This document shows positions 1 to 64,000 of a stretch of DNA of 64,000 nucleotides, one piece after another (the first letter of the stretch is position 1; every line of letters begins with the position of its first letter). The translations under genes and the position numbers were made by a program. The notes beneath the pieces are model-generated. The model was not told where the DNA came from and did not search any database. It saw only the letters and a program-made list of their open reading frames with translations. The DNA is from Ostreococcus lucimarinus (taxonomy: Eukaryota). The stretch lies in NCBI GenBank assembly GCA_000092065.1, contig CP000584.1, one strand, 5' to 3'.

Positions 1-1
1 C

Positions 2-229
2 ATCGCCGCCATCCTCTGCGCCGGTCTCGCCGTGATCGCCCTCGCGCACGCCCGTCGTCACCGCGCTCCACCGGCGCCCTCCCGGCCGTGGCCGCGCGAC
101 GTGGAATCCGTCGCGTTTCGAGACTTTGCCGCCGACGACGACTCCGACGACGACGACTCCGACGCGCCGCCGCGCGATTCCGCCCCCATCCCGCCCCACC
201 GCCGCGGCTTAAAACTCGCAAAGGATTAA
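2..229 (+). CDS. C-terminal fragment of an upstream gene that runs off the window start: hydrophobic helix IAAILCAGLAVIALA followed by an acidic tail, stop at 227-229
   Basis: Frame is open from position 2 to a TAA. The composition is non-repetitive. The listed ORF 32..229 begins at a GTG, so this is a gene end rather than a start. Confidence 0.3.
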   Translation: MAAILCAGLAVIALAHARRHRAPPAPSRPWPRDVESVAFRDFAADDDSDDDDSDAPPRDSAPIPPHRRGLKLAKD

Positions 230-350
230 TCCAACGCACATCGCCCGTTCCAACGCCTCGCCGTCGTCGATTCGCGTCCTCGACGTCCCGCGCGTCTCGC
301 GGAAAACCTCGGGTAATCCACCGTTCGCGACTCGACGTCGCACCCCCCCC

Positions 351-479
351 ATGTCCGTCGGTCGCGACGCCTTGACGTCACACCGCGCCTCGACCGCTCA
401 CGACATGTCCGCGTTCACGATCTCCGCCGCCGCCGCCCGCGTCAACGCCGCCCCGGCGTTCGCCAACAAGGCCTCCAAG
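351..479 (+). CDS. rpl12: Organellar (bacterial-type) ribosomal protein L7/L12, exon 1 of 3 (presequence MSVGRDALTSHRASTAHDMSAFTISAAAARVNAAPAFANKASK); donor GTACGC at 480
   Basis: ATG at 351. The exon ends in phase 0 before GTACGCCTCG. Confidence 0.75.
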
Positions 480-765
480 GTACGCCTCGTTCGCCTCGAC
501 GCGCCGACGCGACGCGCGTCGCGCGCCGACGCGCGCGCGCCGTCGCGAACGTCGACGGCGCAGCCCTAACCCCGAAGGACCGGCGGCGACGCGCGCGGAC
601 CGCGCGACGCGCGCGGACGCGCGCGATGGCCGCCGCGACGCGCGCGCGCGATGGGATAAAATACGCACGACGCATTCGCGGCGCGTCGGGCGACCGACGC
701 GTCGCGCGGAGACGCGACGACGGGAATCCGACGACTGACCCCGCACCACGATGTCGCGCGCGCAG

Positions 766-861
766 CCGACGTCCGTTCGCCCGACCGCGGCGAAGCGCAC
801 GTCCGTCGTCCTCGCGTCGGCGAAGACGGATGCGATCATCGAAGAGATGAAGACGCTCACG
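766..861 (+). CDS. rpl12: L7/L12 exon 2 (…KTDAIIEEMKTLT); acceptor CAG at 763-765, donor GTACGT at 862
   Basis: Matches the L7/L12 N-terminal dimerisation helix. Branch motif ACTGAC at 734-739 lies 26 nt upstream of the acceptor. Confidence 0.7.
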
Positions 862-1079
862 GTACGTGCGGCGCGCGCGATCGCGCGAGGACGCGGCGTG
901 GGAGGCGCGATGATGATGACGCGACGCGCGGACGACCCTACGCGATAAGGGTCTGGGGAAACCCTGAAAACGGAGCTCGCGCGGACGCTCGGGAAGGCGC
1001 GTGGAACGCGGGAAAGATGGCGCGATGCGACGCGGAACGAAGACTGACGATAAAATCGTGATCGTTCTCTCGCGCGTAG

Positions 1080-1418
1080 CTCCTTGAAGCGTCCGAGCTC
1101 GTCGCTCAAATCGAAGAAGTGTTCGGCGTCGACGCCTCCGCTCCGGCGGGCGGCATGATGATGGCCGCCGGCCCGGCTGCCGGTGGCGAAGCCGCCGAAG
1201 AAAAGACCGAGTTCGACCTTGTCATTGACAACGTTGACGCCGATAAGCGCATCGCGATCATTAAGGTTGTGCGTGGCCTCACCGACTTGGGCTTGAAGGA
1301 AGCGAAGGATGCCGTCACCAACGTGCCGTTCACCATCCTCGCGGGCAAGACGAAGGGTGAAGTCGAAGAAGCCAAGAAGGCGCTCGAAGAAGGCGGTGCC
1401 AAGTGCTCCATCAAGTAA
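1080..1418 (+). CDS. rpl12: L7/L12 exon 3 ([18 protein letters not shown]…[40 protein letters not shown]…[14 protein letters not shown])
   Basis: Near-identical motifs to E. coli L7/L12 ([26 protein letters not shown]). Acceptor TAG at 1077-1079 with ACTGAC at 1043-1048. Confidence 0.85.
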
Positions 1419-1564
1419 ATTCGTTGATATCAGCATGCCTCTAATTCTTTCGGTAGGAAGAGGAGCCGCGTAGATTCTGCGATATAGTCGATAGGAGAAG
1501 GAATGGCCCTTTTGCAAAACACATAACACATATTTCTTGATGATTTTACTACGCCGCGCTAAAG

Positions 1565-1978
1565 CTAATTCGCACCGCCGTCGACCTCGTCCTCGAGCTC
1601 GTATCTCAACTCCTCGATTGCGTCGTTGATTTCCCCAAACGCGCGCTCGAGGGTCTGCGTCGCCTCGCCGACGGCGTTCGAGTACTCCTCCTCCGTCGGC
1701 TCGGGACCATCCTTCGCGCACGCGCATCCGATCGCACACGCCGCCGGATCGCAATCCTCCGTGCGCGCCCATGACGGTTTCAAATTCATAGTCGTCTCCG
1801 CCGCCGCGCGTTCGCCGCCTCGTTGCCACGACCACGCCTCTCTTGCCGCGGCTCTTCGCAGCACTTGCAGCGCCGCCGTCATCTCCAATCGCACGCGTTC
1901 GTTCTGTTGAATCACGCGCACGAGCATCGCCGCTGACGTGCGATCGAGTCGTTTCAATCCCTCTTCTATGCCTAAAAT
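1565..1978 (-). CDS. Hypothetical conserved protein, exon 2 of 2 (ILGIEEGLKRLDRTSAAMLVRVIQQNERVRLEMTAALQ…EEYSNAVGEATQTLERAFGEINDAIEELRYELEDEVDGGAN)
   Basis: Non-repetitive ORF. Joined to the upstream exon through a 131-bp intron (donor GTGCGG is the reverse complement of 2104-2109, acceptor CAG the reverse complement of 1979-1981). Confidence 0.45.
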   Translation of the reverse strand: MLGIEEGLKRLDRTSAAMLVRVIQQNERVRLEMTAALQVLRRAAAREAWSWQRGGERAAAETTMNLKPSWARTEDCDPAACAIGCACAKDGPEPTEEEYSNAVGEATQTLERAFGEINDAIEELRYELEDEVDGGAN

Positions 1979-2109
1979 CTGCATCAACGAACGAGCGCTC
2001 GCGCGGTCATCGTCAGTCGCTCGAGTCGAGTCGCGCCGCGGCGACGCCGGCGCCGTCCCGCTCGCGCCGCGGGGCGAGGTGACCTCCCAGTCGCGCGCGT
2101 GCGCCGCAC

Positions 2110-2355
2110 CTTTTCGCTGTAACCCCGCATGTCGTCCGTCGTGCGCTTGGTTTCGAGCACGAACGCGTCCTCGGACGTCGTCCCGGCGAGCATCGACGCG
2201 TACGCGCCGTTCCACCGCTCGTAGCTCGAGCTCCTCGCGCGTTGCTGCTCGAAGAAAGACTCCAGCAGCGCGCGCGCCGAACCCGAGGCGGGCTCAATCG
2301 GGGCGGAGAACACGCGCCCGGTGGCGGTCATCGGCGACGCGGCGTGCGTCGACAT
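2110..2355 (-). CDS. Hypothetical protein exon 1 (MSTHAASPMTATGRVFSAPIEPASGSARALLESFFEQQRARSSSYERWNGAYASMLAGTTSEDAFVLETKRTTDDMRGYSEK); alternative ATG at 2424
   Basis: ATG on the reverse complement of 2353-2355. The frame is lost downstream unless the intron is spliced. Confidence 0.4.
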
Positions 2356-2496
2356 GACGGAGGCGCGCGCGTGTGTGGGGGCTCGGACGGCTTTGCGAGC
2401 GAGGAGCGAGCGAGTCAATAACATTTCAAAACCTTTTAAACTCCTTATCTGTACACCGTCATATCGTGCATATCATGCACGTATCGATCATATTAT

Positions 2497-3126
2497 TTAC
2501 TTCTTCACGCGCTTGCTGCACGTCGTGCCCGCCTCCTTGCATTTGGAACACGCGCTACGACCGCCGGCGGGGACCGCAAAGTGACCGGCCTCGTGCGTCT
2601 CGAGCACCGTGCGCAACTCGATGACGTCCTTGTGCGCACAGTCGTAGTAAATGAACCCACTGCCTTCCTTTTGTAACCACGCCACCTCGAGGGGGCACTT
2701 CGCGTTCGACTGTCGCACTTTCGTCACCTCGCCGTACCACGTCTCGTTCCCTTCGCCGCGAACCTCGACCTCCATCCCGACCGCGAAGTCCGACGTCTTC
2801 AACGGATCGTTCGCGCTTCGCTTCGGTTTCACCGTTTTCTTCGCCTTGACCTTCTTCGCCTTCGCCTTCGCCTTCGCCTTCGCCTTCGTCTTCGTCTTCG
2901 TCGTCGCCGTCGCCTTCGTCGTCGCCTTCGCCGTCTTCTTCTTCGTCCTTTCCACCGGCGTCGCCGGCGCGCTGCCCGTGATCGCCGTCAACTGCGCCGC
3001 GATCTTCGCGATCTCCGCCCTCCTCGCCGCCGTCTCGACCTCGCGCCGCGCCTCCGCCTCCTCGTCGCGTCGCGTCGCGCTCGCGAGCATCCGTCGCAAC
3101 GTCTCCAATTTCGCCTCGTCCGCCAT
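2497..3126 (-). CDS. Lys/Ala-rich nuclear protein with a C-terminal Tudor/Agenet-like barrel and a CxxC…C zinc ribbon (MADEAKLETLRR…KAKAKAKAKKVKAKK…FAVGMEVEVRGEGNETWYGEVTKV…)
   Basis: ATG is the reverse complement of 3124-3126. The (GCCTTC)n repeat at 2861-2900 encodes KAKAKA. The barrel-like motif is only weakly recognised. Confidence 0.55.
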   Translation of the reverse strand: MADEAKLETLRRMLASATRRDEEAEARREVETAARRAEIAKIAAQLTAITGSAPATPVERTKKKTAKATTKATATTKTKTKAKAKAKAKAKKVKAKKTVKPKRSANDPLKTSDFAVGMEVEVRGEGNETWYGEVTKVRQSNAKCPLEVAWLQKEGSGFIYYDCAHKDVIELRTVLETHEAGHFAVPAGGRSACSKCKEAGTTCSKRVKK

Positions 3127-3256
3127 CGTCGCGTCGTTCGCGCGCGCGCGCGCGCGAGATCGACGACGACGCGAGGTCGTCGTCGCGCGCGTCGTCGCCG
3201 CGTCGTCGACCGCGTCGTCGCCCGCGCGCGCGTCGAGTCGCGACGGGCGCCGCGCG

Positions 3257-4885
3257 ATGCCGTCGCGCCGCACGATGCCGCGCGCGGCGCCGTCGTCGTC
3301 GTCGAGCGCGTCGTCGTCGAGCGACGATGGCGACGACGACGGCGTCGACGACACGCTGGCCGCGATGTCCGACGACGCGATCAACGCGCGCGTCGCGCCG
3401 TCGTTTTACGCGCTGACGCGAAGCATCGACCGCGAGGACCGACGCGCGTTTCATCGCGTGCACTCGATCGCGCGCGACGCCGCGTTCGTGGAGGCGCAGG
3501 GCGAGCGGTTTTTGCGCGATTCGACGCGCGCGGCGTTCGCGAACGCGCGCGCGGGAGCGTGGTACGCGGGGGGGGGGAGGTTCGCGTACGAGACGTGCTA
3601 CTTTAAGAGCACCGACGGACACAATAATAACTGGACGATGTCGGCGACGAGGTTGAATCGACGCGTGGCGATGGCGTGCGCGGCGGGGAGGGGAGGGATG
3701 ATCGTGGACGCGACGCGGAGCGCGGTGAAACGGTTTCCGGATGCGCTGTCGAAGACGGTGCCGATTTGGTGCGACGCGTTGAACAGGGCGTGCGCGAGGG
3801 CGAAGCGGGACGCGGGAGCGGCGGACGCGGACGATCGCGCGTGGTTCGAGGGACCGCATTTGCCGGAGTGGGTGGCGGAACACGAGCGGAACAGCATACG
3901 CGCGCTCGTGCCGGAGTTTGAGGCGAGTTTGAAGTCTACGGGATGGGACGTCGGCGAGCTCGCGGCGATTTTGGAAAAGCCGTTTCGATGCGTGTGGGTG
4001 AGTCGGGGCGAAGACGGCGCCGAACTCTCGCTCGAGTCGCTCGCCGAGGCGGACTTTACTCCGCTTATACTCGTCACGGCGAGCGCGCCGCTGCATTGGC
4101 GCGGTGAGCGGCGGGTCGGGGTGAACGGGCACAGTTTCGCGTACGTTCCGGGAGCCGCGGACGACGAGGAGAGTTGGTCGCGTGGACTCACGGCTGACAT
4201 GTTTCACGAACACCGCGATGCTTTGCTCCACGCTTCTGAGCGCGACATTGACAACATCATCGCGCGCATCGTCGACGGTCGAATCGGGAAGCCGCGCGAG
4301 TTGGATCCTCGGTCTCGACTCGCGCCGCGAGGGTGTGCGCCGATGGACAGCCGCGCAGCGGAGGAGGCGAATCGTTCGAACGGTGCGATTTGCGCCGGCG
4401 GCATGCGAGAGCTTTCGCCAGAATGCGGCATCGGTCGATGCTCGATCGCGTCGTTCGCCGTGTACGATCGCGCTGACATGGAAAAACTCGCGGACGCATT
4501 TCTTCACGTCGGGGAAACCGTCGTGGATCCGAGCAAGGCGTGCTCGACTGCGTTTCTGCACGTTCCAGCGAGAAAAGCGAAAGTGAGCCGAACAGATCTC
4601 ATGAAAGCACTGCCTCGATGCATCGACTTCGCTCGTCGGACGTTCGAAACGCCAGGCGCACGTCTGTGCGTCACGTGCGACGACGGCGTCGACCACTCTG
4701 TCGCCGTCGCCGTGGCGCTTTGCATCGCCATGGGACCGTCGCCGTGTTCAAACGCGGACTTAGACAAAGACGACGTGCGCAAACAACTAGCGGCGGTATC
4801 GAAAACCCATCCCGACGCCAGACCGACGCGCGCGTCGCTCAAACAAGTGTACAATTTCTTTCTTCATAGCGAGGTAGCCGATTAG
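3257..4885 (+). CDS. RIT1: tRNA A64-2'-O-ribosylphosphate transferase (Rit1 family)
   Basis: N-domain motifs SFYALTRSI and ANARAGAWY match Rit1 SIYNRLRSI and ANERCGSWY. The C-terminal DUSP-like segment CVTCDDGVDHSVAVAVALCI matches too. First ATG at 3257, with alternatives at 3275 and 3365. Confidence 0.7.
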   Translation: MPSRRTMPRAAPSSSSSASSSSDDGDDDGVDDTLAAMSDDAINARVAPSFYALTRSIDREDRRAFHRVHSIARDAAFVEAQGERFLRDSTRAAFANARAGAWYAGGGRFAYETCYFKSTDGHNNNWTMSATRLNRRVAMACAAGRGGMIVDATRSAVKRFPDALSKTVPIWCDALNRACARAKRDAGAADADDRAWFEGPHLPEWVAEHERNSIRALVPEFEASLKSTGWDVGELAAILEKPFRCVWVSRGEDGAELSLESLAEADFTPLILVTASAPLHWRGERRVGVNGHSFAYVPGAADDEESWSRGLTADMFHEHRDALLHASERDIDNIIARIVDGRIGKPRELDPRSRLAPRGCAPMDSRAAEEANRSNGAICAGGMRELSPECGIGRCSIASFAVYDRADMEKLADAFLHVGETVVDPSKACSTAFLHVPARKAKVSRTDLMKALPRCIDFARRTFETPGARLCVTCDDGVDHSVAVAVALCIAMGPSPCSNADLDKDDVRKQLAAVSKTHPDARPTRASLKQVYNFFLHSEVAD

Positions 4886-4940
4886 CGAGTAGCGAGGATT
4901 AGTTTAGCTAAAATCTATTGCAACGACACGAGCGAGGTCT

Positions 4941-5558
4941 CTAAACGCACAGTCTGTACGTGACGTACCGCCCCGCGGTCTCACTCGGCCTGATGATGCG
5001 CACGACTTGTCCGCGACGCATTCCGTAATACCGCGCGATCGGATCGTGCATCTGAATTCGTGGCAACTGCGTATCCTTCACCTTGTACCGATCCAGCAGC
5101 GTCCTCTTCTGATCGTCGCTCAGCAAAATATGTTCCGGCACCAACACGTGATCGATGATGTTCACCAACAACTCCGTCTCTTGGAACTGTTCGATGTAAA
5201 ACTTTTGCGTCTGACACTCCAGCAACGACTGCTTCGCGAACGGCGTCAGCGACGCCTGCACCACGATGATCGCTCGAAACACATTTTCATCCTTCATGCG
5301 CTTCGCCAGATCCTTAATCGTCTTCACACCAACCTTTTCCTCGTCCGGGAAGAACACGAAGATATTTTCCGAGGGATCGTCGCGTTTCGGCGCCAGGATC
5401 GTCAGGCTCTCTCGCTTTGGCTCTTCGCCGAAATCCTCCGTGAACGAATCGATATCTCTCTCGAGCTCTTTCGCGCTCACGAGGTATCCACGCGCTGCGA
5501 GCATTTTGTGAATCGTCTTGCGCACGCGGAACAACCGCGTTCGCTTATCGTTGCTCAT
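4941..5558 (-). CDS. RPB5: DNA-directed RNA polymerases I/II/III subunit RPABC1 (RPB5), 205 aa, single exon
   Basis: Full-length collinear match to the RPB5 family (…FFPDEEKVGVKTIK…HVLVPEH…DPIARYYG…GQVVRIIRPSETAG). ATG and TAG both verified. Confidence 0.9.
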   Translation of the reverse strand: MSNDKRTRLFRVRKTIHKMLAARGYLVSAKELERDIDSFTEDFGEEPKRESLTILAPKRDDPSENIFVFFPDEEKVGVKTIKDLAKRMKDENVFRAIIVVQASLTPFAKQSLLECQTQKFYIEQFQETELLVNIIDHVLVPEHILLSDDQKRTLLDRYKVKDTQLPRIQMHDPIARYYGMRRGQVVRIIRPSETAGRYVTYRLCV

Positions 5559-5818
5559 CGTCGCGCGCGTTTAGGTCGTTCAAAGTTTGCAAATCGCCGA
5601 TGGAGATCCCTGACGGCGGATCGAAATCGTCGACGTGCGCGCGCGCTCGGGATGGCGAGCGCGTGTGACGGCGACGGGACGCGTCGACGTGCGTTCGTGC
5701 GTGCGCGCGCGAGAGTGCGGGCGACGCGAGGCGCGATGTGGGGACGCGGCGTCGCGTTTTCAGTTCGGCGGCTCGAGCGCGGGTTTAGGCGGCATGGAAG
5801 CTTAGCCGACGCGACGCG

Positions 5819-8710
5819 CTACAATTTTACGTCTAATCGAGGGATTCGGGTGGTGATTGCCGACGAGCGCGCGTCGTCGAGCGCGATTGGGTCGTCCGCG
5901 ATGCGCTCGAGCGCTGTTAAGGCGCGAGCTTTGCAATCAGCGGCGGCGGCGACGGCGAAGGAAGCCGCGGCGCGAACGTCGACGTCGCAGTCGGCGCGAT
6001 GGCGCCGCGCGGCGATGGCGGTGAAATGCTCTAAAGCGGTGGACAGAGGGGAGTTTTCGGCGTATGCGATGGCGACGGGGGTGTCTCGGAGAGAAGTGGC
6101 GACGAGGGCACCGGCGACGAGGGCGGAACGGCGGAGATGGGGTTGGTCGGAGTCTGCCAACGCGGGAGTGACGGCGAATTCAAGCACCGCGCGGCCGATC
6201 AACGGTCCATCGGTCGCGTTCTTGGCGTGCTTGGCGCACTGACCGAGTGTGTAGAGAATATGTCCGTTCACCATGGCGTCCAGGCCATCGGGGTTGTATT
6301 CTGGCGCGGACTGACGCTCGAGCCTTTGCGCCGCCGCGCGCAAGAGCGGCGCGACGAAGCACTCGCCTATGAGATGACTTCGCGTCGGCGCCGATGTCGC
6401 ACCTTTCGCTTGCATCTCCATGGATTTCGGCGCAAACCTTCGCTCGATACCCACGCGAGCAGTCGAACGAGTCGACGCCGAAGCATCGAGCAGGTGCTCG
6501 GCTTTTGACGGCGACGCGAGCTCCGTCATCGCCATGTCCAACGCGCTCAGCGTGTCCATAACTTGGGACGCGTCGCATTTCTCCGACAACGCGTGGTCGA
6601 TAATTGTTGGGCCTGCGAGACCAGGGGTCACCGTGAGCACCGAAGCTAAGCCTTGGCGCCGCGCGCGGTCGAGTGGGTCGGAGTCCGGCGTGGGCGGTTG
6701 CGCGTGCAAAATGGTGACAGCGAGATCCGCGGCGCACGACGCCAATTCGTGCGGCTGGCGCATGACGATATCGGAAACTGCGTGCACCGCACCTTCAGCT
6801 GCGTCCGCAATATCGATATCGGTCTGCCGAGTCGACGCATCGCCCGAACGCGCCTGCCTCAAGGCGCCGATGCACTCTCGTAAAGTTTGCGGCTTCGGCA
6901 GCGACGCGATTCGCGCTTCAGTCAAACTCGCTGGATCACGAGAACGAAGCGTCGCGTCGTCATCACTATCCATATCATACGGTACGAGCTCGTCATCGGA
7001 ATAGTCATCGCTATCGGAGGCATCCGAGTCGCTCTCGTCGCGGCGAAGGCTCCACATATCGACAACTTCGTCCGGGTCTTCGACTTTAATCTGAAACCCA
7101 GACGAACCGGTTAGATTGACGTTGGCGGCGATGGATTCTTTTTCATCGTCGCCGCCGCCGCCGCCGTCGTCATCATTGCAGACGACGAAGACGTCGTCTT
7201 GAACGATCGACTCTATGGTCTGTTCCCATTCCGATTCCTCGTCCGATGACGCGTCGACGTCGTCGCCGTCATCGACGAGTCGCAAAGGCTTGCTCGCGTC
7301 CATCTTCAGCGAAAGTTCCAAGGCGACTTTGCTCGCGTGTCTGCGCGGACGCAATGATGGCGAATCGAGACGCGCGCTCACGCCTTTCAATAACATTTGC
7401 GTCGGCTTTCCTCGCATAGCGTCCCACTCTTCGCTCGGCAACGCCGCAAGAATTGCTCGAACGCTCGACGTGAGCGTCCGTTGTAGCTCGACGGACGCCT
7501 CACGCACGAAACCTTCCCCGGACCAAGTATCCAAGAGTGCGAATATATTCGCATCGCTCGCCGCTTTGACGCGCGTGGCGTCGGCGCCTCGACGAATGGG
7601 TCGCAGAATCGTCAACCGTAAGAGCGCCGGCAGCGCGGCGCGCGGCGCGCTCTTTCGCAATAGCAACGTTTCGCACAGCGCGAATCGCGTGGCTTCGCAC
7701 GCCCAATACCTATCGCGTAGCAACACGCGCAAAACTAAATCTAGAGTTCGCCAGCTGCAGTTCACGCTCGACTCGTGACCGTCGCATTCGGCGAAGAGTT
7801 CTGAAATCCATCGACACGCGGCGTGCGCGTCGCTAACCTCATTCATCATGGTCGTCGCCCAGGCCAACGACGCCGGCACTTCATCGCCCTCGACGATCGC
7901 GCGTATCGCATCCACACCGAGCTCGCGCACGCGCGGCGCGAGCTCGCGCAGCGTGGCTCGGGCCACCGCGCGCGCGGCGCCGCGGCGACACATTCTACTC
8001 GCCGTCGCCGCCGCGCTCGCCGGCGCGTCCTCGCCGGCGTTCAACACCTGCCGAGCCAACTCCGCCTCGTACGCCTCTACACTGCGAAACACTGGTATAT
8101 CAAACCGCCGATCGAGCCGATCGAACGCTCGCAGCGCGACGTCCAGCGTCTCTTTCGCCGCGCGCGCGTCCGCCGTCGTCCCCGCCGCCATCCGCGTCAA
8201 CCTTCCCACGACCCCTCGTCGCACGAGCTCGACGTAATACGTCACCGCGCTCCGCACGATCGCGTCATCATCGCTTCCCGCGCGCGTCGCGCCCCGCGTC
8301 GTCGCCATCGCGTCGACGCACGCGCGCGCCGCGCCCGCGCCCGCGCGTTCGTCCTCATCCGCCTCCTCCCACGAGAACCACGCGTCGACGCACGCGCGCC
8401 GATCGTCCTCGCGCATGCTCTCGTACCACAATCCGCGTCCGCATCGCAGCGCGCACGCGCACGCGTCCTCGTGCGCGCGAACGTCCGCGTCGACGACGTC
8501 CTCGTCGACGACGTTTTCGTCTTCGTTCGCGCGTTCCGACCGCTCGCGCGCGCGCGCGCGCGCGAACGCCCGTCGCAGCGCCCGCGACGCGTCGACGAAC
8601 GCGTCTCGCGCGCGCGCTTCGACGCACGCGTCGAGCGCGCGCTCGAGCGCGCCCGAGCGCGCCATGAAGTGTCGCGAAGTTCGTTCGGCGTCGCGACAAC
8701 GCGACGCCAT
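5819..8710 (-). CDS. TEL2: Telomere length regulation protein TEL2 (TELO2, TTT-complex HEAT-repeat protein)
   Basis: Long alpha-solenoid ORF with an acidic segment DSDDYSDDELVPYDMDSDDD, which is the CK2/PIH1D1-binding DSDD…VPYDM signature of TEL2. The conserved C-terminal domain is present. ATG is the reverse complement of 8708-8710; the listed ORF extends upstream as an artefact. Confidence 0.7.
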   Translation of the reverse strand: MASRCRDAERTSRHFMARSGALERALDACVEARARDAFVDASRALRRAFARARARERSERANEDENVVDEDVVDADVRAHEDACACALRCGRGLWYESMREDDRRACVDAWFSWEEADEDERAGAGAARACVDAMATTRGATRAGSDDDAIVRSAVTYYVELVRRGVVGRLTRMAAGTTADARAAKETLDVALRAFDRLDRRFDIPVFRSVEAYEAELARQVLNAGEDAPASAAATASRMCRRGAARAVARATLRELAPRVRELGVDAIRAIVEGDEVPASLAWATTMMNEVSDAHAACRWISELFAECDGHESSVNCSWRTLDLVLRVLLRDRYWACEATRFALCETLLLRKSAPRAALPALLRLTILRPIRRGADATRVKAASDANIFALLDTWSGEGFVREASVELQRTLTSSVRAILAALPSEEWDAMRGKPTQMLLKGVSARLDSPSLRPRRHASKVALELSLKMDASKPLRLVDDGDDVDASSDEESEWEQTIESIVQDDVFVVCNDDDGGGGGDDEKESIAANVNLTGSSGFQIKVEDPDEVVDMWSLRRDESDSDASDSDDYSDDELVPYDMDSDDDATLRSRDPASLTEARIASLPKPQTLRECIGALRQARSGDASTRQTDIDIADAAEGAVHAVSDIVMRQPHELASCAADLAVTILHAQPPTPDSDPLDRARRQGLASVLTVTPGLAGPTIIDHALSEKCDASQVMDTLSALDMAMTELASPSKAEHLLDASASTRSTARVGIERRFAPKSMEMQAKGATSAPTRSHLIGECFVAPLLRAAAQRLERQSAPEYNPDGLDAMVNGHILYTLGQCAKHAKNATDGPLIGRAVLEFAVTPALADSDQPHLRRSALVAGALVATSLRDTPVAIAYAENSPLSTALEHFTAIAARRHRADCDVDVRAAASFAVAAAADCKARALTALERIADDPIALDDARSSAITTRIPRLDVKL

Positions 8711-9563
8711 GGCGAGCGACGACGCGAAGGCGGCGAAGAAGGCGAAGAAGGCGAAGAAGGAGAAGAAGGAAAAGAAATCCAAGCGCGCGCGCGAGGACGA
8801 GGAGGCGCGCGCGACGGAGCGCGGTGAGGAGAAGAAACGCTCGAAACGCGACGCCGGCGGCGGCGGTGCGAACGAGGAAAAACCGACGACGACGGACGAC
8901 GAGGCGACGGAACAGCGCGACGGGAAGAGCGATGCGGCGAAGAAAGACGCGCCGGCGCCGGGGACGTTTCCGACGTCGTCCACGCACGTGTACATGGGGA
9001 ACCTGGCGTGGACCATCGACGAGGCGGCGCTCGGCGAGGCGTTCGCCGACTGCGGAGAAATCGTGAGCGTGAATTGGTTCGAAGAGAAAGCCACGGGGAA
9101 GTTTTTAGGGGCTGGAGTGGTTGAGTTTAAAACCGCGGAGGCGGCGGCGGCGGCGGTGGCGGCGACGGGGCGGTTGGTGCATAAACGCGAGACGCCGGTG
9201 CGATTTTGGGAAAAGCGCGGCAACACGGCGGAGGAGCGAGCGGCGGCCAAGGCGGCGGGCGGGGGCGGGCGCGCGGAGATCAAGCCCATGGGGGAGAAGC
9301 CTGAGGGATGTTACACGCTGTTCATGGGGAATTTGAACTTTCAGATCGACGACGATACGATTTATAAATTCTTCATGGACGGCGCGGGCGTCGGTCCGCA
9401 CACCATTCGTTGGCTCACGAACAAAGAGACCGGGGAATTCCGCGGCGTGGGATTCGCAGATTTCTCGGGCGCCGAGATCGACGCGGCGGCGAAGTTACAC
9501 GGGGAGAAGTGCATGGGTCGGCCGATTCGTCTCGATTGGCAGGCGCCGAGCAATCGCGGTTGA
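8709..9563 (+). CDS. Nucleolin/Nsr1-like RNA-binding protein: Lys-rich N-terminus plus two RRMs
   Basis: KKAKKAKKEKKEKK tract, then RNP motifs (VYMGNLAWTIDE…KFLGAGVVEF; LFMGNLNFQID…FRGVGFADF). ATG at 8709. Confidence 0.8.
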   Translation: MASDDAKAAKKAKKAKKEKKEKKSKRAREDEEARATERGEEKKRSKRDAGGGGANEEKPTTTDDEATEQRDGKSDAAKKDAPAPGTFPTSSTHVYMGNLAWTIDEAALGEAFADCGEIVSVNWFEEKATGKFLGAGVVEFKTAEAAAAAVAATGRLVHKRETPVRFWEKRGNTAEERAAAKAAGGGGRAEIKPMGEKPEGCYTLFMGNLNFQIDDDTIYKFFMDGAGVGPHTIRWLTNKETGEFRGVGFADFSGAEIDAAAKLHGEKCMGRPIRLDWQAPSNRG

Positions 9564-9604
9564 GTAATAAAATCTACGCGTCTCTTACAAAGACTTCTAT
9601 AAAA

Positions 9605-10696
9605 CTAACTAGCGCGCGACTCGCCGCCCTGCGCGTAGGCGCGGTCGTGCGGACAACTCGGGATGGGCAGGGGCAGGAAAGGGAACGGCGCAACCGAGGT
9701 TTCACTCAGCGCCGGTCCCAAGGCGCGCGATCTGAACTGCTTCAATCTCTCTCGTTCGGGCGACCAATCGTACGCCGCCGCGAACGGCACGCAGTGCCAC
9801 GGGAAATTGGCGCTGGCTTGCCTCAAAGACTCGTACGCGTCCACGGTGTGATCGCGAGGCACTCGGTGCAAACACGCTAGAGCTTGAAACGCGGGCAAGT
9901 ACAGCAGAGAGCCGAAGAACATGCGCCGAGCGGCTGGAAACGACGGCGCCGCGTAAAACGCCGCCGCCGCGGCGACGAGCGGCGCGCCGAGCGCGAGCGT
10001 CTCGTACGCGAACGGCGACGTCGTCACCCCCATCGCGCACGCTAACACGCCGAGTGGGAGCAGTGCCAACGAGTTTCTCACCGCCACGCCCGCGACGCGA
10101 CGTCCCGTTTTGTCAAACATTGGATGCGACAACATGCGATACCCCCCGTTGACGTAGTCGTCCTTCCCCATGTACGCCAACGCCATAAAATGCGGCATCT
10201 GCCACAAATACAGCGCCGACGCCAACACGAACGCCCCTGGATCCAACGTCCCGAGCTCGTTCGCGGCCGCCCAACCCATGAGCGGGGGAATCGCCCCCAC
10301 GACCGCCCCCACCCACGTGTTCAGAAAGTGCACCCGCTTGAGCGCCGTGTACGCCCCCGCGTACAGCGCGATGTTCCCCGCCCCCAGCGCCGTCGTCGTC
10401 TCGTTCGTCGCGATCGCTAAAACACCCACCCCACTCACCGCGCACGCGCCCGCGAACGCCATCGCGACCCCGGCGCCGCACCTTCCGCTCGGCAACGGCC
10501 GACCCGCCGTGCGTCGCATCGTCCCGTCCGGCGCCCGCTCCACCACCTGATTCAGCGCGTTCGCGCTCGCGCTGCACAGCATCGTCCCCGCGCACGTCGC
10601 CGCTAATTTTCCCGCGTCCATGCTCGTCGGCGAGCCGAGCACGAACCCCGCCGCCGCCGTGCTCACGACGAACGCGCTCAGGCGAAACTTGCTCAA
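9605..10696 (-). CDS. COX10: Protoheme IX farnesyltransferase (heme O synthase, COX10), 5' end unresolved
   Basis: KFRLSAFVV…, NIALYAGAYT and the diagnostic WQMPHFMALA motif. The track start at 10696 is a TTG and the frame stays open upstream with no ATG, so the N-terminus (mitochondrial presequence) is not defined. Confidence 0.8.
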   Translation of the reverse strand: MSKFRLSAFVVSTAAAGFVLGSPTSMDAGKLAATCAGTMLCSASANALNQVVERAPDGTMRRTAGRPLPSGRCGAGVAMAFAGACAVSGVGVLAIATNETTTALGAGNIALYAGAYTALKRVHFLNTWVGAVVGAIPPLMGWAAANELGTLDPGAFVLASALYLWQMPHFMALAYMGKDDYVNGGYRMLSHPMFDKTGRRVAGVAVRNSLALLPLGVLACAMGVTTSPFAYETLALGAPLVAAAAAFYAAPSFPAARRMFFGSLLYLPAFQALACLHRVPRDHTVDAYESLRQASANFPWHCVPFAAAYDWSPERERLKQFRSRALGPALSETSVAPFPFLPLPIPSCPHDRAYAQGGESRAS

Positions 10697-10774
10697 ATCG
10701 CGCGCCGTCTCCAGCAGCGCGCGCGCCGTGCGCGGCGTCGTCCACGTCGGCGCGAGCGTCGACGCGCGCGTCGA

Positions 10775-10809
<35 letters not shown>

Positions 10810-10884
10810 CGCTCGACGCGAACGCGCGCGGCGCGTCGAGCGCGCGCCGCGCCGAGCGCGAGCGCGCGCGCGCGCGCGGCGCGC

Positions 10885-12438
10885 ATGACGACGCGACGAC
10901 GAGTGCGACACTCGGCGACGCGCGCGCGACTCGACATGGCGCTCGCGGCGCGCGCGACGACGACGCGCGGCGACGCGGGACGCGCGGTGACGCGACGACG
11001 ACGCGCGTCCATCGCGCGCGCGCGCGAGACGACGCGCGCGAGCGACGCGCGCGACGGCGGCGCGACGGCGGGGACGATGCCGACGGGGACGAAGGTGGCG
11101 CTCGACGACGCGCGCGCGGCGTGCGTCGCGCTCGCGCTCGAGGAGGCGGACGCGGTCGGGAAGATCACGCTCACGGGACCGGGGCGAGGGACGGCGGCGG
11201 AGGCGCATCGAAGGGTGGAGTTTCGATGGGTGACGATTCGGGGGCGGACGGCGCTGCAGCGGACGCGGTACGACGAACGACAGGCGTTCACGAGTAATCA
11301 CGCGATCGAGGGCGAAGGAGGGCTCGTTTCGAAGAGCGCGAGCGGGGATGAGGACGCGATCGGGGCGAGGGAGGCGCTGGAGGAGGCGCTGAGGGCGGGA
11401 TATAAACATTGGCGCGTCGAACACGCGCGCGGCGGTTACAACGTGACGGCGAACGCGAAGAAGGCTCGGGCGACGATTTCTAGGGACAACGCGAGTAAGG
11501 GGACGCTGATAGACGGTAGTGCGAGAACGCAGACGATCGTCGTCGGCCCACAAGGGCACGACCGCGAGAAGTCGAGGTTACTGACGGGGGAGGACCCGTT
11601 TTTGCGATACGTCGGCGTCGTCGCCAAGGATGGAACCATCAAGGCGAGCAAGCGGGACAAGTACAAGCAAGTGGAGGAGTTTCTGAAGATTTTGAACGTT
11701 GCTTACGACACCGCGACGTCGGCGGGACACATGAAGGGCGGCGATGAGACTCGCCCGCTTCGTGTGTGCGATTTAGGATGCGGGAACGCGTATCTCACGT
11801 TTGGGGCGTACTCGCTCTTGAGCTCGAAGAGACGCGTGCCTACAAACGTAGTGGGCGTCGACGTGAAGCGCCAAGCGCGCGAACATAACTCGCGGGTGGC
11901 CAAAGAGCTAGGTTGGGATGCGTCGATGAGATTCATTGAAGGCACGATCGCCGACGCCGACGTGACTTTCGTAGACGGTTCAGAGGAGGACGCGTTCACC
12001 GACGTAGTGCTCGCTTTGCACGCGTGCGACACGGCGACGGATGAGTCCATCGTTCGAACGGTGCGTTGGTGCGCTCCACTGGCGCTCATCGCGCCGTGCT
12101 GTCATCACGATCTCCAAGTGCGTTTGAAAAGCGCACCTCATGTTGCTTTCCCGCCGATGGCGAGGCACGGCATCCTCAGCGAACGTCTCGGTGACGTTCT
12201 CACGGACGCATTCAGAGCTCACATTTTGCGACTGCTGGGATATCGCGTCGACGTCATGGAATTCGTAGGAGGGGAGCACACGCCTCGAAATACTCTCATT
12301 CGAGCGATCCGCACGAACGCGTCGGCGTCGAAGGCGGCGTGGGAAGAGTATGATCACATGTGTTCAACGTGGGGCGTCACGCCTTTTCTCGCGGACGCCC
12401 TCGCCGAGGAGTTGGCGGTGGCGCGTCGCGCGATCTGA
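10885..12438 (+). CDS. SAM-dependent methyltransferase (Methyltransf_32-like; LGCGNAYLTF…ALHACDTATD)
   Basis: Class-I methyltransferase motif I and the ALHAC(G/D)xATD signature. First ATG at 10885 (alternative 10936). Confidence 0.6.
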   Translation: MTTRRRVRHSATRARLDMALAARATTTRGDAGRAVTRRRRASIARARETTRASDARDGGATAGTMPTGTKVALDDARAACVALALEEADAVGKITLTGPGRGTAAEAHRRVEFRWVTIRGRTALQRTRYDERQAFTSNHAIEGEGGLVSKSASGDEDAIGAREALEEALRAGYKHWRVEHARGGYNVTANAKKARATISRDNASKGTLIDGSARTQTIVVGPQGHDREKSRLLTGEDPFLRYVGVVAKDGTIKASKRDKYKQVEEFLKILNVAYDTATSAGHMKGGDETRPLRVCDLGCGNAYLTFGAYSLLSSKRRVPTNVVGVDVKRQAREHNSRVAKELGWDASMRFIEGTIADADVTFVDGSEEDAFTDVVLALHACDTATDESIVRTVRWCAPLALIAPCCHHDLQVRLKSAPHVAFPPMARHGILSERLGDVLTDAFRAHILRLLGYRVDVMEFVGGEHTPRNTLIRAIRTNASASKAAWEEYDHMCSTWGVTPFLADALAEELAVARRAI

Positions 12439-12479
12439 GTGTAAATCTTGTTGTAAATTTACCTTCGCTAGATTAGTAC

Positions 12480-14138
12480 CTACACCCGCTCGCCGAGAAC
12501 CGTGCCGGATACGGTCCTCCGAAATCTTCGTTGATCGCCCGTGATCGACGCTTGCCCGAACGCGCGAGGCGTCGTCTCGCCATCCATGTTCCAAGAACGC
12601 GGCGAGATGTGATCTGTGTCCGACTCGTTCGCGCCTCTAAACGCACCTAATCCCTGCTCGAAGGTAGCCTTGGACTTGGCGATGTCTTGGATGCTCTGCA
12701 TCAAGTTCGCACCGAATTGCATGTTGTCCTTACCGCGTTCGCGCTTGTTGAAGCTCACAATGAACCATATGAAAATCACGCTGATGACGACGTTGATGAC
12801 GACAACGAAACCTAGACCGGCGACGGTGCCGAAGTGACCGATGACGTACACGCACAACGCGGCATCTCCGCCCAGGAGCGCAATTGTAAGAAGCAGACGG
12901 ACGGTGTTGAAGAGGAAAATACGTATGACGAGTTCCTTTACGAAGTCGACTATGCCGCTCCAGTTTGATTCCTGTACCGCCTGTCCCATCTCCGCATCAT
13001 CCGTCTCGTGTCTCGCCGCCTCGACCTCGGATACAATTTTTGCGTGTTCCCATTCCTCGTCCGTCATTCCGGGCTCGCGCTTTAGCTCGTGAGTGTCCGT
13101 AGCCCCTAGAGGGCCGACTCCGAGCACGTGCGCGATGCCTTCGGGAATCATGCTCGCCCAGTTTGACGACCCTGACGCTCGATGTAATCCGCCCGACGTT
13201 TTGACGTCGTGCTCGCCACTATGACTGCGCGAATGATCAGGTGCATGACGCGTCGATTGTTGCGGACTCGCCACGGTTTCTAAAACTTTCGACAAAATTG
13301 CGGCGGACGCCGGCGAGCCGCCGCTGCCGCGAGAGTCTCGCTGACCCCCGCTGCTGGCGCCCGTCAAGTACTCCAAACCAGCCTGAACGATCGGTGCGTC
13401 TAAAAAGCCATGTGCCGAACCTTGCGACAATCGTCGCTCGCTCGCCGATCCCAAGCTCCGTCGACGTTGCGTCTCGCCCCCGCTCGCCCGCCTTCGTCTG
13501 TCCAAATCCGGGCTCTCCAGGCTCGCCCGCGTCATCTTATCGAACATCTTCCGCATCAGCGTCTTGAATTCTTCCAGCGTAAACATTCCGAGATCATCAT
13601 CCGCGTTCGACGCGTCGACCGCGTCTTTGACGCACCGCGTCCACATGTTTGAAGCCCAACCTAAATCCACGCGGTCGCCGCGTTCCTCGAGCAACGCGCC
13701 GACGACGCTCACGCAATCACCCGCGAATTCCATCGCTTGCTCCGACGTGATCCCTCGCACCCCTCGCGCGTCCATCGCTCGAAACACGAGCTCGACCTTC
13801 GTCTCGAAACTCCCCTTACACAGCACTCCCAACAAAATCAACAATCGCGTCGTCTTCGCCGCGCGTCCCTGGTCGTCGCTCCCCTCGTCGTCCACCATCA
13901 CCGACTCCAGCGCCGTCTCCCGCACGCACTCGCTCATCACCAATCCAAACCGTCCCAGCGCGTCTCCGAACGCGCCCACCGGCGTCGTCGCCGCCATTCT
14001 CGCGTCGCGCGCGCGTCCCGCGAAGCCTTGAATTTCCTCCACGAGCTCCTCGATCGGCGTTTTCGCCCACGCCGACGCCGCGTGGATCTCGCCGAGCGCG
14101 CCCAGGACGAGCAGGTGGTCCATCGCGTTCGCCGACAT
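12480..14138 (-). CDS. EF-hand pair protein with two C-terminal TM helices (function unknown)
   Basis: EF-hand-like segments (ETKVELVFRAMDARGVRGITSEQAMEFAGD; FTLEEFKTLMRKMFDKM) and hydrophobic helices near the C-terminus. First real ATG is the reverse complement of 14136-14138; the track start is a GTG. Confidence 0.55.
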   Translation of the reverse strand: MSANAMDHLLVLGALGEIHAASAWAKTPIEELVEEIQGFAGRARDARMAATTPVGAFGDALGRFGLVMSECVRETALESVMVDDEGSDDQGRAAKTTRLLILLGVLCKGSFETKVELVFRAMDARGVRGITSEQAMEFAGDCVSVVGALLEERGDRVDLGWASNMWTRCVKDAVDASNADDDLGMFTLEEFKTLMRKMFDKMTRASLESPDLDRRRRASGGETQRRRSLGSASERRLSQGSAHGFLDAPIVQAGLEYLTGASSGGQRDSRGSGGSPASAAILSKVLETVASPQQSTRHAPDHSRSHSGEHDVKTSGGLHRASGSSNWASMIPEGIAHVLGVGPLGATDTHELKREPGMTDEEWEHAKIVSEVEAARHETDDAEMGQAVQESNWSGIVDFVKELVIRIFLFNTVRLLLTIALLGGDAALCVYVIGHFGTVAGLGFVVVINVVISVIFIWFIVSFNKRERGKDNMQFGANLMQSIQDIAKSKATFEQGLGAFRGANESDTDHISPRSWNMDGETTPRAFGQASITGDQRRFRRTVSGTVLGERV

Positions 14139-14330
14139 CGCCCTCGCGTCGCCTCGCGCGCGCGACTGCCGCGTCGACGCGTCGCTCGCGACGATGTCGA
14201 GGCGTCGGCGGCGGTCGGTAACATCAATCACACACGGACCAACACGCGGCGTTTCAAATTTTCAAACCGCCGCGCCCGCGACGGCGCGCGGCGCGGCACG
14301 GCGCGACGCGGCGCGGCGACGGCGACGGCG

Positions 14331-15395
14331 ATGTCGAGCAAAAATAAACCGTGCTACAAGTGCGGACAGGGCGGACACTGGGCGAAGGACTGCACGGTGC
14401 CGCGCGAGCGATGGATTTCAAAAGAGGCGAGCGACGCGCTGAAAACGCGCGAGGACGGCGCGACGACGACGACGACGGACGACGTCGAGGGCGGCGCGCG
14501 CGGCGAGGGCTCGGGCGATGATCGCGGCGCGCGCGCGGAGAAGCGGAAGTCGAGCGCCGGGACGACGCGGCGACCGAAGTTTAGCGTGCACGATCACTTG
14601 CTCGGGCCGAACGGGCTCGGGGCGATGTACAGAGAGTTCCCGGAGAAGTTTGCCGCGCGGTCGAAGGGCGAGGGACACGAGGAACACGATATGAATTTGT
14701 TGGCGACGATGTACAAGGAGTGGGCGGTGAAGATGTACCCGTACGCGCCGGCGGAGGAGACGCTGGCGAGGGTGGACAAGTTGCAAAGCGACAAGAGCGT
14801 GAAGATGGCGGTGCGGGAGTTTAACGAATTAGATTTCGGCGGCGGTGTCGGCGAGGCCGTGGATGCGATGGAGCGCGGGGAAAACGCGGGTGAAGGCGGC
14901 GAAGACATCGATTTCCCGGACGACGACGACGACGAGGCGCCGGCGACGGCGACGGTCGCCGACGACGTCGATTTCCCAGACGACGACGTCGATTTCCCGG
15001 ACGACGATGGATTTGAGGAGCAAGATTACGTGTTTGACGACGATGAAGACGAGGACGCCGCGCGCGCGATGCAGGAGGCGGAGGCGAGCGGCGACGACGA
15101 TGATGATGAAGAAGAAGACGAAGCCGTGCAAGGTAAGCGCGGCAAAAAGATCAAGGGCGCGACGGATTCGACGAAGAATGCGTTCGAAAAGCTGGCGAAG
15201 AAATTAGGAAAAGACGTTCCGGTCGCGAACGGCGAAGAGCTGAACCCGAACTCGATGCTCTCGCCTCAACGGAAAATATTGCGCGTACGACCGAAGATTT
15301 TGGACGCATCGAGCGACGAAGAAAACGAACCGCCGAGTGAGCCCGCGCGACGACGACGCGCCGTGCACGGTATGGACGATGATGAGGATGAGTAA
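14331..15395 (+). CDS. TIPIN: TIPIN/Csm3/Swi3-like replication fork protection protein with an N-terminal CCHC zinc knuckle
   Basis: CYKCGQGGHWAKDC knuckle. Swi3-domain signature KGEGHEEHDMNLLATMYKEWAVKMYPYAPAEETLARVDKLQSDKSVK. Acidic DFPDDD repeats. ATG at 14331. Confidence 0.55.
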   Translation: MSSKNKPCYKCGQGGHWAKDCTVPRERWISKEASDALKTREDGATTTTTDDVEGGARGEGSGDDRGARAEKRKSSAGTTRRPKFSVHDHLLGPNGLGAMYREFPEKFAARSKGEGHEEHDMNLLATMYKEWAVKMYPYAPAEETLARVDKLQSDKSVKMAVREFNELDFGGGVGEAVDAMERGENAGEGGEDIDFPDDDDDEAPATATVADDVDFPDDDVDFPDDDGFEEQDYVFDDDEDEDAARAMQEAEASGDDDDDEEEDEAVQGKRGKKIKGATDSTKNAFEKLAKKLGKDVPVANGEELNPNSMLSPQRKILRVRPKILDASSDEENEPPSEPARRRRAVHGMDDDEDE

Positions 15396-15439
15396 TTGTA
15401 AAAGCGCGCTTCTTTCAATATTTCAACTTACATACGCGA

Positions 15440-16723
15440 CTACGCCTTGGTCTTCTCGCGAACCGACGACGAGGACAGCACTCGCACCTCGTCGCCGTCA
15501 ATTTCGAGAACCTGCGGTTCGGCACCCAGAACGCCGAAAGACATCCCGACATCGATTCTCCAGATTTGACCGTTGCACTCGCAGTTTGCGCCGCCGAGCT
15601 GCGGCGTGTGTCCGACGACGAGTCGCGAGACGCCGTCAATCATGCCCAAAGTCTTCCCCAGCAGTTCGCACGAGGTCGAACGATCTTCGTCCGTGGCAAA
15701 CTTTTCAGTGCCGTACGCGCGATGCCAGACGATTGAATCTCGCACGCCACCGATCGCCATGCCGAGCGCCTGGCGCGTCTCGTCGTCCTTGATCTCTTTC
15801 CCGCGCATCCAATCCGTCACCGCTCGGTTGAGCTTATCGAGGCCGAATTCGACGTGCCTAGGGACTAAGCCACCGTGCGCGAACACGGTATCGTTCACGA
15901 TCAACACCGTGTGATGCATAGAGAGCTGCTGGGCTAAAGGTCCGCCCGGGGAGAACAACCCGATGCGCGCCTTGCTTTGCCTCGCCCACGCGTCCTCCTC
16001 GTCCACGCCGAACGCGTCTCGGAACTTATCCCCGAACAACTTCACTAAATGCTCGCTGAATCGCGTCGATTCCCCGAACGCACCGCGCGACACGTATCTA
16101 AAGTCTCCCGAAACGTTCAAAACCTCGTGATTGCCGTTCATCACGTACACGCGTCCGCCTTGCTTCTGCGCCTCCTTATCCAACTTTTGAAGCAAGATCA
16201 AAATCCCTATCTCGTCGTCCCCGCGGTCGAGAATGTCCCCGAGCTGCACCAACGTCGTGTCGCCGCCCACCCATCGCGGGTTCCCCGCGTCGTCTTCGTC
16301 GTCCAGGACCCCCGCCATTCGCAGCGCTCGTCTCGCCTGTCCGATGTCCCCGTGCAGGTCCCCTATCGCCACCACGCGTCCCGGCGCCGTCACTCGCAGC
16401 TGCGGGTACGTCTCCTCGCCCTTCGCCTTCGCCCGCGTCGCGCATTCGCGCGTCGCGCCCCGCGTCGCGCGTCCCGGGACCGCCGTCGCTCGCGTCCCTC
16501 GCGCCCCCTCGCTCGTCCCTCGCGCTCCATCCCCTCGCGTTCGCGTCGCGCGCGCCATCGTCGTCGCCGCGCGCGCGTCCAGCGGTCCGCGCGTCATCGC
16601 CCGCGCCGCGCTCGCGCCTCGCGGCGCCGTCGCCGGTCGCGCCCGCGCGTCGCGCGCGTGTCTCGCGCCGCCGACCCGCGCGTGGCGCGCGACCGCGCGA
16701 CCGAGGCTCGACGCGGCGCGCAT
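15440..16723 (-). CDS. SLP: Shewanella-like PPP-family Ser/Thr phosphatase (calcineurin-like metallophosphoesterase), probably plastid-targeted
   Basis: GDLHGD…GDILDRG…GNHE…VAHGG metallophosphatase motifs. First ATG at 16723; alternatives at 16597 and 16558 would shorten the transit peptide. Confidence 0.7.
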   Translation of the reverse strand: MRAASSLGRAVARHARVGGARHARDARARPATAPRGASAARAMTRGPLDARAATTMARATRTRGDGARGTSEGARGTRATAVPGRATRGATRECATRAKAKGEETYPQLRVTAPGRVVAIGDLHGDIGQARRALRMAGVLDDEDDAGNPRWVGGDTTLVQLGDILDRGDDEIGILILLQKLDKEAQKQGGRVYVMNGNHEVLNVSGDFRYVSRGAFGESTRFSEHLVKLFGDKFRDAFGVDEEDAWARQSKARIGLFSPGGPLAQQLSMHHTVLIVNDTVFAHGGLVPRHVEFGLDKLNRAVTDWMRGKEIKDDETRQALGMAIGGVRDSIVWHRAYGTEKFATDEDRSTSCELLGKTLGMIDGVSRLVVGHTPQLGGANCECNGQIWRIDVGMSFGVLGAEPQVLEIDGDEVRVLSSSSVREKTKA

Positions 16724-16937
16724 CGCGCGCGATGACGCGACGTCGAGCGCGATGTCGTGCGCGACGCTCGTCGCTCGCGTCGGAGGGCGTCGGTCGACGC
16801 GCGCGCCGGTGTGCGGCGCGGCGACGCGCGAGGGCGAACGCGCGGCGTGACGTCGATGCAAATAAATGTGGGGTTTGGATGGGAAAGTCGCAAGGCGAGC
16901 CGCGAGGCGCGTCTCGAGGGCGCGAAGAGACGGAAAA

Positions 16938-17744
16938 TCAGCGCGCGGCGACCTCGAGGAAACCGTCGAGCGCGCGAAAGATGACGTCGGTGGCGACGAT
17001 GAGCTCGCGGCGACACGCCTCGCTGGCGCGCAACTCGGAGTCGGGATCGCAGAGCTCGGCGACGAGCGTCTCGTCGGCTTCTAGAAATTCGAGGGCGTAT
17101 GATTTCCCCGAACGCGAGTCGCGCTCGAGCTTGACGCGATATTCGCGCAGGGCGATGATGTAATCGCGCTGTTTTAACCCCTCGATCGCGAACGCGCGCT
17201 CGAGGATGTCTCGAATGCGCGCTCGCGCCTCGGCTTCGTCGACGTCGCCCGCCGCGCACCGTCGCCCGGCGTCCAGCGTCTCGTCCAGGACTCTCGTCTC
17301 CAGCGGCATCGCGCGCATTTTATACTGCGTCGTGAATATTTTTGCCAACTCCAGCAGCGTCGTCAGCTCGTCCTCGGGCGCGCGTCTCGCGTACGCCGCG
17401 TACACGGCGTCGAAGGCGTCCTCGCAGAAAGCCGCCGTCAACCGCTCGCTCGCGCAGAACGCGTCCACGAACGTCGCCGCGTCGCGCTCGCTCAGCGTGA
17501 ACGCGTGATTCACGAGCGCGATGAACGACGCGTCGATCGGCAGCGCGTCGAGCGTCGCGCCGCGACGGGCGTCGTCGTGGTCGTCCCCGGAGGCGGCGCG
17601 CAGCGGCGGCGACGACGTCCGAAAGCGACGCCGCGCGCGCGTTTCGCGCGACGCCGGCGCGACGCGCGCGCGCGACGGCGCGCGACGCGACGACGTCGAC
17701 GGCTCGCCCGCGGCGCGCGCGCTCGAGCGCGCGAGCGACGACAT
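16938..17744 (-). CDS. Hypothetical all-alpha protein with an Arg-rich presequence (possibly mitochondrial); function unknown
   Basis: Non-repetitive ORF (…YIIALREYRVKLERDSRSGKSYALEFLEADETL…). ATG is the reverse complement of 17742-17744, divergent from the next gene. Confidence 0.45.
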   Translation of the reverse strand: MSSLARSSARAAGEPSTSSRRAPSRARVAPASRETRARRRFRTSSPPLRAASGDDHDDARRGATLDALPIDASFIALVNHAFTLSERDAATFVDAFCASERLTAAFCEDAFDAVYAAYARRAPEDELTTLLELAKIFTTQYKMRAMPLETRVLDETLDAGRRCAAGDVDEAEARARIRDILERAFAIEGLKQRDYIIALREYRVKLERDSRSGKSYALEFLEADETLVAELCDPDSELRASEACRRELIVATDVIFRALDGFLEVAAR

Positions 17745-17810
17745 CGCGCGCGACGCGGCGGGCAGTGGCGACCGCGACGCCACATCGAGGCGGTGCGCCG
17801 CGCGCGCGCG

Positions 17811-18836
17811 ATGCGACGCGCGATGCGACTCGCGCTGGCGTGGTGCGCGATGACGCTCGGCGCGTCGGCGCTCGCGCGCGGCGCCAGGATCGGGCCCGAA
17901 CGCGCGGCGCGCGGCGGCGATCGCGGAGAAGAAGGCGGAGGCGAACGCCCATCGACGCGCGTCGACGGCGCGGACGCGCGCGCGCCGCGCGATCGCGCGA
18001 TCGAGTTCGATCGCATCGAACGCGTGTCTTGGCGCCCGCACGCGGAGGTGTATCGAGGATTCTTGACGCGCGAGGAATGCGACCACTTGAAGGCGCTCGC
18101 GACGCCGAGCCTCGGTCGCTCGACCGTGGTGGACGCGAGCAACGGCGGGAGCGTGCCGAGCGATATACGCACGTCGAGCGGGATGTTCCTGCTCAGGGGG
18201 GAAGACGACGTCGTCGCGTCGATCGAGAGGCGCATCGCGTCGTGGACGCACGTGCCGGAGTCGCACGGGGAAGGTTTCCAGGTGCTGCGGTACGAATTCG
18301 GTCAAGAGTATCGGCCGCACTTTGATTATTTTCAAGACGAATTCAATCAGAAGCGCGAAAAGGGCGGGCAGCGCGTGGCGACGGTGCTGATGTATCTCAC
18401 CGACGTCGAAGAGGGGGGAGAGACGATATTTCCGGACGCCGAGGCGGGCGCGAACCCGGGCGGCGGCGACGACGCGTCTTCGTGCGCGGCGGGGAAGTTG
18501 GCGGTGAAACCGCGCAAAGGTGACGCGTTATTCTTCAGAAGTCTGCATCACAACGGGACGTCGGATGCCATGAGCTCACACGCGGGGTGTCCGGTGGTAA
18601 AGGGGGTCAAGTTTAGCGCCACGAAATGGATGCACGTCGCTCCGATTGAAGACTCGGCGACCGCCTCGGTGCGATTTGAGCCCGGCGTTTGTAAAGACGT
18701 CAACGCGGCGTGCGAGGGCTGGGCGTCGTCGGGTGAGTGCACGAAAAATCCATCGTTCATGGTTGGGCGAGGTCGTGCGAACGGCAACTGCATGCGCTCG
18801 TGCGGCGCCTGCCCGCCCGGCACTCGCGACGAGTAG
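17811..18836 (+). CDS. P4H: Prolyl 4-hydroxylase alpha-like 2OG-Fe(II) oxygenase with a signal peptide and a C-terminal ShK toxin-like domain
   Basis: RPHFDYF, VATVLMYLTDVEEGGETIFP and H…KW catalytic motifs. 6-Cys ShKT module CKDVNAACEGWASSGECTKNPSFMVGRGRANGNCMRSCGAC. Confidence 0.8.
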   Translation: MRRAMRLALAWCAMTLGASALARGARIGPERAARGGDRGEEGGGERPSTRVDGADARAPRDRAIEFDRIERVSWRPHAEVYRGFLTREECDHLKALATPSLGRSTVVDASNGGSVPSDIRTSSGMFLLRGEDDVVASIERRIASWTHVPESHGEGFQVLRYEFGQEYRPHFDYFQDEFNQKREKGGQRVATVLMYLTDVEEGGETIFPDAEAGANPGGGDDASSCAAGKLAVKPRKGDALFFRSLHHNGTSDAMSSHAGCPVVKGVKFSATKWMHVAPIEDSATASVRFEPGVCKDVNAACEGWASSGECTKNPSFMVGRGRANGNCMRSCGACPPGTRDE

Positions 18837-18908
18837 AATAGAAGACGCGTAGTCGATTGATTCGCTAGCACTAGATTCGCGTGTGATTAAAACGCATCGT
18901 AGGAAATA

Positions 18909-19559
18909 CTATGTCCTATTTTGGCGCTGCCCAGTGACTTCCGCGGGCAAAGGTCTATTGAAGCCGCCGACGCGATTCATGTATTGCCTGGCTTGCCGCT
19001 TCGTCTTCTTTTGCACCGCCGACGCGTTGGCGAACTCATCCTCCACGTGCTTGCCTTGCGTCGTGCCGAATCCTCCGAATCCCATCATGCGCATCATCGC
19101 GGACTCATCGTCTTCGTCCTCACCCGCCGGCGGCGGCGGCGGCGGCGGCACGTCGACCGCTTTCCCGCCGCCCGCCGCGGGCGGCGGCGGCGGCACGTCT
19201 CTCCGTCGCTTACGGTCGTCGCGCGCCGGCGATCGCGATCGCGACCGCGACCTCGACCTCGACCGCGAATCACGTCGTCGCTTCCTTCGATCGTCATCGC
19301 GCGAATCCTCGCGCGCGCCGCGTCCGCGACCGTACCCCCCGTACCGCCGCGGCGGCGACCTCGACCTCGACCTCGACCTCGACCTCGACCTCGACCTCGA
19401 CCTCGACCTCGCTCGCCGCGCGCCGTACCCTCCGTACCGCCGTCCCGGCGACCTCGACCTTGACCTCGCCCGCGCGCCCCCCCTCCATCGCCCGTCGCGT
19501 CCATCGTCGCGTCCGTACCCTCGCCCGTCTCGTCCGTCGTCTCGTCCGAACCGCCCCAT
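18909..19559 (-). CDS. SNRNP27: U4/U6.U5 tri-snRNP 27 kDa protein (SNRNP27): N-terminal RS domain and conserved C-terminal domain
   Basis: The C-terminus MMRMMGFGGFGTTQGKHV…KKTKRQARQYMNRVGGFNRPL matches the SNRNP27 (DUF1777) signature. The RS repeats are encoded by the (GACCTC)n microsatellite. Confidence 0.8.
   Translation of the reverse strand: MGRFGRDDGRDGRGYGRDDGRDGRWRGGARARSRSRSPGRRYGGYGARRARSRSRSRSRSRSRSRSRSPPRRYGGYGRGRGAREDSRDDDRRKRRRDSRSRSRSRSRSRSPARDDRKRRRDVPPPPPAAGGGKAVDVPPPPPPPAGEDEDDESAMMRMMGFGGFGTTQGKHVEDEFANASAVQKKTKRQARQYMNRVGGFNRPLPAEVTGQRQNRT
19357..19410. repeat. (GACCTC)9 coding microsatellite, encodes (RS)n on the minus strand
   Basis: Perfect hexamer repeats inside the SNRNP27 RS domain. 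A shorter copy lies at 19243-19262. Confidence 0.9.
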
Positions 19560-19819
19560 CGTCTACGCGTCCCGCGTCCCCGCCCCCTTATCCAGCACCG
19601 CGCGCAGTTTCGCCTCCTCCGCGCGCGCGCTCTCGAAGTGCGTCACCCACGACCTCGGACACGCCCGCTCGTACGCCTCGCGCGCGCGTCGACACGTCGC
19701 CGTCGCCGTCGCCGTCGCCGCCGAATCCGAATCCGAATCCGTCGTCGCCGCGGCGTCCGCGCACCGGTGATACGCGTCGCGCGCGTCGCGGCACGCGACC
19801 CGCGCCGCGCGTATGGATC

Positions 19820-19821
<2 letters not shown>

Positions 19822-19857
<36 letters not shown>
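19822..19857. repeat. (GTC)12 trinucleotide microsatellite, intergenic
   Basis: Perfect repeat located between the SNRNP27 start and the AP2 gene. Confidence 0.9.
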
Positions 19858-19859
<2 letters not shown>

Positions 19860-19958
19860 GCGCCGCGCCGCGCCGTCGTCTGTCGAATCGTCGAAAATCG
19901 CGTCGAATCGCGTCGACGCGCGCGTCGACGCCCGACTGTTTGCGCATACGGCGAGGAT

Positions 19959-20081
19959 CGAGAGGGACACATTCCCGAGTCGCCATCGGTCGATGGCGCC
20001 GAGAGGGACACATTCGTGAGTCGCCATCGGTCGATGGCGCCGAGAGGGACGCATTCCCGAGTCGCCATCGGTCGATCGGTC
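19959..20081. promoter_or_regulatory. Three tandem copies of a 41-bp unit (CGAGAGGGACACATTCCCGAGTCGCCATCGGTCGATGGCGC), each with an 8-9 bp-stem palindrome GCGCCATCG-GT-CGATGGCGC; candidate cis-regulatory module about 250-370 bp upstream of the AP2/ERF ATG
   Basis: Copies at 19959-19999, 20000-20040 and 20041 to about 20081. Copy 2 differs at 3 nt and copy 3 degenerates into GTCGATCGG repeats. Confidence 0.5.
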
Positions 20082-20332
20082 GATCGGCGTCCCAGATTCT
20101 CGGGACGCTTTTTCGTCGGCACGTTTCGCTCCGACGCCGCGCGTCGACGGCGCGACTCCGCCGCGTGCGCGAGCGACGCGGCGCGACGCGACGCGAGCGC
20201 ATCGGGACGACCGCGAGGGACGACCGCGCGGCGCGCGCGACGCTCTCGGACGCGACGGCGAGCGCGCGCGCGTCGACGCGAACGCGCGAAAAAGCGCAAA
20301 AGTCCGAAGCGATAGGCGACGCGACGCGCGCG

Positions 20333-20422
20333 ATGGCGACGCATCACGGCGCGCACTCGCGGAAATCGACGCCGGATCCCGACGAGGACGACGCGCTGGA
20401 CGATGATCTCGATGATCTCGAG
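20333..20422 (+). CDS. AP2/ERF transcription factor, exon 1 ([30 protein letters not shown]); donor GTGCGAGCG at 20423
   Basis: ATG at 20333, phase-0 donor. The intron has ACTGAC at 20648-20653 and acceptor CGCAG at 20671-20675. Alternative model: an uninterrupted ORF from ATG 20403. Confidence 0.5.
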
Positions 20423-20675
20423 GTGCGAGCGCGAACGCGGGAGAGACGAGGACGAGAGGGAGGAGACGGGGGGGAATTGTGGGAACGCGGGACGACGCGG
20501 GACGACGCGCGGGACGAGGACGCGAGGCGAACGAGACGCGAGCGAACGGCAGAGGACGACGAGGCGAGGACGCGCGATCGGGACGGTAGTGATCGCGAGG
20601 TCGAGCGCGCGAGAGAGAGAGAGGGCGTCGAACGCGGGCGTGGAGGTGACTGACGAGGCGCGACGACGCACGCAG

Positions 20676-21857
20676 GGCGGCAAGGGCGACAAGCAGTCGA
20701 AAAAGGCGACGACGTCGCAGTATCGCGGGGTGAGACAGCGCCCGTGGGGGAGCTGGGCGGCGGAGATACGCGATCCAAATCGAGGCGCGAGATTGTGGCT
20801 CGGCACGTTCGATACCGCCGAAGAGGCGGCGAGAGCGTACGACGCGGCGGCGAGACACATTCGCGGGCCAAACGCGAAGACGAATTTTCAGCTCGCGCCG
20901 GGGGAGGAACCGCCGCCGTTCGTTTTGCCCGAGCCCCCGTCGGGGGGGCGCGGTGGTGGCGGTGGCGGTGGTGGACGCGGCCGGGGCGGACACGACGCGG
21001 GTTTGCCGTCAATCGGAGGTTTCGGCGCCGGAGCGTCGCGCCAGCCCAACGCGCTCAAGAAGCAAAAACCCGTGGGGAAGGACGCGAAGGGGGGTCCGAG
21101 CACTATTTACGGCTTCGGTCCGAGTTCGAGCGACAAGAACTCCACTCCTAAGCGTGGTTCGATAGGTTTCGGCAGTGGCACCGACTTATCCGCCCTCGTC
21201 AACGCCAATCTCGCCTTGGCCAACCAAAACCTCGCCTCGGCCGGGTCGGCGAGAAAGGATCACGAAAACAGTTTCATGAAACTCTTCGCCAACGGTAGCG
21301 TGGGTGGGACGCCGTCGAGCACGGGTGGATCGCCGCTCATTATGCCCGAGTCAGTGGAACTGCGCGACGGCATGAGCGGCATGAGCGGTGAGATTCCGGT
21401 GATTCACGGCAAACGCGACCGCGGTCCGAGCAGCGCGTTTTTTGGCACGTCGTTCGGCGTCGCGGGTTCGTTCGGTTCGATGTTTCCCCCGGACATGGGG
21501 CTGTCCTCAACCCCGGACGGTGTCGACAATTTCTACGGCGAGTTCTCCATGTCCCCCAACGATCGGTCGGCGCACGGTGCAGATCATTTCCCCGTCGGAA
21601 GCTTGGGGACGATGGTCGACTTGAACGACGCGCTGCCGGCGGTGGGATCGCTCGATCTCGGAAGTCCGGTAGACTTAGACTCGATGATGAATTCGTTGCC
21701 GAGAAATAGTGGCGGGAAGGTTCAAACCGTCGCATCTATTCTCGGCAAACCCAAGAAAAAAGAGCACGATTCACCGCTTGGAAGAGCGTCGACGCGCAAC
21801 ACGCGCGAATCCTCGCGCTCGAAGAGCGCGTTGGACGCCATGTCAGCGCTCAAATGA
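20676..21857 (+). CDS. AP2/ERF transcription factor, exon 2 with the AP2 domain ([49 protein letters not shown])
   Basis: Canonical single AP2/ERF DNA-binding domain. Gly- and Ser-rich tail. Confidence 0.8.
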
Positions 21858-22145
21858 AGTTTTCTTCTTGTATACGGTAGAACAGTAGAAGAAAGAGCGC
21901 AAGCTCACTCGCGAAGCATTTCCGCACATTTACCCTCTTTCATCTGTAATTTTCAAGTCAATTTTGTTCCCTCGGGCTTGCCGCGCGTCGAGTCGAAATC
22001 GCGCGCGTCGCGCGTCGCGCGTCGTATACTTTGTTCGTTCGTGTTCGCATTGACAACAAAATTGATAATAGAGTCCCGGGGTCCCCCGGTGTCATCGCCA
22101 CATCGTGCACACGCGTTCAAAGGCTAAGGCAAAGCTGGCGCGCGT

Positions 22146-22301
22146 TTAAATCTTAAACGAGCCGCCCTCCGAGATGTTCAAGCCGCCCTTCGGCTTGTAC
22201 TGCCCGCTCTTCAGGTCGTCTTCGTACCCGGCGCCGATGACGCCGGAATCGCGCACGGACTTTTCGAGCAACCAATCGAAGAATCCCTTCTTTTGGCCCG
22301 G
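22146..22301 (-). CDS. Small orphan protein, exon 2 of 2 (PGQKKGFFDWLLEKSVRDSGVIGAGYEDDLKSGQYKPKGGLNISEGGSFKI*)
   Basis: Non-GC-biased coding segment ending at a TAA (reverse complement of 22146-22148). Preceded by acceptor ACACAG and branch ACTGAC (reverse complement of 22335-22340). Confidence 0.4.
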   Translation of the reverse strand, partial: PGQKKGFFDWLLEKSVRDSGVIGAGYEDDLKSGQYKPKGGLNISEGGSFKI

Positions 22302-22655
22302 CTGTGTCGCGTGCGTCGCGCGGTCGCGTCATCCGTCAGTCGCGCGTTCGCGTTCGCCTTCGTCTCCCCCTCGGTCTCTTCCCTCGCCCCAATCTCGCGA
22401 TCGACCGTTCGCGACCCAGCATCGACCCCCCCCCGAGGTCGCGCGATCGATCGATCGCCGCGTCGCCGTCCTTTCACCGATCGCCGCGTCGCGCGCGCGT
22501 CCTCGCGGCCGATCGATCGCGCGCGCGCGCCGATCGCGCGCGTCGCGCGCGCGCGTCGATCGCGCGTCGCGCGCGCCGCCCCGCGCCCCTCGCGGCCTCG
22601 ATCGCGGTCGCGGTCGCGACGGCTTCAGGATAAAACCAAGCGGCGCCCTGCGCAC

Positions 22656-22748
22656 CTTGCCCGCGGCGGCCTTCTTCCCCGCGACGCGCTTCGTCCCGGA
22701 CGTGTTCGCGGCGTTCACGACGACGCGCGTGGAGCTAACGGCAAACAT
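22656..22748 (-). CDS. Small orphan protein, exon 1 (MFAVSSTRVVVNAANTSGTKRVAGKKAAAGK); donor GTGCGC; 354-bp in-frame intron containing a TGA
   Basis: ATG is the reverse complement of 22746-22748. The intron is GC/GATC-rich low complexity and is interrupted by an in-frame stop at 22329-22331. Confidence 0.35.
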
Positions 22749-22821
22749 GTGTCTCGGTGGCGGCGGCGCGCGTGTCTGACGCCGCGCGGCGCGCGCGCGA
22801 TCGCGGCGCGCGCGGTCGGTC

Positions 22822-22858
22822 GTAAAGGTCCGTAAAGGTCGTAAAGGTCGTAAAGGTC
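22822..22858. promoter_or_regulatory. (GTAAAGGTC)4 tandem nonamer, about 95-130 bp upstream of the eS17 ATG; candidate promoter element
   Basis: CGTAAAGGTCCGTAAAGGTCGTAAAGGTCGTAAAGGTCCG in the 200-bp divergent spacer between the orphan gene and eS17. Confidence 0.45.
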
Positions 22859-22950
22859 CGTGTGTGTACGATCGACGGACGCGAGACCGAGCCCCCGCGC
22901 GCGACGCGCGGCGCGATCCGTCTCTGCACGACGCGCGCGAACACGCCGAC

Positions 22951-22983
22951 ATGGGTCGCGTTCGCACGAAGACGGTGAAAAAG
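22951..22983 (+). CDS. RPS17: 40S ribosomal protein eS17 (RPS17), exon 1 (MGRVRTKTVKK); donor GTGCGCG
   Basis: Identical to the universal eS17 N-terminus. Confidence 0.85.
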
Positions 22984-23237
22984 GTGCGCGTCGAATCGAA
23001 CGCGTCGCGAGCGGCACCGGCGACGGCGCGCGCGGCGACGGCGACGGCGCGAACGCGCGACGCGATGGACGGGGCGACGATGGAAACCCTAAGGACGATC
23101 GCAGAGAGAACGAACGCGCGCGGGAGGGCGGCGTCGAGCGCGCGATCGGACGCGCGAACGGACGGGGAGGCGCGGGTGATTTTGAACGCGCGCGATGACT
23201 GACGACGACGACGATGCGGTGTTCGCGCGTGCGGTAG

Positions 23238-23369
23238 GCGTCTCGCCAAATCATCGAAAAGTATTACTCGAGGCTCACGCTCGACTTTGCGACGAACAAG
23301 CGCATCGCGGATGATATCGCGATCATTCCGTCCAAGCGTTTGCGTAACAAGATTGCGGGTTTCACGACG
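23238..23369 (+). CDS. RPS17: eS17 exon 2 ([44 protein letters not shown])
   Basis: Acceptor GGTAG at 23233-23237 with ACTGAC at 23197-23202. Donor GTACGT at 23370. Confidence 0.8.
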
Positions 23370-23508
23370 GTACGTTTTAAGGCGAGCGAAGCGCGGGAAC
23401 GCGGTCGGTGCGCGAGAGGGCGCGACGGTGCGACCGAGGCTCGATCGGTGGGGTTTGAGACGCGCGAACGCGCGACTGACGTCGGGTTGATGAATCGTTC
23501 GGAAACAG

Positions 23509-23748
23509 CACTTGATGAAGCGTATCCAACGCGGACCGGTGCGCGGTATCTCGCTCAAGCTTCAAGAGGAGGAGCGTGAGCGCCGCATGGATTTCGTGCC
23601 GGAGAAGTCCGCGCTCGAGACGGACTCCATCGAAGTCGACCGGGACACGATGGATATGTTGAAGTCGATGAACATGGGTAACTTGCAAGGCGTTTCTGTG
23701 TCTAGCCGTGCGCACTACAACAAGGGTCCGCGACGTGATCGCGCGTAA
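23509..23748 (+). CDS. RPS17: eS17 exon 3 ([32 protein letters not shown]…)
   Basis: Acceptor AAACAG at 23503-23508 with ACTGAC at 23475-23480. Collinear with human eS17 and gives a 133-aa total. Confidence 0.85.
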
Positions 23749-23837
23749 TTTCGCACACGTATGCCCGCGAGAACATTAGGTCATCGCGAGTAGAAATGTG
23801 AGACTAATAGACTTGGTTTAAATTGTCGCGCGTCGCC

Positions 23838-26800
23838 CTACCTGCGCATCGATTCCCTGAGAGATCCTCGCGCGCGCATGTTGAGTAGAATCGCTCGAGT
23901 GTCCATATCGCCGACCTCGAGGACGTTCGTCGTTTCTTTCAGCGCGCTCTCGCTCGACTTTTCTGGACTTGCCGCGGGCGTCTCGACGACGACGGAGTCG
24001 TCGCCTTCGTTGGGCGATTTTCCATCAAAGTCGAGCTTTACCACCGTTTCGCGTCTCGCCTTGAACGATCCTTTCCTGCCAGAGGACGAAGAAGACGATC
24101 TCGTCCGTTCAAGCGGAAGCGTGGGTAACCCAGTGTTGTTTGCCGGCATGTTGTCGACGCCTCGTTTCGCTCTCTGCTCGCGCGCGACTTGCGCGTCCAG
24201 TAACGTCTGCACTTCTTGAAATATGTCTTCGAATGAAGGTCTGAGCGAGGGATCGCTCTGCCACGCGCGCTGCATCAACGCGCGATATGATTCGGCGTCG
24301 AGAAAAGCGGCGCCGTGCGTCGCATCTACCTCTGGACGATCGCCGTCCGGAACGATGGAGACGATTTGATAAACGTGCAAATCCTTGAAAGGCGCTTGCA
24401 AGCTTTGAAGCTCCCACATGACGATGGCGAAGGAGTACACATCTGATGCTGTACCATACTGTCCGTCTGTCAGAACTTCAGGGGCCATCCAACGAGGCGA
24501 GTGAAGAGTACCTGAGCGCTCTGCGCCCTCGCCCGAGGCGACGATGTCGTTGTGCACTCGAGATAGGTTGAAATCGCCGACTTTGACACGGTAGTAGCGG
24601 TCTACCATAAGATTGGCACTCTTTAAGTCTCGATGCAAAACGGACGCATCGTGCAAGTAAAGCATCCCAGCCGCGGCACCGAGTGCCATCTGAAGGCGTA
24701 TACGCCACGGCAACTCGGGCGCGCCCGGCTTGATGTGTCGCTGAAGTACCGCGTACAGCGAACCTCGAACGCAAAACTCCTGCACGATGGCTGGACGCGG
24801 TGTCATCACGACCCCGAGCAAAAGCACGATATTTGGATGTCTGAGCTTCGTCATGATGCTCACCTCTTTCTCTAACTCTTCCAAAGAATGAATGAGTCCG
24901 CTCGACGTAACATCGATGTCTTGAGCGCCGATGAATTTCACGGCGACGTCTATGTGATTCCAAGTAGCTTTGAACACGCGACCGAACGATCCTTCTCCGA
25001 TTTTTTGTTCAAGTTTAATATGATCGTACGCAATTCGCGCTGTTTCTGATAACGTAGCCGACTCGGGCGTCCTATTCACCGGAATAAATTTACTGTCATT
25101 CATCACCTTGGACGGCGATCCCAAGCCCAGACGTGAATGCTCCTTTCGCGCCGTCTGTCGAAGCTTTCCGAGCATGGCTTCGAGCTGCGAGAGAGGCCAA
25201 TACATTATGCTTCCGAAACGACCGACGGTGATGACACCGATAGAGCCACCGCCGTCTATCTTGGTTAAATGAACGAGCCCACTACCGTGCGCGACGAGCT
25301 TACTCGAGCGTAACTCGAAGGGTGAAGCGTTTTTCGAAGAAGCGAGCGTTTCGGCGTGGAGAGATGCTTCGTGCAACTCATGCGCTCCGGGGAGGGGCCA
25401 AACTGTCAGCTTTCCATTCGCGTGTCCGATGGCGATGATCGTTTCGACAGCCACGGCGCCGACGATGCTTTTACCAAAGTACTTGGAAAGCGACCACGCA
25501 TCAACCGCCTTGAATCCCATTGTGATGTTCATCACGCGCTCGCCGGTTTCTACCGCGCACTTATCTCCGCCCCATATTTGCACCGCACCCGTGTCGTGCA
25601 CGCTGACGATCAAATCTCGCACCGTGGGGTGCTGCATCAACGCAACCGCGGAGCCGAGATCTTCCAAACTCACCATGCGCACGCACTTTGCCTCAGCCAC
25701 ATCCCAAACCTCCAACACTAAATCATTCTCGCATGCGATGAATACCACCCCTTCTGAGCCGTCGCTCGCGTTGTGTAGCATACACGACACGCTTTTGGAC
25801 TTTTTACGAATCGAGTCGGGATCTGGGAAACTCGGACGATGGGTGGCGGATGCGGCGACGACGTCGCGCGCGACTTTGAACTCTCCAGCAGCATCATTCG
25901 TACTCGCGACGACTCGCAATTCAACTACGGTACCATCCGTACAGCCAATCCACGCGCGCGTGCCGTCGATCGGTGCGATCGCCGTCACGGACTCGTTGCG
26001 CGCCACGACGACGATTTGCGAGTTCATCAATCGCCCCATATCGCAATCCCACGCCATGACCCCTCCGTTTTTCAAACCGGCCCATAACAACGGCGATCCG
26101 TTCGGTGCGTTCACCATCGTGACTATGGATGACTTCAAGAACGCAGAGCTCGTGCCCCCGCTAGGCCGAGCCATGCACGACGTGCCGCCCGTGGCGTCTA
26201 CGCGCGGACTTTCGATTCGGCGCCGACCACGTATGAACATGTCGTACGCATCGAGCCTGGGAAACGCCCCGCCCGTGGACCACCAAAGCTCAGCCCCATC
26301 CGACCCCGCGGCGCACATCGTGAGCACACCCGAGCCAAAGATACTATCGATCGTCTGCGCGACGCCGCCTCGAAGCAGCCGGCGTCGCCCTTCGCTCGAC
26401 ACGCCCGCGACGCCCAATCTTCCCGACGCCCCGGCCATGTTCCACAGTTGTAGCTCCAGAGCCTCTAAATCTCGCGTCACTTCCTCGAATTTCCCATCGG
26501 TTTTCCCCCCTATCGCGTACCGCACCAGTTTTTGCGCCGTCGTGAACGACCCGTAAACCTCCGCCAGCGTCTTCCCGTGGTGCAACCGTCCCAGCACGCT
26601 CACGCATTGCCGCTTCACCTGCACCCGTCCACCATCATCATACATCGCGTACACGTTCTCCACCTCTCGCAGCGCCAACATCGTCGCCTCCGCTTGCCCC
26701 CACAGCGCCGAGCACTTCTCCCGGTGCGACACCGCGCCGTGCGCCGCGCGCTCGAGCGCGCGCGCCGCGCCGCGACACCGCTCAAACAGCCCTTCGTTCG

Positions 26801-26909
26801 CGCCACCGACATCATCGCGCATCCACGACGCGTCTTTCACCGTCGATCTGGACGTCGACGCGTCCTCGCGCGTCGTCACCGCGTCCTCGCGCGTCCCAAC
26901 CGTCGTCAT
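23838..26909 (-). CDS. WD40/beta-propeller-containing TKL-family Ser/Thr protein kinase (1023 aa, single exon)
   Basis: C-terminal kinase domain (GEGSFGRV…VAVK…HRDLKSANLMV…VGDFNLSR…APE…) preceded by about 600 aa of WD-like repeats. ATG is the reverse complement of 26907-26909. Confidence 0.8.
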   Translation of the reverse strand: MTTVGTREDAVTTREDASTSRSTVKDASWMRDDVGGANEGLFERCRGAARALERAAHGAVSHREKCSALWGQAEATMLALREVENVYAMYDDGGRVQVKRQCVSVLGRLHHGKTLAEVYGSFTTAQKLVRYAIGGKTDGKFEEVTRDLEALELQLWNMAGASGRLGVAGVSSEGRRRLLRGGVAQTIDSIFGSGVLTMCAAGSDGAELWWSTGGAFPRLDAYDMFIRGRRRIESPRVDATGGTSCMARPSGGTSSAFLKSSIVTMVNAPNGSPLLWAGLKNGGVMAWDCDMGRLMNSQIVVVARNESVTAIAPIDGTRAWIGCTDGTVVELRVVASTNDAAGEFKVARDVVAASATHRPSFPDPDSIRKKSKSVSCMLHNASDGSEGVVFIACENDLVLEVWDVAEAKCVRMVSLEDLGSAVALMQHPTVRDLIVSVHDTGAVQIWGGDKCAVETGERVMNITMGFKAVDAWSLSKYFGKSIVGAVAVETIIAIGHANGKLTVWPLPGAHELHEASLHAETLASSKNASPFELRSSKLVAHGSGLVHLTKIDGGGSIGVITVGRFGSIMYWPLSQLEAMLGKLRQTARKEHSRLGLGSPSKVMNDSKFIPVNRTPESATLSETARIAYDHIKLEQKIGEGSFGRVFKATWNHIDVAVKFIGAQDIDVTSSGLIHSLEELEKEVSIMTKLRHPNIVLLLGVVMTPRPAIVQEFCVRGSLYAVLQRHIKPGAPELPWRIRLQMALGAAAGMLYLHDASVLHRDLKSANLMVDRYYRVKVGDFNLSRVHNDIVASGEGAERSGTLHSPRWMAPEVLTDGQYGTASDVYSFAIVMWELQSLQAPFKDLHVYQIVSIVPDGDRPEVDATHGAAFLDAESYRALMQRAWQSDPSLRPSFEDIFQEVQTLLDAQVAREQRAKRGVDNMPANNTGLPTLPLERTRSSSSSSGRKGSFKARRETVVKLDFDGKSPNEGDDSVVVETPAASPEKSSESALKETTNVLEVGDMDTRAILLNMRARGSLRESMRR

Positions 26910-27216
26910 GCGCGCGCGTTCCGAAGCGCTTTCCGCGCGCTTCGAGCCGCTTCGAGCCGCGACGCGCGCGACGCGCGGCGCGACGCGCGAGCGCGCGCGT
27001 CTCGACGACGCGCGCGGGTCCGCGGCGCGCGCGCGGGTCCGCGGCCGCGCGCGCGGCGTCGAGACGCGCGCGGGTCTGCATCACGGGCGTTTTCAACGTT
27101 GAATACGAGCCTGATCGACCGGTCGTGAACCGTCGGTGCGAGGACTCGGATGCGCGCGCCAACATCCGACGATCGCCACACGTCGACGCGACGAACGCGG
27201 GACGAGCGCGCGCGCG

Positions 27217-28788
27217 ATGTCTCCGAAGCCGCGCGTGACGAAGCGCGCGCGCGCGAAGGGCGCGAAACTACTCGCGGGATGCGCGCTGGCGTCGCTCGCG
27301 GTGCGCGGTGCGCGCGGGGACGCGACGCAAACGGGAACGACGCGGTTGGGTGTTGACGACGCGCGAGGGTTAGACGAGGCGCCGCGCGAGAGCGGGCGAG
27401 CGCGGCGCGCGCGCGCGGGGATCGCGTCGCTCGGGTACGGTCTGAGTGACGTGCAGCCGAACTTGAACGACGACACGCTGCCGCACGGAAAGCCGGGATG
27501 GCGTTGGAGGTTTGGCTCGAGGGAAGGGCTGAGCTTCGTGTGCCCGGACTCGAACGCCCACCCGAACGCCGACCCGAACGCCAATCTCGGCGAGGGTGAC
27601 GAAGACTCGTACTTAGACGAGACCGATAATGCGTTGCCCGATCCTCCTCCGACGCGATACGTCGTTCGTTATGGGACGTACGGGCGTTTCGCCGATACGG
27701 GCGTGGACAAGTACAACGACGCGTGGTTTGAAAGCGTCGAACACCAAGCGGACATCAAGTGGACGTACGGCGTGTGCAGACCGGGTCAAACCATCAAATG
27801 CGAGTCTTCGACGTTCGGATACGTCAACCCATTTCCTAGCATCGCTGATGGCATGCCCGGGAAGAAGTGTCAGTACTTGAACGTGAGAGACATTCCCAGC
27901 CGCGACGTCAACGCGAGCATCTCCTTCGCTCCTGGCGAACAGCGCATGGACGTGGACTCGCTCGGCGCGGAGGTGGATTTGAATGTCATCAATACCAACA
28001 ATCGCTGGGGTGTGAGATCGTTTTATGTTTTCAGCGCGGGTAAGGTGAAGGCGATGTTGAAAGAGATGTTCCCAGACACGGTGATGCACCAAGACTTTGT
28101 GTGGCACTGGTGCGCGAACGAGGGCTCCGACTACCCGTCCTCGGGCTGCGAGTGCAACACGATGATGCGCTACGGTTGGACGGGTAACCAGACTTTACAA
28201 GCACCGAACCCGGCGGAAGACCCTGACTTTTCTAAGTGGACTATCGTCGACGCGAGATTCGAAGACACCCCCGTCATTCCGTGCAACCATCACAAGCTCG
28301 GCGGCGTGCTTCCGTTTCCGCTCGCGAACGAGCGCATTTGCCAGTGCTTGGACAACACCACGCTGGCGTTGTTCAACGCCGGTTTGCAAGCCACCATAGG
28401 TGGTCCGGACGTCCCGGGGCAAACGTTGTTCAACATGACCAACCACACGCATTACTACAACAAGACGCACGTCGATTACGTCAGAGAGCAGCACCGAGCG
28501 GCGGCGGCGGCGGCGAACGCGTCGGACCATCCAGCGGACGATGACGCCGAAACACCCGTCGAATCCGACCTCGGACGTCGACCCACCCCCGTAGAAAGAC
28601 ATCGGGCGAAGATCGCAGAGCTCAGCGCGTCGCGCACCGATGTCGACTCTATTCTCACCGCGAGCGGGGCGACGCTCGTCGTCGCCTCTGTCGCCGTCTT
28701 CGCCGTCGTGGTCTTCGCTCGGTACAGGCGTTTGCGCGAGTACGAGCGCGTGCCGGAGACGGTGCCGGAGACGGACATAGATTTTTAA
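27217..28788 (+). CDS. Type I membrane glycoprotein: signal peptide, Cys-rich N-glycosylated ectodomain, single TM, short tail (function unknown)
   Basis: MSPKPRV…LLAGCALASLAVRGARG signal. Multiple N-x-[ST] sites. TM helix LVVASVAVFAVVVFA followed by RYRRLREYE. ATG at 27217. Confidence 0.55.
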   Translation: MSPKPRVTKRARAKGAKLLAGCALASLAVRGARGDATQTGTTRLGVDDARGLDEAPRESGRARRARAGIASLGYGLSDVQPNLNDDTLPHGKPGWRWRFGSREGLSFVCPDSNAHPNADPNANLGEGDEDSYLDETDNALPDPPPTRYVVRYGTYGRFADTGVDKYNDAWFESVEHQADIKWTYGVCRPGQTIKCESSTFGYVNPFPSIADGMPGKKCQYLNVRDIPSRDVNASISFAPGEQRMDVDSLGAEVDLNVINTNNRWGVRSFYVFSAGKVKAMLKEMFPDTVMHQDFVWHWCANEGSDYPSSGCECNTMMRYGWTGNQTLQAPNPAEDPDFSKWTIVDARFEDTPVIPCNHHKLGGVLPFPLANERICQCLDNTTLALFNAGLQATIGGPDVPGQTLFNMTNHTHYYNKTHVDYVREQHRAAAAAANASDHPADDDAETPVESDLGRRPTPVERHRAKIAELSASRTDVDSILTASGATLVVASVAVFAVVVFARYRRLREYERVPETVPETDIDF

Positions 28789-28938
28789 CGCTCTCGCGAG
28801 TGGAGGGTAATAATTGCAATCAATCGTAACACTAATCACAATCGTCGACGCGCCGCGCACGCGGCGTCGCTTCAAACGCGCGTCTCGCGCGCGCGTCCTC
28901 AGATTCCAGCGCGCCGCGCTCGGCGACGACCGACGACC

Positions 28939-29478
28939 ATGCCGAGCGTGGTGCAGAAGGGCATCGATAAGGTGCGCCTGATGGCTGGCCTCGAGCCGTC
29001 CGCGCCCGCGCCCGGCGAGCAGACCGCCGAACTCCTCGACGAGTACACGTCGTGCGCATCCTTGACGTACGAGCAGCGCATGTACGGCTTTGCGTTCTGC
29101 GCTCTGTTCGGTGTCATGTGCAGCGCGCTGTCGAGCGTGTTCTGGACGCGACCGACCAAGTTCGCGACGCTGTACAGCATGGGAAACCTGCTCTCGCTCG
29201 CGAGCACGGGGTTCCTGACCGGGTTCGCGAGGCAGCTGAAGAATATGTTTCACGGGACGCGCTTCGCGGCGACGTGCGTGTACCTGGGAGCGCTCATCAT
29301 GACGCTGGTGTGCGCGGTGGAGCTGAAATCGTTCCCACTCACGATGGTGTTCTTAGTCGTGCAGTGGTGCGCGCTGATTTGGTACTGCATGAGCTACATA
29401 CCGGGAGGCCGCGCGGCGCTCAAGGCAATCGCCAAGGCGTGCTGCGGCGCGGGTGGAGAATCGGGTGATTTCTTTTAG
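28939..29478 (+). CDS. SFT2: Vesicle transport protein SFT2 (Got1/Sft2 family, 4 TM)
   Basis: Size, four hydrophobic helices and the family-typical LYSMGNLLSL…FARQLKNMF core. Confidence 0.75.
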   Translation: MPSVVQKGIDKVRLMAGLEPSAPAPGEQTAELLDEYTSCASLTYEQRMYGFAFCALFGVMCSALSSVFWTRPTKFATLYSMGNLLSLASTGFLTGFARQLKNMFHGTRFAATCVYLGALIMTLVCAVELKSFPLTMVFLVVQWCALIWYCMSYIPGGRAALKAIAKACCGAGGESGDFF

Positions 29479-29628
29479 AATTTGTAAGTTTACACAAGAC
29501 AGTGCTAGCTAGCGCGCGGCGCGTCCGTGGAACGAGCGACATCGATCGCGCGCGATTCTTCGTCGATCCTTCGTCGATCATCGACTCCGAATCGCGCGGT
29601 CTTTCTTCTCGCCGACGCTCGGTTCGCG

Positions 29629-30123
29629 CTACGCCAACGATCCCAACGTCCCGCGCTCGCCTAAATCCCCCGCCGCGGTCTGCCCTCCCGCGGCCTCTCC
29701 CGCCATCTTCGCTCGAGCCTCCGCGAACAATTTATTCTGCAGCGCCATCGCGTCCTCCGCGCTCATGTCGATCCGCTTCCTCTTCTTCTTCGCCTCGCGC
29801 TTTTCGTTTTCCTCCTCCTTCGCCTCGTCGCGCGCGATTTCGCACTCAGCCTCGTACGACTCGAACCCCAGCGCTCGCAGCGCTCGCAGCACGTGCTCCG
29901 CCGTTATCGTCGACTTTCCCTCTCGCGTCGACGCCTCGTTCGCCTCCGCGCTCACCGCGTTCACGAATTCATCCCCGCACTCGCACACCATCTCGCGACA
30001 CTCGTTTGAGATTTTCTGATTCGCGTCGATCGCGCGCAGCGCGTCGTTGATCATCTTGTGCAGCGTCGCGCGCGGGAGCTGCAGCTCATCGTCGCTCACG
30101 CCGTCGCGGTCGAAGCCGTCCAT
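29629..30123 (-). CDS. DR1: Negative cofactor 2 beta (Dr1/NC2-beta, histone-fold)
   Basis: LPRATLHKMIND…VSAEANE…KSTITAEHVLRALRALGFESY is collinear with human DR1. ATG is the reverse complement of 30121-30123. The upstream ATG at 30219 would add an Arg-rich, non-conserved extension. Confidence 0.8.
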   Translation of the reverse strand: MDGFDRDGVSDDELQLPRATLHKMINDALRAIDANQKISNECREMVCECGDEFVNAVSAEANEASTREGKSTITAEHVLRALRALGFESYEAECEIARDEAKEEENEKREAKKKRKRIDMSAEDAMALQNKLFAEARAKMAGEAAGGQTAAGDLGERGTLGSLA

Positions 30124-30217
30124 CGCGCGTCCCGTCGCGCGCGCGAATGATGGCTGCGAATGCGCGCATCGACGGGACGCGAACGCGCGCGGCACGTCGC
30201 GACGCGGCGCGGCGCGC

Positions 30218-31162
30218 ATGCCGCGGTGCGCGAGCGACGACCGACGATGGTCGTCCGCGGACGTCCCGGGCGAGGCGTCGACGCGCGCGCGACGCGAGCG
30301 ACGCGAGCGACGCGTCTCGAACGCGACGACGACGGCGACGACGGCGTCGGACGCGGACGAACGCGACGGACGCGGACGACCGCCGCGCGCGACGACGACG
30401 ACGGGGACGCGCGCGAACGAGACGAACGACGCGACGACGACGGCGCGCGACGACGCGGCGCCGAGCGTGCTGCAAAAATTGCAAAAGTGGGGGGATTACG
30501 AGTCGTGCGGGGACGTCGTGCGCGGGACGCGGTTGATTCCGATGAAGACGCCGCTGTCGCCGCGGTACGTGGAGGAGAATTGCGTGAACGCGCTGACGAT
30601 GGAGTCGCTGATGCGAGGACAGCGCGCGCGAGGACGGGAGATCGGGCTGATCATCGATCTCACGAATCACGATTGTTTGTACGAGGACGACATACCGAGC
30701 GACGTGGCGCGAGTGCACGTGCGAAACGTGGCCAAGGCGGTGCCGAGCGCGAGCGACGTGCGAAAGGCGACGGAGGCGGCGAATAAGTTCTTGGCGACGG
30801 CGGGGAATGAGAATAAGTACATCGCCGTGCACTGCGCGTACGGATTCAATCGCACGGGGTTCGTGATTTGTTGTTATCTAGTGCAAATGTTCGGGGCGAC
30901 GCCCGCGGAGGCGATGGAGCTCTTCGCCGAGGCGCGGCCTCCGGGATTGAAACACTTGCACTTCAGGCACGAGCTCGTCGAACGATACGCGCCGAGCGAG
31001 ACGAGAGGCGATTCAGATTCCCCGATCGACGCCTTGTCGCGGTTGCGAATCCGTCGCTCGTTCGACAGCGAGCCGGATTTCCGCAACGCAATCGACGACG
31101 AGGACGAAAACGACACGCTCGACATCGAGATGAATCGCAAGCACTGGCGCGCGGCGCCGTGA
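30218..31162 (+). CDS. Cysteine-phosphatase of the RNA-triphosphatase/DUSP11 (PIR1) type (mRNA-capping-enzyme-like triphosphatase domain without the guanylyltransferase part)
   Basis: GTRLIPMKTPLS…IGLIIDLTNHDCLYE…IAVHCAYGFNRTGFVICCYLV (HCxxGxxRTG P-loop). ATG at 30218. Confidence 0.65.
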   Translation: MPRCASDDRRWSSADVPGEASTRARRERRERRVSNATTTATTASDADERDGRGRPPRATTTTGTRANETNDATTTARDDAAPSVLQKLQKWGDYESCGDVVRGTRLIPMKTPLSPRYVEENCVNALTMESLMRGQRARGREIGLIIDLTNHDCLYEDDIPSDVARVHVRNVAKAVPSASDVRKATEAANKFLATAGNENKYIAVHCAYGFNRTGFVICCYLVQMFGATPAEAMELFAEARPPGLKHLHFRHELVERYAPSETRGDSDSPIDALSRLRIRRSFDSEPDFRNAIDDEDENDTLDIEMNRKHWRAAP

Positions 31163-31323
31163 CCGGCGCGAGTCTCCGACGGCGTTCTTCGATATTTCTC
31201 CGCACTCGCATTTCTCGCACTCGCGTGCTCTGGTGTAATATGTACTTCAGTTTTCTAGCGCAGCCGAGCGCTCGCGCGGCCCGCTCGACGCGATTCGCAC
31301 ATCGCGACTCCCGCACCGACGCA

Positions 31324-31326
31324 ATG
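31324..31326 (+). CDS. NDUFA1: NDUFA1 (MWFE) exon 1: start codon only (ATG|GTGCGT)
   Basis: The conserved ORF has no in-frame ATG; the track 'M' at 31515 is a GTG. An ATG is immediately followed by the local donor consensus GTGCGT. ACTGAC at 31472-31477 and acceptor CGACAG at 31506-31511 join it in frame. Confidence 0.4.
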
Positions 31327-31511
31327 GTGCGTCCACCGCCCGCTCGCCTCGAACGCGTCGAGATCGCGCGCGCATCGCGTCCGCGCGCGTCGCGCGCGCA
31401 TCGCGCGCGCGCGCGCTCGTTCTCGCGCGCCGACGTTCCACGCGCGGGTTTACCCCAACCCGACATCGACGACTGACGCTCGCGCACGTCGCGATCGCGC
31501 GCGCTCGACAG

Positions 31512-31706
31512 CCCGTGGAGTCCGTTCCACCGTTCGCCATCATCGTCGGCGCCATCACCGCCATGGGCGGGCTGCAGTACCTCACCCACGGCGCGGCGTA
31601 CGGGAAGCCGCGCGCGATCGGGCAGGACGCGTTCGATCGTCTCGTCGCGGCGCGAGACGAGCGCGTCAAGACGGCCGCCGCGAGCGGACGCGGGGCGCAA
31701 AAGTAG
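31512..31706 (+). CDS. NDUFA1: NADH:ubiquinone oxidoreductase (complex I) subunit NDUFA1/MWFE, exon 2 (PVESVPPFAIIVGAITAMGGLQYLTHGAAYGKPRAIGQDAFDRLVAARDERV…)
   Basis: Collinear with plant MWFE (…MGNSQYYIHKAYHGRPKHIGHDEWDVAMERRDKKV…). Confidence 0.7.
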   Translation, partial: PVESVPPFAIIVGAITAMGGLQYLTHGAAYGKPRAIGQDAFDRLVAARDERVKTAAASGRGAQK

Positions 31707-31812
31707 CGCGTTTGAACCGCGACCGGGCGCTCGAGCGCCGTTGTAATTGATCCCTAGAGTAGCGCGGACGCGGCGAATCGAGACGCGACCCGGCGCCGGG
31801 CGAAGCGACACA

Positions 31813-32187
31813 ATGTCGCGCGCGTCGTCGGCGGCGCGCTCGATCGCGCGCGCGGGCGCGCGAACGCGCGCGGGCGCTCGCGCGCGCTCGATTCGCCGCG
31901 CGCGACGCGCGCGCGTCGCGGTGTTGACGAACGAAGAAGTCGAGTTTATGGTTGAAAACTTCAAGCCTTGGGTGACGGATGAGGAAAGCGCGCGTAAGTG
32001 CGACGCGTACATGCGCGAAAAGCACGCGTCGCCGAGAGCGTTTAATTTAGAGAAGGCGCGGGCGGTCCTGGATTCGCTGAAAGCGGACCACGCCAAGTTA
32101 CCCGAGGCCGCGGGGCCGTTTTCGCTGCCGAAGACGTGGCCCGGGATGTCCCTGGTGCTGGAGCGGTGCGGCGATTCGTTGGAATAG
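31813..32187 (+). CDS. Hypothetical small protein with an Arg/Ala-rich presequence (organelle-targeted?)
   Basis: ATG at 31813. Non-repetitive C-terminal 90 aa (…EEVEFMVENFKPWVTDEESARKCDAYMREKH…). Confidence 0.45.
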   Translation: MSRASSAARSIARAGARTRAGARARSIRRARRARVAVLTNEEVEFMVENFKPWVTDEESARKCDAYMREKHASPRAFNLEKARAVLDSLKADHAKLPEAAGPFSLPKTWPGMSLVLERCGDSLE

Positions 32188-32239
32188 CGAAGACCGCTAG
32201 TAGTGCTAGTATTAGTATTGCATGTCGCGATATATCGCG

Positions 32240-34307
32240 TCACGCGCTAGGAATGAATTCGCGCGCGGAAAGGTCGAGCTTGGGGACGGCGCCTCGCTTG
32301 GCGTACAGCGCTCGACCGTCGGCGGCCAGCGTCAGCGCGCGTTTGAATTCTTCGTCCGCGCCGTTGTAATCCAGCACGCTGACGATAGAGACGGCTTGGA
32401 TACCCAGCGCTTTTCCTATGCGTCTTTTGGTGAGCGCAAAGATGACTGGAACATCTTTTTCTCGAGCGTCCGCGATTATTTGTCGGACACGGTCGTCGAG
32501 GCCGCCTTCGCTTTCAATCTTCTCGATGTTCGGCGCGATGACGACAACCTTGCTCGTCCGCGCGTCCACGCTTTTCGCGACTTCGCGTAATCCGAAGAGC
32601 AACCGCCGGCGCATCTTCGCCTTAATCTTATCGGTGTGGTACAGACGGTCCTGAAAGCGTTTGAGCGTCGAAAGGAGCGTCTTGGTCGCCTCGTTGAGCT
32701 CGTCGGTGATTATTTGCTCGGCGTATCGTATGTTTAACGCGCCTTCTTCGCCGACGTACGTCTTCGCCGCTTTATTCTGCGACGCCGCTTTCTCCGCCGC
32801 TTCAGGGTCGTCCCGAATCGCGAGCTTTTTCGCATGCAGTTTACCGCCGACGTGCGCGTTCCATGCTTGCTCGCCGAAGCACTTCACGTCGCACACGTCA
32901 CACGTTCGAGTCTCCTGCTTCACCTTGGCCGACTTTGGCTCTGGTTCGCCTTTCAGAACGTCCAGCAAACTTCGCACGCCCCACACCCCGGCCGGTGCAC
33001 GCGCTTCGATGATGTCGAGCTTCTGTTGTACGCTGTGCTCGTCGGCGTTCTCGCCCTCTGCTGCGGCGGATTCGTCCGACACATCTTCATCCGAATCATC
33101 GTCCGAGTCTGCATCCATGCACATGAAATTCACACCAACAGAGTGATTCGTCTCGTCGTACGTCAGAAGCACATACACCCAGTCGACGCGAACCTCGATC
33201 TCGACTTCCACTTCCTCTTCGACGATCTTCTTTGATTCTTCCTCTCGCCGCGTTGTGCGCTCTCGAAGAATTATCTTTTTCAGCGTCGATTGCTTCTTTT
33301 TCTTCCCTTCTCGTCGCGCTTTGCCGCGTTTGGGCACCATGCCCGTCGACGTCGCCATGTTTGTGCTTCTAATCATCTGCTGCTCTTTACCCTCTGCCCT
33401 CGCGTTCTTCGCCGGCTTGTCCGTCTTGAAGTACGTCGCGAGAGAGTTCACCATGCTATTCGAAGTCTTCGTCTTAGAAGACACCAAGTCGCCTAAGTTC
33501 AGCGACACACGATTGACTTGCGTATTGGCCGTCGGTATAATTCCAGCAGCGATCTGCGCCGCCTCTAGAACCTTCGCCTCGGGATTATTCAAACCGTAAT
33601 GCGAAGCGCCGATGTGCTGCTCCAACGCGTCGTACGCCTTGAACGCGCGTCCACACACCTGACACCGAACTTTGCCGAACTTATCCATCACCGACCGCCT
33701 CGACTCGCGATGAAGTAACTCTGCGGTGATGATGGGAAGTTTCGGCGCTAAGGCTTTCGTCGTCGAGACTTGTCGCTTCCCCGTGGGCGCCGCGCGCCGC
33801 GATTCAGACGCCATGATATCCCGTAAACTCGTCCCACCCTCGCGCGTCAATGCCCCGGCGCGCGCTATCGGCGCCGGTTCCGATGTCATCATCTTGACCG
33901 GCTTCACGTTCCACGCCGGCACGCTCGGCGCCGGCGCGGGCGGCAACAACGCAGGCTTCGCCTTCGTCTCGTCCGCCGTCGCGTCGACGCTCTTCGTCTT
34001 CGTCTTCGTCTTCGCCTTCGTCTTCGCCGCGTCTGTCCCGTCTCGCCCATCCCCTTTCCCGCGCTGCTTCATTCTAACGACATCATCGACGTCGCATCGC
34101 ATGCGCCCCTCGTCCATTCTCTCGCGCCGCCACGCCGCGCACTTCGCGACGTCGTCCTCGCTCGCGCCTCGAGCAAACTTGCTGCACCGCGTCCCCTTCC
34201 CCTCGACGACGTGCGCCGTCGCCGCGAACGCCGCGAACACGCGCTGATTCGCCTCGACGTAGTCGTAGATGAGAGCCGCGCTCGCGTCGTCGTACGTCCG
34301 ACCGTCG

Positions 34308-34344
<37 letters not shown>

Positions 34345-34495
34345 GTCGCACGTTGAGCCCGACGAGGACGTTCATCGGCATCGCGCGCGCTTTGCGCGAG
34401 CATACGGCCTCGATCGCCGCCGCGGTGACGTCCACGGACGCGCGCGAGTGTCCATCGACGCACAGCGCGCTCGCGATGTCGCGCGCGCGCGTCAT
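32240..34495 (-). CDS. SBP2: SECIS-binding protein 2 (SBP2)-like selenocysteine-insertion factor with an L7Ae RNA-binding domain and two C2H2/U1-type zinc fingers
   Basis: The C-terminal domain RRRLLFGLREVAKSV…KVVVIAPNIEKIESEGGLDDRVRQIIADAREKDVPVIFALTKRRIGKALG…SIVSVLDYNGADEEF is collinear with the SBP2 L7Ae module. Zinc fingers are CQVCGRAFKAYDALEQHIGASH and CDVCDVKCFGEQAWNAHVGGKLH. ATG is the reverse complement of 34493-34495 (alternatives at 34381/34375). The (GTC)n repeat at 34319-34350 encodes poly-Asp. Confidence 0.7.
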
Positions 34496-34543
34496 CGCGC
34501 GCGCGCGTCGACGTGTGCCGTCACTCGTCGTCGCGTCATCGCG

Positions 34544-35485
34544 ATGATGGACGCGTTCGGCGCGCTCGTCCGCGCGTCCTGGGCGCCGATCGCGCGCGGT
34601 GCGCTCGACGGCGTCGAGCTCAACGACGTCGACGTCCTGGTCGTCGCCGAGTGCGCGGCGTTCGCGGCGTGGTGCCTGCTCGGGTCTTGGGTTTGGAAGA
34701 CGTACAGCTTCGTCGACCAACTTTGGAGCGTGACGCCGGTCGTGTACGTCGCGACGTACGCGTATCACGGCGTCGGCACGGCGGCGCGGGCGCGGTTGAC
34801 GCTCATGCTGGGATTGGCGCTGCTGTGGGGGGCGAGGCTGACGTATAACTTTGCCAGGAAGGGTGGTTACGCCGGAGAGGAGGATTACCGCTGGGGCGAG
34901 TTGCGAAAGAATAAACTGTTGCGTAATCCGATCGTCTGGCAGCTGTTCAACGTGTCGTTCATCGCGGTGTATCAAAACGTGTTGTTGCTATTGATCGCCC
35001 TGCCCGCGGCGGTGGCGTATCGATCGAAAGAGGCGCTGGCGTGGCGCGGCGCCGACGGCGTCGCGCTGTGCGCGTGGACGGCGGCGTTTCTCGTCGAAGT
35101 CGCCGCGGATGAGCAGCAGTGGCGGTTTCAACGCTCCAAGCGCGGGTTGGCGCGCAAGGTGAAGGGGTGGAAAGAGGATTACGAGCGAGGGTTCTTGACG
35201 CACGCGCTGTTCGCGTGGTCGCGACACCCGAATTTTTGGGCCGAGCAGACGATGTGGGTGAGCTTTAGCGGCTTCGCCGCGGCGAGCTTAAAGTCCAAGG
35301 CGTTCTTCACGCCCGCGCTCATCGGACCGATTCTGTTGATACTGCTGTTCCAAGGCTCGACGTCGTTCACCGAAGCCATCACGGGGAAAAAGTACCCGGA
35401 TTACAAGGCGTACCAAGACGCGACGAGTCGGTTGCTCCCGCTGCCTCGTCGCCGCGCTTTGCCGCCGCCGACGAAGAAGGATTAA
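34544..35485 (+). CDS. DUF1295 / steroid 5-alpha-reductase-ICMT-like polytopic membrane protein
   Basis: Multiple TM helices and the family motif FAWSRHPNFWAEQTMW. ATG at 34544, 48 bp from the SBP2 ATG. Confidence 0.7.
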   Translation: MMDAFGALVRASWAPIARGALDGVELNDVDVLVVAECAAFAAWCLLGSWVWKTYSFVDQLWSVTPVVYVATYAYHGVGTAARARLTLMLGLALLWGARLTYNFARKGGYAGEEDYRWGELRKNKLLRNPIVWQLFNVSFIAVYQNVLLLLIALPAAVAYRSKEALAWRGADGVALCAWTAAFLVEVAADEQQWRFQRSKRGLARKVKGWKEDYERGFLTHALFAWSRHPNFWAEQTMWVSFSGFAAASLKSKAFFTPALIGPILLILLFQGSTSFTEAITGKKYPDYKAYQDATSRLLPLPRRRALPPPTKKD

Positions 35486-35557
35486 AGTCCGCGACGCGGT
35501 GCGTTCGCTCGTTTTACCCGCTAAAATCAATATTCTCAACTCCTACCGCCATGTTTC

Positions 35558-36019
35558 CTAGTGCGTTTCCGCGAGCTCTTCCTCCCGCTGTCTCGACAGG
35601 TGCAACAGCGCGTCCACCCTTCGCTCGCGCGCCGCGCGCCTCGCGTCCACCTCCGCGCTCACCTCCTCGTACCGCATCCCTCGCCCCGGCTCCCCTCCCT
35701 CTTCGATGACATCGTATTGATCGTAATTCGCGTACCCTCTCGCGATCGCCTCCCCTCGCGCGTCTCCCTCGCCCCGCGTTCGCGCCTTCGCGACGTCCTC
35801 CGTCTCCCCCATCACCGCCCGTCGCTTCGCCTCGCGCAACCGTCGCCGCCCCGGATCGTTCCCACGCCTCCCGCGCACCACGCGCGCCATCTGTCGCCCG
35901 AGCGCGCACGCGACGCCCACCCCCAGCGCGAGATACGTCAGCGCGAACATCGCCCGCATCAAATTCGCGTCCCGTTCGACGCGCATCGCCGGCGGCGGCG
36001 GCGGCGGCATCGACGCCAT
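35558..36019 (-). CDS. Small single-TM protein (153 aa), function unknown
   Basis: MASMPPPPPPAMR…MFALTYLALGVGVACALG TM helix. Acidic YANYDQYDVIEEGGE C-terminal half. ATG is the reverse complement of 36017-36019. Confidence 0.4.
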   Translation of the reverse strand: MASMPPPPPPAMRVERDANLMRAMFALTYLALGVGVACALGRQMARVVRGRRGNDPGRRRLREAKRRAVMGETEDVAKARTRGEGDARGEAIARGYANYDQYDVIEEGGEPGRGMRYEEVSAEVDARRAARERRVDALLHLSRQREEELAETH

Positions 36020-36377
36020 GTCGGCGTCGAGGACCGGCGCGACGACGTCGAGGATCGTCGCGCGGCGCGCCTCGGTCGCCGCGCGTCGACGAGTCGCGAC
36101 CGTCGGCGCGCGCCGTCGACGCGTTCGGCCGCGGCGTTGGTCCGTGTTAAAGTGTCCCCGTCGTGAGACTATGGTCCGTGTTAAAGTGTCCCCGTCGTGA
36201 GACGACCTCGCGACGGTCGCGGTCGCGGACGCGATTCGTCGTCGCCGCGACGCGACGCGCGCCGACGCGACGCCGCGCGACGCGAGCGACGCGCGCGATC
36301 GCGCGGTCGACGCGTCGGACGCGGACGCGCGAACGACGCGCGACGCGGAAGCGGGACGAACGACGGCGGAGGATTCG

Positions 36378-38183
36378 ATGGCGCCAGGTGGCGACGAAGC
36401 GCCGACGTCGCGCGCGCGCGACGCGCGGCGCGCGCGAGGAGCGACGCGAGGGCGAGGAGGAGGCGCGCGGCGCGCGTTCGTCGCGATGGCGGTCGCGGTG
36501 GCGGTCGCGGCGGCGCGCGTGGGGGCGTCGTACGACGACGACGACGACGACGACGACAGACGAGGCGCGACGACGCTCGCCGTCGGGGGGGACGCCGAGT
36601 ACGGCGAGGTCCTGCTGCGACGCGATAAGTGGTATCGGTTCGACGTGAGCGGGACGTCGTCGGACGTCGTCGTGGAGTTGGAACGGGAGAGCGGGATACC
36701 GCTCGTGTACTTGAAGAAGGACTCGTCGTCGACGGGGGGGTGGCAAAGAATCGTGGGAGCGTACGCGGCGATCGGGAAGTCGAACGAGTGGTGGGATTTT
36801 CCGTTGAAAAGATACACGGTGGGGAATTACGGCGCGTATGGATACGTGGATGACTACAGAACGATTAAACTCGTCGGCGCGTCGGCGGGGAGGTATTATT
36901 TGCGAGTGAAAAACTTGCAGGAGACGTCGATGACGACGGGACGGGTGACGTATTCCGACGTCGCGAGGTACAAGCTCAGGGTGCGTTCGACGAGCGATGG
37001 CGTGACTCAGGCGCCGTTGTGCGCGTGGGACTGCTCGAGCCACGGGACGTGCGTGAATAGCGGCTCGGCGACCGGCGATAACACCAAATGTGAGTGCGAC
37101 GCGTCGCCGACGATAACGGGCGACGGCTTCACGTTCGCGAGCGGAAGCGCGTGCAGAGATCGTTACGGGACGTACGAGAACTTGAGATCCAAGTCCTCGT
37201 TGACGGTGTCTCCGGGACAGTTTTTGTACTTGTCGTACGACGCGTGGAATTTAGTCAGTCGATCGCAAGATTACGGCTTAGAAATAGACGTGTACTGGGA
37301 GCGCGGCGGCGATCCGTTGCTCCTGGTCAAGGCTGGTTCGCCACCGACGCTCATCGATTACGACGCGCAGTACGGTTCGTTGCGCCTGGGTTACAATTCT
37401 GTCTACCTACCGCGGCTCGCATCGAGTCAAATGTACTACTTTGCCGTCTTCAATCGCAAGTTTGACGCCAACAGTGACTGCGTTTTCAGAATATCGCTGA
37501 CGTCGGCTTCGCGGAACAGGGCGACGAACTCGCCGAACATGGTGTCCATGGCGCTCGTGTTATTCGTGAGCATGAGCTTTTGCTTCGTCGTCGCCCTCAT
37601 CAAGCGATACTTTCAGCGACGCTACTTGACCCAGTTTCGCGAGCAACGAGTGCAGCAGCTGTCGATGGAAGAATTGCGAACGCAACGCCGCAACGACCGC
37701 GACACCAACCCCGGGACACCCGAAGACATCATCTCGCAAATCGCACTGGTGGATTATCATCCCAACTTGAAGGACGGCATCCTCGCCGACGGACAAGAGC
37801 CGACGTGCACGATTTGCTTGGATGATTACGTCGAGGGAGACAAGCTGCGACGCTTCCCGCAGTGCAAACACATGTTCCATCAAGAGTGCGCGGACTTGTG
37901 GTTACACACGAGCCACACGTGCCCGAACTGCCGGGCGTCGCTCCTACCGGAAGAGAACGCGCCCGCGGCGGAGAGCGCGCCCGCGGCGGAGAGCGCGCCG
38001 ATGCCTCCCGGCGTTCCGGGTGGTGTATACGAGCTTGCACCTCTGCCTTACGCGCTTCGCGGGCAAGCGGCGCCAGTCGTAGTCGTTCACATGCCTCCGC
38101 CGCCGACGCCCGTCCGCGGCGCGGGTGGCATAGCGCCCGCAAATTCGCGTCCGTTCGACTCGAGTGAACTCCCGACCATTTAA
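36378..38183 (+). CDS. Transmembrane RING-H2 E3 ubiquitin ligase with a large lumenal/extracellular domain
   Basis: RING-H2 CTICLDDYVEGDKLRRFPQCKHMFHQECADLWLHTSHTCPNCR after a TM helix (MALVLFVSMSFCFVVALI). Signal-like MAVAVAVAAARVGA. The start is either ATG 36378 or ATG 36486. Confidence 0.7.
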   Translation: MAPGGDEAPTSRARDARRARGATRGRGGGARRAFVAMAVAVAVAAARVGASYDDDDDDDDRRGATTLAVGGDAEYGEVLLRRDKWYRFDVSGTSSDVVVELERESGIPLVYLKKDSSSTGGWQRIVGAYAAIGKSNEWWDFPLKRYTVGNYGAYGYVDDYRTIKLVGASAGRYYLRVKNLQETSMTTGRVTYSDVARYKLRVRSTSDGVTQAPLCAWDCSSHGTCVNSGSATGDNTKCECDASPTITGDGFTFASGSACRDRYGTYENLRSKSSLTVSPGQFLYLSYDAWNLVSRSQDYGLEIDVYWERGGDPLLLVKAGSPPTLIDYDAQYGSLRLGYNSVYLPRLASSQMYYFAVFNRKFDANSDCVFRISLTSASRNRATNSPNMVSMALVLFVSMSFCFVVALIKRYFQRRYLTQFREQRVQQLSMEELRTQRRNDRDTNPGTPEDIISQIALVDYHPNLKDGILADGQEPTCTICLDDYVEGDKLRRFPQCKHMFHQECADLWLHTSHTCPNCRASLLPEENAPAAESAPAAESAPMPPGVPGGVYELAPLPYALRGQAAPVVVVHMPPPPTPVRGAGGIAPANSRPFDSSELPTI

Positions 38184-38256
38184 GCCCGAGTCGAGCGAAC
38201 TTTTTACTGTGTCATCATTATTGCATATTGTTATCATTACACGTAGCGCATCTTCA

Positions 38257-39264
38257 CTATATTGTCGTATCTTCACTTTTGCGTCGCTGGCCAGTGAGCA
38301 TCGCACGCGCGCGCCGACCAAGCTCAACCAAGCTCAATCTGCGACTGACGGCGCCGGTGCCGCGAGCCGGCGAGCCGGCGAGAACCCATGGGTGTCTCGA
38401 CACCTCGCGTAACGTGATTCGCTTCTTCGGGTCGGGGTGTAGCATACGAAGAATCAGATCTTTGACCTCGTTCGATATCGATCGAGACATCGGCGCGATG
38501 TTTCCCTTCACGATGTTTTCGAGCGTCAACTTCACGGAGTTTGGGCGGTCTGGATTTTGAAATGGATATGTGCCAGTCAACATGATGTAACAAAAGACCC
38601 CGCACGACCAAACATCGCAAGCCTTCGCGTCGTACTTTGTTCGTCTCACGTTCCCGTCGCCGTCGTGCTTGTCCAGCATCTCGGGCGCCATGTAATCCGG
38701 CGTGCCGACCGCGCGCGTCGCGACGCTATCCAGGCCCTTGGCCAATCCGAAATCGATGAGTTTCAAATCTCCGTGCGGCTCGCACACGATCGCGTTCTCG
38801 GGTTTGACGTCTCGATGACACAATCCGTGATCGTGTATCATCCGGATCGCCTCCACGAGCTGCGAGAACAACCGTCTCGCCGTGACTTCGTCCAATCGTC
38901 CGCCCCGCGCGTTTATGAAATCCAAAACGTCGACCCCCCGCGCGAGTTCAAACACCAACACCAACAAATCTTCCCCATCGTTCACAACATTCATCAATCG
39001 CACGACTCGACTCGTCGACGCCATCAATTTCGTCGCGTACTTGATCTCCCTCTTCACCGCCGCCAGCGGCACCTTCACCCTCGCCCCGTCGCCGACGTCC
39101 AAGCACTTCAGCGCGACTTTTTCCCCCGTCTCCCGATCCACGCCCTCGTACACCAACGCCGTGCCACCGCGATTGATCAGCTTCGTCACCTCGTACCGCG
39201 CGTTTTTCCCCACCGTCGTCCCGCGCGCGAGTTCGTTCGCCGCCGCGCGCGTCGACCGCATCAT
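38257..39264 (-). CDS. Ser/Thr protein kinase (CAMK/AMPK-like), 335 aa
   Basis: Complete kinase subdomains (ALKCL…HRDVKPEN…DFGLA…GTPDYMAPE…DVWSCGV). Confidence 0.85.
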   Translation of the reverse strand: MMRSTRAAANELARGTTVGKNARYEVTKLINRGGTALVYEGVDRETGEKVALKCLDVGDGARVKVPLAAVKREIKYATKLMASTSRVVRLMNVVNDGEDLLVLVFELARGVDVLDFINARGGRLDEVTARRLFSQLVEAIRMIHDHGLCHRDVKPENAIVCEPHGDLKLIDFGLAKGLDSVATRAVGTPDYMAPEMLDKHDGDGNVRRTKYDAKACDVWSCGVFCYIMLTGTYPFQNPDRPNSVKLTLENIVKGNIAPMSRSISNEVKDLILRMLHPDPKKRITLREVSRHPWVLAGSPARGTGAVSRRLSLVELGRRARAMLTGQRRKSEDTTI

Positions 39265-39290
39265 CGCGACGTCGATTGGTCTTCTCGGCG

Positions 39291-40391
39291 ATGGCGCCGG
39301 GTCGCGATCCGCGTTCGTTCGACGACGGCGCGTTCGCGACGACGCGATGCGGTTCGCGACGGACGACGACGCGACGCTCGTTTCGGACGCGCGTCGCGAC
39401 GAAGGCGCTCGATCGACGCGTCGACGAAAGCGACGCGTCGACGAATCGAATCGTTCGCTCGAACGCGTCGACGTGTGGCGATCGAACCGACGCGCGTCGA
39501 CCGGCGATCGCGACGCGCGGCGACGCGATGCGGGACGCGGTGTACTACCCGGACGACGACGACGACGCGCGCGAGGACGCGCGCGAGGACGGCGCGACGA
39601 CGACGACGCGCGCGGGCGCGACGACGACGACGACGACGACGACGATCGCGACGGGCGATGCGAGCGAAGGCGATGGGAAAGCGCGCGCGACGATCGCGAC
39701 GGGCGCGCGCGAGGGAGGGGGGAGTTACACCACGCCGGGAGTGGTTCCGCCGGTGATGCCGACGCGGTTGGTGAGCGCGAGGACGTACGAGAGCGAACCG
39801 GCGAGAGGGACGCCGGTGAGCGCGATTGAGACGCGACCGCGACCGCAGACGATCGCGCGCGCGCAGGGCGGCGTGTTCGCGTTCGTGTCGCCGATGTTCG
39901 CGGACATGGATGATCCTCAAGTGCGCGCGGTGATGGAACGGGAGTTCGCGCGCGAGTTGGGGTTGCCCGAGGGCGAACTGCCGGTGGATTTGGAGCACTT
40001 CATGCTGGCGCGACAGTTGAGTCGCGTGGTGCGTTTGTTCGCGTTGATCGATATGGTGTTGTGCGTGTTGTACGCGCTGAGCGGGGTGAGCGTGATCGCG
40101 GTGTTACTCATAGGCCCGCTCGCTGGGTTCGTGGGGGCGCGCATGTACAGTCCAGGGCTCACCGCTTGTTACGTGGCGTTTTGCGTGGCGTCCATCGTTT
40201 GGCGAATTTTGAATTTCGTCTTTATGAAAAATGTCACCGCGCGCGTGCTGTCGGTGATCACCATCATCTTAGCGACGTACATCACGCGATTGGTGATTCG
40301 GTTTTATCACGTCGTGCGCGTGATACCGCTCGAGGGACAAATTTTGCTTCGGCAACTCGACTTCGCGAACTCGGCGGCGCCCGTGGTCTAA
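39291..40391 (+). CDS. Polytopic membrane protein with a poly-Thr/Asp N-terminus, function unknown
   Basis: C-terminal 150 aa is strongly hydrophobic (3-4 helices). ATG at 39291 lies only 26 bp from the kinase ATG at 39264. The track start is a TTG. Confidence 0.45.
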   Translation: MAPGRDPRSFDDGAFATTRCGSRRTTTRRSFRTRVATKALDRRVDESDASTNRIVRSNASTCGDRTDARRPAIATRGDAMRDAVYYPDDDDDAREDAREDGATTTTRAGATTTTTTTTIATGDASEGDGKARATIATGAREGGGSYTTPGVVPPVMPTRLVSARTYESEPARGTPVSAIETRPRPQTIARAQGGVFAFVSPMFADMDDPQVRAVMEREFARELGLPEGELPVDLEHFMLARQLSRVVRLFALIDMVLCVLYALSGVSVIAVLLIGPLAGFVGARMYSPGLTACYVAFCVASIVWRILNFVFMKNVTARVLSVITIILATYITRLVIRFYHVVRVIPLEGQILLRQLDFANSAAPVV

Positions 40392-40453
40392 ATGTAATTT
40401 TCAACGTACAATAGTCGATAGTTACAGCTGCTGCTACCTAAACGCCGACCGAC

Positions 40454-41446
40454 CTAACCGCGCGGTTTTTGGTGTCGTCGCCGTCCGAGCGATTTCCAGA
40501 ACGCCTTGACCTCTTTCCGCGCGTTCGGACGTCCTCGGCCTCCGCAAAACGACTCGGCGTCTTTGCCTGGCGGAACAAAGCACGCGCACGAGCCGTGTTT
40601 TTTCACCTTCTTCACGCGCTTCAACACGAACCAGCGACGGACGCGTCGTTTCGACGACGAGCCTTCGCTCGTTATGAGCTTTCGATATCCCTCTCTGTCC
40701 TCGACCCAACCGTGCGCGCAAAACGTATCCATCCACCACCGCCTCGTTTGATACGTTTCGTCTTCGTCTCCCACCGGGCTCCCACCGTCGAGCGTCTTCG
40801 CCAGCGCGAACACCATCATCGCCCCTTTCTTCGCCACGCGCGTGGCTTCGTTTATCACCGGATCGACGTTTTCTTTCGTCGCCTTCATCTCCATCTTCCC
40901 GAACGTCTCGAACGCGACGACGTAATCGAAAAACGCTCGTCGATACGGCAAGCGCCGCAACGACGCCGCCGTCGCCACGCCTTTCGCCGCCAAATCTCCC
41001 CCCCGATCGCGCGTGCGCGCGATTCTCGGATCGACGCCCACTATCTTAAACCCTCGTTCTCGCATCTCTCGCAAAAACGTGCCCGTGCCGCACGCCAGCT
41101 CCAATCCGCGCGCGTCTCGCCGCCGTCCCGCCGCCGCGCGCACGAACGCCCCCATCCCTTCGCACGCCCCGCACGTCGCCCGCATCTCCGCCTCGCCGAT
41201 CGTCACCGCGCGCGTCTCGTCATCATCATCCTCCGCTCGCCCTCGCGCGAACCACGACGCGAGCGCGGACGGCGGCGCCGGCGGCGCGCGCACGCGCGCG
41301 CCGTCCGGTCGAACGAACGTCGTCGCGTTCGCATCTTTCGACGCCGCGCGGTGCGCCCACGTCAGCGTCGCGCACGCGACGGCGACGAGGACGAAGAGCG
41401 TCGGTCGGCATCGCCTCGGGCGCGCGACGACGCGCGAGAGCGCCAT
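40454..41446 (-). CDS. Signal-anchored (type II) SAM-dependent methyltransferase
   Basis: N-terminal TM helix TLFVLVAVACATLTW. Motif-I LELACGTGTFL. ATG is the reverse complement of 41444-41446; the ORF part further upstream is Arg-rich artefact. Confidence 0.6.
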   Translation of the reverse strand: MALSRVVARPRRCRPTLFVLVAVACATLTWAHRAASKDANATTFVRPDGARVRAPPAPPSALASWFARGRAEDDDDETRAVTIGEAEMRATCGACEGMGAFVRAAAGRRRDARGLELACGTGTFLREMRERGFKIVGVDPRIARTRDRGGDLAAKGVATAASLRRLPYRRAFFDYVVAFETFGKMEMKATKENVDPVINEATRVAKKGAMMVFALAKTLDGGSPVGDEDETYQTRRWWMDTFCAHGWVEDREGYRKLITSEGSSSKRRVRRWFVLKRVKKVKKHGSCACFVPPGKDAESFCGGRGRPNARKEVKAFWKSLGRRRHQKPRG

Positions 41447-41521
41447 CGCGGCGCGGCGCGGCGCGGCGCGAAGTGCCGTTCGGGCGCGGCGCCATTCGTC
41501 CGCGCGCGACGACGCGCCGTC

Positions 41522-42304
41522 ATGGCGGTCGCGGCGCGACCGTCGCGATGGGACTTTCGCGCGCGAGTCTTCTTCGCGCTGTGCGCCGTGACGTGCGCGA
41601 GCGGGTGCGCGTGCGCGTGCGCGGCGCTCGCGCCGGGCGTCGTCAGACGACGCGCGGACGCGCTCTTCAGACTGTCGATTTACGCGTCGACGAGCGCGTT
41701 CGCGTACAGGATCGCGTACGGCGCGGCGACGAGCGTGAAGGCGAGAGATTTTAAGGCGCTCGGCGCGCATCTGTCGCGAAGCGCGCGCTCGAACGGGGGG
41801 CAATACATGATTTACGGGTCGATGGCGTTGGCGAGCGCGCGACGCGGCGGCGCCAACGCGCCGCAGTTGGCGCCTTTGATCGTGCTGAGCGCGTATCAGG
41901 TGCTGGCGATCGGGCATAAAGTGTGGGAGGACGCGGATAGTAAAACGATGTGGTGCAAGCTCGGGTTCGGACGCGTGTTCGACGCGGCGCAGCGAAATAT
42001 GGAGCTGGCGCTCGCGATTTGCGCGACGATGGAGGTGTCGCTGATGACGACGATTCTTCTGGATTTAGCGAGTCCTCAGCGACGTAGTTTTAGCCGAGTG
42101 ATCGCGTACGCGTTTTGGCTTCGATCGAGGTATCACTGTCACGATAACACGGTGTTTCGCATCAAGTTTACCGCGCACGATACGGCGCACTACCACAGAG
42201 AGGTTTGGAAAATGTTGGACGAGAAGGTGGCGTCCAAGGTGCCGGCGCTTCGAAAAGCCCTGTCGCCGTTCGCGACGTGGTTCGCCACGCCGTCGGCGTC
42301 GTAA
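41522..42304 (+). CDS. TMEM33/UPF0121-like ER membrane protein
   Basis: Three or four TM helices and a YAFWLRSRYH motif resembling the TMEM33 YYRFLTLRY signature. Low-identity call. Confidence 0.45.
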   Translation: MAVAARPSRWDFRARVFFALCAVTCASGCACACAALAPGVVRRRADALFRLSIYASTSAFAYRIAYGAATSVKARDFKALGAHLSRSARSNGGQYMIYGSMALASARRGGANAPQLAPLIVLSAYQVLAIGHKVWEDADSKTMWCKLGFGRVFDAAQRNMELALAICATMEVSLMTTILLDLASPQRRSFSRVIAYAFWLRSRYHCHDNTVFRIKFTAHDTAHYHREVWKMLDEKVASKVPALRKALSPFATWFATPSAS

Positions 42305-42358
42305 TGTTGTAACGAGCGTGTTGAATATTAATCATCATCTAAAAGTTCGTCCGATCTA

Positions 42359-43703
42359 TCAATATTTTGGTGGCACTTTGCACGCGTCGATTTCTCTCGC
42401 CGCGGCGTCAAAGCCCGGGAACATCATAAAGTTTGGCGAAATCCCTGTCTGATCGATGTCGACGAGACCTGGGGTGACGTACTTACCCACGGTGAGTACC
42501 ATCCCACTCAAATCACTGAGTTCGTACACGCTCTGAATCAAACCCTTGCCGTACGTCTTACTCCCGACCACAGTCGCTCGACAGTTGTCCTTCAAAGCGC
42601 CGGTTAAAATTTCGCTCGCAGAAGCGCTTCTGCCGTTGACAAGAACAACCAGCGGAACGTCAGCGGCGACGACAGGGTCATTTTTCGACGTCGTGATCGC
42701 CTTCAGCTTAGTCGGTAGTTGAGAATCAGATCCGTTTCTCGCGGTTTTTGTCGCCGAGACGTCGGTATCGCGTTTGACGCCTCCGGCGACGACTCGACCT
42801 TCGGTGTACGCGATGGTCGAATCCGCAGGTAAAAATAATCGAGCAATCTCCACACCAGCTTGCACTAATCCCCCAGGATTGTCGCGTAAGTCTAGAATAT
42901 ACGCGTCTGCTCCTTGCGTCCTTAAATCCGTGATCGCTCTCGCGATATCGCGCTCGGCGAGCGAGTTGAACTCGCGAAGCCGAATGTAACCGACGTGTCC
43001 GCCCTCCAGACGCATGCTCACTGGACTTTTCGGCGCTTCGAATTGACTGTCTCGCGTCAGAGAAACGACGCGCGGGACGTCTTCGCCTGTGCGCGAGATT
43101 GTTAGATCCACGCTCTTCCCGTCAGCCTCTTGAATGAGCGAAGACACCTGAAACGCGCTCAAGCCGCGCACGAGTTCGCCGTTGACGGCGACGATTTCAT
43201 CATCCTGCGCCACTCCAGCCTTCATCGCGCTCGAGTCGAGCACCATTCCCAGCACGCGCACGCGTTCAGGGTCGTCCGCATCTTCCGCGATGTTCAAACC
43301 GACGCCGGTGATGTCGTATTTCAACATCGAAGTGAACCGATCCGGCTCGATGAAGCGCGTAAACTTATCCCCGAGCGTCCCCAGCATCGACTTAATCATC
43401 TCGTACGCCTCCTCGCGACTTTGAGGCGGATTCGCCTCGTGTTCGGCCTTGATCGCCTCCCACGCCGCGCGATCGAATCCGTCCGACTCAGATTTTCTCG
43501 CCGGTAAAAAGTTGTCGAAAACCAACCCCCACGCTTCGTCCAAGATGGTCGCGTCCGTCGCGCCCTCCGATTCCGCCTCCGCCTCCGCCGCTTCGGCCGC
43601 GATCTCGCTCACCAGTTCCACCGCCGACGACACAGATTTCGTCCGCGCGTCCCCTCGACCGCGCGCGACGTCATCCGCGAACGCCGCGGGCGTCCCGAAC
43701 GTC

Positions 43704-43753
<50 letters not shown>

Positions 43754-44107
43754 GCGCGCGCGCGCCGTCGGCCCCATCACCGCTCGCGCGATCGCCTCCG
43801 CCCACGATGACGTCGTCGTCATCGACGCCGACGCGTCGCCGCGCGCGCGCGCGCCGTCGCCGCTCCTCGCGCGCGCGGCGCCGCTCGTTCGCCGTGACCC
43901 ATCGCCCGCGCGTCCCGACGACGACGTCGCGCACCGCGCGCGCGCGTGCGCACCGCGCGTCGTCGCGCGCGACGCGCCCGCGTTCGCGCCACCGCGCGGC
44001 CACGCCTCGGGGCGCGCGCTCGACGCGCGCGCGACGTGGAACCGCATCGCGCGCGTCGCGCGGTGACGCGATTTCGCGACGCGACGCCGCGCTCGTCGTC
44101 GCGCCAT
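42359..44107 (-). CDS. ctpA: C-terminal processing peptidase (S41, CtpA; photosystem II D1 carboxy-terminal protease)
   Basis: PDZ plus S41 catalytic region (…NPGGLVQAGVEIARLF…GRSASASEILTGALKDNCRATVVGSKTYGKG…). The track start at 44218 is a GTG; the first ATG is the reverse complement of 44105-44107. The (GCC)n repeat at 43704-43760 encodes poly-Ala. Confidence 0.8.
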
Positions 44108-44657
44108 GCTCGCCGCGCGCGATGCGCTCTCGCCGCGCGCGTGCGCGCGCGCGTTCGCCCTGCTCGTCCTGCTCGGCGCCCCGCTGTTTGCGACGCGCGG
44201 GGACGCGACGGCGTTCACCGTCGTCGACGGCGTCGCGAGTTGGCTGAGCGCGCAGAACGGCGGAAGAAAACTCGCGGGATGGCGCGCGGTGGTCGTCGAG
44301 GCGTGCTATTACCCCGACAGCGCGATCGCGCGCCTTAGCGGTCGATCGGTCGAGGCGACGGCGACGCGGATCACGCGAAAGGCGGCGCAGATGCGCGAGG
44401 CGCTCGGCGAGGCGGGGGCGCGCGAGTGCGCGCTGGGGTGCGCGCTCGCGCTGCTGGGGAGCGTCAAGTATTGCGTGAACGGCGATATCGGACCGTACGG
44501 CGTGCTGGCGGCGCTCGAACTCGGGTATTCCGTGTTCGCGAAGGGACTTCCCGCGATGCGGGCGAACGTGGTGGGGACGACGTGCGTCGTCGTCTTCGGC
44601 GCGTTGTCGTCGCCGAGCGCGCGCCGACGCGCGCGGGCGAGGGCGAAGCGAGATTAA
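44106..44657 (+). CDS. Candidate small secreted/membrane orphan protein (183 aa)
   Basis: ATG at 44106 shares the GCCATGC palindrome with the CtpA ATG. Signal-like N-terminus, non-repetitive interior and a hydrophobic C-terminus. No homology recognised. Confidence 0.3.
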   Translation: MLAARDALSPRACARAFALLVLLGAPLFATRGDATAFTVVDGVASWLSAQNGGRKLAGWRAVVVEACYYPDSAIARLSGRSVEATATRITRKAAQMREALGEAGARECALGCALALLGSVKYCVNGDIGPYGVLAALELGYSVFAKGLPAMRANVVGTTCVVVFGALSSPSARRRARARAKRD

Positions 44658-44827
44658 CGACGCGCTGCGATCGATTTCGCGCGTTCGGGCGTTCGGTTTT
44701 TGATCTTTCTTGTGAATTCGTGACGTGAAAGCGTCGACCTGTCGGTATAATAATGTACAATTCGTTCTCGCTGAATCGCGTCCGTCATTCGTTCTCATCG
44801 CGCGGCGTCGCGTCGGCGCGCGACGCT

Positions 44828-46438
44828 CTACTTCGGCGCGCGATGCTCTCGCCAGAGGAAGAAACCGCAGTCACAATCGGGATTGGTGCGCGCGCCGGCC
44901 GGGCGCGGGCAGCAAAAGAACACGCGTCCACAGTGTGGGCTCTCCTTCTTCTTCACCGTGCGTACTTTGCACGTTTCGCCGTGCTTGCACTTGGGAGGCG
45001 CCATTTTGGCGAACGTGTTCATCCACGCGCCTCGCGCTTCTTCGGAGCTCACTTTCGTCTCGCGCGATTCGAATGCGTTCGCCGTGGGTGCTATAGGTTG
45101 TTCTACTGTGTCTAGTTGGCGTTCGTTTCGGTCATCCGGCTCTTTCTTTTTGGACTTGACGACGAAGAAATCTTTCAACGTCGCTTCGGGCTTGCGCTTG
45201 GGCGCGTCTGAGACGCCCGCGCGGGATTGGGCGCGGGCGCTTGGGCGCGTCGGCTTCGCTCGCGACTGAGACGCCGCGTTAAGAAATTCCGGCGTCGCGT
45301 TGCTCGTCGACGATGCGCGTGCGAATATTGAATCTACCGTGGTTTGTCGACCTGGGTAAAGCATCGAAATCGCCAAAGACGGAGGCGTTTGTTGCGAATC
45401 TCTCCGCCTCCACATCGATTCCTCGAGCTCAAGATAGACTGGCGCGTGATCGCTCCCTTCAAATTTTTGTGCCACACCGACGCCTCGGACGCGCTTCAAC
45501 GTCACCGCTCGATCGCACAAGAAATAATCGATTCGTGATCCATAATTGGACAACTGCGCTCCACTCGCAACGTTCCAACACGTGAACGCATCGCCGAGCG
45601 TCGGAAAAAATTCGCGAAACACGTCCACCATCGCGTCCCCGGCAAGTTGTGCCGCGAGCCAATCGCGCGATGGATTTCGAGGTTCCACCGCGTTCGGGTC
45701 TTCATCCGCGCGATCGAGTTTCCACGACGGTGCGATGTTCCAATCACCGCATAAAATCACATTTCGACCGCGTTCGCGCAGACTCTTGTATCTCGCCTCG
45801 AGCGCGCTCAAAAAATCGCGCTTGAACGCCGCGCGCTCGGCTGTTTTCTCATCGACCGCTGGATCGCCGAAAACGGCCGGCACGTACACCGTGCACAGAA
45901 CGAACTCACCGAAATCGACCCACAACGCCCTGCCCTCGCCGTCGATCTCTTTCGCGCGCGTCGCGTCGTCCGCGAACGGCGCGATTTCTCCCGCCCACAT
46001 GGTCGACTCGCCCGCGTCGCCTTTCGCGCACACTCCCCGCTCGATCGACGTCGGGCAAATCTCGTTCGAGCGCCAGTACACCGCCACGCCGCTGTATCCC
46101 ACGCGGTGATTGGAGGATTCGCACACCGCGTGGGCGCCGTCCCAACCTTCGACGCGTTCCAGCCGCTCGACGTCGCCGCTCGAGCTCAGCTTTGTTTCCT
46201 GCAAACAAATCACCTTCAAATCGCTTCCGAGCGCGTCGAACAGCGCCTTCATGGACCCGTAGCCGTGTATCCGACGCACGCCGTGCGCGTCCGCGCGTCC
46301 GTTCGTTTTTTGCGCCGCGCGCGCGTCCGTGAGCGCGCGCAACCCGCGCAGACCGACGTTCCACGAGACAATCGTCGAGCGTCGCGACGCCGCGTTCGAG
46401 CGTCGAGGGTACGCGCGCGCGTCGTCGGGCGTCGACAT
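44828..46438 (-). CDS. APE2: AP endonuclease 2 (ExoIII-family APE2/Apn2) with a C-terminal GRF zinc finger
   Basis: EEP nuclease motifs (ICLQETK…, NIAPSW, GSDHAPV) and the GRF finger C…CKVRTVKKKESPHCGRVFFCC…CGFFLW. Confidence 0.8.
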   Translation of the reverse strand: MSTPDDARAYPRRSNAASRRSTIVSWNVGLRGLRALTDARAAQKTNGRADAHGVRRIHGYGSMKALFDALGSDLKVICLQETKLSSSGDVERLERVEGWDGAHAVCESSNHRVGYSGVAVYWRSNEICPTSIERGVCAKGDAGESTMWAGEIAPFADDATRAKEIDGEGRALWVDFGEFVLCTVYVPAVFGDPAVDEKTAERAAFKRDFLSALEARYKSLRERGRNVILCGDWNIAPSWKLDRADEDPNAVEPRNPSRDWLAAQLAGDAMVDVFREFFPTLGDAFTCWNVASGAQLSNYGSRIDYFLCDRAVTLKRVRGVGVAQKFEGSDHAPVYLELEESMWRRRDSQQTPPSLAISMLYPGRQTTVDSIFARASSTSNATPEFLNAASQSRAKPTRPSARAQSRAGVSDAPKRKPEATLKDFFVVKSKKKEPDDRNERQLDTVEQPIAPTANAFESRETKVSSEEARGAWMNTFAKMAPPKCKHGETCKVRTVKKKESPHCGRVFFCCPRPAGARTNPDCDCGFFLWREHRAPK

Positions 46439-46568
46439 CGCGCGCTTAAACGCGTCGCGCGCGCCGCGGTGACGCGAGGTGTCGCATGCCGACGAGCGTT
46501 CGAATGCCGATGACGAGTGCCTCGTTTCCTCTACTCACAACGCGCGTTCGAGTCGCGGGACTACGGCG

Positions 46569-49142
46569 CTAGAGGACGAGCTTGACCCACGGCATGTCGC
46601 ACGCGTCGTTCTCGCAGTTCTCCACCAGCGCGAACGTGATGTCAGCCATGGGCACGGAGAGGGAAATTTGTTGTAAATTTCTGGCCGTCGAGGCGTCCGT
46701 CATGATGAGGTGCGTGGAACGTAAGCGAGAGGCGATGCGAACGCCGCTCCCAATCGGGGGCTCGGCGACGTTTACGCGCGGATCTTTGCACATCACCTTG
46801 AGCATTTGCATCACCGTGCCCATGTCCACGGTGGTCGTGCCGGTGCGTTGAAGCGCCTTAACCAACGCTATCAAGAACATGCGCTCGTAAAAGCTCGCAG
46901 CGTGAATGAGTTTCATGTGCGGACCGTCGAACATTTCGCTTTGCGCTTGGCGGACGTCGTCCATGGTTACTTTTTCGATGCGAGCCTTGGCGCGCGCTGC
47001 GGCGCCCTCTTCTGGTTGCGCGTTTTGCAAAGTGAGAGTAGTCACCTTTTCGACGTTAATTCTGGCTTCGGCGACTTCCGCCGCTCGCCGCGCGAGTTCG
47101 AGCGCTCGCCGCGCGTCGCCGTTCACCGAAGCAACTTTTCTGCAAATCAAGTCGAGGGTCGACGGCGCGTAGGCGTCGCTGCATCCCTCGACACTTTCCA
47201 GACGCGAGGTGACGATCTTCTTGAGCTGTTCCCAGGAATACGGAGCGAAAGCCGCGCGATTGCTTCCGAGTCGAGACGCGATGCGCGGGAGCATGCGTTC
47301 GGGTACGTCGAGCGTGTTGGCGATGCCGATGACGACGAGTCGACTCTTCTTGTGAGTCGGCCAATCGAAAATATTGTACAGCACGTCTTGCCTGTGCGTA
47401 ACGAGCAAATCAAGCTCGTCGACGATGAGAACTGTGACTCGTCCATCGCTTCCTTTGCCTTCCTTGAATCTCTTCTCCAAGACCATGCTCGCTTTGTCCG
47501 GGCTAAACTTTTGCCCCATCAACTCTTCGGCGATGGTGCTGTACGCGTGCTTGGGCGTTTGCAAACGGAGCGCGTTGAGCTCAACGTGGTTGAACTTTGG
47601 AATCACGCCGTTGCGCGCTTGCGAACGAAGGACCCGTATGATTTCGCGAACTGTCGCCGTCTTGCCCGTACCGGGGACGCCGGAAATGTACAGACATTTT
47701 CCCGTGCTGTGCGAACCCGCCATGATGGCTTCGTGCACGAAGTCGTAGACTTGCTTGCGTTCGTTTTCGCGACACGGCAGCGTCGCCGGCGTCGATGCCA
47801 GAGATAACACAGCGCGCACGCCGCCTAAAACAGTCGACGGGTGCTTCCTACCACGACTGAGAGCGCTGCCACCGAAACCAGCAATCTCCAAACGCGCCGC
47901 CGCGTCTTCCACACGCCGTCGAGCGGCGAGACGACCCGCGAGACGACTGTTGGCGCCCGACTTTTTGTCCTTCTTTTTCTTCGAGTCCCAGTCGTCGTCC
48001 TCTGCGTCGCGCCAGTCTAATTCATTCTCAAAGCGATCGTCGTCGCTGAATTCGTCCTCTTCGCCCCATTCGCCGCGACGCTTGAAGCGCTGAAACGCGG
48101 TGTCGTACGTGTATTCGCACACGTACGTGTCGTGCGATCCTTCCTCTTGATCTCGGAATTCTTGAGGCGTGCACACCTTGGCGACGCGAAATAAGCAATC
48201 GACGGGATTAACGTCGACGTTATGCGTCAAAAACACCTCGCGCCGATGCTGAATGGGTTGGCGTCCCATGTGCGTCTCCTCGGGCAGCGCGTACCATCGC
48301 GCCGCGAATTGGTACTCTCCGTTCTCTTCCCAAATGTGCTCTATACGCGCTAAATGGAACCTACCCGCCATGAACTCCGTGCACGCGGTGCGCGTCAACG
48401 TTTCGATTCGCGGCACCGCGCTCGCGGCCTCCCCGCCCCGCGCACACAACGGACAGTGCCAATCGCTCTCCGGCACGCGCGTCAGCGGCGGCTTGAGACA
48501 GCACATGTGCCACCCGCTCAGACACGTATCGCACTCGAGCATGATTCGATCCGCGTTCGGCGCTTCACCGCACACCATGCAAGGACAATCTTCGTCGTCA
48601 TCGAAATCGACCGTTTTCTCGTTCACCACGTACACGCTATCGCCCACGGCAAACTTTTCGCCTTCCAAATTCACGCACTTCCAATACTTGCGCTTCGGCG
48701 CCGCCGCCGCCGCGTTCAATTTTTTTCCCCTCCCCACCTTTTTCCCGTCCGACCCCCCCCCGACGTCGCTCGCGACGTCCCGCGCGTCGCGCGTCCTCGT
48801 CCTCTCCCCCTCGCTCGCTTTCGCCTTCGTCTTTTTCCCTCCTCTCCCCGACGCGTCCCTCGCCGCGTCGTCGTCTCGCGTCCGCGCCGCCTCCGTCTCC
48901 ATCTCCTTCCTCCCTCGCGCCATCTGCGCCAAAAACGCCGCGTTCGCCCGCTTCTTCTTCTTCTTCTTCTTCGCCTTCCCATCGTTCGCGTCCTCGTCGT
49001 CCCGTCCCGTCGTCGTCGTCGTCGTCGTCGTCTTTCGCTTCGTCGGTCGCGTCCCATCCTCGGTGGCGTACACCCGCGTCGCCATCGCGCGCGCGCGCGA
49101 CGTCGACGCGAGTCGCGATCGCAGTCGCGTCTGCCGCTCCAT
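46569..49142 (-). CDS. ORC1: Origin recognition complex subunit 1 (plant-type: BAH + PHD + AAA+)
   Basis: PHD finger CPCMVCGE…CDTC…WHMCC…HCPLC. BAH segment. Walker A GVPGTGKTAT and Walker B VLIVDELD. Winged-helix C-terminus. Confidence 0.85.
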   Translation of the reverse strand: MERQTRLRSRLASTSRARAMATRVYATEDGTRPTKRKTTTTTTTTGRDDEDANDGKAKKKKKKKRANAAFLAQMARGRKEMETEAARTRDDDAARDASGRGGKKTKAKASEGERTRTRDARDVASDVGGGSDGKKVGRGKKLNAAAAAPKRKYWKCVNLEGEKFAVGDSVYVVNEKTVDFDDDEDCPCMVCGEAPNADRIMLECDTCLSGWHMCCLKPPLTRVPESDWHCPLCARGGEAASAVPRIETLTRTACTEFMAGRFHLARIEHIWEENGEYQFAARWYALPEETHMGRQPIQHRREVFLTHNVDVNPVDCLFRVAKVCTPQEFRDQEEGSHDTYVCEYTYDTAFQRFKRRGEWGEEDEFSDDDRFENELDWRDAEDDDWDSKKKKDKKSGANSRLAGRLAARRRVEDAAARLEIAGFGGSALSRGRKHPSTVLGGVRAVLSLASTPATLPCRENERKQVYDFVHEAIMAGSHSTGKCLYISGVPGTGKTATVREIIRVLRSQARNGVIPKFNHVELNALRLQTPKHAYSTIAEELMGQKFSPDKASMVLEKRFKEGKGSDGRVTVLIVDELDLLVTHRQDVLYNIFDWPTHKKSRLVVIGIANTLDVPERMLPRIASRLGSNRAAFAPYSWEQLKKIVTSRLESVEGCSDAYAPSTLDLICRKVASVNGDARRALELARRAAEVAEARINVEKVTTLTLQNAQPEEGAAARAKARIEKVTMDDVRQAQSEMFDGPHMKLIHAASFYERMFLIALVKALQRTGTTTVDMGTVMQMLKVMCKDPRVNVAEPPIGSGVRIASRLRSTHLIMTDASTARNLQQISLSVPMADITFALVENCENDACDMPWVKLVL

Positions 49143-49288
49143 CTCGTCCGTCGTCCCTCGTCGCCGGCGTCGCGGTGTGAGCGCGCGTCGCGGTGTGCGC
49201 GCACCGCGATTCGAATCGATCGCGCGACAGCTCGAGTTTGAATTCGCGTTCGCGTCGTCGCGAGTGCGACGCGCGCGAGGGACGACGG

Positions 49289-50974
49289 ATGCGCGTCTCG
49301 ACGTCGACGCGCGTCTCGATCGCGGTCGCGTCGACGCCGCGTCGCGCGCGTCGGCGACGACGCGCGAACGCGACGCGACGACGCGCGTTCGACGACGACG
49401 ACGACGACGACGACGGACTCGATGGACTCGTGCGACGGGCGTGCGCGCGAATCGGACGCGGCGACGAGGAAGCGAAAGAGATGACGGCGCGATTGCGGGC
49501 GAATTGGTTCGAGACGGCGGAGGACGTGCGAGGGATGGGGCCGGAGGACGCGCGCGCGGCGGGAATGCCGGCGAGGCTGTACGCGAGCGTGCGGGCGACG
49601 CTGGACGAGGACGAAGAAGACGACGTAGAGGCGAGAAATGGGGAAACGAAGCGCGAGGAGAGCGAAAGTGGGTGGATCGGGGGGGCGCTGCCGGGCGCGG
49701 GAACGCGCGCGCCGACGGTGACGCGAGAGGGAGGGACGGCGCTCGCCGACGTGCGCGTGACGCAACGGCGACGATTGAAACCGTTTTCTCTGCGCGGCGA
49801 AGAGGTGAGCGCGGAGTTGGAGGAAGAGTTGAATACGCTGGTGAGAGATTTGACGTCGAGACGCGTCGGTGGTGGGCGCGCGCCCGTGCGAGAGCGCACG
49901 GCGATGAATCACGTCGCCGTGGCGAAGCAATTCATGGGATGGTTGTGCCGAGAGTCAGAGCACGCGAGCGAGTTTGCGACTCTGAGCGTCGATGGACGCG
50001 TGGTGTTGCGTCCGGGCGTGTCGTTGCGCGACGCGTTTCCGAAGCGCGAATCCGTAGGCGCGAAGTACGCGATAGAATACGTTCAGTGGCTCAGCGACGA
50101 GCGTCGCATCAAATCGACGACGGAGGATTTTCAGCTGCGAAGTCTCGTCGCCTTGGCGAAGTGGGTGCACGCGTTCGTCGAAGACGACGGTATAGCGCCG
50201 CCGTGCGTGCAAGAGCTCGTTCGAGTGCAGCGATCGGCGCGCGATCGCGCGAAAAACGCCCCACACGCCGCGGACGACGACCGAAAATGGCTCGAATGGG
50301 ATCAGTACTTGGCGCTCGTCGAGCATCTCAAACTCGAGTGCGCGCCGCTGGATTGCAACGGCAAAGAGCGCTCTGAGCGCGAAATCGCGATGAGCGTGCA
50401 GCGCTATTTATTGTTCGCCATCTTGGCGTGCATTCCCGATCGCCAGCGAACGTTGCGCGAGCTGCAGTTGAACAAGACGCTCTTTCGCGACGCCTCCACC
50501 GGCGCGTGGATGGTGCGTCACGGCAGCGACGATTACAAAACGGGCGGCGCCTACGGCGAGCGACCCGCGCTCGTGATCGATTCTCGCGTCTATCCAGCGC
50601 TCGAGAGTTGGCTCTCCACCCACCGAGCCGCGTTATCGCCGTCCCACGACTTTGTTTTCACCCGCCCCAACGGCACGCCCTGGACGGTGAGCGAATTGTC
50701 GCGAACGTTTTCCCGCGCCGCCCTTCGCGTCACCGGCCAAAAGACCAATCCCCACTTGATTCGCGACATGATCGTCACCCACGTCCGCTCTCGCGGCATC
50801 GCCAGCGACGCCGAGCTCGAGGCCTTGGCTCGTTTCATGGGTCACTCCAGCGCCATGCAAAAGTCCACCTACGACCGCCGCACGACGCAAGAAAAAGTCA
50901 ACCCGGCGTTGTCGTTGATGGCCAACGTCAACGCCGCCGCGCCGCCGTCGCGACCGGCGTCCGCGCCGTCCTAG
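49289..50974 (+). CDS. Tyrosine-recombinase (phage-integrase fold; Crypton-like) domain protein
   Basis: The C-terminal 300 aa carries the R…K…HxxR…H…Y catalytic tetrad pattern in the right order (…PDRQRTLRELQL…HGSDDYKTGG…NPHLIRDMIVTHVRS…LARFMGHSSAMQKSTYDRRT…). An N-terminal SAM-like core-binding region follows a poly-Asp (GAC)n tract. First ATG at 49289 (alternative 49481); the track start is a GTG. Confidence 0.55.
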   Translation: MRVSTSTRVSIAVASTPRRARRRRRANATRRRAFDDDDDDDDGLDGLVRRACARIGRGDEEAKEMTARLRANWFETAEDVRGMGPEDARAAGMPARLYASVRATLDEDEEDDVEARNGETKREESESGWIGGALPGAGTRAPTVTREGGTALADVRVTQRRRLKPFSLRGEEVSAELEEELNTLVRDLTSRRVGGGRAPVRERTAMNHVAVAKQFMGWLCRESEHASEFATLSVDGRVVLRPGVSLRDAFPKRESVGAKYAIEYVQWLSDERRIKSTTEDFQLRSLVALAKWVHAFVEDDGIAPPCVQELVRVQRSARDRAKNAPHAADDDRKWLEWDQYLALVEHLKLECAPLDCNGKERSEREIAMSVQRYLLFAILACIPDRQRTLRELQLNKTLFRDASTGAWMVRHGSDDYKTGGAYGERPALVIDSRVYPALESWLSTHRAALSPSHDFVFTRPNGTPWTVSELSRTFSRAALRVTGQKTNPHLIRDMIVTHVRSRGIASDAELEALARFMGHSSAMQKSTYDRRTTQEKVNPALSLMANVNAAAPPSRPASAPS

Positions 50975-51372
50975 CGATCGCGGAGTCGATCGATTTTCGG
51001 TCTCGACCGCGGCGTCCGGATCGGATCCCGTCGGCGCGCGCCCGCGATGAAACCAAACCAAACCAAACGCCACCGAACCAAACACAGACACGACGCGACC
51101 ACGCGCCGCCGCGCGGTGACCTCGCCGCAGTCGGGGACGCGAGTCGCGACTCGCCGATTCATCACCGCGCGTCGCCGCGGCGCGACGACGCGCGAGAGCG
51201 GAGAAAGGGCGCTCGAATCGTCGATCGCGAATCGCGTCGAACGCGCGACGCGACCGACGCGCGCGACGCGCGCGACGCCGCGCGACGCGACGGCGCGGGA
51301 CGCGCGATCGACGCCCGGACGCGAATCGACGGGAGGCGCGAGCGACGCGAGGAAACGTCGGCGACGCGCGCG

Positions 51373-52503
51373 ATGGCGCCGAACGACGGCGAACGAACGG
51401 CGTTCGCGCTGAAGATCGCGCGAGGGCGCGTCGTGGAGGTGACGAAGACGAACGGGGAGACGATCGAGGGGGTGTTCGCGGAGACGACGAAGAACGGCGG
51501 CGAGGCGACGATCAAGTACGGATGGACGAAACGCGAGGCGGGGGCGAAAGAGCGGGCGCAGAGGAGCAAACCGATGGAAACGATGGCGATCGCGATGGAT
51601 GAGATCGCGAGCATCACGGCGAGAGACGTGGGGATGAGCGATTTGGCGGTGGGGCCGAGTCGAATGAACGACGACTTCACCGACGGCGGCATCTCGAGAG
51701 GGGCGACGGGACAGGATCGCGAACTCGTCGCGTGGGCGCCGGAAGAGGGCGATGGAGCGAGTGGGATGACGCTCGAGGAAGAGGCTGGGATCGGGGCGAA
51801 GAAGGCGGCGGCGGCGGCGTGGGGGAAGAAATCCGGCGGACAGTGGGACCAATTCTCCGCCAATAAGCAACTCTTCGGCGTCGACACCAAGTTTGACGAA
51901 TCCTTGTACACGACGACGATCGATAAGGCCAAGGGAGGGATCTCCGAAGCCGAGGCCGCGCGCATCGCGTACGAGATTCAGAATCAAATCTCGGACAACC
52001 CGCACGTCGCGGAGGAACGTGGCCAAAAGGCGCTCGCGGATTACGACGAAGAGGAACGATACTCCTCGGTGTTGCCCACGCCGAAAGGCGCGGCGCCGCC
52101 GACGCCGGCGTGGGGCTCGGGCAAGGTGCCGAGCACCGTCGCGCAGCACGCGGAAAAGAAGCCCGCGGGTGAGAAGGCGAAGGACGTCGCCCAGCCCGCG
52201 GACGCGTCCAAGTCCAAGCTCAACGCCGACGCCAAGTCTTTCTCTCTCAGCGCCAAGGCGGCCGAGTTCGTGCCGACGTTCAAAAAGCCAGCCGCGCCGC
52301 AAGTGCCGCCCACGGGACCGCAAATGATGATGTACCCGGGTATCCCGCAAATGCAAGGCCAAATGATGTACATGCCGCAAATGGGCATGGGCGTTCCGCC
52401 GCAAATGCGAGGCATGATGCCGGGTATGCCGTACATGCCGCAACAAGGCATGGGCGTCCCGCACGGTGCGCCTCCCACACGACCACCCGAGGGTGAGAAC
52501 TGA
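51373..52503 (+). CDS. ATXN2: Ataxin-2/PBP1-like protein: Lsm, LsmAD and PAM2 motif
   Basis: The LsmAD block SGGQWDQFSANKQLFGVDTKFDESLYTTTIDK is highly conserved. PAM2 motif SKLNADAKSFSLSAKAAEFVP. Met/Gln/Pro-rich tail. Confidence 0.75.
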   Translation: MAPNDGERTAFALKIARGRVVEVTKTNGETIEGVFAETTKNGGEATIKYGWTKREAGAKERAQRSKPMETMAIAMDEIASITARDVGMSDLAVGPSRMNDDFTDGGISRGATGQDRELVAWAPEEGDGASGMTLEEEAGIGAKKAAAAAWGKKSGGQWDQFSANKQLFGVDTKFDESLYTTTIDKAKGGISEAEAARIAYEIQNQISDNPHVAEERGQKALADYDEEERYSSVLPTPKGAAPPTPAWGSGKVPSTVAQHAEKKPAGEKAKDVAQPADASKSKLNADAKSFSLSAKAAEFVPTFKKPAAPQVPPTGPQMMMYPGIPQMQGQMMYMPQMGMGVPPQMRGMMPGMPYMPQQGMGVPHGAPPTRPPEGEN

Positions 52504-52775
52504 GCTCGCGTTCGCGTACACAACGAGCGAGTGCGTTCCATAGGCGTCGCGCGCGCGCCATCCGAAACCGTCAAACCGTCGACGCGCTCGCTCGACGTTT
52601 GATTTTGTCCGTCTCCGACGACGCAATAACACATTACCGACAAAACATATTATCCAGGCGACTCCGACGGCGCGTCGCGTCTTCGCCTTTCGCGACCGTC
52701 GACGCGAGCGCGAAACGACGTCCCGACGGGACGACTGGCGACCCCGCGCGGCGGTTACCGCACATCGCGCCGACG

Positions 52776-53897
52776 ATGCGCGTCGCGCGCGCCTTCGTCG
52801 TCGCTTTCGCGCGCGCGCGCCCGCGAGTGACGCGCGCCGCGCGTCCGAGCGCGCCCGCGACGAAACCGCGCGTCTGCGCCCCCCTCTGCGCGTCCGCCGA
52901 CGACCGCGCGCTGCACAGCCTCGACGGCTGCGACGACGCCAGCGACGCGCCGTACGTCGTCGTCAAGCGCGTCGACGCCCACGACGTCGGCGCGCTCGGT
53001 GATGTGTTACTTTCTCTCGGTGCCTCGTCCGTGTCGACGATCGACGCCGACGCGGGGACGGAGGACGAGCACGAAATCTTCAGCGCCAACACGTTCGAGG
53101 AGCAGGCGAGCGACAAGACGAAGGCGCGCGTTTGGGCGAAGTGCCACGTGACGGCGTACTTTGAAGATCACGCGCGAGCGCGCGCGGGAATCGAGGCGGC
53201 GGAAGAAATTTTGGGGATTTCGTTGGAAGCGTCGTACGCGGAGTCGAAATCAAACGATTGGGTGCAGGCGGTGAAGGATAGCTTTACGCCGACGAAAATC
53301 GCGGACGGGCTGTACATCGTGCCGGATTGGTGTAAAGACGTCGATGCGAACGCTGTGAACATCGCGCTGGAGCCGGGCATCGCGTTCGGTACCGGTGAAC
53401 ATCCGACGACGCGGTTGTGCCTGCGCTGGCTGAAACAGACTTTGGCGAGGCGAGGGAAGACCGAGCTCGTGGTCGATTTCGGATGCGGCTCGGGCGTACT
53501 CGCGATCGGAGCGCTCGTCATGGGGGCCGACCGCGCGGTGGGCGTGGATTTGGCGAAACAAGCCGTGCAGAGTTCTATCGACAACGCCAAGTTGAATGGT
53601 GTGGAGGATCGCTTGACGACGTATCTTGGCGACGGACGCGATCCCGGAACTCCGGGCGCGAACGGGCAGGCGGACGTCGTCGTCGCGAATATTTTAATCG
53701 GCCCCGTGCTCGAGTTGGAGCCACTCTTCGCGGGGTACTGTAAAGTCGGTGGCGAAATCGCGTTGAGTGGGATTTTATACGGTGAGCAGAGCGCATCTGT
53801 CGTGGCAAAGTACGCGCGTCATTTCGACAATATTTGCGTCGTCGAGGAAGGTGGGTGGGCGTGCGTGCACGGCGTACGAAACGGAACGCCAGTCTGA
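52776..53897 (+). CDS. prmA: Ribosomal protein L11 methyltransferase (PrmA), organelle-targeted
   Basis: GLYIVPDW…IALEPGIAFGTGEHPTTRLCL…DFGCGSGVLAI…VGVDLA…NAKLNGV is collinear with bacterial PrmA. First ATG at 52776; the track start is a TTG. Confidence 0.8.
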   Translation: MRVARAFVVAFARARPRVTRAARPSAPATKPRVCAPLCASADDRALHSLDGCDDASDAPYVVVKRVDAHDVGALGDVLLSLGASSVSTIDADAGTEDEHEIFSANTFEEQASDKTKARVWAKCHVTAYFEDHARARAGIEAAEEILGISLEASYAESKSNDWVQAVKDSFTPTKIADGLYIVPDWCKDVDANAVNIALEPGIAFGTGEHPTTRLCLRWLKQTLARRGKTELVVDFGCGSGVLAIGALVMGADRAVGVDLAKQAVQSSIDNAKLNGVEDRLTTYLGDGRDPGTPGANGQADVVVANILIGPVLELEPLFAGYCKVGGEIALSGILYGEQSASVVAKYARHFDNICVVEEGGWACVHGVRNGTPV

Positions 53898-54016
53898 TTG
53901 ATGGTTCTTCGTCGTCATTGTTATTGTGTCGTAGTTTTCTAATACAAAAATTCGCGTGCGCGCGCATATTAACAAAAATTACGAATCCAGTCGTCGTCTA
54001 CATTGCTCGCTTAACA

Positions 54017-55942
54017 TCATTCGCTCGAAACCGGCTCTTTTCCGCCGCCGCCGCACACCTCTTCGCCGTCTTCTTCGCTTTCGTCACCGAGCATAAAGGC
54101 ATCCGACTGCATCGCATTCTTCTGCATAGAGATAGTCGTACCTTTACTCACGCTCGGCGTACCACCGACGCGATTGAAAGTTGTTCCCGGTTGATCCATG
54201 CGCGATTCCGTGCCGGTGGCGTGCGACGGGCTGTCTGGTCGGCGCAAGTGCGTACCGTCAAGCATCGCTCGTGTATCCATGGCAGCGTTATCGTCGACGT
54301 TTTGGAAAGAGCTGAACCCACCTCCGAAAACTCCAGCACTCATGGCGCCATCGGTTTCCCCCTCAACTTCACCGTGCATACCCAAGCCACCGCTGGCGAC
54401 GTAGCCGGCGTTGGGGTAAGAGAACAGTTGCCCGCCCTGCGCGCTCGATCCCGCCATGCCGCTCATGGGCATCGTCCCCCAGGACACTCCTCCCGGTGCG
54501 CCGATGAACGACGATGCGATACCACCCCGTCGTGGTGCGTGGAGAGCGACATCACGTCGGTGAGTGGCTTCGCGCAAATCCGCGACGAGCCCCGGATCAT
54601 CGGGCGTCATTTCCAACGCCTTGGTCAAGTCGCCGATGGCGGTGCCGAAATCTCCCTCGGTCACCGCGGCGAGCGCTCGCGCCTTGAGTGCGAGTGCATT
54701 GTTCGGTTCGCGCGCGAGCGCGCGAGCTGCGAGTTCACCCGCTCGCACGGGATCGGCTCTCCGAAGCGCGCACGCGCTCGCTTCGAGCAAGCACGCCGTC
54801 TTCAACTGTGAATTTCGCTCCGACGATCCACCCGTCTCTTCGGTTTCAAACATTTCAATTTGATCGATAAATCGCAGGGCGTGTCCGTACGCGCGCTCGG
54901 CGGTGCCGAAATTCTCGATCGCCTTGAGCGCATCCGCGCGAGCCTTGAGCTCGAGCGACGCCGGAACGAGCGATTCTCGCGGTACGTCCCACGGTTCTTG
55001 ATTATCCCACCGCGTCGGCGCGGGCAGAATGATTTGCTTCGATTCGACCTCGGTACCGACACCTGCCGCTCCTCCCTCACCGGCGAGCAAGCTTCCAGCC
55101 GCCTTGATGTCGCCACATTCCACCTCTTCGCTATTGCCCAGGCCCGAATCCGCGCGCCCGCCTTCGCCGCGCGAATTCGTAAGCCTCTGCGCCTCGGTCG
55201 AATCCACCGGACGCGCGCGGTCGCTCGACACCGCCGCCGTGTTCGAATCTCCCGCACTATTCGCCGGCCGCTGTGCGTGTCCGTGCACCGTGCTCGAACT
55301 CCCCGTCGCGCCTCCGCGCCCGCCGACGCGACTTCGCGTCAACCCGGGCGCCGCGCCGCGCCGCGCCGCGCCGTCCGCATTCGTCGCGTCGACCGTCGCC
55401 GCCGCCTCCTCACCCATCGCCCGCGCGCGCGCCCTCACATTCCCGGCTTCGTCTCCGTTCACGACGTCGTCGTTCGACCGCACGGCTTGCGAGTTTTGAA
55501 TCGAGTGCGTCGCCGCGCGTCGCGCCCCTTCGTCCCCGATCACCGTGGCGTGTCCCGGATTTTCGATCGACCGCGTCACCGCCGCCGCGTCCACCGCGGG
55601 CATTCGTGTCTCGTATCCGCCGTCGTCGTCCAAGTCTCTCGCGGACCGTTCGACGTCCGCGTCGTCGTCCGCGTCTTCGTCCCCTCGTCGCGTCCCGCGT
55701 CCCCGTCGCCGCGCTTCGCCCGCGCCGCCCGCGCCGCCCATCCCGAACGCCGATCCCGACGATTGCGCCGCGCGCGTCGCCGCGGCGCGCTCGGGCGACG
55801 CCCGCAGCGCGTCGTCGTCGAGGCGTTCGGCGCCGTCCGTTCGCATCAGCATCGGACTCAGATGGGTGTCACCCTCGGACGTCGTCGCGTCGAGCGTCGC
55901 CAGCGACGCCGCGCCCGTGGATCCGCCCGCGCTGCGCGCCAT
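54017..55942 (-). CDS. TPR-repeat protein with a long low-complexity N-terminal half
   Basis: TPR-like helices (…AERAYGHALRFIDQ…ALKARALAAVTEGDFGTAIGDLTKALEMTPDDPG…). ATG is the reverse complement of 55940-55942. The upstream part of the ORF is Arg/Asp-rich and starts at a GTG. Confidence 0.45.
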   Translation of the reverse strand: MARSAGGSTGAASLATLDATTSEGDTHLSPMLMRTDGAERLDDDALRASPERAAATRAAQSSGSAFGMGGAGGAGEARRRGRGTRRGDEDADDDADVERSARDLDDDGGYETRMPAVDAAAVTRSIENPGHATVIGDEGARRAATHSIQNSQAVRSNDDVVNGDEAGNVRARARAMGEEAAATVDATNADGAARRGAAPGLTRSRVGGRGGATGSSSTVHGHAQRPANSAGDSNTAAVSSDRARPVDSTEAQRLTNSRGEGGRADSGLGNSEEVECGDIKAAGSLLAGEGGAAGVGTEVESKQIILPAPTRWDNQEPWDVPRESLVPASLELKARADALKAIENFGTAERAYGHALRFIDQIEMFETEETGGSSERNSQLKTACLLEASACALRRADPVRAGELAARALAREPNNALALKARALAAVTEGDFGTAIGDLTKALEMTPDDPGLVADLREATHRRDVALHAPRRGGIASSFIGAPGGVSWGTMPMSGMAGSSAQGGQLFSYPNAGYVASGGLGMHGEVEGETDGAMSAGVFGGGFSSFQNVDDNAAMDTRAMLDGTHLRRPDSPSHATGTESRMDQPGTTFNRVGGTPSVSKGTTISMQKNAMQSDAFMLGDESEEDGEEVCGGGGKEPVSSE

Positions 55943-57120
55943 GTCGGCGCGCGCGACGCGCGAAGACGCGTCGCGGTGTGCGACTCGGCGGCGTCCGCGC
56001 GGCGGGCGACGCGAACGCGAACGCGAGACGCGCGCGAACGTCGAGGTCGATATCCCGAATCGTCGATGTGAATGAATTACACGAATCACACAAAAAGTTA
56101 GTTCGTTTCCCAGCGCTCGCTCGTCGCGATGACGCGTCGAAATCGCCCGTCGTCGCGTCACCGCGCGTTGGGATCGAGCGGAAACGACGCGCGCGCCGCG
56201 TCGCTCGGAAACGGAAACGGAAACGCGACGCCGACGCCGACGCCCGCGATCGCGCGCATCGCGTCGATCGTCATCGTCGACGACGACGACGACGACGCGC
56301 GGTGCGCGTGACGCGCACCGCGACGCCCGCCGCCGCCGCGTCCCGTCGACGCCGGCTCGCCTCCGTCTCGCGCCGGCGACGACGCGTCTAGAACTTCGTC
56401 GTCCGTCGCCTCCTCCGTCGTCATCTCCGCGTCCCACGAAGCGAGTCGTCCCGTCATCGTCGACGTCGACGTCGTCGGCGTCTCCGAGTCGTTCGCTTCC
56501 TCGCGCTCGCGCTCGCGCTCGTCCCGCCTCGCGTCTCGCTTGGCCAGTCGTCCGTCGCGCACGCCGACGGCTTCGACGTACGCGTCTCGTCTTCGCTTGC
56601 GCCCGCGCGCCGCGCGCGCGGCGTCACCGTCGTCGTCCATGGAATCCACGTCGCACGCGGCGCGCGCGCGCGCGTTTTCGAACGAACGCGCGAACCACCG
56701 GTCGGTGATTGATTGTATTGATTTTTGAACGCGATGCGCTCGAGCTCGACGCCGCGACGACGCGACGACGCGACGACGCGACGCGCGACTACCGACGACG
56801 CGACGACGACGATCGCGACCGATCGGATCGATCGCGCGTCTCGCGGTGTCGCGCGCGCGGCGTCGAACGCGCGTCTTCCATCGATCGATTCGACGCCCGC
56901 GTCTTCTCGGCGACCGACCGAACGCGACCGACGACGCGATCGCGACGAACGGCGCGTTCGACCGACGTCGAGATCGAAATCGAACGATCGCACCGCGATC
57001 GATCGGTGCGATCGAACCTCGACGCGTCGATCGAACGATCGTCGAATCGCGCGATCGACCCATCTGGATCGCCGTCGGCGCCGACGTCACGCCCGGCGGC
57101 ACAGCGCGACGGACGACGCC

Positions 57121-57331
57121 ATGAGCGACTGGGCCGACGACAGCGGCGATTTACCACCCCTGAGCGCGGGACTGCCGCCGCCACCGACGACGACGACGAC
57201 GACGACGATACCGAAACCGTCGACGTCGGTGCCGGCGCCGCAGGTCGCGTCGCCGCAGAAATCGGGATACGTCCCGCCGCATCTGCGGAATCGGCACGCG
57301 GCGGCGGGCGACGGCGGGTCGCGAGGATTCG
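57121..57331 (+). CDS. DDX3: DEAD-box helicase DDX3/Ded1, exon 1 (MSDWADDSGDLPP…GYVPPHLRNR…GFG); donor GTGCGTCG at 57332
   Basis: Contains the conserved eIF4E-binding Y(I/V)PPHLR motif of DDX3/Ded1. Confidence 0.7.
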
Positions 57332-57579
57332 GTGCGTCGACGACGACGGCGCGACGCGCGCGAACGACGGCGACGGCGACGACGAGAGGGAATTTTTAAT
57401 CGATCGATCGCGCGCGCGCGATGACGCGCGAACGCGTCGCGCGAGAGAGGGGACGCACGCGATCGCGATCTCGACCGCCCCGCACGATGGCGACGGGCGA
57501 TAACATTGAGGCGTAACCCTGGACGAGCGCCGAGGCGGGCGACTGACGACGAACGACGCGCGCGGTTCCGATCGAGCAG

Positions 57580-59193
57580 GCGGTGACGATAGACGAGGCG
57601 ATGGATGGGATACCGGACGCGACCGCGGCGGCGGTGGATGGGGCGGCGGCGGCGGCGGTGGATGGGGCGGCGGCGGCGGCGGCGGACGGTTTTCGCGCGG
57701 GGAAGACTACGGCGGGACGTCGTTCGGGCGGCGAGACGATCGCGGGGGAGGAGGCGGAGGATGGGACACCGGACGGTCGCGATTCCGCAGAGAAGATAAC
57801 CCGTTCGCGCAAATGGAAGAGGAAGAAGCGGCGGCGGCGAGAAACGATCCTGACTCCGAGGCGACGAAGATGTTTACCGGCGAAAACACCGGTTTGGACT
57901 TTGACCTGTACGACGACATTCCCGTGGAGACGAGCGGACGCGACGTGCCGGAGCCCATCACTTCGTTCGTCGACCTCGACCTCGGGGCGGCCGTGAACAC
58001 GAACATCAAGAGATGCAAGTTTAAGAATCCGACGCCGGTGCAAAAGTACGCCATTCCAGCTTCGCTGGCGGGAAGAGATTTAATGGCGTGCGCGCAGACG
58101 GGTTCCGGTAAAACGGCGGCGTTTTGCTTTCCCATCATCGCCGGTATCTTGAAGCGCGGTCTTCAAGGCGGTCATATGAACCGCAAGACGTATCCTCTCG
58201 CGCTCGTGCTTTCGCCGACGCGCGAATTGGCGAGCCAGATTCACGAAGAATCGCGGAAGTTCGCGTACCAAACCGGCGTCGCCTCGTGCGTCATCTACGG
58301 TGGCGCTCCGGCGGTGGAACAATTCCGCGCCATGGAACGCGGGTGCGACATTCTCGTCGCCACGCCGGGTCGTTTGATCGATCTCATCGATCGCGCTAAG
58401 ATCTCGTTGAGCAGAGTTCAATATCTCGCGCTCGACGAGGCGGATCGCATGTTGGATATGGGTTTCGAGCCGCAAATTCGACAAATCGTCGACGAGCGCG
58501 ACATGCCGCGATGTGGCGAGCGTCAAACGATGTTGTTCTCCGCAACGTTCCCGAGGGAAATCCAGCGAATGGCTTCGGACTTCTTGGACGATTACGTCTT
58601 TCTCACGGTCGGTCGCGTCGGCTCTTCGCACGCGTTGATCACGCAATCCGTCGAGCGCGTGACTTCGTACCACGAAAAGAGCAATATGCTTCTCGATTTG
58701 GTCGAAGCCGTGCCGGGTTTGACTTTGGTTTTCGTCGAAACGAAGCGAGGTGCGGACCAGCTCGAGGATTTCTTGTACCAAAACGGTAAGCCCGCGACGA
58801 GCATCCACGGCGATCGCACGCAGCAGGAGCGCGAGGCGGCGTTGAAATCCTTCCGAGCGGGTAAGACGCCCATCCTCGTCGCCACGGACGTCGCGGCGAG
58901 AGGTTTGGATATTCCTCACGTCACCCACGTCATCAACTTTGACTTGCCATCGGATATCGACGACTACACGCACCGCATCGGTCGTACCGGGCGCGCGGGG
59001 AAGAAGGGTCGGGCGACGGCGCTGTTTTTAGAATCCAAAGACGGCCAAATGGCTCGCCCGTTGACGGAGCTCATGAGCGAGGCGAACCAGGAAGTGCCGA
59101 CGTGGTTGACGCAAATCTCTGGCCATTCCTTCGGCGGTGGTGGACGTCGTCGCGGTGGTGGTGGCGGGAATAGATTCGGCGGTCGCGACTACC

Positions 59194-59240
<47 letters not shown>

Positions 59241-59255
59241 TGGGGCCGCGAGTAA
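57580..59255 (+). CDS. DDX3: DDX3/Ded1 exon 2: RGG/Gly-Trp-rich linker, full DEAD-box core (Q-motif, [23 protein letters not shown]) and a Gly-rich tail
   Basis: Acceptor GAGCAG at 57574-57579, chosen because the branch motif ACTGAC at 57542-57547 lies 32 nt upstream. An alternative AG at 57510 would put the branch point downstream of it. Further small introns are not excluded. Confidence 0.65.
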
Positions 59256-59617
59256 ATCGACCCGCCTCGCGCGTTCGCGTTCCGAGTATGAAATCCTAGA
59301 TGTGTGCATCTGTTAGATGTTAGACATTCGTGTTGTGACTATTTTCTACACTATCCCACTACGCCATCACACGTCCCCTCGCGTCTCGGCCGCCGACAAA
59401 GACGACGAAGCCTCGACTCGACGAAAACGGTCCCGCGCCCGCCCCCCTCGCAAAAGATTCCTCTTCGGCACGCGTAGGAATAAAAAACCAAAATCACCCC
59501 GAAACCCCGTATACAACGTGAAACGAGTCGATGTACCGCGCACCCCATTTGTGCGACGGCGTCCCCCGCCTCGTCGTCGCGGCGTCGTCGTCGCGGCATC
59601 GCGCGACGCGTCGGACG

Positions 59618-59680
59618 ATGAAGTTCGGTCAGCTCTTCGCCGCGACGACGGCGTCGATGGCGCCGAACGTGCGAGAGCAG
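59618..59680 (+). CDS. SPX: SPX-domain protein, exon 1 (MKFGQLFAATTASMAPNVREQ); donor GTGCGCGAC
   Basis: MKFG… is the invariant SPX N-terminus. Confidence 0.75.
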
Positions 59681-60020
59681 GTGCGCGACGCGAACGCGCG
59701 AGCGCCCGGAACGACGCGACGACGACCGCGCGAACGACGACCGCAAAACGGGGCGACGGGCGATGGCGCGGTAGAATATTCCCAGCGCGCGACCGTCGCG
59801 GAGGGGGGGGGAGGGCGCGCGTCGCGCGCGTCGCGCGCTCTAAAGAGAGACAAGAATGCGCGCGAAGGATGCGCGCGAGGACGCCGCGAATGGGGACGGT
59901 TCGCGCGCGATGGTGGGCGTCGAGCGCGCGAAGACGGCGAACGGAGGGCGGCGAGACGCGCGAACGACTCGAGGGCGTTGACTGACGGATTCACGCGATG
60001 CACGCGCGCGGGAAGCGTAG

Positions 60021-60752
60021 TTTTTGGATTATAAACTCTTGAAACAGGTGTTAAAGACACTTCCGGAGAATAAGGGCGATGTGAAGCCCGCGACGGCGGG
60101 GGAGGTTCACGCGGGGGAGCGGGCATTCGTGCAGGCGCTGTCCAACGAGTTGAAGAAGTTTAACGAGTTCTTCATGAACAGAGAGGAGGAAATCGTCATG
60201 AAGGAGGGTCATTTGCAGCAGTTATTCGATCAGAACGAAGAGCGCATCGCGAGCGCGTTGAGCGCGGGGGTGTACGACGACGCGTGTTTGGCGGGAGACA
60301 CGGGCATTTGCCAGAAATTTGCCAACTTTCACGGAGAGCTCGTGTTGTTGGAGCACTGGACCAATTTAAACTACGCGGCTTTGGTGAAAATTTTGAAGAA
60401 GCACGATAAGCGATCGAGCTTGGCGCTGCGTTCTCCTTTCCTAGTCAACGTCCTGCAGCAGCCTTTCTACAGCACGGAGGTGCTCACGGCGATGATCGGT
60501 CGCGCCGAGGAGCGATTCCGCGCCATCGAGCACAGGATTCGAGAATTCTTGGGCGAGCACGTCCCGCGCGCTGAGCTCGGGACATCGCCGCAGGTGCAAC
60601 TGAGGGTATCATCGGACGGAAGCGAGATTAGCGACGACGACGACGACGCCTATTCCATCGAGCACACCAAAGCCGCTCTGAACTGCTGGCAAGGTTTGGA
60701 CAAGAGCGAGGCTTTGCAAAACCCGCTCGGCACGCCTCACGACGTTCAGTGA
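60021..60752 (+). CDS. SPX: SPX-domain protein, exon 2 (FLDYKLLKQVLKTL…LVKILKKHDKRSSLALRSPFL…)
   Basis: Acceptor GCGTAG at 60015-60020 with ACTGAC at 59981-59986. Restores the SPX helix α1/α2 junction (…REQ|FLDYKLLK…). The 242-aa product resembles plant stand-alone SPX proteins. Confidence 0.75.
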   Translation, partial: FLDYKLLKQVLKTLPENKGDVKPATAGEVHAGERAFVQALSNELKKFNEFFMNREEEIVMKEGHLQQLFDQNEERIASALSAGVYDDACLAGDTGICQKFANFHGELVLLEHWTNLNYAALVKILKKHDKRSSLALRSPFLVNVLQQPFYSTEVLTAMIGRAEERFRAIEHRIREFLGEHVPRAELGTSPQVQLRVSSDGSEISDDDDDAYSIEHTKAALNCWQGLDKSEALQNPLGTPHDVQ

Positions 60753-61051
60753 AAACTTACGCACTAGTTTCTCGCACTCCCACCGCGCGTCGTGACATCT
60801 CGCGCGTGAATGACGCATATTACCCTAGCTCAGCCACACGTCTGGCTGACCACCATTCTTTCCTTGTTGTAAGCTTTTTTTGTTAACTTGGCCTCGAACC
60901 GTCTTGTCTCGCGCGCGCGCATCACGAGCCATTCATCCGCGCGTCGTCGGACCGATCGATCGGCGCCGAAGCGAAGGGACGCCACGCACTCACCTCCAGA
61001 GTCGAGACCGCGCGCGCGCGACATCGACGCGCGCTCGATACGACGGCGCAA

Positions 61052-63682
61052 ATGCGACTCCTCGACGGGTCGCCCTCGGCCCAATACGTCGTTTCACGCG
61101 AGCTCGTCGTTATGCTCGACGCGCCGCGCGCGGGCGTGCCTCGGCGCGTGCGCGAGCGATTCGAAAGTGCGAGCGAGACACATCCATCATCCAACGACGA
61201 ACGACGAGCGGTGTCGAACGAGCGCGACGTTGAGGTAGGCTGCGAGTCAAGATACGAACAGCCTTTTCTGACGACGCGACTCCATGAAACTGACGTGACT
61301 AACGACGTGACTGACGACGTGACTGACGACGCCTCGTCGCGTGAGCTGCAGATCGCTCGAGCATTTCTCGACGCACGGTTGAACGGTGAGCACGAATACG
61401 AAGGCTTTGAAGCGCTACTGTGCGACGAATCCGTGATCTCTCTGACGACGCGACTTCTCGCGCGCGTCGAAGAGCGCGGCGAAGCCAAATTTCCAGCGAA
61501 AATGGTTCTGAGCGCGTACATGATTTGCTACCACGCCGATGTGGTCCTCGGTGGTTCGAACGCGAAGGAGGTACCGTGCGAAGAAACGTCGCTCATTGAT
61601 TCATCCAAGGCGTTGGTTAACGCGTTCGACGCGCTCGCACTCACGATGTCGCGCTCGGGCACGTTCACAGCCACCATCACGAACGCGTTCGAGCGCGCTT
61701 GGCACACGTGGACTGCAGATTTCAAAATTTGGAAATCGAAAGACGCGTTTAGTTTGACCCAAGAGCTCATACGAATCGGTGTTGCGATGGAGTCTTCGAT
61801 GATTCGTGTGTGCGGCGCTCGCGGCGCGCTCGATTCCACAGTCGATCTCGGTGAAGAACGCAACGCGATACGCTCCGCACAATCGCACGATCGCGCGCTT
61901 CTAAGAGAGAAAGTCTTCACGCTTTCGGGTAAAAGCGCAGTCGACGAGTTCGATGCGATGATTACAAGAGTTCGAGCCGCGGGCTTAAGCGACGAAGAGT
62001 CAGCGAGGGCAAAGGATACTCGCACGGATCGGCTCGACGAACGTCGGCGTAAACGGGAAGCCACGAGCGCTCAAATCGCCGCTGCGATCGAAAAGGACAA
62101 AGAACGCGCTCGTCAGCAGATGGCTGGTGAAGAAAACGTTGTTTCGAACTTTGTCGAAATGCAAAAGGATCAGATTTTACACGAATTAATGCTGGACCCC
62201 GAGTGGAAGCTCAGAGCGCCACCAAAGTCACCCGTTGAGGACGATCCCGTACGCGAGCAGGTCGTACAAATCATGAAGAAGGCGTTCTGGGACATGGTGT
62301 ACGAATCACTTGTTCATGATACGATCGACACATCTATCGTTCGCGCTCGAATTTTCGAATGGAAAGACGCCATCATCGACGACACTTTGATTTTGGATCG
62401 CCAGACGACGGAGAGCTTGGAACTGATCCAAAATTCACTCAGCCTCATCGACGTCAACTATCTTGAAGCGAGCATCTTGCGCATGGAAAGCACACCTACA
62501 GACACATCAGAAGCTTTGCGAACCTCGCTCGATCATGGTTACACGGCTCTCAATGCGCTCGCGAATGGTTCCGTGAAGGACGATCTTAGCGCTGCGTTTG
62601 ACAATCTGACGCGAGAACTCGAGACGGCGACGAACGCGGACAAATTCACTTTATCTCGAGCGATTGCTGATGCTTTGGCGTTCTTGTTTGATTTTCGCGA
62701 GCGTATACACCAATCGATGAGCCTTGAAGCAGCCAACGAGGCGATTGATGCACTCCGCGAGACGCTCGCGGTGATGCCAGATGGCATCGAGTACGCGACA
62801 ACGCGCTTCTTGCATCGATTTGATGTGAAAGTCGGGGAGACCGAACTCGCACTTGCGTTTCCTCGCACGTGTGCTTGGCTTGAAAGCGTCGTCGAAGAGC
62901 TTCCGACGCTCGATGCGACATTTGCACCTCTTCTCGATTCTCTCAATGTCGACCGCTGGCGAGGCGTGCGTCTGAGGAGCGGTTTCGAGACTCGAGCCGA
63001 GGGCGCGCAAAAGACTTCTTCGGAAGTAATCAGTTCAACTTTACATCCGACCCGGGTCATGTCTGTGAATGGTGTTTGTCGTGTCGCCTTTGCACGATTG
63101 GTTACCAATCCCAACGCCATGATTCAAGACTTTATCCCGGAAACGCTTGAAAACGACGTGCAACGCATCGATTACTTTTGCCGTGAGTTTCAGAACATTC
63201 AAACGCTTGCCGCTTGTTTGATGCTCTCCACGCAACTCTGTCGCTTAGAGGTTTTCGTGGATGTGGACGCGCTCATCGATCGAGTCGCGGTTCTGCTCTC
63301 TTCGGAACGAGACCTACCGGCGATGTCTCGCGTCGCCGAGGTCCTCTCCGCGACGCTCCCGACGTCCGACGGCGCCCAAACCATCACCAACATGCTTCGC
63401 AAGCTCACGGGTTCCGACGATTGCGCCAATCCGATGTCTGTCGCCATCATCAAGGCCATACGATCCGCGCTCACGATTCGTCTCCTTCACGGCTTCGAAG
63501 GCGAAGCCGTTGATAGGGCGTGCGACGCCCGGCTCGCCGCAGTCTTCGCGTCGCGTCTCCGTCCTCGCGTCGACGCCATCGCTCGCGACGCCGCGCGAGT
63601 GATCAATCTACACGCCACAGTGCGCGCGCCCGTGGTTTCGGCCTTAGTGAACGACTTGCTCGCCAGAGATGATGAAATTTAA
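61052..63682 (+). CDS. T-complex protein 11 (TCP11)-like protein, 876 aa
   Basis: Large conserved alpha-helical ORF. Assigned by overall resemblance to the TCP11 family only, so the family call is tentative. Confidence 0.45.
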   Translation: MRLLDGSPSAQYVVSRELVVMLDAPRAGVPRRVRERFESASETHPSSNDERRAVSNERDVEVGCESRYEQPFLTTRLHETDVTNDVTDDVTDDASSRELQIARAFLDARLNGEHEYEGFEALLCDESVISLTTRLLARVEERGEAKFPAKMVLSAYMICYHADVVLGGSNAKEVPCEETSLIDSSKALVNAFDALALTMSRSGTFTATITNAFERAWHTWTADFKIWKSKDAFSLTQELIRIGVAMESSMIRVCGARGALDSTVDLGEERNAIRSAQSHDRALLREKVFTLSGKSAVDEFDAMITRVRAAGLSDEESARAKDTRTDRLDERRRKREATSAQIAAAIEKDKERARQQMAGEENVVSNFVEMQKDQILHELMLDPEWKLRAPPKSPVEDDPVREQVVQIMKKAFWDMVYESLVHDTIDTSIVRARIFEWKDAIIDDTLILDRQTTESLELIQNSLSLIDVNYLEASILRMESTPTDTSEALRTSLDHGYTALNALANGSVKDDLSAAFDNLTRELETATNADKFTLSRAIADALAFLFDFRERIHQSMSLEAANEAIDALRETLAVMPDGIEYATTRFLHRFDVKVGETELALAFPRTCAWLESVVEELPTLDATFAPLLDSLNVDRWRGVRLRSGFETRAEGAQKTSSEVISSTLHPTRVMSVNGVCRVAFARLVTNPNAMIQDFIPETLENDVQRIDYFCREFQNIQTLAACLMLSTQLCRLEVFVDVDALIDRVAVLLSSERDLPAMSRVAEVLSATLPTSDGAQTITNMLRKLTGSDDCANPMSVAIIKAIRSALTIRLLHGFEGEAVDRACDARLAAVFASRLRPRVDAIARDAARVINLHATVRAPVVSALVNDLLARDDEI

Positions 63683-63729
63683 CGCTCTTCTTCGCGAATC
63701 AGAGGCACCCGGCGCTTGAAGAATCTTCA

Positions 63730-64000
63730 ATGAAGATGAACCGCTTTTCCGTTGCCCACGCGTCAGAATTCTGCATTCAGCGACTCGCGCGGCGAGCACG
63801 CCGCGCTCGAAACGCCGCCAAGTTGTCGCAGGAGAACAACGATGTGTGCGCGCGCGACGAATCCACCGTCGCGCGCGACGAAGCGCGCCAAGGCCTGCTG
63901 TCGCTCGCGCGCGTCGCGAGTCGACGCGTCGATCGCTCGTTACGACGCATGCGCGCGTCAATCAGTCGTAGACGCTCCAACAAAGGAACGGATGGCGAAG
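63730..64000 (+). CDS. 5' part of a gene that runs off the window end (MKMNRFSVAHASEFCIQRLARRARRARNAAK…; possible IQ-like basic motif)
   Basis: ATG at 63730. Frame open through the window end. Confidence 0.25.
   Translation, partial: MKMNRFSVAHASEFCIQRLARRARRARNAAKLSQENNDVCARDESTVARDEARQGLLSLARVASRRVDRSLRRMRASISRRRSNKGTDGE

Follow-up and report, generated by a model that had tools for sequence, protein, structure and literature searches.

The window analyzed here is a stretch of 64,000 nt of the Ostreococcus lucimarinus contig CP000584.1, with a G+C content of about 64%. Its plus strand encodes NDUFA1/MWFE, a nuclear-encoded subunit of mitochondrial complex I. Nearly all of the coding sequence is contained in an open reading frame of 64 codons that begins CCC GTG GAG TCC and ends with the stop codon TAG at 31704-31706 (31512-31706; codons 2-65, PVESVPPF...GAQK). 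This segment, which carries the MWFE/NDUFA1 domain, is the predicted coding part of exon 2. Upstream are an ATG at 31324-31326, the putative start codon and last three nucleotides of exon 1; a 5' splice site GTGCGT directly after it (31327-31332); a branch-point motif ACTGAC at 31472-31477, whose A at 31476, the candidate branch nucleotide, precedes the 3' splice site by 35 nt; and a 3' splice site CAG at 31509-31511, within CGACAG at 31506-31511. The predicted spliceosomal intron between codons 1 and 2 (31327-31511) is of the GT-AG type, is in phase 0 and has a length of 185 nt and a G+C content of 75%. Its removal joins the ATG in phase 0 to the CCC at 31512. If the transcript is left unspliced, the frame of the ATG runs for 50 codons before it meets the TGA within ACTGAC. 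The locus combines an ATG/GT donor (the slash marks the splice site), a branch motif and an AG acceptor that restores the frame, as a start-codon intron should.

A preliminary description of this DNA had placed the ATG, GTGCGT, ACTGAC, CGACAG and the open reading frame at exactly these positions. It had also spoken of a 3-nt exon. This is apt for the coding part of exon 1, which consists of the ATG only, but the exon as a whole also holds 5' UTR upstream of the ATG, and probably starts between about 31250 and 31323. Two other statements have to be corrected. The open reading frame was said to have no in-frame ATG, but one is present at 31563-31565 (Met19), and the upstream frame was said to be closed, but it is open for 91 codons before 31512, with no ATG, GTG or TTG before the GTG at 31515.

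The pentamer TGTAA is a polyadenylation signal in green algae such as Chlamydomonas. It occurs at 31234-31238, 72 nt after the stop codon of the upstream phosphatase gene (31160-31162), and again at 31742-31746, 36 nt after the NDUFA1 stop codon. Also in O. tauri and in two further lineages (L012 and L039), TGTAA is found 73-90 nt upstream of the NDUFA1 ATG. This placement fits a green-algal polyadenylation signal combined with very short intergenic spacers.

Taken by themselves, the splice motifs do not exceed what chance would give, and the finding rests on comparative evidence. The window has two copies of the string ATGGTGCGT, where 0.45 would be expected, and two or more were seen in 5 of 100 shuffled sequences. 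The composite pattern GTRCGT...CTGAC...AG was found 15 times, compared to a mean of 24 in the shuffles. The second ATGGTGCGT, at 50510, was rejected as a start because it is inside an open reading frame of 593 codons. This long frame (49193-50974, plus strand) has a C-terminal part that matches the Pfam family Phage_integrase (PF00589; 28 bits, cut-off 27.1); it encodes a tyrosine-recombinase-like protein and is possibly part of a mobile element.

The product predicted by splicing (MPVESVPPFAIIVGAITAMGGLQYLTHGAAYGKPRAIGQDAFDRLVAARDERVKTAAASGRGAQK) scores 55 bits on Pfam MWFE (PF15879), for which the cut-off is 27, with an E-value of 1e-14, in agreement with the NDUFA1/MWFE identity previously proposed for the open reading frame. 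Protein residues 2-54 align to positions 1-54 of the 55 in the profile. Also matched are NDUA1 chains of solved complex I structures (6x89_A1, E 6e-10; 7a23_V, E 6e-8; 7ar7_a, E 3e-7); the match to Yarrowia NIMM is weak. In the alignments to 6x89_A1 and 7a23_V, residue 3 of the query falls on chain residue 6. This leaves no space for a long extension at the N-terminus, and the spliced N-terminus would sit where homologues have theirs.

An exact-sequence look-up identified the 65-aa spliced product as ABO95669.1 / XP_001417376.1 / UniRef100_A4RWR5 of O. lucimarinus CCE9901. Compared at the protein level, the identity is 100% over all 65 residues, Met1-Pro2 included, so that the ATG-to-CCC junction proposed in the preliminary description reproduces the deposited protein residue for residue. 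The UniRef entry A4RWR5 is named NDUFA1, and the GenBank title is "predicted protein [Ostreococcus lucimarinus CCE9901]". Given that a contiguous ATG-CCC-GTG-GAG does not occur in the DNA, the deposited model necessarily connects an ATG with position 31512. The assignment of ATG 31324-31326 as the start codon draws on this identity, on the local sequence and on conservation in orthologues.

Comparison with NDUFA1 gene models of related algae, which had been suggested as a check, revealed the same structure in two models of O. tauri, OUS49682.1 (strain RCC1115) and CEF97758.1 (RCC4221 v2). Their gene ranges span 404 nt for 66 aa, and the DNA underlying both reads ctcgacATG/GTGCGT, followed by an intron of 203 nt containing CGACTGACG and then by TTCGCAG/CCG ATC GAG AGC. 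The donor, the ACTGAC branch motif and the CAG/CCG acceptor are the same as in O. lucimarinus, and so is the gene order (Got1, NF-YB-like, DSPc phosphatase, MWFE, small ORF, L7Ae/zinc-finger gene). In contrast, the intron differs in length (203 nt vs 185 nt), its interior is unrelated, and the protein is 80% identical, with Ile rather than Val at residue 3. RNA-seq guided the RCC4221 v2 annotation, which also underwent manual curation and in which 89% of the introns were confirmed by RNA-seq (PMC4378021). Introns are present in 19% of O. tauri genes (PMC4378021).

We extended the comparison to six loci fetched singly (the lineages include L002, L012, L016 and L017) and 34 loci from JGI metagenome contigs, which were found by scanning for the genomic pattern of acceptor plus exon. 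Together, these represent at least ten distinct protein variants. The ATG is followed at once by GT in every Ostreococcus locus in which the region is intact, the exception being a contig with a deletion (L013, see below). The donor is GTGCGT, GTACGT, GTGCGA (10 loci) or GTAGGT (3 loci), and CAG/CC at the acceptor is invariant in all loci. Open reading frames called in the prokaryote style translate this CAG as a conserved Gln preceding PVES. Every lineage analyzed carries a CTGAC 23-41 nt upstream of the acceptor, and it is the sole CTGAC of the intron except in L048. The length of the orthologous introns is 175-259 nt and leaves a remainder of 1 or 2, never 0, on division by three. Identity in the intron interior is 57% (50% in a shuffled control), compared to 73% in exon 2. 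In all loci but the deletion contig, the position of the intron is kept while its sequence and length drift. The scanned metagenome contigs did not contain the spliced junction; this carries little weight, as the collection yielded only unspliced genomic forms (34 loci).

The pattern of substitution was compared on the two sides of the acceptor. Between lineages, codons 2-18 show 52, 26 and 192 differences at codon positions 1, 2 and 3, and there are 173 synonymous compared to 45 non-synonymous codon pairs. No such periodicity is seen in the 51 nt that precede the acceptor (332, 316 and 311 differences). Thus, the acceptor marks exactly where coding constraint sets in. Upstream of it, the exon 2 frame is closed within 5-15 codons in most lineages, with no ATG in that interval.

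An NDUFA1 gene that lacks the intron was identified in a distant relative with roughly 50% G+C (L014, 264-458; ENA ERZ27253056 k141_2078594). Its N-terminus, ATG GCT TGG GAG ACA GTG CCT CCT TTT (MAWETVPPF), is equal in length to the spliced M-PVESVPPF. A homologue search with this intron-less protein (P0013) returned only the match to itself.

Taken together, we consider it very probable that the window is nuclear DNA of O. lucimarinus CCE9901 or of a near-identical strain, and that the NDUFA1 start codon in this alga is followed immediately by an ordinary intron. The gene would consist of two exons, the first being a short 5' UTR that ends in ATG 31324-31326. A U2-type GT-AG intron of 185 nt (GTGCGT ... 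ACTGAC ... CAG) would be taken out by the spliceosome, joining the ATG in phase 0 to the CCC at 31512, and translation of the spliced mRNA would yield a 65-aa single-helix protein, MPVESVPPFAIIVGAITAMGGLQYL... Splicing at exactly these sites in this strain, and likewise the position of the transcription start, are predictions from the genomic sequence.

The deletion contig L013 (1460-1920; ENA ERZ27294371 k141_217198) has almost the same sequence as the window except that 59 nt are missing, at the equivalent of about 31289-31347, between two GCCCGCTCG direct repeats. The deletion takes out both the NDUFA1 ATG and the 5' splice site. Upstream of the deleted segment, the window encodes another ATG (31240-31242, plus strand) that shares the frame of ATG 31324 without an intervening stop codon, and in the deletion contig its equivalent reads in frame through the former intron to form a 135-aa open reading frame (P0021). 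None of six JGI loci of the same species has the deletion; it could be an artefact of assembly or else an allele that is rare or null. If it is real, the allele cannot use the ATG 31324 start, as it lacks both this codon and the donor. Retention of the intron in every lineage of an intron-poor genus, together with this deletion, could mean that the intron has a function. We see only a slim chance, however, that the intron acts in its own right (for example, by making NDUFA1 translation dependent on splicing) and that natural alleles bypass it by converting the intron to an Arg-rich N-terminal extension.

The same upstream ATG raises the question of a longer exon 1. Initiation at 31240 (MYFSFLAQPSARAARSTRFAHRDSRTDAM) followed by the same splice would add an N-terminal extension of 28 residues, as the shared open frame allows. 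However, in the close relative L039 this ATG is out of frame and a stop codon lies 87 nt upstream of the start, and O. tauri and four other lineages (L012, L023, L024 and L019) lack an in-frame upstream ATG altogether. Furthermore, ATG 31240 is located directly 3' of the TGTAA at 31234-31238, which probably serves the upstream phosphatase gene as polyadenylation signal, and homologues carry only 1-5 residues before the conserved Glu. We conclude that the NDUFA1 mRNA probably does not include ATG 31240, or that this codon goes unused, and an extended protein seems very unlikely.

Even less credible is a start on the unspliced mRNA at the GTG of Val3 (31515-31517, plus strand), with a 63-aa product beginning MESVPPF. 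No bacterial-type start codon precedes it in the frame, and prokaryote-style gene callers emit exactly this product from metagenome contigs (P0002, P0015 and P0016). The codon is not conserved: O. tauri has ATC, L002 has GTC, and both L016 and L024 have GTT. The Pro codon and the CAG before it are invariant. A scanning ribosome would meet ATG 31324 earlier, and the conserved upstream ATG/GT would be left without explanation. We therefore interpret GTG 31515 as a false start of bacterial-type gene callers. Initiation at Met19 (31563-31565, plus strand), the only in-frame ATG within the contiguous open reading frame and a start chosen by some gene callers (P0012, P0028, P0029 and P0035), is just as hard to believe, as the 47-aa protein would be without the N-terminal half of its helix, whereas codons 2-18 are under clear purifying selection by the third-position bias given above and align with the helix of the solved NDUA1 chains and with Pfam MWFE from position 1 onward; Met19 is a conserved residue of the transmembrane helix.

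With the intron after the start codon as the preferred reading, we considered what the intron itself may contain. An Introner-type repeat, as found in Micromonas, was rejected because the orthologous introns are unrelated in sequence. A blastn search of the intron against the window found no full-length copy, and only partial matches to CG-rich low-complexity sequence (125 nt or less, 70-81% identity, both strands). A role as a snoRNA host was also rejected, given that the intron has no Rfam match and that its interior is not conserved. The list of snoRNA hosts of O. tauri is without an NADH dehydrogenase or MWFE gene.

The importance of this case lies mainly in annotation quality. It demonstrates that a gene model with a coding segment consisting of only an ATG can be verified from comparative data of genomes alone. 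Prokaryote-style gene calling on contigs of picoeukaryotes produces wrong NDUFA1 starts of three kinds: at the GTG, by read-through of the intron, and at the internal Met. Read-through is seen in other Ostreococcus clades (L002-L011, 3001-3246), where a chance in-frame ATG within the intron leads to 'NDUFA1' calls of 67-84 aa (P0004, P0007, P0036 and P0048). The N-termini of these proteins are translated intron ending in the Gln of the CAG acceptor, and JGI names the products NDUFA1. Two Ostreococcus nuclear proteins are deposited at NCBI as '[bacterium]': MDA9599225.1 (P0016; window 31515-31706), which is NDUFA1 called from the GTG, and MDA9599228.1 (P0066; window 28939-29478), a Got1/Sft2-like protein whose sequence is identical to that encoded by the window open reading frame. 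This suggests that picoeukaryote contigs were binned into a metagenome-assembled bacterial genome.

The model with an intron at the start codon of NDUFA1 is already known, being deposited for O. lucimarinus and matched by the models of O. tauri. As the exact model is already in GenBank/RefSeq and agrees with those O. tauri models, the case adds nothing new on either complex I or splicing. In plants, NDUA1/MWFE (Vigna, 6x89 chain A1; Arabidopsis/Brassica, 7a23 chain V) shares with the Ostreococcus product a single N-terminal helix followed by a GxPRxIGxDxxD...RD motif. The length of 65 aa and the position of the N-terminus agree within 3 residues, although the sequences are only about 35-40% identical. 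An over-representation of phase-0 introns directly after the ATG is documented for vertebrates, arthropods, fungi and plants, above all in genes for short conserved proteins (PMC1626468). The preliminary description had called such start-codon-only exons rare, which does not hold for an over-represented class, and easily missed by gene finders, which is indeed a known difficulty. Prasinophyte algae were outside the scope of that survey (Nielsen and Wernersson 2006, PMC1626468). The Ostreococcus intron resembles those it describes in being in phase 0 and in interrupting the gene of a short conserved protein that has no signal peptide. The enriched class is lysine-rich and largely ribosomal, whereas the Ostreococcus case concerns a mitochondrial complex I subunit encoded in an intron-poor genome.

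What the first reader, a model, noticed from the sequence alone, without database searches (positions are those of the whole stretch)
32240..34495. SBP2-like selenocysteine insertion factor, carrying extra C2H2/U1-type zinc fingers
The L7Ae-type RNA-binding domain is collinear with SBP2, the SECIS-binding protein needed to recode UGA as selenocysteine. Its presence implies a functioning selenoproteome in this organism, with in-frame TGA genes and 3'UTR SECIS elements elsewhere. The protein additionally has two matrin/U1-like C2H2 fingers and a poly-Asp tract, which is atypical for metazoan SBP2.
Basis: partly seen in the sequence, partly recalled or inferred. Interest (0 to 1): 0.5.

Follow-up and report, generated by a model that had tools for sequence, protein, structure and literature searches.

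The report
Green-algal SECIS-binding protein 2 gene
This is the ordinary, intact gene for SBP2, the protein that lets ribosomes read UGA as selenocysteine, in a Micromonas-like green alga; its two extra zinc fingers are standard for green-algal SBP2.

Summary
An intron-free 751-codon ORF on the minus strand (32240-34495) encodes a protein whose C-terminal L7Ae domain matches human SBP2 at E=6e-34, against 1e-4 for the best ribosomal L7a. It has the SBP2 signatures RFQDR and GLREV, and a collinear Sec-incorporation domain with a QLDL-like motif and the K-rich STLKKIILRER. Both C2H2 fingers and the poly-Asp run are present.

The SBP2 interpretation is supported. Proteins differing at 3 of 751 residues are already labelled SBP2 by JGI. 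SBP2 has been catalogued across green algae, and Mamiellales carry more than 20 selenoproteins.

The "atypical" fingers are the norm in the green lineage. Finger 1 occurs in Chloropicon, Tetraselmis, Prasinoderma and Spirogloea, and finger 2 (zf-met, dsRNA-binding type) in the chlorophyte members. The poly-Asp run is a variable loop.

- a confidently folded N-terminal, possibly winged-helix-like domain;
- a C-terminal PAM2-like motif (LDLSAREFIP), enriched about 100-fold across the SBP2 family. It is C-terminal in green algae and N-terminal in animals.

No tRNA-Sec, SECIS, selenoprotein or Sec-machinery gene lies in these 64 kb. Verdict: real, correctly interpreted, largely already known, low to moderate interest.

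The parts
32240..34495 (-). Complete SBP2 (SECIS-binding protein 2) coding sequence: 751 codons plus a TGA stop, no introns
   Evidence: Collinear with 18 full-length relatives. E=6e-34 to human SBP2 (7zjw_B).
34058..34495 (-). N-terminal folded domain (aa 1-146), possibly winged-helix-like, function unknown. Also present in other Mamiellophyceae-type relatives and weakly in Prasinoderma.
34313..34342 (-). Poly-Asp run (D52-D61), a variable loop inside the N-terminal domain
   Evidence: Not conserved among relatives. pLDDT below 50.
33599..33664 (-). Zinc finger 1 (aa 278-299, C-x2-C-x12-H-x4-H), immediately N-terminal of the Sec-incorporation domain
   Evidence: C278, C281, H294 and H299 are invariant in 29 sequences. 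Pfam C2H2 models score below threshold. pLDDT about 90. Present in Chloropicon, Tetraselmis, Prasinoderma and Spirogloea.
33251..33511 (-). Sec-incorporation domain (SID) equivalent, aa 329-415: QLDL-like motif RVSLNLGDLV (329-338) and K-rich motif KRGKARREGKKKKQSTLKKIILRER (389-413)
   Evidence: hhalign against the metazoan SBP2 SID gives probability 96.2%, E=2.2e-9. phmmer domain 2 aligns to human SBP2 residues 495-548.
33116..33223 (-). Conserved acidic beta-hairpin-like stretch (aa 425-460, EEEVEVEIEVRVDWVYV...MCMD), function unknown
   Evidence: Invariant residues. Modelled as two strands at low confidence.
32834..32902 (-). Zinc finger 2 (aa 532-554, C-x2-C-x12-H-x5-H), zf-met / JAZ-type dsRNA-binding finger between the SID and the RBD
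   Evidence: Pfam zf-met scores 25.0 bits, above the gathering score of 21.2. zf-met matches 25 of 29 relatives and zf-C2H2_jaz 24 of 29. pLDDT about 85.
32291..32728 (-). SBP2-type L7Ae RNA-binding domain (aa 590-735) with RFQDR (613-617) and GLREV (635-639)
   Evidence: top fold match 7zjx_B, E=2e-12.
32249..32278 (-). C-terminal PAM2-like motif LDLSAREFIP (aa 740-749), two residues before the stop
   Evidence: The pattern is conserved at the extreme C-terminus of green-lineage SBP2s. It has the same L/A/EF/P positions as the PAM2 of the ataxin-2 homologue encoded in this window. The Pfam PAM2 model gives no hit on the isolated peptides.

Best explanation
The gene encodes the alga's SBP2 orthologue, the trans-acting factor for UGA-to-selenocysteine recoding.

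Mechanism, inferred from established SBP2 biology:
- The L7Ae-type RBD (RFQDR, GLREV) together with the K-rich STLKKIILRER stretch binds the kink-turn (GA quartet) of SECIS hairpins in selenoprotein 3'UTRs.
- The SID works with the RBD to recruit eEFSec/Sec-tRNA(Sec) to a ribosome paused at UGA.

The green-lineage layout is: N-terminal domain, finger 1, SID, finger 2, RBD, PAM2-like tail.

Two further steps are conjecture. Finger 2, which is of the dsRNA-binding zf-met/JAZ type, may add a contact to an A-form helix of the SECIS stem or of rRNA. The C-terminal PAM2-like peptide may dock on the MLLE domain of poly(A)-binding protein and so hold SBP2 at the 3' end of the mRNA.

Shown here: family assignment, domain order, conservation. 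Inferred: RNA binding and recoding activity. Speculative: the roles of the fingers and of the tail.
For: - Sequence: phmmer against PDB gives human SBP2 E=6e-34, with the next best hit (L7a) at 1e-4.
- Profile-profile comparison with metazoan SBP2: RBD E=6.9e-44; SID probability 96.2%, E=2.2e-9, with the QLDL and K-rich motifs in register.
- Structure: the top Foldseek hit is SBP2 bound to SECIS and ribosome, 7zjx_B, E=2e-12.
- Conservation: 18 full-length relatives with conserved blocks along the whole protein. [quoted passage not shown]
- Named relative: collinear over aa 263-750 with the NCBI-annotated Chloropicon primus SECIS-binding protein, E=5e-39.
- Synteny: the same DUF1295 / SBP2 / DSP-phosphatase arrangement in a 55%-identical relative.
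- Family size: 1424 representatives at E<=1e-3.
- Literature: Mamiellales have more than 20 selenoproteins (PMC7539508), and SBP2 was found in nearly all Sec-using Archaeplastida (PMC6627142).
- Finger type.
- PAM2-like motif: 45 of 164 family members carry it, against 0.4 expected from shuffles. The strict pattern occurs only twice in the six-frame translation of the 64 kb, here and at the ataxin-2 homologue's PAM2.
Against: - Nothing in the window shows Sec use directly. There is no tRNA, no Rfam hit at gathering score and no SECIS match at E<=5, no convincing in-frame-TGA gene, and no Sec-machinery domain among 30 ORFs scanned.
- The source organism is not identified by name. 'Micromonas-like Mamiellophyceae' is inferred from 64% GC, compact intron-poor genes, plant-type genes (an AP2-domain protein and an ORC1-like BAH+PHD+AAA protein) and the distribution of homologues.
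- The Pfam PAM2 model does not match the tail peptide, and finger 1 is below Pfam thresholds.
- No binding or activity data exist for any green-algal SBP2, as far as I could find.
Confidence: 0.9

Rival explanations
1. An SBP2-derived protein that no longer serves selenocysteine insertion. It would act as a general 3'UTR or poly(A)-associated mRNA regulator through its zinc fingers, K-turn-binding domain and PAM2-like tail, in the way vertebrate SECISBP2L has partly diverged.
For: There are extra RNA-binding-type fingers and a PAM2-like tail. No selenoprotein gene or SECIS lies in the window.
Against: All SBP2-specific motifs needed for SECIS binding and recoding are intact and invariant (RFQDR, GLREV, LKKIILRER, QLDL-like). 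Only one orthologue group appears among the close relatives. The clade is selenoprotein-rich, so it needs an SBP2 (PMC7539508).
Confidence: 0.06
2. A generic L7Ae-family K-turn-binding protein (a paralogue of Nhp2, Snu13/15.5K, eL8 or eL30) fused to zinc fingers, unrelated to SBP2.
For: The Pfam hit is to the generic Ribosomal_L7Ae model, and archaeal L7Ae structures superpose well.
Against: SBP2 scores about 100 bits higher than any other L7Ae protein. RFQDR/GLREV and the SID are SBP2-specific and present.
Confidence: 0.02
3. A spurious long ORF or a pseudogene in GC-rich DNA.
For: Long non-coding ORFs are common in this 64% GC window.
Against: Amino-acid conservation runs the full length down to 49% identity among close relatives, with collinear matches at 24-31% identity in more distant green algae. 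Zinc ligands are invariant, the domains are predicted with confidence, and synteny is conserved.
Confidence: 0.01

Closest known systems
Human/rat SBP2 (SECISBP2; PDB 7ZJW/7ZJX)
   Same: L7Ae-type RBD (39% identity between the family profiles) with RFQDR and GLREV. SID with a QLDL-like motif and the K-rich LKKIILKER motif. The order SID then RBD is the same.
   Different: The algal protein has two C2H2 fingers flanking the SID, a different N-terminal domain, and no vertebrate N-terminal extension or C-terminal IWKK region. The PAM2-like 'LSAD' motif is C-terminal here instead of N-terminal (PMC2746813).
Chloropicon primus 'selenocysteine insertion sequence-binding protein' (QDZ18440.1) and other green-lineage SBP2s (Tetraselmis, Prasinoderma, Spirogloea, Chlamydomonas sp. 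UWO241)
   Same: The layout finger 1 - SID - finger 2 - RBD - C-terminal L..xA..F.P motif is shared. The alignment is collinear over aa 263-750 (E=5e-39).
   Different: Identity is only 28%. Chloropicon lacks the N-terminal domain. By pattern search, Prasinoderma and Spirogloea have finger 1 only and Chlamydomonas sp. UWO241 has finger 2 only.
JAZ/ZNF346-type and U1C/matrin-type dsRNA-binding zinc fingers (Pfam zf-C2H2_jaz, zf-met)
   Same: Finger 2 has the C-x2-C-x12-H-x5-H spacing and passes the zf-met threshold.
   Different: There is a single finger embedded in an SBP2 rather than an array. dsRNA binding was not tested.
PAM2 motifs of ataxin-2 and Paip2 (ligands of the PABP MLLE domain)
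   Same: Leu, Ala, (Glu-)Phe and Pro sit at the PAM2 positions. The motif resembles the LSAKAAEFVP of the ataxin-2 homologue in this same window. The Paip2 comparison (LNPNAKEFVP) is from my own knowledge.
   Different: No Pfam PAM2 hit. Binding to MLLE is untested. The literature I could search does not describe SBP2 as a PAM2 protein.

Membership tests
SBP2 / SECISBP2 | The L7Ae-type RNA-binding domain is closer to SBP2 than to any other L7Ae-family protein | tested here: met
   E=6e-34 against 1e-4 or worse; hhalign E=6.9e-44; top fold hit 7zjx_B.
SBP2 / SECISBP2 | RBD signature motifs RFQDR and G-L-R-E-V (the Gly whose mutation abolishes SECIS binding in rat SBP2, from my own knowledge) | tested here: met
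   KRFQDRLYH at aa 612-620 and FGLREVAKS at aa 634-642. Within them F614, Q615, D616, R617, G635, L636, R637, E638 and V639 are invariant in the 12-sequence alignment of close relatives; Q615, R617, G635 and E638 remain invariant, and L636 and V639 nearly so, across 29 green-lineage sequences.
SBP2 / SECISBP2 | A Sec-incorporation domain upstream of the RBD, with the K-rich LKKIILKER motif and the QLDL motif (Donovan & Copeland 2009, PMC2746813) | tested here: met
   STLKKIILRER at aa 403-413 and RVSLNLGDLV at aa 329-338. hhalign probability 96.2%, E=2.2e-9. phmmer domain 2.
SBP2 / SECISBP2 | Binds SECIS RNA and supports UGA recoding | not testable with these tools
   Needs EMSA and an in vitro recoding assay.
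SBP2 / SECISBP2 | Co-occurs with tRNA-Sec, eEFSec, PSTK, SecS, SPS2 and SECIS-bearing selenoprotein genes in the same genome | not testable with these tools
   Only 64 kb is available and none of these lie in it. The literature reports more than 20 selenoproteins in Mamiellales (PMC7539508).
zf-met / U1-like dsRNA-binding C2H2 finger (finger 2) | C-x2-C-x12-H-x5-H spacing and a score above the Pfam gathering threshold | tested here: met
   25.0 bits against 21.2; 25 of 29 relatives match.
C2H2 zinc finger (finger 1) | Cys2-His2 ligands with canonical spacing and a match to a Pfam C2H2 model | tested here: inconclusive
   The ligands are invariant in 29 sequences and pLDDT is about 90. The best Pfam score is 17.4-17.6 bits, below the thresholds of 25-27.
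PAM2 (PABP MLLE-binding motif) | Consensus L-x-x-x-A-x-x-F-x-P with Leu3, Ala7, Phe10 and Pro12 | tested here: met
   LDLSAREFIP. Enriched in the family, 45 of 164 against 0.4 expected. Matches the in-window ataxin-2 PAM2.
PAM2 (PABP MLLE-binding motif) | Recognised by the Pfam PAM2 profile | tested here: not met
   No hit at E<=10 on four isolated peptides. Peptides this short may be lost to the HMMER filters.
PAM2 (PABP MLLE-binding motif) | Physical binding to the MLLE domain of PABP | not testable with these tools
   Needs ITC or a pull-down.

The most novel reading that the evidence does not exclude
Green-lineage SBP2 is an undescribed architectural variant (finger 1 - SID - dsRNA-type finger 2 - RBD - PAM2-like tail). 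The PAM2-like peptide is an ancestral, family-wide SBP2 feature: the function-less 'LSAD' motif at the N-terminus of animal SBP2/SBP2L and the C-terminal tail in green algae. It would tether SBP2 to poly(A)-binding protein and so couple SECIS decoding to the poly(A) tail, while the fingers would add SECIS or rRNA helix contacts.
Probability: 0.3. Interest if true: 0.5.

Novelty: already known. Interest (0 to 1): 0.25.

Why it matters
The gene confirms that this alga carries the dedicated recoding factor for selenocysteine. That is expected for Mamiellophyceae, which have some of the largest selenoproteomes among green algae.

The useful by-product is descriptive. Green-lineage SBP2 has a conserved layout with two zinc fingers, and the family carries a PAM2-like peptide (at the C-terminus in green algae) that is not discussed in the literature I could search. 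If the peptide binds PABP, it would give a testable function to the long-unexplained 'LSAD' motif of animal SBP2/SBP2L. It would also suggest a link between SECIS-dependent recoding and the poly(A) tail.

Tried and rejected
- Homologue searches, with the C-terminal 225 aa and with a 16-sequence finger 2 + RBD alignment, returned only 9 and 13 close fragments. They did not extend the taxonomic picture. Whether finger-bearing SBP2 exists outside Viridiplantae remains open, because several finger-bearing representatives are unnamed metagenome proteins.
- Exact look-up of the window protein in the assembly index found nothing on record. The organism could therefore not be named.
- The Pfam PAM2 model on isolated tail peptides gave no hit.
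- Rfam in gathering mode gave no hit and in E<=5 mode gave no SECIS match; ARAGORN found no tRNA.
- A home-made scan for coding-like sequence on both sides of an in-frame TGA gave seven places. None had a redox motif in a convincing gene.
- The afdb50 fold library was unavailable.
- Rejected readings: an Nhp2/15.5K/L30 identity, an intron-containing gene model, and any functional significance for the poly-Asp run.

Full report
**1. What is in the sequence**

The minus strand carries an uninterrupted ORF from the ATG at 34495 to a TGA stop at 32240-32242, 751 codons in all. Its base composition by codon position is coding-like, with GC2 0.45 and GC3 0.72.

Eighteen full-length relatives of 730-814 aa and 49-99% identity, all from marine metagenomes and assemblies, align from Met1 to the C-terminus with no frame break. 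The gene model is therefore intron-free and the start codon is right.

A relative that is 55% identical sits in the same neighbourhood on a 927-kb contig. There too a DUF1295 gene lies head-to-head with it, a dual-specificity phosphatase gene lies downstream and a RING-finger gene lies upstream (compared). This is a real, conserved, protein-coding gene.

**2.

- **L7Ae domain.** Pfam finds Ribosomal_L7Ae at aa 625-714, E=3.5e-12.
- **Finger 2.** Pfam zf-met matches aa 531-554 at 25.0 bits, above the gathering score of 21.2. The spacing C-x2-C-x12-H-x5-H is that of U1/matrin/JAZ-type dsRNA-binding fingers.
- **Finger 1.** At aa 278-299 the spacing is C-x2-C-x12-H-x4-H, and only sub-threshold C2H2 matches are found. 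Its four ligand residues are invariant in 29 relatives, and the modelled block has pLDDT about 90.
- **Poly-Asp.** The ten-Asp run (aa 52-61) is real. It varies in length or is absent in relatives and forms a low-confidence loop in the model.

**3. Is it SBP2?**

It does not.

- Against all PDB sequences, human SBP2 scores E=6e-34. Residues 591-731 align to SBP2 632-773 at 106.8 bits. The next best hit, a trypanosomatid L7a, is at 1e-4, and Snu13, Nhp2 and archaeal L7Ae are at 1e-3 to 1e-1.
- A profile of the algal family against a profile of 17 metazoan-type SBP2 representatives gives E=6.9e-44 over the RBD.
- The SBP2 signatures RFQDR (aa 613-617) and GLREV (aa 635-639) are conserved.
- Upstream, the Sec-incorporation domain is collinear. 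RVSLNLGDLV (aa 329-338) aligns with the metazoan QLDL motif. STNMATSTGMVPKRGKARREGKKKKQSTLKKIILRER aligns with HNPLDS...KKGKQRE...LKKIILKER. The hhalign probability is 96.2% and E=2.2e-9. These motifs are defined in PMC2746813.
- An AlphaFold2 model built from 29 sequences is confident in the folded blocks. Its best PDB match by Foldseek is SBP2 in the SECIS-programmed ribosome, 7zjx_B, E=2e-12, ahead of archaeal L7Ae at about 1e-6.
[quoted passage not shown] One of them differs from the window protein at 3 of 751 residues.

**4. Are the extra features atypical?**

They are atypical relative to animals but not relative to green algae.

An exhaustive HMMER search of 1.84 billion representatives found 1424 family members at E<=1e-3. 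Among the best 147, about 30 carry fingers in the same places. Finger 1 has the form C..CGR.F.....L[EA]QH....H and lies well upstream. Finger 2 has the form C..C...C........H.....H and lies about 80-90 residues before RFQDR.

Named members show the following:

| Organism | Fingers by pattern search | Note |
|---|---|---|
| Chloropicon primus (QDZ18440.1) | both | NCBI name 'selenocysteine insertion sequence-binding protein' |
| Tetraselmis astigmatica | both | |
| Chlamydomonas sp. UWO241 | finger 2 only | |
| Prasinoderma coloniale | finger 1 only | |
| Spirogloea muscicola (streptophyte) | finger 1 only | |

The window protein aligns collinearly with the Chloropicon protein from finger 1 to the last residues: aa 263-750, 28% identity, E=5e-39. 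In 29 green-lineage sequences Pfam finds L7Ae in 29, zf-met in 25 and zf-C2H2_jaz in 24.

Finger 1 therefore appears to be a Viridiplantae-wide feature of SBP2, and finger 2 at least chlorophyte-wide. Whether either occurs outside the green lineage could not be settled, because the remaining finger-bearing representatives are unnamed (searches added nothing).

I found no paper that mentions zinc fingers in SBP2. The library searched is incomplete, so this is not proof that the layout is undescribed.

**5.

*(b) A C-terminal PAM2-like motif.* The last twelve residues contain LDLSAREFIP (aa 740-749). This has the Leu, Ala, Phe and Pro positions of the PAM2 motif that binds the MLLE domain of poly(A)-binding protein (consensus from my own knowledge).

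- The pattern L[NSDTCKR]xxAxxFxP occurs in 45 of 164 SBP2-family sequences. Residue shuffles give a mean of 0.4 and a maximum of 3 in 200 trials.
- In finger-bearing members it lies within 25 residues of the C-terminus in 16 of 46, and never at the N-terminus.
- In finger-less, animal-type members it lies within the first 45 residues in 15 of 118. There it corresponds to the 'LSAD 15-26' motif that Donovan and Copeland described as globally conserved, with no function assigned (PMC2746813).
- The same 64-kb window encodes an ataxin-2 homologue (SM-ATX + LsmAD domains). Its PAM2 motif, in the expected position, reads LSAKAAEFVP. The strict pattern L[NSD]..A.[EP]F.P occurs only at these two places in all six reading frames of the window.
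- The Pfam PAM2 profile did not match the isolated peptides.
- No paper I could search links SBP2 with PAM2.

This is a lead, not a demonstration.

**6. Does the window show selenocysteine use?**

No. ARAGORN finds no tRNA. Rfam finds nothing at gathering score and no SECIS at E<=5. A scan for coding-like sequence on both sides of an in-frame TGA gave nothing convincing.

Pfam scans of 30 long ORFs found ordinary nuclear genes and no eEFSec, PSTK, SecS or SPS. The genes found include Rit1, TELO2, a Swi3-like protein, kinases, a dual-specificity phosphatase, DUF1295, a RING protein, an S41 peptidase, an APE-like nuclease, an ORC1-like protein with BAH and PHD domains, ataxin-2, PrmA, a DEAD-box helicase, an AP2-domain protein and a UbiA prenyltransferase.

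This is uninformative for a 64-kb sample. Published surveys report more than 20 selenoproteins in every Mamiellales species examined (PMC7539508) and SBP2 in nearly all Sec-using Archaeplastida (PMC6627142).

That the window comes from a Micromonas-like member of that group is my inference. It rests on 64% GC, dense intron-poor genes, the plant-type genes listed above and the distribution of homologues. No named record matched.

**7. Mechanism**

The best-supported reading is the canonical one. The RBD and the K-rich stretch bind the SECIS kink-turn. The SID cooperates with the RBD to bring eEFSec/Sec-tRNA(Sec) to a ribosome at UGA.

Finger 2 lies in the SID-RBD linker, which PMC2746813 reports is dispensable for Sec incorporation in mammalian SBP2, and it is of a dsRNA-binding type. 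A plausible role is an extra contact to a SECIS helix or an rRNA expansion segment. Finger 1 abuts the SID. The tail may bind PABP. The roles of the fingers and the tail are conjecture.

Rival readings are unlikely, for the reasons given in sections 1 and 3. These are a non-Sec SBP2 derivative, a generic L7Ae protein, and a spurious ORF.

**8. Verdict**

The gene is a clade-typical SBP2 that automated pipelines and published surveys already recognise, so the finding as stated is already known and of low to moderate interest.

The green-lineage finger layout and the family-wide PAM2-like peptide are modest, testable additions.

Noticed in passing
window 32249-32278 (-), aa 740-749 of the SBP2 protein: A PAM2-like motif, LDLSAREFIP, lies at the extreme C-terminus. 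The same L..xA..F.P motif is C-terminal in green-lineage SBP2s and N-terminal in animal-type SBP2/SBP2L, where it is the function-less 'LSAD' motif of PMC2746813. It occurs in 45 of 164 family members against 0.4 expected by chance.
   Followed up: partly
window 50377-52503 (+); PAM2 at about 52246-52275: An ataxin-2 homologue (SM-ATX + LsmAD domains) with its canonical PAM2 motif LSAKAAEFVP. It served as an in-genome reference for the SBP2 tail.
   Followed up: partly
window 49934-50974 (+): A 346-aa ORF between the ORC1-like gene and the ataxin-2 gene looks like a tyrosine recombinase. It has HxxR and GH...Y motifs. Pfam Phage_integrase scores 26.3 bits, just under the 27.1 gathering score. 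PHROG_1 integrase scores E=1.5e-8. There is no PDB sequence hit. It may be a remnant of a mobile element or a domesticated recombinase in an algal nuclear genome.
   Followed up: partly
window 34496-34543: Only 48 bp separate the divergent start codons of SBP2 (34495, minus strand) and the DUF1295 gene (34544, plus strand). The same head-to-head pair, 23 bp apart, occurs in relative L001. Only 52 bp separate the SBP2 stop from the stop of the convergent downstream ORF (32187). Transcripts probably overlap.
   Followed up: partly
[not shown]
   Followed up: partly
window 33116-33223 (-), aa 425-460: A conserved alternating acidic/hydrophobic stretch, EEEVEVEIEVRVDWVYV...MCMD, lies between the SID and finger 2. 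It is modelled as a beta-hairpin at low confidence, and its function is unknown.
   Followed up: no
window 46572-49931 (-) and 20316-21854 (+): An ORC1-like protein with a PHD finger inside its BAH domain, followed by an AAA+ module, and an AP2-domain protein. Both are plant-type features that support a green-lineage nuclear origin for the window.
   Followed up: no

Follow-up and report, generated by a model that had tools for sequence, protein, structure and literature searches.

What is a stand-alone tyrosine recombinase (YR) doing in the nuclear genome of a green picoalga? To our knowledge, catalytically intact tyrosine recombinases are rare in eukaryotes as fixed cellular genes, and a gene of this type in Ostreococcus lucimarinus raises the questions of where it came from, whether it still belongs to a mobile element and what its product might do. 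The gene lies in a stretch of 64,000 nucleotides of contig CP000584.1 (the window), where an ORF spanning 49193..50974(+) has its earliest ATG at 49289 (Table 1). P0001 is 99% identical to the encoded protein across 100% of its length. A preliminary description of the sequence had proposed an old or domesticated stand-alone YR of Crypton origin.

The window protein has a full two-domain tyrosine-recombinase fold with an ordered catalytic signature. Its AlphaFold2 model (mean pLDDT 80.9) was matched by Foldseek to Cre, XerA, XerH and lambda Int (E=7e-7 to 1e-3), and because these alignments span 370–440 columns, they cover both the core-binding and the catalytic domain. The SAM-like core-binding region that had been placed ahead of the catalytic domain was borne out by the alignments to Cre, XerH and XerA; within it T189, T204, G217, W218 and R272 show little or no variation (dN/dS 0.14–0.15). 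At the sequence level, Pfam PF00589 matched aa 432–532 (E=6.6e-6, 26.4 bits), falling 0.7 bits short of the gathering threshold of 27.1. The same profile matched 14 of 31 family members at E<0.01, reached 50.2 bits in a cyanobacterial relative (L011), and is a precomputed match (PF00589.28) in P0001. The fold and the ordered catalytic residues uphold the earlier assignment to stand-alone tyrosine recombinases. The PF00589-matching segment was also weakly matched by NCBIfam XerC and the PHROG_1 integrase, with scores below equivalog level for TIGR02224 XerC (25.4 bits, cut-off 335) and NF040815 XerA (19.5 bits, cut-off 220).

The motifs quoted in the preliminary description were all found in order, namely DRQRTLRELQL (aa 384–394), HGSDDYKTGG (aa 411–420), HLIRDMIVTH (aa 489–498) and LARFMGHSS..STYDRR (aa 513–531). 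Searching PDB sequences with the single protein and with the full-length profile gave nothing useful, and the catalytic-domain profile alone reached XerD. The catalytic residues align, as had been anticipated: in the family-profile alignment to XerD (1a0p), H489 corresponds to H244, R492 to R247, H519 to H270 and the nucleophile Y528 to Y279. Among 31 diverse homologues no variation occurs at R385, R387, R390, K417, H489 or R492, and conservation reaches at least 90% at H519 and Y528. The hhalign comparison of the family with Cre was weak (E=0.016) and left the register of Arg I and of the Lys unfixed.

Table 1. Positions of the recombinase gene, its neighbours and its domains and catalytic residues in the window
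Feature	Position (nt)	Strand	Remarks
Tyrosine recombinase (YR) CDS, complete, intron-less	49289..50974	+	561 aa + stop
ORC1 (BAH-PHD-AAA+-Cdc6_C)	46569..49142	-	upstream synteny anchor, separate from the recombinase
Ataxin-2-like gene (SM-ATX + LsmAD)	51373..52503	+	downstream synteny anchor
ORC1-YR divergent intergenic region, 146 bp	49143..49288	.	presumed bidirectional promoter
Disordered N-terminal extension, aa 1-40	49289..49408	+	pLDDT <50; putative organelle transit peptide
Poly-Asp tract D35-D42, (GAC)n	49391..49414	+	between presequence-like region and first folded domain
Small helical N-terminal domain, SAM/HhH-like, aa 44-116	49418..49636	+	pLDDT 88-97
Core-binding (integrase 'SAM-like') domain, aa ~160-355	49766..50353	+	structural alignments to Cre, XerH, XerA
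Catalytic domain, aa 356-548	50354..50932	+	dN/dS 0.10-0.14
Arg I (R387 or R390)	50447-50458	+	catalytic domain
Beta-hairpin Lys K417	50537-50539	+	catalytic domain
H489	50753-50755	+	catalytic domain
R492	50762-50764	+	catalytic domain
H519	50843-50845	+	catalytic domain
Nucleophile Y528	50870-50872	+	catalytic domain

Ahead of the recombinase fold, the model contains a small domain with helices at aa 44–54, 59–71, 77–81, 85–90 and 95–116 and a conserved motif GR..DA...LR.NWF. Foldseek returned weak SAM-domain matches for it (5zrz_A, prob 0.85, TM 0.71; 1dxs, prob 0.75). The preceding 40 residues are rich in Arg, Ser, Thr and Ala, with no acidic residue until about aa 34. The poly-Asp tract that follows has a counterpart at positions 49007–49032, within ORC1, with which it makes up a perfect inverted repeat of 26 nt.

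The window YR is a resident host gene, fixed at one chromosomal position across related green picoalgae. Its composition is host-like, with the codon usage and GC3 of its neighbours, as the preliminary description had noted (GC3 0.78; CAI-like index 0.674, compared with 0.671+/-0.035 for five other long ORFs of the same window). The gene order is ORC1(-), YR(+), ataxin-2-like and PrmA, and the head-to-head arrangement with ORC1 was confirmed, 146 bp separating the two start codons; the corresponding gap at orthologous loci is 139, 189 or 287 bp. In two orthologous contigs (L001 and L002, 74% and 68% identity) the YR again sits between ORC1 and the ataxin-2-like gene, with PrmA also syntenic. 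In a 44%-identical relative (L006) the order is ORC1, YR, one gene without Pfam match, PrmA and TPR, so that an unannotated gene occupies the ataxin-2 position and the order is otherwise kept. Beyond the green algae, introns interrupt the Acanthamoeba homologue (3086 bp for 659 aa), which has housekeeping genes around it, and ordinary nuclear genes lie on either side of the copies in Seminavis and in a second stramenopile. Transcript evidence for family members comes from MMETSP, EukProt and an 'expressed' entry of Seminavis. Both folded domains are under purifying selection (dN/dS about 0.10–0.15), with values of 0.20–0.24 for the whole CDS against orthologues and 0.45–0.5 across aa 1–160. 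The window holds one YR copy, and no element termini, target-site duplications or extra copies were found within it. A search for Crypton-type boundaries around the gene, a check that the preliminary description had suggested, returned CG-rich low-complexity repeats only, and BLASTN with the flanks matched similar low-complexity tracts throughout the window.

From what did such a gene arise? One candidate is a Crypton DNA transposon, either ancient or domesticated. Cryptons (F, S, A and I) and DUF3504 genes are likewise stand-alone YRs of eukaryotic nuclear genomes with no reverse transcriptase, and neither reverse transcriptase, RNase H nor rve integrase was found near the window gene. Moreover, Cryptons are known from stramenopiles, including a diatom (PMC3212892), and the Crypton-derived DUF3504 genes (ZMYM2-4, QRICH1, KCTD1, KIAA1958) show that fixation as host genes is possible. 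However, no specific sequence affinity between Cryptons and the YR family could be detected. A family catalytic-domain HMM gave 0.7 bits or less, or no score, against 19 Crypton YRs (F, S, A and I, including the diatom CryS1_PTri; taken from the OCR text of Kojima & Jurka Additional file 4, where small errors are possible), whereas XerD scored 20.5 bits and cyanobacterial integrases scored 106–217 bits. DUF3504 matched neither the window protein at E<=10 nor any of 31 members, and the same set gave no match to DUF3435 (Starship 'Captain'/CryptonF-type). Box II of the window YR has the bacterial-type His, where the compared Crypton sequences have Trp. Cryptons are multi-copy elements with short terminal direct repeats (5–6 bp in CryptonS, often TATGG), and the catalytic tetrad that the YR family keeps in full is gone from DUF3504 genes (PMC3212892); the window offers no terminal direct repeats or further copies, and synteny is deep. 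The Crypton reading is already largely refuted, and we regard it as very improbable. What stands of the earlier proposal is the old, host-like resident as opposed to a fresh insertion; what falls is the Crypton descent. Domestication from a Crypton in the manner of DUF3504 was rejected given the missing profile match and the fully conserved catalytic residues. A DIRS/Ngaro/PAT retroelement is excluded, as had been concluded earlier for DIRS/Ngaro: the neighbours are ORC1 and the ataxin-2-like gene, and the YRs of DIRS1, DIRS-1_CR and SpPat1 score 1.2 bits or less with the family HMM.

A profile search of 1.84e9 proteins returned 426 representative clusters at E<=1e-30 but merely 2468 at E<=1e-3, and hence delimits a discrete family. 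In an unrooted neighbour-joining tree its eukaryotic members (green algae, diatoms, a pelagophyte and two amoebozoans) all fall into a single clade supported by 100% bootstrap, and within it the Mamiellophyceae subclade that holds the window YR and the stramenopile subclade have the same support. The nearest non-eukaryotic relatives are exclusively cyanobacterial, including all 14 of the loci confirmed in 185,579 species genomes. Hassallia, Coleofasciculaceae, Oscillatoriophycideae and Nostoc parmelioides are among the named sources, and a repeat search of named databases gave nearly the same set, with Nitzschia as the sole new named taxon. These uncharacterised 'site-specific integrases' (for example Hassallia MBW4607426.1, Nostoc parmelioides WP_190571891.1 and Coleofasciculaceae HEY9630529.1) have the same core-binding and catalytic architecture as the eukaryotic YRs and match their full-length profile down to E=5e-118. 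Motifs common to both groups are PPDRQRTxRELExGRTL, DYKTG, PHLxR, HS and YDxRT, and the window protein has all family signatures, as PDRQRT(L)RELE, DYKTG, NPHL(I/V)RD, (Y)MGHS and YDRRT. The cyanobacterial proteins differ in having no presequence and no SAM/HhH-like domain, the latter being confined to the eukaryotic family, and carry another N-terminal module (..TALIRYTLPGWG..). They also differ in distribution, being patchy (14 species) and in variable, mobile-looking contexts (transposases, a primase, NB-ARC/CHAT genes, one plasmid, in Tolypothrix), with no adjacent tRNA and no neighbour conserved past close congeners, whereas the eukaryotic genes are fixed host genes. The best reading of these sequence comparisons is that accessory or mobile-element integrases of cyanobacteria, and not Cryptons, gave rise to the family or share a recent ancestor with it; an unrooted neighbour-joining tree does not prove the direction of transfer, nor do cyanobacterial relatives of patchy occurrence in mobile-looking surroundings. 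No description of this nuclear YR family was found in the literature searched, and the main text of the ochrophyte plastid-proteome paper mentions no recombinase or integrase; the family is apparently newly recognised.

Cyanobacterial relatives that adjoin transposases and a D5-type primase, one of them plasmid-borne, might suggest that the window gene itself encodes the integrase of an element that is still mobile or was integrated recently, for example a provirus, polinton-like virus or integrative island. YRs of algal giant viruses are also among the structural matches. Yet these viral matches are just 13–16% identical, and giant-virus and phage integrases come no nearer than Cre or XerA. 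A scan of 2.9 million viral contigs turned up no family member, and we rejected a virus as origin or vector. The window gene, moreover, is flanked by conserved host genes at 146 bp and ~400 bp and is host-like in composition, which leaves a mobile identity extremely unlikely.

Where might the product of such a host gene act? Judged from sequence, the N-termini look like ones that suit the organelle import system of each lineage. The targeting calls rest on composition and motif heuristics, which are strongly positive but do not separate chloroplast from mitochondrial transit peptides. In Mamiellophyceae, 46 of 58 N-termini are basic and acid-poor without a signal peptide (in P0001 the first 35 aa carry charges of +12/-1), and it is this composition that is kept, the sequence not being conserved. 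Among the stramenopile-type members, 37 of 58 have a hydrophobic signal peptide, and in 25 of these 37 the motif [AGSC]F occurs just past it, compared with 13% of control windows (P about 3e-14). The exact 'ASAFAP' occurs in one stramenopile-type member, the second stramenopile mentioned above, and P0079 reads ...LFGASAFAPVSS. A looser criterion, [AGSC][FWYL], was dropped because its background was 58%. Neither signal was seen in 17/58 stramenopile-type and 12/58 Mamiellophyceae models, though truncation of the gene call may explain some of these. Of 24 cyanobacterial proteins, none has a basic, acid-poor N-terminus or a signal peptide with [AGSC]F. The Dermamoeba homologue has a mitochondrial-type presequence, and since amoebozoans have no plastids, a strictly plastid role for the whole family is impossible.

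The N-terminus of the window YR is Arg-rich, and its stretch PRRARRRRRANATRRR could alternatively be a nuclear or nucleolar signal. If the basic N-terminus were an NLS, the protein would be a nuclear-acting domesticated recombinase that works site-specifically on nuclear DNA (in rDNA, for example, or in programmed inversion or the resolution of replication intermediates), and its expression might be tied to that of ORC1 through the shared promoter. In agreement with this, the YR and ORC1 also stand head to head in three further lineages, and the Acanthamoeba model lacks a presequence, its first 35 aa having charges of +7/-7. Several observations nevertheless make a nuclear function unlikely. 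First, a signal peptide followed by plastid-type [AGSC]F in stramenopile-type members is incompatible with nuclear import. Second, the Mamiellophyceae N-terminus keeps its composition but not its sequence, a pattern characteristic of transit peptides rather than of an NLS. Third, the ORC1-YR intergenic region holds only chance CG-rich 7–9-mers, with no conserved regulatory motif or E2F-type site. Lastly, in one lineage (L003) the YR does not adjoin ORC1.

On balance, we infer that this is a vertically inherited nuclear gene for an organelle-targeted, catalytically competent site-specific recombinase of the cyanobacterial-integrase lineage, a reading to which we give somewhat better than even confidence and which carries with it a predicted localisation, activity, substrate and role. 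The eukaryotic proteins would have acquired the small SAM/HhH-like N-terminal domain and an organelle import signal suited to the lineage. Import would be into the plastid in ochrophytes and, in green algae and amoebae, into the plastid and/or mitochondrion, where the proteins would work on organellar DNA through standard YR chemistry. Tyr528, activated by R387/R390, K417, H489, R492 and H519, would attack the scissile phosphate to yield a 3'-phosphotyrosyl intermediate, and strand exchange would proceed via a Holliday junction within a recombinase tetramer. The role may be an Xer-like, site-specific resolution of genome multimers or another programmed rearrangement.

The fold could also have been kept for a purpose other than recombination, either for relaxing or nicking DNA in the manner of a type IB topoisomerase, or for a DNA-binding or architectural role like that of Ndc10 and the DUF3504 genes. 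YRs and type IB topoisomerases have their catalytic chemistry in common, the added SAM-like domain suggests new protein-protein interactions, and neither a recombination site in any organelle genome nor a partner was found. On the other hand, architectural derivatives such as the DUF3504 genes lost the catalytic tetrad (PMC3212892), whereas here the catalytic residues including the Tyr nucleophile are invariant or nearly so, cyanobacteria included, and the full core-binding and catalytic architecture of true recombinases is retained. We consider a non-recombination role rather improbable.

Characterised systems help to place the proposed organellar recombinase. Among structures, Cre of phage P1 gives the strongest match (1pvr_B, E=7e-7, about 390 aligned columns, both domains), although identity to the window YR is just 15% and box II of Cre has Trp. 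XerD is the best-scoring characterised sequence relative, and XerC/XerD and XerA/XerH have the same two-domain fold and the His-type box II set R-K-H-R-H-Y. The proposed analogy is with Xer-mediated multimer resolution of a circular genome. However, XerC/XerD similarity is about 20–25 bits, far under the equivalog cut-off of 335, the YR family has no known dif-like site or FtsK-type partner, and the window YR is ~250 aa longer, with an extra N-terminal domain, and nuclear-encoded in eukaryotes. TyrC of Heterosigma akashiwo and Kryptoperidinium foliaceum is plastid-encoded with intact catalytic residues, and has been speculated to turn multimeric plastid genomes into monomers (PMC2873285). Like the YR family as proposed here, it is a tyrosine recombinase associated with an algal plastid, but it is sporadic and probably horizontally acquired, whereas the YR genes lie in the nucleus and encode putative import signals.

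This family bears on the open question of how organelle genomes, circular and highly recombinogenic as they are, regain monomers or rearrange site-specifically. The known domesticated YRs (DUF3504 genes, Ndc10) have lost catalysis; in the YR family, every catalytic residue is kept across green algae, ochrophytes and amoebozoans. Since this conservation is combined with putative, lineage-suited import signals, the family is a concrete candidate for organelle-genome monomerisation or site-specific rearrangement. We tentatively suggest that algae and some amoebae may maintain their organelle genomes with a nuclear-encoded YR derived from a cyanobacterial integrase, a counterpart of Xer that would resolve multimers or set isomers at a specific site. 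If active, the YR and its site might serve as an orthogonal recombination tool for plastid engineering, and, if the proposal is true, the family would clearly exemplify the recruitment of a mobile-element enzyme of prokaryotes to organelle maintenance.

The open reading frame that a preliminary description had assigned to a stand-alone tyrosine recombinase (YR) proved to be real, with all the quoted motifs present and in order. Profile searches (Pfam, NCBIfam and PHROG) placed every match in the C-terminal third of the 561-residue product: Pfam Phage_integrase with E = 6.6e-6 and 26.4 bits (gathering score 27.1 bits), NCBIfam XerC with 25 bits and the PHROG_1 integrase with 33 bits. As sequence evidence alone was borderline, the fold and the catalytic residues were tested directly. 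An AlphaFold2 model calculated with 31 homologues as input has a mean pLDDT of 80.9, with most of residues 160–480 above 90. In a Foldseek search against the PDB its top matches were exclusively tyrosine recombinases, led by Cre (1pvr_B, E = 7e-7) and followed by XerA, XerH, lambda Int, MRSA integrase and IntI, in alignments 370–440 columns long that therefore cover both the core-binding and the catalytic domain. Comparison of the catalytic-domain profile with E. coli XerD (1a0p) equated NPH489LIR492 with PH244VLR247, MGH519S with LGH270S and STY528 with QIY279. Across the 31-sequence alignment, which spans very distant hosts, R385, R387, R390, K417, H489 and R492 are invariant, and conservation of H519 and Y528 is 90% or higher; the canonical Arg I is either R387 or R390. 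The model fold and the XerD-aligned H489, R492, H519 and Y528 bear out the YR assignment. Residues 1–40 are predicted to be disordered and have a high content of Arg, Ser, Thr and Ala, with no acidic residue before the poly-Asp tract, while residues 44–116 are modelled as a well-folded helical domain with weak structural matches to SAM domains (Foldseek).

Domain matches confirmed the neighbours named at the outset, with ORC1 upstream and an ataxin-2-like gene downstream (Table). A 26-nt inverted repeat brackets the divergent ORC1/YR promoter and codes for poly-Thr in ORC1 (minus strand) and poly-Asp in the recombinase (plus strand). The longest near-exact repeat of the region is a 34-nt direct repeat, probably CG-rich low complexity, with its copies in the N-terminal coding region of ORC1 (opposite strand) and in the YR presequence. 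Long overlapping alternative-frame ORFs were rejected as genes, being Arg/Ala/Gly-rich artefacts of 63.5% GC. The N-terminal extension of PrmA looks like an organelle transit peptide.

Table. Features of the YR locus and of loci bearing homologues (L-handles, in coordinates of their own contigs).
Feature	Coordinates	Strand	Description
YR ORF	49193..50974	+	ORF listing; first ATG 49289, giving 561 aa
ORC1		-	BAH-PHD-AAA-Cdc6_C; 146 bp between ORC1 and YR start codons
Ataxin-2-like gene			SM-ATX/LsmAD; downstream of YR, then PrmA
PrmA	52599-53897	+	Ribosomal protein L11 methyltransferase; basic Ala/Arg-rich start (MRVARAFVVAFARARPRVTRAARPS...)
Inverted repeat, 26 nt	49007-49032, 49391-49416		Perfect, (CGT)n vs (GAC)n; 358 nt apart
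Direct repeat, 34 nt	49098-49131, 49299-49332		91% identity
Alternative-frame ORFs	48253-50376, 48637-49899, 50428-52503, others	+, -, +	400-700 aa
L003 (also L004, L005), 47% lineage	2362-9615		2417-aa gene, C5 DNA methylase (PF00145) + SNF2 helicase domain; recombinase directly 3'
L016, neighbours of cyanobacterial relative	9461-12559, 358-3075	-, +	L016/L011 set: D5_N/DUF3854/DUF5906 primase-helicase, CHAT-TPR protein, NB-ARC STAND protein, DDE transposase
L011, neighbours of cyanobacterial relative	472-4446, 10861-11622	-, -	See L016

Sorted by identity, homologues of the YR form six tiers, at 99, about 75, about 68, about 51, about 47 and about 44%. This graded series, together with composition and gene density, was taken to indicate a Micromonas-like genome of the Mamiellophyceae. 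Contigs of the 74% and 68% tiers share the gene order peptidase S41, Exo_endo_phos, ORC1(-), YR(+), SM-ATX/LsmAD(+), PrmA(+), TPR(-), so that orthologues do lie between ORC1 and the ataxin-2-like gene; the 44% tier, from an AT-richer genome, reads ORC1(-), YR(+), a gene with no Pfam match, PrmA(+), TPR(-). In the 47% lineage the YR is found away from ORC1, beside a giant DNA-methylase/SNF2 gene. Compared with the two nearest orthologues, the gene has a dN/dS (Nei-Gojobori) of 0.20–0.24 overall; values are 0.10–0.15 for the core-binding and catalytic domains but 0.45–0.5 for residues 1–160. With a GC3 of 0.78 and a CAI-like index of 0.674, it matches other long ORFs of the window (0.671 ± 0.035 for the index). 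Neither terminal repeats nor target-site duplications were found around the gene, where the only DNA repeats are CG-rich low-complexity tracts, and tblastn found no second copy in the window. Outside the prasinophytes, the Acanthamoeba castellanii homologue ACA1_144080 takes up 3086 bp of genomic sequence for 659 residues, and therefore contains introns, with housekeeping genes around it; ordinary nuclear genes likewise surround the copy in Seminavis and one further stramenopile-type copy. The YR thus belongs to the fixed genes of the host and evolves under purifying selection, in line with the suggestion of an old or domesticated copy.

A Crypton origin had also been proposed. Kojima and Jurka defined four Crypton groups, of which CryptonS elements carry terminal direct repeats of 5–6 bp, and reported that the catalytic tetrad has been lost from the domesticated DUF3504 genes (PMC3212892). 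An HMM of the family catalytic domain was used to score 19 Crypton YRs from groups F, I, A and S, including the diatom CryS1_PTri (PMC3212892, Additional file 4), together with DIRS/PAT recombinases and reference YRs. All Crypton and DIRS sequences scored at most 0.7 bits or were not reported, against 20.5 bits for XerD and 106–217 bits for cyanobacterial integrases; the Crypton sequences were taken from OCR text, which may cost a few bits, not a hundred. Neither the window protein nor family members matched DUF3504 or DUF3435 in Pfam, and the Cryptons compared have Trp at box II (GRW, GGW, GAW), whereas the YR family has the bacterial-type His. Since the gene also lacks any structural attribute of an element, a Crypton origin is not supported; of the original identification, the tyrosine recombinase and the old host gene stand.

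HMMER, run exhaustively on 1.84 billion representatives, returned 426 clusters at E ≤ 1e-30 and only 2468 at E ≤ 1e-3, and the sequences therefore form a discrete family rather than general integrase background. Its eukaryotic taxon range rests on a few named sequences: green algae (Monoraphidium minutum, Micractinium sp.), diatoms (Seminavis robusta, Thalassiosira oceanica, Nitzschia inconspicua), a pelagophyte (Pelagococcus subviridis) and amoebozoans (Acanthamoeba castellanii, Dermamoeba algensis). Some eukaryotic members have long extra N-terminal regions (P0186, a 1145-aa EukProt transcript with PDRQRT at residue 919, and P0137, P0164 and P0171, about 800 aa), which could be fusions with other domains. 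P0089 (389 aa, PF00884 sulfatase domain) aligns to 15% of the query with 92% identity, probably a chimeric assembly or gene call on a same-species metagenome contig.

One subgroup of the representatives lacks a presequence and differs in its N-terminus (..TALIRYTLPGWG..); its clusters are named as cyanobacterial 'site-specific integrases' (Hassallia, Coleofasciculaceae, Oscillatoriophycideae, Nostoc parmelioides). Among 185,579 species genomes of bacteria and archaea, a scan confirmed 14 loci, every one cyanobacterial and with the family signature motifs (Nostoc, Microcoleus, Kamptonema, Tolypothrix plasmid3, Pseudanabaenaceae, Leptolyngbya, Halomicronema); L019 is the relative on plasmid3 of Tolypothrix tenuis PCC 7101. 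Their surroundings vary (DDE transposases, NB-ARC, CHAT-TPR, D5_N/DUF3854/DUF5906 primase) and look accessory or mobile, with no tRNA found nearby and no conserved neighbour beyond close congeners. The neighbours of the L016 and L011 relatives suggest integrative or defence islands. In a distance-based neighbour-joining tree (442 columns, 100 bootstraps, unrooted), all 45 eukaryote-type sequences form one clade with 100% support, within which Mamiellophyceae and the stramenopile group each form a monophyletic subclade (100%) and the placement of the two amoebozoans is not resolved. The tree being simple and unrooted, we infer the direction of transfer, from cyanobacteria to eukaryotes, from the fact that the cyanobacterial sequences are the more diverse, which would give the eukaryotic family a cyanobacterial ancestry.

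N-termini were surveyed in full-length representatives starting with Met. At least four basic and at most one acidic residue occur in positions 2–31 in 46/58 Mamiellophyceae sequences, none of which has a signal peptide, while 37/58 stramenopile-type members begin with a hydrophobic signal peptide; transit-peptide-like composition was seen in 0/24 cyanobacterial proteins. Of these 37, 25 carry [AGSC]F after the signal peptide (background 13% of control windows in the same proteins, binomial P = 3e-14); a looser criterion was dropped for its 58% background. One such sequence reads ...LFGASAFAPVSS, the textbook 'ASAFAP' motif that directs proteins into complex red-type plastids (reference for the motif: PMC4329603). 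In Dermamoeba the presequence is of mitochondrial type, and the Acanthamoeba model has none. On sequence grounds, these lineage-specific N-termini fit a nuclear-encoded protein imported into organelles and, in ochrophytes at least, speak against a role in the nucleus; in green algae the pattern fits plastid and mitochondrion alike and cannot separate them.

With the active site intact and the architecture kept, canonical YR chemistry is most likely, as judged from sequence and model. Tyr528 would form the 3'-phosphotyrosyl link, with the Arg/Lys/His/Arg/His set providing activation. Strands would be exchanged through a Holliday junction inside a tetramer, and the SAM-like domain could help the protein to oligomerise or to bind a partner. 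The most economical role would be site-specific processing of organelle DNA, with resolution of circular-genome multimers as a candidate. In bacteria, XerCD resolves such multimers, and by analogy the YR family may do the same. Multimer resolution has been speculated for TyrC of Heterosigma and Kryptoperidinium (PMC2873285), a plastid-encoded and presumably unrelated protein, whereas the YR family is nuclear-encoded.

Automated annotation labels some members 'integrase' or 'Tyr recombinase domain-containing protein', and a full-text literature search of incomplete coverage found no description of a conserved nuclear-encoded YR family in algae or amoebae. The enzyme class is classical; what appears to be new is a eukaryotic host family that is fixed and catalytically intact, with putative cyanobacterial ancestry and putative organelle-type targeting.
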